A DNA stretch of 15,340 bases from Candidatus Zixiibacteriota bacterium (GTDB lineage: Bacteria; Zixibacteria; MSB-5A5; CAIYYT01), in contig JBECKX010000173.1 in the NCBI GenBank assembly GCA_040235515.1, forward strand, positions 1 through 15,340, read 5' to 3'. Positions 1 through 15,340 of this stretch are shown here, piece by piece (the first letter of the stretch is position 1; each line of letters starts with the position of its first letter). Under the pieces are notes generated by a model, which was not told the origin of the DNA, ran no database searches, and saw only the letters and a list, made by a program, of their open reading frames with translations. The position numbers and the translations under genes are program-made.

Positions 1-821
1 TCAGACTTACCGAGTAACTCGTGCGGGTCTTCATAGTAAGTGATGGCTTTCTGGATATCTCCTTCAAGTCCATGCACCGCCAGATTCATCTTGGCCAGGC
101 GGATGGTGGTCGCGTTTTTTTCCAGACCCCGGAAAGTGAGTTTCTCGACCGGGTTTTCATCACGCCGCTCCACGAACCTGGCGCTCTGTACAAACATCCC
201 ACCGGAGCCACAAGCTGGATCTAAAACAGTGCCGCCCTCCGGCTCAAGGACATTGGCAATAAGTGACACCAGCGAAACGGGGGTGAAGAACTCACCGTTA
301 TCGTGTGCCTTAAGATCGGCAAATTGAGTCAGGAAGTACTCATAGATGCGACCGAACACATCACCGGATGCTTTCTTTAGTTCTTCGGGATTTAGCGTAC
401 GAAGCAATTGCCCCAGGACGGCGTTGTCCAATTCCTGATACTCGTTCTTAGGCAGAACACCGCGAAGATTGTCATAATCGGACTCGATAGACTCCATCGC
501 TTCAATGATAGCTTTGGCGCGATCATCGCTATCGGTCAACGCCACGAGGTAGTCAAACTGCGCCTTCGGTCGAACGAAGATTGCGCTTTTCTGAGAGAAG
601 TCTTCCTTGATCAGCTCTCGAACCTTGCCTCCGCGTTTGGGCAGGCCGGGTTCGATTTGTTCCTTCACCACAAGGAACCGGCGATAGGCATGTCGAAGGA
701 AAATCAAGCCCATTACCGGAAGGAAATACTCATTACTCGCATAGTTGGAATTGGCCCGAAGAGTGTCGGCGGCATTCCAAAGTCGTTTCTCTATTGCTTC
801 AATATGCTCAAGGTGGGCCAT
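1..821 (-). CDS. hsdM: Type I restriction-modification system methyltransferase subunit M (5' part; runs off the left edge)
   Basis: Manual translation from ATG at 821 stays open to the window edge: MAHLEHIEAIEKRLWNAADTLRANS...DVFGRIYEYFL...GEFFTPVSLV...VLDPACGSGGMF...LAKMNLAVHG. The N-terminal LW.AAD.LR, GEFFTP and SAM-binding motif I (DPACGSG) are typical of HsdM. It is absent from the ORF track because its stop is outside the window. Confidence 0.95.
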   Translation of the reverse strand, partial: MAHLEHIEAIEKRLWNAADTLRANSNYASNEYFLPVMGLIFLRHAYRRFLVVKEQIEPGLPKRGGKVRELIKEDFSQKSAIFVRPKAQFDYLVALTDSDDRAKAIIEAMESIESDYDNLRGVLPKNEYQELDNAVLGQLLRTLNPEELKKASGDVFGRIYEYFLTQFADLKAHDNGEFFTPVSLVSLIANVLEPEGGTVLDPACGSGGMFVQSARFVERRDENPVEKLTFRGLEKNATTIRLAKMNLAVHGLEGDIQKAITYYEDPHELLGKS

Positions 822-822
822 A

Positions 823-1071
823 CTACCTGCTTCCCCCAAAATGCTTTTTCAGTAGTTGTTTGCCTTGATCCCCCAGGTCCTGAAGCAGGTCCTCAATCTG
901 TTTCAACGCCAAAGGCGATGGCTTTGAACGGCCGTTTTCCCAACGATTGATCGTGGGAAAAGAAACCCCCAGCTTCTGAGCAAGCTTCTCCTGCGTCAGC
1001 CCCAACGTTTGACGCAGCTGAAATATCAAATCAGCCGAATCGGTGTTGGGGCCATTACTTTGAGATTTCAA
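823..1071 (-). CDS. XRE/Cro-family helix-turn-helix regulator (controller-like), 82 aa
   Basis: LRQTLGLTQEKLAQKLGVSFPTINRWENGRSKP is an HTH_3 signature. TTG start with AGGAG upstream; the stop lies 1 nt before the hsdM ATG. Confidence 0.9.
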   Translation of the reverse strand: MKSQSNGPNTDSADLIFQLRQTLGLTQEKLAQKLGVSFPTINRWENGRSKPSPLALKQIEDLLQDLGDQGKQLLKKHFGGSR

Positions 1072-1115
1072 TATGTCTCTCCTGATTGGGGCCTCCGGGA
1101 TCGGTCATCACATGC

Positions 1116-1131
1116 TATAACAAACGTTATA
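1116..1131. promoter_or_regulatory. Palindromic operator candidate TATAAC-N4-GTTATA upstream of the XRE-hsdM unit
   Basis: Perfect 6-bp inverted repeat about 45 nt upstream of the XRE start. On the minus strand it overlaps a TG-n-TATAGC extended -10-like sequence, and TTGACA lies at 1142-1147 with non-canonical spacing. Confidence 0.5.
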
Positions 1132-1185
1132 AAACTCCTGTTGTCAAGGGTTTGTTGAAGAATGTGAGATTGGCCTGATTTGGGC

Positions 1186-1222
1186 AAAAAAACGAGGACT
1201 TAAGAACAAGTCTTAAGCCCTC
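1186..1222 (-). terminator. Rho-independent terminator of the annealase-exonuclease-DUF932 unit
   Basis: Minus strand GAGGGCTTAAGA-CTTGT-TCTTAAGTCCTC (12-bp stem with one G-U pair) followed by GTTTTTTT. Confidence 0.8.
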
Positions 1223-1311
1223 TTGGGGTGTGTTCCCATTCAACCTGTCGCATTTGATTGACAATTGAAGGAGAAACGGTGGCCTGAAATGGATTCCAGG
1301 CCGGGAAAGAA

Positions 1312-2373
1312 CTAATCGATGGATTTCAGTAGTGCCCCTGCTCGACGCTCGAGGTTTACCCGAACATCGGTGTGGGGCAGCTGACGAGCGTGGGCAGTAA
1401 GTCCCTGCACCATGCCCCAGAGTGTGGAGACGTCGTCACCTTCATTTCGACCAGTTCGCCATCCGGCGATGATCTCCAAACCGGTGAATGGCTTCTCCTT
1501 GAACCATTCAGTGACTTTGTCCAGATTGTCACCGACTTTCAGCCGTGTGGCTTCGTCGACTCCTCGGGTGATTGCCTCGGTAGCCATGCGATTCTCCACA
1601 AATCGGTTCAGAGCCGGTAAGGCGTCAGACCGAAAGCGGTCTATTGCCTTTGACCGATGGACAATCTTCAGTTCCTGGACCTGCTCGGCACCCCACACAA
1701 TGTGGTTGCCACAGACATAGTTATACAGGAATGTGGTAAGGCCGAATGTGCAAGCCCCCGTTTCCGAGTTCCAGCAGAAGAATCCACGGCCGAGCTTGGC
1801 ATTGCCGACCTCGATGGGATTCTCGTCGTTTACGAAGAACGCGAACATATCGCGATCAGAGGCATACAGGCCTGCGTTGTCGGACCCTCCGTTATTTCGG
1901 GCGGGCGGCACTCGCCAGCCCGTCCCTTCAACGGCGTCTTTCAAAGAAGCCACTACGTCTGCATCCCAGATACGTCCGTACTTCGGTCCAGTGAATGCCG
2001 ACACGACTCGGTCTCCGGTTCCGCTTCGAAACAACAGCTTTGCCTGAGTGTCTCGCTTGTCAAGGCTGTGCCTGAGACATTCAATTACTGTTTCTGGCGG
2101 CAACGTGCGAAGGTATTTCGCAGGTGCGCCAACGGCGGTGCAGAGTTGGTTGAAAGACCAATTGGTCAGAATGGCTGGTTCTTCGGAGCCGTTCAGGGCT
2201 ATGCCCGAATGACCGGTGACATCGAGATGGACCTCTGGAAGTCCGCGCACCTTTTCCTCGGATGCGTCCTTAAGACGCTGAGTAAAGATCTGCAGACTGT
2301 CCAGGTCGTGGAACCTCTCGTCAGGTGGTCGGATGCACCATTGACGATGAGCATCATATAGATTCGAAGACAT
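1312..2373 (-). CDS. DUF932-like phage/plasmid/ICE protein, about 353 aa
   Basis: Motifs W..RP.DERF, YGRIWDADVV, LYASDRDMF.F and RGFF.WNSETG...Y.YVCGNH..WG resemble DUF932-family proteins. Start moved from 2526 to ATG 2373 because GGAGG lies 5 nt upstream and the longer ORF overlaps the nuclease gene. Confidence 0.75.
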   Translation of the reverse strand: MSSNLYDAHRQWCIRPPDERFHDLDSLQIFTQRLKDASEEKVRGLPEVHLDVTGHSGIALNGSEEPAILTNWSFNQLCTAVGAPAKYLRTLPPETVIECLRHSLDKRDTQAKLLFRSGTGDRVVSAFTGPKYGRIWDADVVASLKDAVEGTGWRVPPARNNGGSDNAGLYASDRDMFAFFVNDENPIEVGNAKLGRGFFCWNSETGACTFGLTTFLYNYVCGNHIVWGAEQVQELKIVHRSKAIDRFRSDALPALNRFVENRMATEAITRGVDEATRLKVGDNLDKVTEWFKEKPFTGLEIIAGWRTGRNEGDDVSTLWGMVQGLTAHARQLPHTDVRVNLERRAGALLKSID

Positions 2374-2446
2374 CATTACCTCCATGTTTGAATTTCTGTT
2401 TGGGATTTCTGTTAGGAGAAAGGCGAGCCTGCAAATACTAGCCCGC

Positions 2447-3232
2447 TCATCCCCTCCAACGTCGGCAGGGTTCTGCGAATTCGCAGTTGCCGCATTGCCA
2501 CCCGTAGTTGGGGTGATAGTAGCCACTGCTTATTGATCTGCAGACCGACTTGGCAAGGTGAAAGAACCGGACCATGTCTGACTTGTCTCGGAGCACCTCG
2601 ACTGACTGTAGTCGTGGATTCTTAGTCTTGGTGACAACATCAATTCGCAGGTTCGGCTCGCGGTCATAGAGAATGCGATAGGCATACCCATAGGCCGTGA
2701 GTTGCAAGTGATTCAGGATCGTAAGATTGTCATAGGCTCGGGCCGCTGTCTTGGTCTCGACAACGGTGTCCTCGGCTTCGAGAAGATCGAAGTAGCCATC
2801 AAGTGGCAATCCCAGATCTTCACCGGTTTCGAGGTCGACAAGCGGCACACGAAACGGAACCTCCGTGTCGTTAACCGGCTTGCCTCGGTAGCCCCTGACA
2901 TAGGCGCTGGCGAGTTTTCCTCCGACTTGTACTACGTCTTCGAGTGACTCGCCATTTTTGAACCTCAACTTCTCCTCAGCCTGCGCGCGTAGGTCTGCTG
3001 TCAGAATCCTGGCAACATCCTCAGCACTCGGAGACGAACCGTTCTTCCTGCGTTTGTGCCACCATTCAACTGCGGCGTGAAATGCGGTGCCAAGCGCCAA
3101 TTCAATTGGCTTGAATGGGCGTGGCAGCTTGTCCACATACACGAAGCGGTATTTGAGCGGACACATCAGGTAGAGGTTGATCTGCGATACTGAGACATGA
3201 TCTGTTGGATGACCGTTCCGATTGGTATTCAA
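2447..3232 (-). CDS. PD-(D/E)XK nuclease, RecB/AddB/Cas4-like exonuclease with a predicted 4Fe-4S staple
   Basis: S.SQ...Y..CP..Y, GTAFH, E...G.FDL...VVETKT (D-E-x-K), QL..Y and C-terminal CxxCxxxxxC give four Cys. The TTG start overlaps the upstream TGA (TTGA), with GAGGAGG upstream. Confidence 0.88.
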   Translation of the reverse strand: MNTNRNGHPTDHVSVSQINLYLMCPLKYRFVYVDKLPRPFKPIELALGTAFHAAVEWWHKRRKNGSSPSAEDVARILTADLRAQAEEKLRFKNGESLEDVVQVGGKLASAYVRGYRGKPVNDTEVPFRVPLVDLETGEDLGLPLDGYFDLLEAEDTVVETKTAARAYDNLTILNHLQLTAYGYAYRILYDREPNLRIDVVTKTKNPRLQSVEVLRDKSDMVRFFHLAKSVCRSISSGYYHPNYGWQCGNCEFAEPCRRWRG

Positions 3233-3921
3233 AACGGCACCTCCTCGGCCGGCTTGGCTGCGTTGACCATCTCGTCGATCAGGATGCTCGCTTTGCCTTT
3301 GGTTATCTGTTCCAACGACTCGACACCAGCTTTCTCAAGCAGGTGTCGGTGAGCGTCGTCGCCTTCGATCTGCCGTTCGGCCAGGAGCCGGAATAAGTAC
3401 CGGCGCTGAGCATCGGTCATAGGAGAATCGGAGCTGCTTGATTGCTCTGACTCGGCCTGTGGCCTTGATCTACTCCTCACGCCGGGAATCCTGTTGTTCC
3501 CGTGATTGGGCTGCGGTTCAGTCGAACCGCCGCCATTGGTCGGTCGGCCATTTCCCTCCAGGGCCAACTCCTCGATCGACACGACACCGATGTTCACGGC
3601 GTCACGGAGTGCCCTCGCTTTCGCGCGGGTCTCTGCCATCCGGATGATGTGAGGGATAATCCTCGACGCGACATTATCCGGGCTTGCATCGCCGTGACCC
3701 TTGTAAATACCGCTCTCGGTTTCCACAATGGCCAAAAAGACGGCGGTGTGACCGTTCGCTTCCTCGGGAAGCTGCACCAGCGCGGTCTCGATCTTCTTGA
3801 GACCCTGGTCGTGAGCCAGGCTCAACAAGCCCGCATACGTGACAACATCCTCGGTCGCGATTACTCGGCCCTGACGATCCTTGATTTCAATCGTCTTCAC
3901 CAGACTGCCATTTCCAGACAT
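3229..3921 (-). CDS. Putative single-strand annealing protein (Rad52/Sak/Erf-like N-domain, low-complexity linker, small helical C-domain)
   Basis: V.YAGLL..AH, G.GDA and MAETRAKARALR.A..IG.....EE motifs resemble phage annealase cores. Strong AAGGAGGT RBS; translationally coupled to an exonuclease gene. Confidence 0.6.
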   Translation of the reverse strand: MSGNGSLVKTIEIKDRQGRVIATEDVVTYAGLLSLAHDQGLKKIETALVQLPEEANGHTAVFLAIVETESGIYKGHGDASPDNVASRIIPHIIRMAETRAKARALRDAVNIGVVSIEELALEGNGRPTNGGGSTEPQPNHGNNRIPGVRSRSRPQAESEQSSSSDSPMTDAQRRYLFRLLAERQIEGDDAHRHLLEKAGVESLEQITKGKASILIDEMVNAAKPAEEVPF

Positions 3922-3981
3922 ACTGACCTCCTTAGGTTTGGGGTGATTGTGAAAAGGACTGTTTTTGTGTGATCAGTCTGG

Positions 3982-4009
3982 ACCTTAGCAGGTCTGTATA
4001 GACCGTCAA
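3982..4009 (-). promoter_or_regulatory. Sigma70-like promoter for the annealase unit, overlapped by palindromes
   Basis: Minus strand TTGACG-N16-TAAGGT with an extended -10 TG. It is overlapped by GACCT-N4-AGGTC (3981-3994) and GGTCT-N4-AGACC (3991-4004). Confidence 0.55.
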
Positions 4010-4072
4010 TTGCCGGAGCCGGCAACAAACGAGCATCGACTAGAAGCAGAATCTCTGGTAAGGTGTCGCGAT

Positions 4073-5371
4073 ATGAAGGATCAGGGCGTTACCATTTTGG
4101 GCGAGACAAACTACCGAAATCAGCGGAAGCGGTTTGGGATCAAGGATCATGACCGACAACGGCATGTTTACGTCGTCGGACAGACCGGAATGGGCAAATC
4201 TACCCTCTTGCTAAACATGCTGGTTCAGGACGTACAGCGTGGTAAGGGTGTAGCCCTGATAGACCCGCATGGCGACTTGGCGGAGCAGCTGTTAGATCAT
4301 ATCCCCCAGAGACGAATGACCGATGTCATCTACATCAACCCGGCTGACACTGAATATCCGGTAGGGCTAAATCTGCTGGATGGCGATAGATCTGCCGGGC
4401 GCCATTTGATCGCCTCTCATCTGGTTGACATTTTCAAGAAGATCTGGTCTGATTCCTGGGGGCCACGACTGGAGTACATCCTCAGAAACACAATTCTCGC
4501 GCTCCTTGAGTGCGGTGGGCACACGCTGCTTTCGATTCCCAGATTGCTTATAGATCCCGAATTCAGGGCGGTTGTGTTGAGCCGAGTGCAAGACCCGGTT
4601 GTCCGCACCTTCTGGCAGGTGGAATACGAGCTGTACCCGAAGGTGTTCCGAACGGAGACAATATCCCCTATTCAGAACAAGGTTGGTCAGTTCTTATCGG
4701 TGCCAGTGATGCGGAATATCCTCGGACAAACCCAAAACAGGGTTGATTTCCGCTCGGTAATGGATTCTGGCAGGATTTTGATCGTAAACCTGGCCAAAGG
4801 GCGGCTCGGAGAAGACAACACAAGCCTTCTGGGATCACTCATCGTCTCCAAGCTGTTCCTGACAGCCATGTCGCGGTCAGATACACCGCAAAGCCAGCGA
4901 AAGTCATATACTGTGTATATTGACGAATTTCAAAGTTTCGCATCAGACAACTTCGCCCACACACTCTCTGAAATGCGCAAATTTGGCCTCCATTTGGTCT
5001 TGGCGCACCAATACCTAGCCCAACTACCTTTACAGCTCAAATCGGCTGTATTCGGCAATGTGGGCACAACTATAACATTTCGGATCGGGGCTGAAGACGG
5101 AGAATACTTAGAACGCGAATATTGGCCCACTTTCAGGGCCTCAGACCTGCAATCGCTATCCGCATATGATATCTACGTCAAGCTCTCAATTGACGGAAAA
5201 ACGACTGACGCCTTCAGCGCCCGGACATTGCCGGAACCGGTTTTATATGAAAACCACCGTGACGCCATTGTCCAGCTGACACGTATACGCTACGGAGATG
5301 AAAAGTCAGCCGTTGAACATCGAATAGAGACCTGGATGGCCGATCCAATTAGAGCCCTTTGTGAGGGATAG
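4073..5371 (+). CDS. VirD4/TraD/TrwB-like (FtsK-HerA superfamily) P-loop ATPase without an N-terminal membrane anchor, about 432 aa
   Basis: DRQRHVYVVGQTGMGKS (Walker A), IDPHGD, VYIDEFQ (Walker B), SEMRKFGLHLVLAHQYLAQL and GNVGT..FR. ATG 4073 (AAGGTG upstream) is preferred over TTG 4010. Confidence 0.88.
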   Translation: MKDQGVTILGETNYRNQRKRFGIKDHDRQRHVYVVGQTGMGKSTLLLNMLVQDVQRGKGVALIDPHGDLAEQLLDHIPQRRMTDVIYINPADTEYPVGLNLLDGDRSAGRHLIASHLVDIFKKIWSDSWGPRLEYILRNTILALLECGGHTLLSIPRLLIDPEFRAVVLSRVQDPVVRTFWQVEYELYPKVFRTETISPIQNKVGQFLSVPVMRNILGQTQNRVDFRSVMDSGRILIVNLAKGRLGEDNTSLLGSLIVSKLFLTAMSRSDTPQSQRKSYTVYIDEFQSFASDNFAHTLSEMRKFGLHLVLAHQYLAQLPLQLKSAVFGNVGTTITFRIGAEDGEYLEREYWPTFRASDLQSLSAYDIYVKLSIDGKTTDAFSARTLPEPVLYENHRDAIVQLTRIRYGDEKSAVEHRIETWMADPIRALCEG

Positions 5372-5528
5372 ATATAGTACTAAGTCTGGGATGAAATTGC
5401 GAACGATGAAGATCAATGTGAGGCGTTTCTTTGGCTAACACAAGCCTCATAACTCATTGTCCCTGAATAGGCAAATGGCTCCTGGACTGGCTCTCTCTAA
5501 AAGGCTATGCGGGATACCACTCTGCTCG

Positions 5529-5556
5529 GAGCGATGTTTGACTGAGAACATTGCTC
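5529..5556. terminator. Stem-loop between the convergent ATPase and DUF5677-like genes
   Basis: GAGCGATGTT-N8-AACATTGCTC, a 10-bp stem with one G-U pair on the + strand. There is no U-tract, so a terminator role is uncertain. Confidence 0.3.
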
Positions 5557-5572
5557 ATGTAACAATCTCAGC

Positions 5573-6352
5573 TCATATTGGCCAGCAATCTCGTACGTCC
5601 TTATCAGTCCAAGAGTTAAATTCCTTTCCAAATAGCCTCATTAGGCAGTCGAGAAATATGTCCGCATATCGGAATACACCGCCGACATCCTGAGGTAGTG
5701 ATTTTGCAGTCCATAGCATGCCATCAGCATGCACCCGGAGAAAGCGATCGGCAAGTCGAACATCTGCATGAGTAAACGATGAGAGGTCTGCATAAAATAC
5801 GTCATAGGGCTCTTCGTGATCGACTTCAACCGCCATTTCTCGAATCGACTTTCCAGACCAATTGCGATGACCGGAACCGAAAAAAGTTGATTTTGCAGAT
5901 TCAAACTTCGATTCAATCTCTACTTCTCTCGGTTCCCATTCGTGCTTCCAAGCTGTGTTCATTGCCTCGCGCCAGTCGGCTTTTCTTGATTCGCGGTGCT
6001 TACCCCAAGCGTCCATTTGCTTCTTCTTGAGTATTGATTCAAACCTAATGTAACGATTAGCTCGATTGACACGATCTTGAGTAATGTAGTGGCTCGTTAC
6101 ATCAATCTCGAACATGGGGCGGACGATTGTATATCCCACAGTCGTGGGGAACCAATCTTCACCGAAAGCTTTATATAAAGCCTCCAGGCTTCTGGCTGCT
6201 GTCATGCTATGAATTAAGAAGCAAGCCATGAGAGAATGATATTCAGGGCCTGCGGGGTGGATTTCCTTTATGGAGGAAGCTGTTTCCGCCAGCTTAAGCA
6301 ATCGTGAAAGAATCTCCCTGTGTTGCTGATTTGTCAATCCTGGTATTGCCAT
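5573..6352 (-). CDS. DUF5677-like all-helical protein (possible HEPN-related fold), about 259 aa
   Basis: R.MFE.....YI, W.GKSIREMA and Y...Y..LS.FTH patterns. ATG 6352 has GGAG 6 nt upstream (the ORF track uses TTG 6364). Visibly more AT-rich than the host genes. Confidence 0.6.
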   Translation of the reverse strand: MAIPGLTNQQHREILSRLLKLAETASSIKEIHPAGPEYHSLMACFLIHSMTAARSLEALYKAFGEDWFPTTVGYTIVRPMFEIDVTSHYITQDRVNRANRYIRFESILKKKQMDAWGKHRESRKADWREAMNTAWKHEWEPREVEIESKFESAKSTFFGSGHRNWSGKSIREMAVEVDHEEPYDVFYADLSSFTHADVRLADRFLRVHADGMLWTAKSLPQDVGGVFRYADIFLDCLMRLFGKEFNSWTDKDVRDCWPI

Positions 6353-6465
6353 AACTATCTCCAATACCTAATTAGCCTTTTAACCTTAGCAATGTAAAAT
6401 AACTGGCTTTCAGGTGTCCGACAAGCTATATTTATAACTGAACACTCGAATCAAGGATGATGCCT

Positions 6466-6639
6466 ATGCCGAGAGAAAAAACGACCCATACGAAGCCGAA
6501 GATGATTCACATTCGACTGAGTGAGGAGCTTCACCAACAACTGCGAATACAGGTGGCCAAAGAGAATCAGACCATTCAGGACTGGGTGGAACAGCTAATC
6601 GATAAGAATGTCAAACCGGGGCGAGGGAAGCAGTCTTGA
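6466..6639 (+). CDS. Ribbon-helix-helix (CopG/Arc/ParG-like) DNA-binding protein
   Basis: KMIHIRLSEELHQQLRIQVAKENQTIQDWVEQLID is an alternating beta strand followed by two helices. AAGGA lies 8 nt before ATG 6466 (alternative ATGs at 6457 and 6460). Confidence 0.75.
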   Translation: MPREKTTHTKPKMIHIRLSEELHQQLRIQVAKENQTIQDWVEQLIDKNVKPGRGKQS

Positions 6640-8219
6640 GTCCAGTCAATGGTGAAAAGAAACGTTGCTACGTTTATGCGAGGCTATCCACGGAGGACCA
6701 GCACCGTCGCGTCGAATACTCGTCGCTTGAGAGTCAGGAAAAGGTTTGCAAAGCTTACATCGCCAGCCAGGAGCCGAACGGCTGGAAGTATGTGACGACA
6801 ATCAAAGACCTCAGCTCTGGGGGCAGCACCGACCGGCCTGGATTGAGCGAGCTACTCGAACATATCAAGCAGAACAAAGTTGATGTGGTCGTTACGACCA
6901 AGATGGATCGGCTGACCAGGAATATCAAAGATTTCTGGACACTCTACGAAATCATGCAGGAGCATGATTGCCAGTTCGTCTGCGCCACACAGGAACTCAA
7001 CTCCACGACCGCTCACGGCCGTTTCTTCATCAATATCCTCATGAGTTTCGCAGAATTCGAACTTGAGACCATCAGGGAAAGAACCCGCGCCAAGATGTTG
7101 TCGCAGGCCGAAGAGGGTCTCTGGCACGGTGGACGGGCTCCTTTCGGCTACGAACGCCATAAGGATAGGAAGGGTCTGCTGATTCCACACAAGACAGAAG
7201 CTGCGGTTGTGAAGAAGATCTTCGATCTGTTCGTCAAGTTGGGATCACCGGCAGCCGTAGCCAAAGAAATCAATGGCATGGGATATCGGACCAAGAGTAA
7301 GAAAAAAACCAAATTCTCCAAGTGGACGATCACTTACATTCTGTCTAATCCGCTTTATATTGGGAAGACGACCTTTGGGGGTCAGAGCTTTGAAGGCAAA
7401 CACAAAGCGCTTGTCCCGGTCATTCGGTTCAACCACGTGCAAAAGATGCTGGAAAAGAACAAACAGACGCGGACAGGTCCCACCCAGAACAAATACAATT
7501 TCCGGCTGAGGGGCATCCTCAAGTGCGGCGATTGTGGTTCGATGATGACACCGAGTCCTGCCAAGAGTGGACGCTACCTTTACTACCGTTGTACCCGTGT
7601 GTCAAAGTATTCGAAGGAAGAGTGCAAAGTCAGGAAGATTGGTGCTCGGGCGATTGAGGATGCGGTCGTTAACAAGCTGTGTGAGATCGGAACTGACGAA
7701 GCCGTCATCAAAGAAGCGGTTCGCAAGGCTAACAAGGATTCAGTGACCAATGCCAAGACCAAGACCAAAGAGCTGAATGCCCTGAAAAAGGAACTGAAGC
7801 CGGTTCAAGACTCAATTGACAACATGATCCGATACGTGGAGAAGCATGGGGACCTACCGAAAGCTATGTCTGACCGTCTCCCGGAACTGGAAACCCGAAA
7901 AGAACAACTGGAAACCCAGATTCAGCGTCTGGAATTCGAGATTGGACAACTCAAGGACTACCAAATCGACACTGAATTGCTTACGAAGACGCTGCAGGAC
8001 TTCCGGGCGATCTACAATGAACTGACTCCAGAGGAGCAGACTCGCCTGTTACAGCTTATGGTTCAAGAAGTTATCTTGGGTGAAGATACGCTGAAGATTT
8101 CTGTTTTTCCGCTTGGGGATTCTGAGAAGCCTCTGGAATACCTGCTGAAACATCCAGAGTTTGCTGAGAGTGATAAAAAGCGGGGTCGACGAGACTCGAA
8201 CTCGCGACCTCCTGCGTGA
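6636..8219 (+). CDS. Large serine recombinase (integrase), 527 aa
   Basis: YARLST catalytic Ser, SG...DRPGL, DRLTR, FAEFE...I.ER, G.W.GG..PFGY, IL.NP.YIG, zinc ribbon CGDCG...YYRC...C and a coiled coil. The TTG start overlaps the RHH stop. Confidence 0.95.
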   Translation: MSPVNGEKKRCYVYARLSTEDQHRRVEYSSLESQEKVCKAYIASQEPNGWKYVTTIKDLSSGGSTDRPGLSELLEHIKQNKVDVVVTTKMDRLTRNIKDFWTLYEIMQEHDCQFVCATQELNSTTAHGRFFINILMSFAEFELETIRERTRAKMLSQAEEGLWHGGRAPFGYERHKDRKGLLIPHKTEAAVVKKIFDLFVKLGSPAAVAKEINGMGYRTKSKKKTKFSKWTITYILSNPLYIGKTTFGGQSFEGKHKALVPVIRFNHVQKMLEKNKQTRTGPTQNKYNFRLRGILKCGDCGSMMTPSPAKSGRYLYYRCTRVSKYSKEECKVRKIGARAIEDAVVNKLCEIGTDEAVIKEAVRKANKDSVTNAKTKTKELNALKKELKPVQDSIDNMIRYVEKHGDLPKAMSDRLPELETRKEQLETQIQRLEFEIGQLKDYQIDTELLTKTLQDFRAIYNELTPEEQTRLLQLMVQEVILGEDTLKISVFPLGDSEKPLEYLLKHPEFAESDKKRGRRDSNSRPPA

Positions 8220-8254
8220 CAGGCAGGCATTCTAACCAACTGAACTACGACCCC
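8181..8254 (-). tRNA. tRNA-Asp (GTC), CCA not encoded
   Basis: GGGGTCG/CGACCCC acceptor stem, D-arm GTTC-AGTTGGTTA-GAAT, anticodon arm CCTGC-CTGTCAC-GCAGG, T-loop TTCGAGT, discriminator G. Confidence 0.97.
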
Positions 8255-8312
8255 GGCTATTCTTCGCAATGTAATCCGCTGCAGCACTCGAAAGCGTGAG
8301 CAACGGCAGGGG

Positions 8313-8340
8313 AATATATATCATTCCCGCGATTTGTCAA
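8313..8340 (-). promoter_or_regulatory. Sigma70 promoter of tRNA-Asp
   Basis: Minus strand TTGACA-N16-TATATT; a GGGAAT-N7-ATTCCC inverted repeat (8310-8328) overlaps the -10. Confidence 0.7.
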
Positions 8341-8406
8341 TCGTGACTTTTCGCTCTCAGCGGCGATTCTGATTCGAGTCCCCGACAGATCTTAACTCGA
8401 TAAAAA

Positions 8407-8480
8407 TGGGCGGTACTGGATTCGAACCAGTGACCCCCTGCGTGTAAAGCAGGTGCTCTAACCAACTGAGCTAACCACCC
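8407..8480 (-). tRNA. tRNA-Val (TAC), CCA not encoded
   Basis: GGGTGGT/ACCGCCC acceptor stem, anticodon arm CCTGC-TTTACAC-GCAGG, T-loop TTCGAAT, discriminator A. Confidence 0.97.
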
Positions 8481-8561
8481 AATCGTGAATCATCAGCCCT
8501 CTAAAACAGCAGTCCCAGCAGTGACCGCTCTGCAGCCCAATGCTGGGAATCTGTTTCAGAC

Positions 8562-8590
8562 GATATATAGTACGCGTTGCCACATGTCAA
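8562..8590 (-). promoter_or_regulatory. Sigma70 promoter of tRNA-Val
   Basis: Minus strand TTGACA-N17-TATATC, about 80 nt upstream of the tRNA. Confidence 0.6.
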
Positions 8591-8638
8591 GAGCGCTCGC
8601 GCACAAATTTGTCGATCAAGTACTTGTCAGCGAATCAA

Positions 8639-8875
8639 CTAGCTGCCGCTCTCGGTACCCTCGGCCGGCTTGTCCTTTATCATGATGCCGACCGGAATCA
8701 GCACACAATAACCGAGCACGAGGAGAATCGGCGCCAGCGTGATCGAACCGGATGCCAGAGTGATGAAACCGAGGATGATCGAAACCAACCCCGCACCCAG
8801 TATCATCCAGTTCTTCTTGCCGAACGGAGCCTCATCAGCTCGCGTTGCGACTTTCGCTTTCTTCATCTTAGCCAT
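8639..8875 (-). CDS. DUF3098-like small membrane protein, 78 aa
   Basis: FGKKNW.ILG.G...IILGF and ITLAPILLVLGY motifs; two hydrophobic helices. Confidence 0.75.
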   Translation of the reverse strand: MAKMKKAKVATRADEAPFGKKNWMILGAGLVSIILGFITLASGSITLAPILLVLGYCVLIPVGIMIKDKPAEGTESGS

Positions 8876-9114
8876 AGATTGTCTTCCTTCGACAGGCGTC
8901 GAATATTGGCAATAATCGAGACCACGTCAAGTTATTTGATCCGGCTGCCCGTGACAACTCTGTCACCGTGGTACTCTTTATAGTCGGCAACAGGCCCCAT
9001 AGTCTCAACTTTCTCGTGATCAGCCGGTCAATCGGTCGGGAGGAAGGCAATTCGCTTGTAGCGACACCAAAGACCGGTATCTTTGCGCTGAACTTCAGAG
9101 ATCAGCACTAGATC

Positions 9115-10590
9115 ATGCAGAAACGAGCAATTCTAAAGACATACCGACTGCCTCTCTTCGGCGCCGCTATTTTTCTGCTCCTGCTCTCGCTGGGCTTCTT
9201 CGAACGCAGGATTCACAACGACGAGGCCTGGATCGGGCAGCAGGTGCTCTCACTAACCACTGATGGAGTGGTGATTTCCGAACTATTCGGCGATCTCCCG
9301 CCGCTTGACCGGGAGATAGTTGTCTACCACAAGCTACTGGTGTGGGCGGGAGTTCTCGATTCGAAGATTTTCGGCTGGGGTTTATACCAGCTCAGGGCGA
9401 TCTCGGCAGTCTCAGGGCTGCTGCTGCTGTTCATGATCTTTACATTCCTGCGGGGGCGAGAATCCCCCAACCTGGCGGCCTTCACTCTCCTGATCCTGAT
9501 GTTCGCTCCGATATACTGGGAGCAAATGCTTGAGTTTCGTCCCGAAGCGTTGCTTGTGCTGTGTGGGGGATGCGGGTTTCTCTTGCTGTGGCGTGCGTTC
9601 GAAATCGAATCGTGGCGGCTCTATTTCATCGCAGGCTTACTCTCCGGTCTTGCGGGACTTACGCATGCTTTCGGATTCGCCTGCGTGGTCGCCGGCATTG
9701 TTGCATTGCTGGTAACACGAAAGTGGATCGGAGCGATAATCTTTGGTATCGCCGGCGCGGTCGCATTCGCGCCCTACCTCTCCGGCTACTTCTCCACACC
9801 GGAATTGTTCCATCAGCAAATGTTTGACAATCCCCTGATGACCACACATTTCGACTACAAGTGGTGGCACCTGTTCACGAACCTGGTCGAGGAGCACAAA
9901 CGAATCCTGCGCAAGCCGGAGGTCATCGGACTGACAATCTCATTCCTGTTGGCGCTGCCGCTCGTACTGAAGGAGCAATGGAAAACCTTCAGGTTGCCCA
10001 TCCTCTATCTTGCCGGGCTATTCGCCGTTATCGGGATATCTCCGTTGCCGAAATTCACTCGCTACATGATTCCGCTGGTTCCGGTGATGGCCATTATCAT
10101 CGCACAGGTATGGGTCAATCTTTCGGAGGGCAAAACTCGTGGGCGGCGCTGGATCTCTGTGCTGTTCCTGCTCTGGCAGGTCGTCTTCTTCGGCTATGGT
10201 ACATTCGCGCTGTTGCGAGAGGCTATCCCCGATCGTTATGATCAACTCGCCACCAACGAGGCAATGCTCCATGAGATGCGTCTCGGCACTAAAGTGATCG
10301 CGCCGTTTGATTTCGTTTATCCTGCAGACCCGGAGATGCAGATCTACTCCTGGTGGGGTGCAATCGAACATGATGATTCAAGGCATGATATTGCTGGATT
10401 GGAGCACTACGCCGACTCTCTCGGCATCGACTACCTGATAATCGGCCCGGAGGCGATTGACCACTGGGGATTGCAGGGAAGCGAACGCGAGGGTCAATTC
10501 AGCAGATTCGAATTGCGCGAATCTTACTCGACCGGCTCTACGGAGCCAAGATACCTGATGAAACGCAAGTCAGCCGCGCTGGAGCAGTAG
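9115..10590 (+). CDS. ArnT/PMT-like (GT-C fold, family 39/83) membrane glycosyltransferase, 491 aa
   Basis: DE motif after the first TM helix (HNDEAW), R.E motif (FRPE), RY..PL.P and many TM helices. Its 3' end overlaps gmhA convergently by 21 nt. Confidence 0.75.
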   Translation: MQKRAILKTYRLPLFGAAIFLLLLSLGFFERRIHNDEAWIGQQVLSLTTDGVVISELFGDLPPLDREIVVYHKLLVWAGVLDSKIFGWGLYQLRAISAVSGLLLLFMIFTFLRGRESPNLAAFTLLILMFAPIYWEQMLEFRPEALLVLCGGCGFLLLWRAFEIESWRLYFIAGLLSGLAGLTHAFGFACVVAGIVALLVTRKWIGAIIFGIAGAVAFAPYLSGYFSTPELFHQQMFDNPLMTTHFDYKWWHLFTNLVEEHKRILRKPEVIGLTISFLLALPLVLKEQWKTFRLPILYLAGLFAVIGISPLPKFTRYMIPLVPVMAIIIAQVWVNLSEGKTRGRRWISVLFLLWQVVFFGYGTFALLREAIPDRYDQLATNEAMLHEMRLGTKVIAPFDFVYPADPEMQIYSWWGAIEHDDSRHDIAGLEHYADSLGIDYLIIGPEAIDHWGLQGSEREGQFSRFELRESYSTGSTEPRYLMKRKSAALEQ

Positions 10591-11160
10591 TTTCTCGGTC
10601 AATTGCGCCAGCAGGTGGAGCGCAAAGATATGCTCCTCCTGAATACGCATCGTTGATGTGGATGGCACCGCGAGTGAGAGATCAACCAATGATGCCGTGG
10701 CACAACCTTTTTCCCCGAACATCCCGATCGTCACCAACCCTTTCTCTCTGGCGCACGCAAATGCCTTGAGGATATTCGCAGATGATCCAGAAGTCGATAG
10801 TCCGATGAAGACGTCTCCTTTGTTTCCAAGCGCTTCTAACTGACGCGCAAAGATTTGATCGAAGCCAAAATCATTTGAACACGCCGTCAGCAGTGAGGTG
10901 TCTGTGGTGAGGGCAATTGCAGCCAGCGCCTGCCGATTCGCCTCGGAAGTCAAGCGTACTACGAACTCTGTGGCAAAGTGCTGGCTATCGGCGGCAGAAC
11001 CGCCGTTGCCTGCGATCAGTATCTTCCCGCCGGCAGCAAGAGTCCTGGCGAGTTGCTCAGCTGCTGAGAGCAACCAGCGCTCTCGCTCTGTTGCGAATTC
11101 CTGCCTGATGCGGATCGAGGTCTCCACCGCCTCGGCAACTATCTGTTTGGGATCATGCAC
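10570..11160 (-). CDS. gmhA: D-sedoheptulose 7-phosphate isomerase
   Basis: GNGGSAADSQHFATEF, NDFGFDQIFARQ, STSG.S.N and RIQEEHI...H. Confidence 0.93.
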   Translation of the reverse strand: MHDPKQIVAEAVETSIRIRQEFATERERWLLSAAEQLARTLAAGGKILIAGNGGSAADSQHFATEFVVRLTSEANRQALAAIALTTDTSLLTACSNDFGFDQIFARQLEALGNKGDVFIGLSTSGSSANILKAFACAREKGLVTIGMFGEKGCATASLVDLSLAVPSTSTMRIQEEHIFALHLLAQLTEKLLLQRG

Positions 11161-11171
11161 TGCGGCCGCCT

Positions 11172-11954
11172 CTACTCGACACGGGGAAACGGCTGAGTGA
11201 CGGCCTCGCGGGGACCTGTATGAATCGCGTCGGCAAACTCGGTGAAAAGTGGCAGATGGTTCTGTTCCTCAAAGCGGTTCCCCACTACCACAAAGCTGGC
11301 GCCGGCTTCAACTTTGGCGCGCGCTTCCTCCGGCTGCCTGATACCCCCTCCGCAGATGATCGGGAGCGGCACATACGCCGCCGTCGCTGAGATAATCTTC
11401 TCCGGGACTGAGTGTATCGCACCCGAACCGGCTTCGAGATACACCATCTTCATCCCCAGGTACTGGGCTGCCAGGGCATGAGCCTTGACTATATCGGGCT
11501 TGTGCCGGGGGATCGGATGAGTATGCGACAGATATTCAACTGAAGTACGAGCACCGGATTCGATCAGCATATACGCGGTCGGGATGGCTTCCAGCCCATA
11601 CTGTCGCACCAGCGGAGCACCCTTTACCTGTTCACCGATCAGGTACTCCGGATTGCGCCCTGAGAGCAGCGAAGTAAACAATATTGCATCCGCACCGCGA
11701 CACACCTGGCCCGATCCACCGGGGAAGATGATAATCGGCAGGGTCACACGCTGCTTGATCTCGCGGATGATCGCCTCCATCAGGTCGGAGAAGATCAGCG
11801 AGCCGCCGATCAACAATGCATCAGCCCCCCCCTGCTCCGCCTGCTCAGCGCACTCGACCAGGTTGGCTTTGCCATGCTCACCCGGGTCAAGCAGTGTCAG
11901 GAATCCCGCGCCCTTCCGGCGCGCGGACTCCATTAGCTTGTCAAAGATTGACAT
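11172..11954 (-). CDS. Geranylgeranylglyceryl/heptaprenylglyceryl phosphate synthase (PcrB family, group II-like)
   Basis: LLDP, GGS, IIFPG, SLLSGRNPEYLIGEQ, YLEAGSGA and GGGIR...GA..VVVGN. Confidence 0.92.
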   Translation of the reverse strand: MSIFDKLMESARRKGAGFLTLLDPGEHGKANLVECAEQAEQGGADALLIGGSLIFSDLMEAIIREIKQRVTLPIIIFPGGSGQVCRGADAILFTSLLSGRNPEYLIGEQVKGAPLVRQYGLEAIPTAYMLIESGARTSVEYLSHTHPIPRHKPDIVKAHALAAQYLGMKMVYLEAGSGAIHSVPEKIISATAAYVPLPIICGGGIRQPEEARAKVEAGASFVVVGNRFEEQNHLPLFTEFADAIHTGPREAVTQPFPRVE

Positions 11955-11961
11955 ATGATTC

Positions 11962-14556
11962 TTACTTCGCGTTTCCCTGCAAGTGTGACAGCACGAATTC
12001 CTTGAAGGTGTTCAAATCGATTGACTTCCGCAGCGATCCCTGTGTTATCGTCGGACGCCCACCGCCGCGTCCCTCAAACTCGGCATTGATTGCCTTGCTG
12101 AGTTCCTGCGGTTTGACACCATCCTTGATGCTTTGCTGTGATGAAATAATTGCATAATGCCCTTCATCATTTACGAACGCACCCAGGAGAGCCGCGGCTT
12201 CATCACGAATTCGCTCCTCGTATACCTTAACAACTTCCTTAGAGGTAAGAGAGTCAACAAGAACCTTGGTGCCATTGATATCGGTTGCTTTGCTGTTGAA
12301 GAGTTCGAGAATCTGCGCGGCGGCGTTTTGCGCCTCAATCTTCTCCAGTTGCTTCCGCAGCTTCTTGTTCTCCTCGAGCAGGTCGTTGAACTTCGCGCTG
12401 ATTTCCTCAACCGGAAGCTTGGCTGTCTGCGCCATTTCCTCGATCTGGCGTTCCCGGGAACGCAGATAAGCCAGCGCTCCCTCGCCGGTCAGCGCTTCGA
12501 TGCGCCTGATGCCGGCGGCAATCGCTGATTCCGAGGCGATCACGAAGAGCCCGATCTCGCCGGTGGCCTGTACATGCGTACCGCCGCACAGCTCGCGCGA
12601 GTAGACGTCATTAGCGCCTTCATCACCCACCGTCACCATGCGGACGCGGTCACCATACTTCTCGCCGAAAAGCGCCATTGCACCCTTCTGCCTGGCTTCA
12701 TCGAATCCATACTCACCCCATTGCACCGGGTAGTTTTTCAGAATCTGCTCATTGACGAGACGCTCCACTTCCGCAATTTCCTCAGGGGTCATCCCCTTGT
12801 GATGCGAGAAATCGAAACGCAACCGATCAGGAGCAACCAACGAACCTTTCTGTTGCACATGTTCTCCCAGTACGGTCCTGAGCGCCTTGTGCAGGAGATG
12901 CGTGGCGGTGTGGTTGCGCTGAGTATGTTTCTGGCGTTCGCCGTCCACCGCGGCGCTGGCGGTTTTGCCTATCAGTTTCTTCGGATCGTCGACTTCACCC
13001 CTAACGACATGCACGAGTGAGTCGCCGACTTTCTGGGTGTCGACAACCTGGTAGACCGTGCCGTCAATCGATAGTACGCCGACATCCCCGATCTGGCCAC
13101 CGCTCTCGCCGTAGAAGGTTGTTTCATCGAGGACGATATGAAGTGTATCTCCCTTCTGCTCGGCGAACTTGACTTCGCTCTCAAGCATGAAGCTGTCATT
13201 GTAACCCTTGAAAGTTGACCCCGGCAGGTTACCGCTGAATGTTGTCTCGAAACTCGCACCGGCGCGTGAGCGCTCGCGTTGCTCCTTGAGACCATCCTCA
13301 AAGCCGGCCATGTCGACACTCATGCCGCGTTCACGCGCCATCACTTGTGTCATATCGACCGGGAAACCGTAGGTGTCGTAAAGCTTGAACGCTTCGTCAC
13401 CCGGAAATACCTGCTTGCCCTCCTTCTCCAGCTTGCTGATGATCTTCTCGAAGATCCCGAGTCCGCGATCAAGCGTCTCGTTGAAACCCTCCTCCTCCGT
13501 CTTGATCACCAGGCTAACATGTTCAGCCTGCTGTTTGATTTCGGGGAAGGAGTCACCCATCTCATCAACCAGTACCGAAGTGAGCTTGTAGATGAACGGC
13601 TGAGTCTGATCGAGCAGCCTGCCGTGCCGTGCGGCTCTGCGCAGAATGCGGCGCAGTACGTAATCGCGTCCTTCGTTCCCGAAGTTGCCGCCATCAGCAA
13701 TCGAGAAGGTCAAGGCGCGTATGTGATCAGCAATTACCCTGTGCGACACGCCACGCTGGTCTTCATGGTATGGCTTGCCGGTAAGGTCGACAATCTTTGC
13801 GAGAAGTGGTTTGAACAGGTCTGTGTCATAGTTGGACTCAACCTTCTGCAGCACCATAGCCATGCGTTCGAGTCCGGCGCCGGTGTCGACGGATGGCTTC
13901 GGCAGCGGAGTCATCCTGCCATCGGCATCGCGATCGAACTGCATGAAGACCAGATTCCAGATCTCCATAAATCGGTCGCCATCATCGTTGACAGTGGCGT
14001 TCTTGCCATACTGTTCACCACGATCGTAATGGACCTCCGAGCAGGGACCGCAGGGGCCGGTTTCGCCCATCGACCAGAAATTGTCTTTCTCGCCGAAGCG
14101 GAGGATACGGCCATTTTTCAGTTCGGGTGCAATCTTGCCCCACAGCTCGAACGCTTCATCATCATCGGTGTAGACGGTGGCATAGAGGCGGTCCGGTGAC
14201 AGCCCGAGGTCTTTGCGCAGAAACTCCCAGGCAAATTTGATGGCATCCTCTTTGAAGTAGTCGCCAAATGAGAAATTGCCCAGCATCTCGAAAAAGGTAT
14301 GATGCCGTGCCGTCTGTCCCACGTTCTCGAGGTCGTTATGCTTGCCGCCTGCACGCATACATTTCTGCGAAGTCGTCGCACGCCTGTAGTCCACCTTGCG
14401 TTGTCCAAGGAAGACATCCTTGAACTGGTTCATGCCGGCGTTGGTAAAAAGCAGCGTGGGGTCATCGCGAGGAATCAGCGGCGATGATGGCAAACGCTTG
14501 TGATTGTGCTTTTCAAAGTATGATAAGAAAGCTTCTCTGATTTCTGCGGCTTTCAA
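11962..14556 (-). CDS. alaS: Alanine--tRNA ligase
   Basis: DPTLLFTNAGMNQFK, RHHTFFEMLGNFSFGDYFK, GPCGPCSE, DTGAGLER, editing motifs HTATH and CGGTH, and C-terminal GRGGG. Confidence 0.99.
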   Translation of the reverse strand: MKAAEIREAFLSYFEKHNHKRLPSSPLIPRDDPTLLFTNAGMNQFKDVFLGQRKVDYRRATTSQKCMRAGGKHNDLENVGQTARHHTFFEMLGNFSFGDYFKEDAIKFAWEFLRKDLGLSPDRLYATVYTDDDEAFELWGKIAPELKNGRILRFGEKDNFWSMGETGPCGPCSEVHYDRGEQYGKNATVNDDGDRFMEIWNLVFMQFDRDADGRMTPLPKPSVDTGAGLERMAMVLQKVESNYDTDLFKPLLAKIVDLTGKPYHEDQRGVSHRVIADHIRALTFSIADGGNFGNEGRDYVLRRILRRAARHGRLLDQTQPFIYKLTSVLVDEMGDSFPEIKQQAEHVSLVIKTEEEGFNETLDRGLGIFEKIISKLEKEGKQVFPGDEAFKLYDTYGFPVDMTQVMARERGMSVDMAGFEDGLKEQRERSRAGASFETTFSGNLPGSTFKGYNDSFMLESEVKFAEQKGDTLHIVLDETTFYGESGGQIGDVGVLSIDGTVYQVVDTQKVGDSLVHVVRGEVDDPKKLIGKTASAAVDGERQKHTQRNHTATHLLHKALRTVLGEHVQQKGSLVAPDRLRFDFSHHKGMTPEEIAEVERLVNEQILKNYPVQWGEYGFDEARQKGAMALFGEKYGDRVRMVTVGDEGANDVYSRELCGGTHVQATGEIGLFVIASESAIAAGIRRIEALTGEGALAYLRSRERQIEEMAQTAKLPVEEISAKFNDLLEENKKLRKQLEKIEAQNAAAQILELFNSKATDINGTKVLVDSLTSKEVVKVYEERIRDEAAALLGAFVNDEGHYAIISSQQSIKDGVKPQELSKAINAEFEGRGGGRPTITQGSLRKSIDLNTFKEFVLSHLQGNAK

Positions 14557-15029
14557 TGTGTCCTCTCAGTTTCATGCTCGATCAATGTCAAATATGATGC
14601 CAGCTGGCCTCGATGGTGAATCTCATGGTCGAGATTGCCTCTGACAATTATCCACCACAGCGTTGCTACTTCTCCAAATCGAGTGTCGGGCAGCTCTTGC
14701 GCCAGTTGGTCCTCCGACAATTCGCGAATCAGCCTGCTGCGTTGAGTGCCGCATGCGCGCAAATCTTCGAGCAAACTTAGATATTGCCGGCGTGAACCAA
14801 TTGCGTACTCAACATCGGCTGCGGCGATTGGTTCCAACCGCTTATCGGTAACTTTATGAAAGAGCCAGCGATCGACTGCCACCAGGTGCATCGCTATCTG
14901 GGCGATGCTGAGGCTGCCTGTCGCAGGTTTCCAGTTCTCAAATCCCTCCGGAACATGGCGCAGCCGTTTCAAAGTAGAATCACGAACTGCGTCGGCAAAC
15001 TGTGCCAACCGCTCAGTTTCGGAGGTCAT
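14553..15029 (-). CDS. DinB/YfiT-family (thiol S-transferase-like) protein, about 158 aa
   Basis: W.P.....SI.QIA.H and DHEIHHRGQL..YL metal-binding His pattern. ATG 15029 with GGGG 8 nt upstream is preferred over 15059. Confidence 0.85.
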   Translation of the reverse strand: MTSETERLAQFADAVRDSTLKRLRHVPEGFENWKPATGSLSIAQIAMHLVAVDRWLFHKVTDKRLEPIAAADVEYAIGSRRQYLSLLEDLRACGTQRSRLIRELSEDQLAQELPDTRFGEVATLWWIIVRGNLDHEIHHRGQLASYLTLIEHETERTH

Positions 15030-15235
15030 CTGTTTTTCCCCTATCCCCCTAATCCCCATTCCCCAGGAGAAGGGGGTGGGTTCCGATCACGATTCGCCGG
15101 ACTCAAGAACCAGCTGAGCCTATTGCAGCGCACCAGGCGCCACAAACTGCGATTCCGTTCATCGTCTGATGATCCAGCGAGCTAATCCGCCATCACCGTG
15201 GTGGATAATTCAACACCACCTCGGCAAATCCCAGC

Positions 15236-15340
15236 TTACTCGATTTCCTCCCGCAGAAACCGCTCGCAGGCGTCGCGAACGGCATCAGGAGAGAATCCCC
15301 GGTAGCTCAGGAAATTATAGATTTTCCGCTTTATATCAAG
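15236..15340 (-). CDS. recX: RecX regulatory protein, 3' end only
   Basis: Manual translation LDIKRKIYNFLSYRGFSPDAVRDACERFLREEIE* matches the RecX C-terminal K...FL..RGF repeat. recX upstream of alaS is a common gene order. Confidence 0.8.
   Translation of the reverse strand, partial: LDIKRKIYNFLSYRGFSPDAVRDACERFLREEIE

Follow-up and report, generated by a model that had tools for sequence, protein, structure and literature searches.

A tRNA-Asp island of Zixibacteria with relaxase-bearing sisters: probable membership of a pore-less, mobilisable element family

Gene content of the island

The DNA that we analyzed, referred to below as the window, comprises positions 1-15,340 of a contig from a Zixibacteria genome (G000:C35:1-15340). 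The genes that a sequence-only reading had named in it are real and lie where it placed them: a large serine recombinase at tRNA-Asp, an RHH gene, an anchor-less ATPase, a divergent recombination unit, DUF932, and type I restriction-modification (R-M). Because the window starts at the first position of its contig, hsdM (3-839, minus strand) is truncated at the contig edge. It encodes the N-terminal 279 aa of a type I R-M methyltransferase (Pfam HsdM_N and N6_Mtase; PADLOC MTase_I, E 3.5e-116), is 98% identical to the complete 710-aa hsdM of a sister genome, G001, and starts the second of two defence slots. An XRE/HTH_3 regulator at the head of the R-M cassette (823-1071, minus strand; Pfam; 99% in G001) is likely the R-M controller protein.

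The annealase operon, on the minus strand, encodes a 230-aa single-strand annealing protein without a Pfam match (3229-3921; assigned by AF2 model and structure comparison), a PD-(D/E)XK nuclease with an AddB/Cas4-type four-cysteine Fe-S motif (2447-3232; PDDEXK_1), and a 353-aa DUF932 (YubP/UPF0380 family) protein (1312-2373; PF06067), whose true start, at about 2373, was set from homologues and the RBS. A terminator-like hairpin with a 12-bp stem and a T run (1194-1222, minus strand), recognized by consensus match only, lies 3' of the DUF932 gene and appears to end the operon. Divergent from it is the gene for ATPase1 (4073-5371, plus strand), a 432-aa anchor-less VirD4/TrwB-like ATPase (TrwB_AAD_bind). 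A DUF5677 gene (5573-6364, minus strand; Pfam) occupies defence slot 1, and a ribbon-helix-helix (RHH) gene (6457-6639, plus strand; Pfam) overlaps the start of the integrase gene (6636-8219, plus strand). A promoter scan of the window returned 2 sites against 4.6 expected.

Positions 1-8219 lack relaxase, VirB and phage structural genes alike, as had been noted before. Leftward extension, which the sequence-only reading had proposed, was only partly productive: the G000 assembly gave no match when it was searched for the rest of hsdM, relaxases, attL and a leftward continuation, whereas the sister elements contain both the other att end and a relaxase, and no complete T4SS was found in them.

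The integrase and its target tRNA

The integrase is a large serine recombinase in its integrated form, with Resolvase, Recombinase and Zn-ribbon domains, Ser18 of a Y-x-R-x-S motif in its translation, and symmetric att arms. Its insertion point is the extreme 3' end of the host tRNA-Asp(GTC) gene (8180-8254, minus strand), which is intact, and the last 14 codons of the integrase are antisense to that gene. G004, a genome of the same genus, has an identical tRNA-Asp and no match to the window integrase or ATPase. We rejected a crossover in the anticodon loop because the entire tRNA-Asp is host-type, identical to that of G004. The element-side att arm (8154-8175) and the crossover core GCGG (8180-8183), together 8154-8183 on the plus strand, have an inverted copy at the far end of sister elements, and both the arm and its inverted far-end partner are present in three of them (G218, G001 and G168). 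In 348 kb, the 22-nt arm is matched 4 times at >=18/22, against 0.005 times for shuffled arms. A degenerate tRNA-like copy at 517,131-517,166 of G218 is probably an older remnant.

On sequence grounds, attP is predicted to lie inside the integrase's own gene, and integration would therefore remove a 33-residue tail. Sister integrases end at 517 aa, and no circle-form integrase (~548 aa) occurred among 7 near homologues and the 38 cluster members listed (15 of 41 for the largest cluster). The layout itself is already published for DsiB: in the Dehalococcoides ssrA islands, which like the elements here form tandem arrays, the gene of a CcrB-like large serine recombinase overlaps attL/attP at the 3' end of a structural RNA, and the authors suggested that the full recombinase may exist only in the circular form (PMC3146451). 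As far as the available portion of that paper describes those islands, our elements differ in their target (tRNA-Asp), in having no DsiA/ParB/Mom module, and in possessing relaxases and coupling ATPases. The locus offers a serine integrase whose attP/attB are predicted at a tRNA end that is conserved, along with a tail predicted to depend on integration.

The RHH gene is part of the integration module, likely as its regulator. It is 83-100% identical beside sister integrases, and an RHH gene also adjoins a tyrosine integrase at tmRNA elsewhere in the host genome (G000:C142). Integrases are interchangeable in this family, more members of which carry a tyrosine integrase at tRNA-Arg, -Leu, -Met, -Gly or tmRNA (tRNA-Arg direct repeats flank the G016:C64 element); the serine integrase does not mark the family.

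Comparisons at the sequence level show what appears to be recent spread between four host families. The integrase is 88-97% identical in 7 other genomes from 3 other families, and G000 shares 86-90% identity with G001/G218 in element DNA but only 52% in host AlaS. A cross-phylum transfer to Ignavibacteria was rejected because the genome of L001 shares coordinates with a phylum member, G132. A Pirellulales-labelled 9.4-kb contig (L008; 91-93%), which could be mis-binned, was left out of the counts.

The annealase operon and the VirD4-like ATPases

The AF2 model of the annealase has a Rad52/Sak-like N-domain and a Red-beta-like C-terminal helical domain. Rad52/Sak gave the best Foldseek rows (E 4e-3 to 7e-3), and VIA gave Z 7.1 against Rad52 (102 aa, rmsd 4.6), Z 6.0 against Sak, and, for the C-domain, Z 7.5 against the Red-beta CTD (rmsd 2.0, 57 aa); every Z is below 8, and dsRBDs score equally with the N-domain. 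With both domains matching independently, the model points to the Rad52/Sak/Red-beta superfamily. PDB sequence searches with the annealase, the nuclease and the relaxase gave no match.

The annealase's partner is a PDDEXK_1 nuclease with the four-cysteine motif (92.6 bits, cut-off 22; E 4.9e-26), not a lambda-Exo/YqaJ enzyme; it also has a weak TIGR00372 Cas4 match and a PHROG match to an exonuclease, and its four cysteines and catalytic D/E-x-K are invariant in 12/12 element copies. The hde operon (ssb-bet-exo) of IncC and SXT/R391 likewise places an annealase and an exonuclease, which have been shown to repair breaks on entry, on a conjugation-related element; by the part of that account available, it differs in that our annealase is Rad52/Sak-like with a Red-beta-like tail, our nuclease is of the AddB/Cas4 Fe-S type rather than lambda Exo, and the Zixibacteria element lacks its own pore (PMC7498323).

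The DUF932 protein is likely an establishment or anti-defence factor. Its model is confident and has no clear PDB counterpart: Foldseek returned nothing at E<=0.001, the best VIA score was Z 7.0 (a frataxin-like C-half), and the alignment of residues 37-131 to RPA/Teb1 OB folds is weak (Z 5.0-5.6) and no more than a hint. PF06067/YubP is plasmid leading-region family 3, with a median position of 1 from oriT, whereas, against what the accessible text gives for plasmid YubP, DUF932 here lies 14-30 kb from the relaxase (oriT unmapped) and the family match is distant (PMC11541004). No title or abstract start that we found concerns the DUF932 family.

ATPase1 scores 43.2 bits against TrwB_AAD_bind (cut-off 20.5), and its nearest PDB sequences are DotL and TrwB. 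A hydrophobic or TM segment is absent from 13/13 of the copies listed, and ATPase1 forms its own conserved clade in a quick ATPase tree that has long branches among ATPase2. Its PHROGs match to a terminase family covers 61 aa and only the P-loop. ATPase2, a second VirD4-like ATPase in the sisters, matches TrwB_AAD_bind/TraG-D_C, and six copies have a predicted N-terminal TM. Similar ATPases occur in Patescibacteria, as orphans without a nearby pore, and in phage 0305phi8-36, where a TM-less coupling-type ATPase adjoins a MobC-like gene; as those sources present them in part, the former are a chromosomal fixture and the latter belongs to a lytic phage, whereas the ATPase here resides in a mobile island with an integrase, att sites and relaxases (PMC12102498, PMC3357382).

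Relaxases, pore genes and the mode of transfer

Beyond the hsdM edge of the window, the sister islands (87-98% protein identity) continue as XRE-RuvC-Replic_Relax-ATPase2-Replic_Relax (G001, G132, G218 and G188). Complete sisters carry two PF13814 (Replic_Relax) relaxases each, above the Pfam cut-off, and these and ATPase2 lie 14-33 kb away in near-identical sisters; the family is therefore not relaxase-free. Nor is it compact, as the sequence-only reading had supposed, with 46-78 kb between att sites in near-identical sisters (46 kb in G218, 74 kb in G001). The relaxase motif wHTH...PD...E-x-D-x-G-T is conserved in 29 copies, with its catalytic-type part intact, and PF13814 is assigned to the MobC type by a table in the accessible part of PMC5357655. 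The sisters thus appear to have the relaxase of a MobC+VirD4 IME; the relaxase arm of the window copy is unassembled, and that copy could therefore be truncated. PF13814 was found in 17/24 annealase-positive genomes and 28/261 others (kin are not independent), and shares a contig with 16 of the 37 annealase matches, 15 of them within 14-33 kb, all same-strand and downstream. Synteny of the element core is kept across many Zixibacteria, which bears out the proposal of a conserved integrative family with an ATPase, annealase, exonuclease and DUF932 block and swappable defence cargo; the absence of such synteny had been named as grounds for abandoning it.

The elements also have their own integrase and att ends, their own VirD4-family coupling protein and no mating pore, again as in a MobC+VirD4 IME. 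They have neither the VirB4 and mating-pore operon of an ICE nor the structural genes of a prophage. A standard ICE or prophage, with pore or virion genes further left or too divergent to detect, would fit the unassembled left part of the window copy and a few unannotated membrane genes (no Pfam match) after the second relaxase in G218, but these genes are not conserved family-wide, and the scanned att-to-att ORFs of G218 and G001 include no VirB4, VirB6, capsid, portal or terminase. Pfam found no capsid, portal, terminase or tail gene in the scanned ORFs of the G001, G016, G005 and G218 elements (the PHROGs search covered window genes only). The complete T4SS or prophage module that would have made this a standard element was thus not found in complete sisters, and we regard such an origin as very improbable.

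We favor, with some confidence, the reading that the window represents the integrase end of a pore-less MobC+VirD4 element family: having relaxase and coupling genes but no pore, the elements likely hitch-hike on others' conjugation machines. MobC+VirD4 without a pore is a mobilisable design already described in the accessible parts of PMC5357655 and PMC5704250, which counts for this reading. Excision by the integrase would take place at the tRNA-Asp 3' end and give the protein back its C-terminal tail, 33 residues that are kept at the opposite end of the element; a Replic_Relax protein would nick a putative oriT near the XRE-RuvC-relaxase operon; and the element's coupling ATPase(s) would pass the DNA to a helper pore, with anchor-less ATPase1 perhaps partnering membrane-anchored ATPase2 or a small zinc-ribbon/TM protein. 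Once the DNA has entered the recipient, annealase, Fe-S exonuclease and DUF932 may serve as its establishment module and, in the manner of bet/exo in IncC and SXT/R391, repair or protect it; the defence slots would repay the host for carrying the element.

Several observations count against this borrowed-pore reading. The relaxase arm is missing from the assembly of the window copy, and the integrase search turned up no protein of circle-form length among the 38 cluster members listed. Neither ATPase has a predicted TM in G001 and G132, and coupling proteins without a TM are non-functional in CloDF13 and R388, according to the part of PMC7431656 available. The nuclease is present in only 12/16 element regions and ATPase1 is absent from some; among metagenome loci with upstream room, the ATPase lies beside the annealase in only 19/48. 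Helpers also look scarce: Replic_Relax occurs in 45/285 phylum genomes, VirB4-like matches in 3/285 (PF19044) and 7/285 (TIGR00929), none annealase-positive, although only 3-6 candidates per genome were scored and MAGs lose plasmids. In favor of the borrowed-pore reading, with all candidates scored, G218, G001, G016, G006 and G000 contained no VirB4, the sole weak match being the element's own ATPase2, and PF03135 and PF04610 were absent from 5 near-closed relaxase-positive genomes. That relaxase and coupling genes are common in the phylum and mating-pore genes rare is a puzzle.

One answer would dispense with the classical mating pore. The elements could move their DNA through a translocation machine built from the two ATPases and small membrane partners, or could exploit host pili or cell contacts. 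Recent spread over four host families despite few VirB4 genes in the phylum fits this answer, as do the closed genome G218, with three elements and no VirB4/VirB6 match, and the retention of two ATPase paralogues, with ATPase1 as its own clade. However, mobilisable elements routinely outnumber their helpers, which are short-lived and bin poorly in MAGs, and the 679 ORFs from 16 element regions include no conserved pore-like or multi-pass membrane family. Pore-less operons of MobC and TM-less VirD4 occur in Bacillus phages too, by the accessible text of PMC3357382, in favor of a pore-free route; IMEs are 40% more abundant than ICEs in the part of PMC5357655 available, which speaks against it. 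We judge it unlikely. Equally doubtful is its fuller form, a self-spreading integrative class in which paired VirD4-like motors, one of them anchor-less and tied to a re-circularisation module of annealase, Fe-S exonuclease and DUF932, would move relaxase-processed DNA without a VirB4-type pore, and a gene-splitting attP would switch the integrase. If true, it would make this class the principal shuttle for defence genes in Zixibacteria.

Alternatively, Replic_Relax and the ATPases could replicate or maintain the excised circle, with spread by transduction, vesicles or transformation, and the annealase and exonuclease driving recombination and cargo shuffling. The name of PF13814 (replication-relaxation), the Phage_rep_O/HTH_36 initiator-like gene that adjoins XRE in the window's sisters, the presence of RuvC and an annealase, both typical of phage replication modules, and G168, a mosaic with a window-type integrase on another backbone, all suit this idea. 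Yet most copies have the relaxase directly beside a VirD4-like gene, the layout of a mobilisation module, the N-terminal TM of six ATPase2 copies speaks against it, and 0/29 viral-contig annealase loci contain the element's ATPase, nuclease, DUF932 or relaxase. We hold it to be quite improbable.

The closest described designs are streptococcal IME_Class_8 (IME_SsalCCHSS3_ND), which also uses a serine integrase, and the MOBC1 plasmid CloDF13, both with a PF13814/MobC relaxase adjoining its own VirD4 and no pore (PMC5357655, PMC5704250, PMC7431656). Relative to the accessible descriptions of these, the Zixibacteria elements are large (33-78 kb) rather than compact and carry RuvC. New are the duplicated relaxase and VirD4-like ATPase, an extra anchor-less ATPase back-to-back with an annealase/Fe-S nuclease/DUF932 operon, swappable serine or tyrosine integrases at tRNA/tmRNA, and two defence hot-slots. 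In a literature search of titles and abstract starts, with most subscription papers outside its scope, we found no description of this backbone and no paper pairing Zixibacteria with a relaxase; the main text of PMC10083194 lacks the word 'tRNA'. In a distant clade, relaxase, ATPase1, annealase and DUF932 form one co-directional run (L192, L196, L198, L200, L203 and L205).

About 24/285 genomes of Zixibacteria carry this recurring mobile backbone, as do distant clades from metagenomes. Across the family its two slots hold Pycsar, DarTG, Lamassu, pAgo, R-M, DISARM and BREX, with Pycsar, DarTG, Lamassu, short pAgo or TIR-caspase in slot 1 of the sisters. These fixed slots are a source of candidate new defence genes, one of which is the DUF5677 gene of the window.

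The relaxase-bearing arm and its distribution

The island is real, and it is more conventional than the sequence-only reading proposed: relaxases are present. ORF, tRNA and family scans agreed with the gene list of that reading. On the minus strand lie hsdM, an XRE gene, DUF932 (1312-2373), a PD-(D/E)XK nuclease (2447-3232) and a 230-aa gene with no Pfam match (3229-3921). Divergent from this block is a VirD4-like ATPase (ATPase1, 4073-5371). A DUF5677 gene (5573-6364, minus strand) comes next, then an RHH gene that overlaps the start of a large serine recombinase, whose 527 aa end within tRNA-Asp. tRNA-Val marks the boundary beyond which host genes start. Proteins nearly identical to the window's carry NCBI labels that assign the host group to Zixibacteria. 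The host side (8400-14556) holds tRNA-Val, DUF3098 and a PMT_2 glycosyltransferase, then gmhA, a PcrB-family gene and alaS (the last three read by eye), and is syntenic with G001, G218, G123 and G005.

Because the window is the entire contig G000:C35, the contig end at position 1 truncates the element inside hsdM, and its left continuation was absent from the G000 assembly. A sister island in genome G001 is inserted at the same tRNA-Asp and shares 89% DNA identity with window 1-5346. Beyond the window's end, G001 carries a full type I R-M cassette, an HTH_36 gene, XRE, RuvC, a Replic_Relax gene (PF13814, a MobC-type relaxase) and cargo, then a second VirD4-like ATPase (ATPase2), a second Replic_Relax gene and a zinc-ribbon membrane protein. 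G132, G218 and G188 share this arm, so relaxases belong to the family. Across 29 relaxase copies, the wHTH at the N-terminus and the motif PD...E-x-D-x-G-T are conserved.

Among 16 element regions, which were picked for carrying these genes and are not a random sample, we found the ATPase in 16, Replic_Relax in 15, DUF932, annealase (the 230-aa gene) and serine recombinase in 14 each, RuvC in 13, nuclease in 12, XRE in 11 and tyrosine integrase in 9. In unselected counts over 285 phylum genomes, the annealase occurs in 24 and PF13814 in 45; PF13814 is present in 17 of the 24 annealase-positive genomes versus 28 of the 261 others. It shares a contig with 16 of 37 annealase matches (15 at 14-33 kb) and in every such case lies downstream of the annealase, on the same strand. 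Many matches lacking it on the contig lie near contig ends; this does not account for G096:C4, G046:C13 and four partial G143 matches. In a distant high-GC metagenome clade (L192, L196, L198, L200, L203, L205), the relaxase, anchor-less ATPase, annealase and DUF932 form a single co-directional run, and several of these loci adjoin a tyrosine integrase. At about 8 kb, these compact relatives are nearer the minimal element first envisaged but are relaxase-bearing.

The window's genome also holds two related loci. G000:C142:35442-41667 comprises tmRNA, a tyrosine integrase (88% to that of G188), cargo and an RHH gene (78% to that of the window). On G000:C5:1-4564, an IS-like transposase interrupts an ATPase1 remnant, and DUF932 (52%) follows. 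They represent a second, probably decayed member, and the two pieces may form one element.

Integration at tRNA-Asp

The serine recombinase has counterparts at 88-97% identity in seven further genomes, which belong to three other families, and it adjoins tRNA-Asp in all six loci in which a tRNA was found. Host AlaS identity between G000 and G001 or G218 is only 52%, a disparity that argues for recent horizontal spread of the island between host families. In most other members, the integrase is of the tyrosine type and sits at tRNA-Arg, -Leu, -Met, -Gly or tmRNA, and a more distant serine recombinase lies inside the element. In G016:C64, G005:C235, G006:C2/C13, G010:C6 and G060:C5, this internal enzyme (24-32% to the window's) sits between XRE/LexA and the second cargo slot, a place taken by a Phage_rep_O/HTH_36 gene in the window's sisters; it might serve to swap cargo or to resolve recombination products.

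The tRNA-Asp is entirely host-type: it is identical to the copy in same-genus G004, and divergence begins just beyond its 3' end, which places the crossover at its extreme 3' end. A 22-nt att arm (8154-8175) recurs in inverted orientation at the far end of three other elements, at a distance of 46.3 kb in G218, 74.4 kb in G001 and 77.8 kb in G168. Over 348 kb, four matches reached at least 18/22, versus 0.005 for shuffled arms, and each stands behind the same core. When the element ends are joined, the predicted attP falls within the integrase gene, and circularisation would extend the integrase by a 33-codon tail. Of 15 far-end copies, 7 have a tail reading frame of exactly 33 codons, and it carries a conserved motif; integrated-form integrases end after 517 aa, and the window's after 527. 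The circle-form protein was not found among the homologues listed. The same gene/att overlap has been described for DsiB in McMurdie 2011 (PMC3146451).

Far-end att arms, together with tail reading frames, are repeated in tandem at G218:C1:510900-517170, G208:C6:209800-217030 and G001:C4:92239, 142956 and 156099, a record of earlier integrations stacked at the tRNA-Asp site. A different serine recombinase in G001 naturally continues into the tail frame. Degenerate tRNA-Asp-like repeats, with another hairpin in place of the anticodon arm, lie just downstream of the intact tRNA at G004:C19:31560-32110 and G012:C2:355603.

Proteins of the backbone and a proposed mobilisation route

ATPase1 has its Walker A at residue 36, and a hydrophobic segment is absent in 13 of the 13 copies listed. 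The ATPase of the high-GC clade clusters with it (SH-aLRT 85, quick tree). ATPase2 has a predicted N-terminal anchor in six copies; in G001 and G132 neither ATPase has one, which leaves the zinc-ribbon TM protein as a candidate anchor.

The nuclease, a weak Cas4 match in the family scan, has retained its catalytic residues in 12 of 12 element copies, together with four cysteines, of which one is N-terminal and three are C-terminal; we take this layout to be the AddB/Cas4 iron-sulphur arrangement. The predicted model of the 230-aa protein has two domains. For the first, Rad52 and phage Sak rank top (Foldseek E 4e-3 to 7e-3; VIA Z 7.1 and 6.0), and dsRBDs score level with them; the second resembles the lambda Red-beta C-terminal domain (Z 7.5, rmsd 2.0, 57 residues). 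Single scores are middling, yet both modelled domains agree and point to an annealase. The DUF932 model is confident (pLDDT 85), and a structural search with it gave no clear match. In metagenome loci, the ATPase accompanies the annealase in 19 of 48 with room upstream, and DUF932 lies downstream in 17 of 42; none of 29 viral annealase loci had ATPase, nuclease, DUF932 or relaxase. The annealase family has a wider range than the element.

VirB4 (TIGR00929, all candidates scored) was not found in G218, G001, G016, G006 or G000, where the sole weak row was an element's ATPase2; G218 is a closed genome holding three such elements. PF03135 and PF04610 gave zero matches in five near-closed relaxase-positive genomes. 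Phylum-wide, with 3-6 candidates scored per genome, VirB4-like matches occurred in 3 of 285 genomes (PF19044) and 7 of 285 (TIGR00929), none annealase-positive. The element ORFs scanned contained no capsid, portal or terminase families.

Alongside the observed gene content, synteny, att arms, spread and lack of detectable pore genes, we propose that the element would excise from tRNA-Asp, a PF13814 protein would nick a putative oriT, the DNA would couple to a borrowed pore, and the annealase, nuclease and DUF932 would establish the element in the recipient. The family appears to work like a MobC+VirD4 integrative mobilisable element, membership resting on the sister islands. Such elements and CloDF13 are precedents for mobilisation (PMC5357655, PMC5704250, PMC7431656), as are Bet/Exo break repair upon entry (PMC7498323) and the rank of YubP/PF06067 as the third leading-region family (PMC11541004) for establishment. 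Counting against this mechanism, coupling proteins of CloDF13 and R388 do not work when they lack the TM segment (PMC7431656), and helper VirB4-like genes are scarce in the MAG set. No published description of this island backbone was found in the literature searched.

Defence and other cargo

The suggestion of swappable defence cargo was borne out by two slots whose contents differ across sisters. Slot 1, between RHH and the ATPase, holds DUF5677 in the window, Pycsar in G001 and locus L164, DarTG in G132, Lamassu in G218, a short pAgo with a TIR partner in G208 and, in G181, a caspase and its TIR-like partner. Slot 2 follows the annealase operon and holds type I R-M in the window and G001 (there with IetAS), DISARM in G218 and BREX in L164. 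DUF5677 had no PADLOC match at E<=1e-15; because its slot holds known anti-phage systems in sisters, it is a candidate defence gene.

The G001 element also carries a large heavy-metal efflux and copper/mercury-type cargo (G001:C4:156000-197200). G000:C79 has a related cluster (53-80%), which may be part of the window's element. A vWA, vWA-like, PP2C and kinase cassette, common to three elements, lies between the first relaxase and ATPase2 at G001:C4:200987-205204 (L034:987-5204).

Follow-up and report, generated by a model that had tools for sequence, protein, structure and literature searches.

Here, we describe a large serine integrase gene of a Candidatus Zixiibacteriota bacterium that runs, without a stop codon of its own, into the host tRNA-Asp gene, and we find that the integrated and excised states of its island very probably encode different C-termini. 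The window analysed is 15,340 nucleotides long and represents the entire contig C35 of a 218-contig assembly. On strong grounds, we infer that recombination takes place at the dinucleotide GG at positions 8182-8183, which lies within the last codons of the integrase gene and at the 3′ tip of tRNA-Asp.

In its integrated-state form, the integrase gene occupies positions 6636-8219 of the forward strand as an open reading frame (ORF) of 527 aa with a TTG start, of which the island encodes the residues through Arg516. The protein ends ...ESDKKRGRRDSNSRPPA* with no stop earlier in frame, and its C-terminal residues RGRRDSNSRPPA are closed by the TGA at 8217-8219. Pfam comparison identified a Resolvase domain at residues 12-161 (PF00239, E 8.6e-37) with a nearly invariant Y-x-R-x-S catalytic-serine motif, followed by Recombinase (187-275, PF07508) and zinc-ribbon (291-348, PF13408) domains with four conserved Cys residues. 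All Pfam domains are therefore contained within residues 12-348, and the crossover falls at residue 516. The predicted model of an 84%-identical relative (P0123) displayed long helices at 354-403 and 408-439, in keeping with a coiled coil inserted in the zinc-ribbon domain, with serine integrase complexes as its best fold matches, while a score of 188.8 bits for CcrB against a cut-off of 900, and lower scores for CcrA and CcrC, place the protein outside the SCCmec Ccr family. The tRNA-Asp(GTC) gene, located by ARAGORN at 8180-8254 on the reverse strand, is the sole tRNA-Asp of the assembly, and its final bases (8180-8181) derive from the island side. Integrase codons fill positions 8181-8219 (39 nt) inside it, base 8180 being one further overlapping nucleotide, and the TGA is antisense to the final two anticodon bases and the following A. 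An earlier note on this DNA had described a recombinase ORF with no stop before the tRNA, reading through 39 nt of it (8181-8219) to a TGA antisense to part of the anticodon loop, a description with which the ORF and ARAGORN coordinates agree.

Twelve open codons are at chance level, as 69% of the 12-codon windows in the contig lack a stop; what needs explaining is an integrase gene without a stop of its own. Among 47 distinct tRNA-Asp junction contexts, 15 displayed a recombinase ORF of at least 300 aa in the same frame, none of which stopped before the tRNA, and this recurrence of stop-less integrases at tRNA-Asp exceeds chance. Eleven of the 15 integrases, including that of the window, are window-type (clade 1), and the other four belong to clade 2 (~27% identical). 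By hand count, 16 of the best 30 recombinase loci in the phylum have a reading frame that enters a tRNA gene; of 93 clade-2 relatives, most have RG or a tRNA-like peptide at the C-terminus.

The host-derived filler that completes the integrated gene (8184-8219, forward strand) is antisense tRNA read as G-RRDSNSRPPA-stop. Its length is set by the forward-strand base 8187, which pairs with tRNA base 6 and is C in the window (CGA, read-through) and T in most relatives (TGA). Eleven of the 15 tRNA-Asp integrases use the TGA equivalent to window 8187-8189 and carry just G-stop, while the remaining four have CGA and continue to the anticodon loop. The 6-67 pair is kept in all 20 distinct tRNA-Asp sequences (T-A in 12, C-G in eight), so that base 8187 belongs to the host tRNA and the filler is one or 11 residues long by chance; the crossover must, in turn, lie to the left of 8187. 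Judged from this comparison, the anticodon-loop stop is a host accident, and the stop used follows one acceptor-stem base pair. No meaning of the RRDSNSRPPA peptide, or of a stop within the anticodon loop, is supported, as both hinge on one host base. A hand count of the C-termini of 42 close homologues gave 28 of the form ESD..RG, four with the window's longer peptide, four with LRD.F.NW...AA, one with another tail, and five fragments or unrelated sequences.

Placement of the crossover relies on the block GCGG (8180-8183), the sole block common to the tRNA junctions and to both classes of distal arm, PQYH and LRD. The putative crossover GG is antisense to the final two acceptor-stem bases, and the P arm and distal arm are symmetric about it. 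The P arm of the junction (8152-8181, with an 18-bp core at 8158-8175) lies in the last ten island-encoded codons and, read outward, matches the consensus of the PQYH-class arm at 19 of 30 positions and at 16 of 18 core positions, exactly in register. The 16/18 core match is unique among the 7.18 million positions of this genome, while 57 hits attain the looser 19/30 score taken by itself; the ends of clade-2 integrases match the PQYH consensus at only 4-7 of 30 positions. In the attP and attB sites of serine integrases, an outer motif is described as offset by 5 bp, nearer the centre in attB (PMC3783163, PMC11722253, in the text available). The motif AACT displays the same 5-bp offset between our putative att sites, as it occupies positions +21 to +24 of both P arms but +16 to +19 of the tRNA arm, in agreement with the rule as given in PMC3783163. 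Short symmetric arms around a 2-bp GG likewise fit the att sites of large serine integrases, as far as sequence can tell. We also considered the anticodon loop and the T arm as crossover sites and rejected both: the genome holds no other tRNA 3′ fragment, and the distal arms diverge directly after GCGG. The comparison with relatives thus supports the proposal of the earlier note that the attachment site lies in the 3′ end of the integrase gene, with C-termini that differ between the two states; an attP carrying the tRNA segment through 8219, which that note had set against its own proposal, was not found, the sharing ending at GCGG. As a separate observation, loci L352 (G046:C1:159160), L350, and L366 hold window-type P arms with just eight open codons upstream and represent right ends from which the integrase has been lost while the arm was retained.

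The far end of the island in this genome was found by none of the peptide, profile, pattern, or flank homology searches, nor was it located by comparison with the same-genus genome G025. Since the distal end is missing from the assembly, the window's own tail had to be reconstructed from relatives. Of the 285 genomes of the class, 81 contain the PQYH-class arm pattern, and none contains its reversed-pattern control. In all three genomes with both ends on one contig, a PQYH arm is the nearest junction past the window-type integrase, at 74 kb in G141, 78 kb in G142 (where a further recombinase gene lies between integrase and arm), and 46 kb in G193. In regions chosen near hits, the PQYH arm is co-oriented and on the island side in 15 of the 16 that also hold the tRNA arm. 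The PQYH tail is, in our judgement, very probably the cognate tail of the window integrase. As for the joined attP itself, none of 23 P-arm pattern hits continues into a PQYH arm, and the 42 close homologue sequences include no PQYH tail and four LRD tails. Three full-length proteins with a PQYH tail were found, all clade-2-type integrases, which we interpret as non-cognate tandem junctions. Window-type integrases with an LRD tail and clade-2 integrases with a PQYH tail would both fit the tandem insertion of unlike elements, and loss by recombination would be expected of a cognate junction next to the tRNA; there are also clade-2 relics with an LRD arm behind them, which fit this view less well. 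Contigs of four public runs spanning positions 6400-8600 contained no joint, and no loose end at 8183 among those listed, and contigs drop rare forms; viral contigs contained neither a relative nor an arm. Some PQYH arms (L159, L327, L338, L339, L341) also possess an inverted copy ~50 bases upstream, outside the attP register.

When the window gene was joined at GG to arms taken from four relatives, the predicted protein was 548 aa long every time. The consensus of the tail after Arg516, aligned from 30 in-register sites, is PQYHSPQTFVxFxFxVxxxYxxxxGxRWKxIx (32 residues). For further statistics, 95 PQYH sites were picked on their first 26 bases only; these are not clones (no two are >90% identical, and the median identity is 0.51), and as kin share history, their counts are not independent events. 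Codons 10-30 are open in 80 of the 95 sites, compared with 50% of control windows, Trp28 is present in 72, the first stop falls at codon 33 in 42, and all three stop codons are in use. At the in-register sites, the hydrophobic fraction is 0.89-0.99 at positions 10, 12, 14, 16, and 20 and 0.08-0.22 at positions 11, 13, 15, 17, and 19. The pS/pN values are 0.69/0.51 in frame, 0.53/0.56 and 0.57/0.55 in the shifted frames, and approximately equal beyond the stop (61 sites), with the in-frame pN/pS of ~0.7 corresponding to modest selection. By these measures, the PQYH tail is an orphan on which selection acts at the codon level; it has a beta-strand pattern and lacks an ssrA-like end (an Ala-Ala end in 0 of 95 sites). 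The comparison shows its first nine codons to double as the DNA arm and the remainder to be selected as protein. No convincing Pfam match to the tail was obtained (best E 0.045), and it matched neither PDB sequences nor plasmids. Structure models of both the PQYH and LRD tails were of low confidence, and the predicted tail fold on a non-cognate integrase displayed a hairpin at the tail end with a pLDDT of 40-60.

Of the 285 genomes of the class, 85 contain the LRD tail pattern and three its control; the pattern is typically oriented like the integrase and situated on the side of tRNA-Asp that faces the island. A set of 131 distinct sites was selected solely by the 24 bases that end with the Trp codon; 110 of these have an in-frame stop 5-7 codons further on, 96 end in Ala, and 73 in Ala-Ala. 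The Ala-Ala ends use all four Ala codons and all three stops; the other frames yielded zero and two such ends, and control windows 8 of 7860. With a pS/pN of 0.77/0.41, the LRD tail is, on its codon usage, a protein-selected orphan with an ssrA-like end, the E. coli ssrA tag being described as ending in Ala-Ala (PMC10638403, available text). A hand count of the 150 LRD sites listed gave 131 with a Leu codon after the core, eight with a tRNA-like TG making a stop, and 11 others. The form LRDxFxNWVxxx(x)AA-stop (e.g. L060:1508, L139:16042) is probably the excised-state tail of clade-2 integrases and resembles a ClpXP degron. In G094, G045, G121, and G106, the arm closest to clade-2 integrases is of the LRD class; a PQYH arm is nearest to one divergent clade-2 gene in G141 and to one relic in G195, which makes the pairing of LRD arms with clade 2 less sure. 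A search of cluster representatives with the LRD tail profile returned eight short ORFs and no integrase.

Apart from these two classes, two more junction classes were observed after the GCGG core at tRNA-Asp, namely the YEFRNF class (L350, L136, L132) and the TATTCAATACC class (L002, L006), so that the site bears at least four tail classes. Distal arms encoding related tails of 21-23 residues, which end KRRIA and KRRCA and make up a third class of tail, were seen at tRNA-Thr (G009:C4, a 14.3 kb island) and tRNA-Met (G016:C7, 31.7 kb), two cases only, while five of seven islands at other tRNAs gave no clear distal arm within the DNA examined. Stacks of 2-9 co-oriented arms of two classes lie behind tRNA-Asp in G168:C4 (32120-75898), G094:C9 (128954-174512), and G042:C1 (631802-669499). 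Similar stacks are found in G055:C25, G050:C5, G183:C6, and others, with arms mostly 0.3-15 kb apart and integrase-less units between them. An integrase relic lies upstream of just six of 131 LRD arms, and an in-register P arm upstream of none of either class.

The tRNA-proximal part of the island (1-8183), which runs off the contig start, encodes HsdM, HTH, DUF932, PD-(D/E)XK nuclease, VirD4-like ATPase, DUF5677, and RHH proteins in addition to the integrase. The stop of a 60-aa ribbon-helix-helix-like gene (6457-6639, forward strand) overlaps the integrase start; with 26.5 bits for RHH_10 (cut-off 27) and 23.8 bits for HicB, it is a candidate regulator or directionality factor. A sigma-70-like promoter match (11/12, 8313-8340, reverse strand), by consensus only, is aimed at tRNA-Asp and hence convergent with the integrase gene. 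The module at window 826-5371 (HTH, DUF932, PD-(D/E)XK nuclease, DUF3072-like, VirD4-like) recurs at 85-90% identity in G141 and G193, and island modules 86-90% identical to those of the window lie beside tRNA-Asp in relatives. Another contig of this genome, G000:C79, is ~70% identical to cargo in the G141 (C4, 156-198 kb) and G142 islands and may be another island piece; C79-like cargo contains, by eye, metal-efflux and two-component genes. At L104 (G025:C19), L103 (G010), L107 (G031), and L106, tRNA-Asp 3′ relics adjoin the intact gene and are broken up by short palindromic inserts of the form CCCGAC...GTCGGG. On the host side, the window includes at 11172-11954 what we take to be a PcrB-family (geranylgeranylglyceryl phosphate synthase-like) gene, adjoining a presumed phosphoheptose isomerase-like SIS gene and an alanyl-tRNA synthetase-like ORF.

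As the comparison shows, integration restores the tRNA end with island DNA, and the integrated enzyme runs to Arg516 followed by a meaningless filler of one or 11 residues read from antisense tRNA. Excision would rejoin Arg516 to the distal arm and, to judge from relatives, yield the 32-residue tail and a protein of 548 aa. Most probably, the tail would act as a small module of beta structure which, docked on the integrase, renders the enzyme made from the free circle more integration-competent, and the tail-less chromosomal form, retaining all catalytic and DNA-binding domains, would serve rare excision by analogy with the myxophage Mx8. As the chromosomal form has every known domain and excision has no other form to draw on, catalysis is unlikely to depend on the tail, and docking that favours integration is preferred because the longer Mx8 form has been reported as more active (PMC4701971, text available). 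That the tail alters enzyme behaviour appears probable. By analogy, we lean toward docking rather than proteolysis as its mode of action, and we hold the explanation as a whole, namely a GG crossover, a swapped C-terminus, and a docking tail that favours integration, with moderate confidence.

As the main alternative, the excised-state tail might be a protease or unfoldase handle, by which ClpX(P) would strip the circle-made enzyme from the product site in the host tRNA-Asp, or destroy it, leaving the chromosomal form stable. Both clpP and clpX are present in the host, whose tmRNA tag ends in AIAA; of its 1381 long ORFs, only four end in AA, compared with 13.3 expected. The Ala-Ala-stop and Ala-stop ends of the sister LRD class and the KRRxA ends at tRNA-Thr and tRNA-Met (two of the seven islands examined) point the same way, as does RWKxI of the PQYH tail, which agrees with four of five positions of ClpX C motif-2 as given in the accessible part of PMC3983244; this likeness is, however, loose, the fourth position not being Lys. 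None of the PQYH tails ends in AA, and their 20-residue alternating hydrophobic pattern exceeds the need of a short degron, so we regard a handle as rather doubtful. The integration-dependent stability switch suggested earlier is thus not borne out for the likely cognate tail, whereas the sister LRD class does have such an end. That the tail is without effect on the integrase, the arrangement being an ordinary overlap, seems unlikely. In its favour, every recognised domain ends before the crossover, an integrated filler of either length is tolerated, the layout is common in the phylum, and several tail classes share one site, but codon-level selection acts on residues 10-32, past the DNA arm, which are coding only when excised. 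Our initial reading, in which the window integrase pairs with the LRDxFxNW...AA arm to give a 531-aa excised form with an ssrA-like degron, is highly improbable and was dropped for the nearer, symmetric PQYH class: the LRD tail occurs on four of 42 close homologues and at one genomic junction (G162), and its arm has ACGAGAC in common with the tRNA arm, but it matches the P arm at only 9 of 30 positions without symmetry, lies farther away than the PQYH arm in three of three contigs, and is nearest to clade-2 integrases in four genomes, with PQYH nearest in two other clade-2 cases.

The layout has partial counterparts in known systems, described here from the available portions of the cited reports. 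In Mx8 (IntP/IntX), attP lies inside the integrase gene and the integrated form gains a 13-residue tail and is reported to be less active (PMC4701971). The window layout likewise places the putative attP in the integrase gene, with a C-terminus replaced on integration by a short tail, the excised form being reconstructed from relatives; unlike the Mx8 tyrosine integrase, which loses 112 residues (PMC4701971), the window integrase is of the serine family and, by sequence, would lose 32 residues beyond the known domains. DsiB of Dehalococcoides is a large serine recombinase whose 3′ end always overlaps att and whose stop comes from an antisense RNA gene or the adjacent island, and its authors proposed that it is perhaps fully functional only on the circle (PMC3146451). 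By description, it resembles the window integrase in its family, att overlap, borrowed stop, and tandem arrays, but its target is the tmRNA, a second small recombinase (DsiA) is present, and, as far as described, its excised-state tail was neither defined nor tested for selection (PMC3146451). The rumA-targeting streptococcal ICE serine integrases also have an att site inside the integrase gene, but target a protein gene with reciprocal 3′-end exchange (PMC4701971), rather than a tRNA tip read antisense as here. In mycobacteriophage BPs, integration removes an ssrA-like C-terminal tail from a repressor encoded across attP (PMC4557955), similar to the free-state tail lost on integration here and resembling the LRD-class tail in its ssrA-like tag; the switched gene is, however, a repressor, whereas our site lies in the integrase gene and the likely cognate tail has no Ala-Ala end, which is confined to the LRD class. 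In the archaeal SSV-type 'suicidal' integrases, the recombination site is also within the integrase gene, but these are tyrosine-family enzymes that end up as two inactive pieces, the catalytic domain being severed from the rest (PMC8371274), while >94% of the window protein, including all Pfam domains, stays in one piece. In the literature searched, insofar as its text was available, no serine integrase that targets a tRNA was described as having a selected tail encoded by attP, although such a description is possible in the Mx8 originals, Mageeney et al. 2020, or supplements; the accessible parts of PMC12884075, PMC13626063, PMC4383910, and PMC5357655 contain nothing on tails.

Att sites inside integrase genes (Mx8, rumA ICEs, dsiB, SSV) and integration-driven tail removal (BPs repressor) are thus already known, going by the portions of those reports available. 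What is added here is the putative crossover, the likely cognate arm, two distinct selected tails at one site, and defined isoforms of 517, 527, and 548 aa; with three isoforms and a defined att pair, the open DsiB suggestion becomes testable. For integrase mining in genome engineering, chromosomal sequences of this kind would lack the tail or carry, in its place, tRNA filler or the tail of a neighbour. Were the tail to have no effect, the arrangement would be an ordinary overlap, common among tRNA-targeting serine integrases. Tentatively, tRNA-tip serine integrases might bear a state-encoded control module, in which a circle-only DNA arm writes a selected peptide onto the enzyme. Different clades at one tRNA would have arrived at different peptides (here a beta-hairpin, in the sister clade a helix with an Ala-Ala end, and KRRxA at other tRNAs), and the tail would set direction or lifetime with or without a separate directionality factor. 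If so, chromosome-annotated integrases of this kind would be systematically the wrong isoform for integration. Should the tail matter, recombination would rewrite the recombinase itself, providing a simple memory of the integration state.
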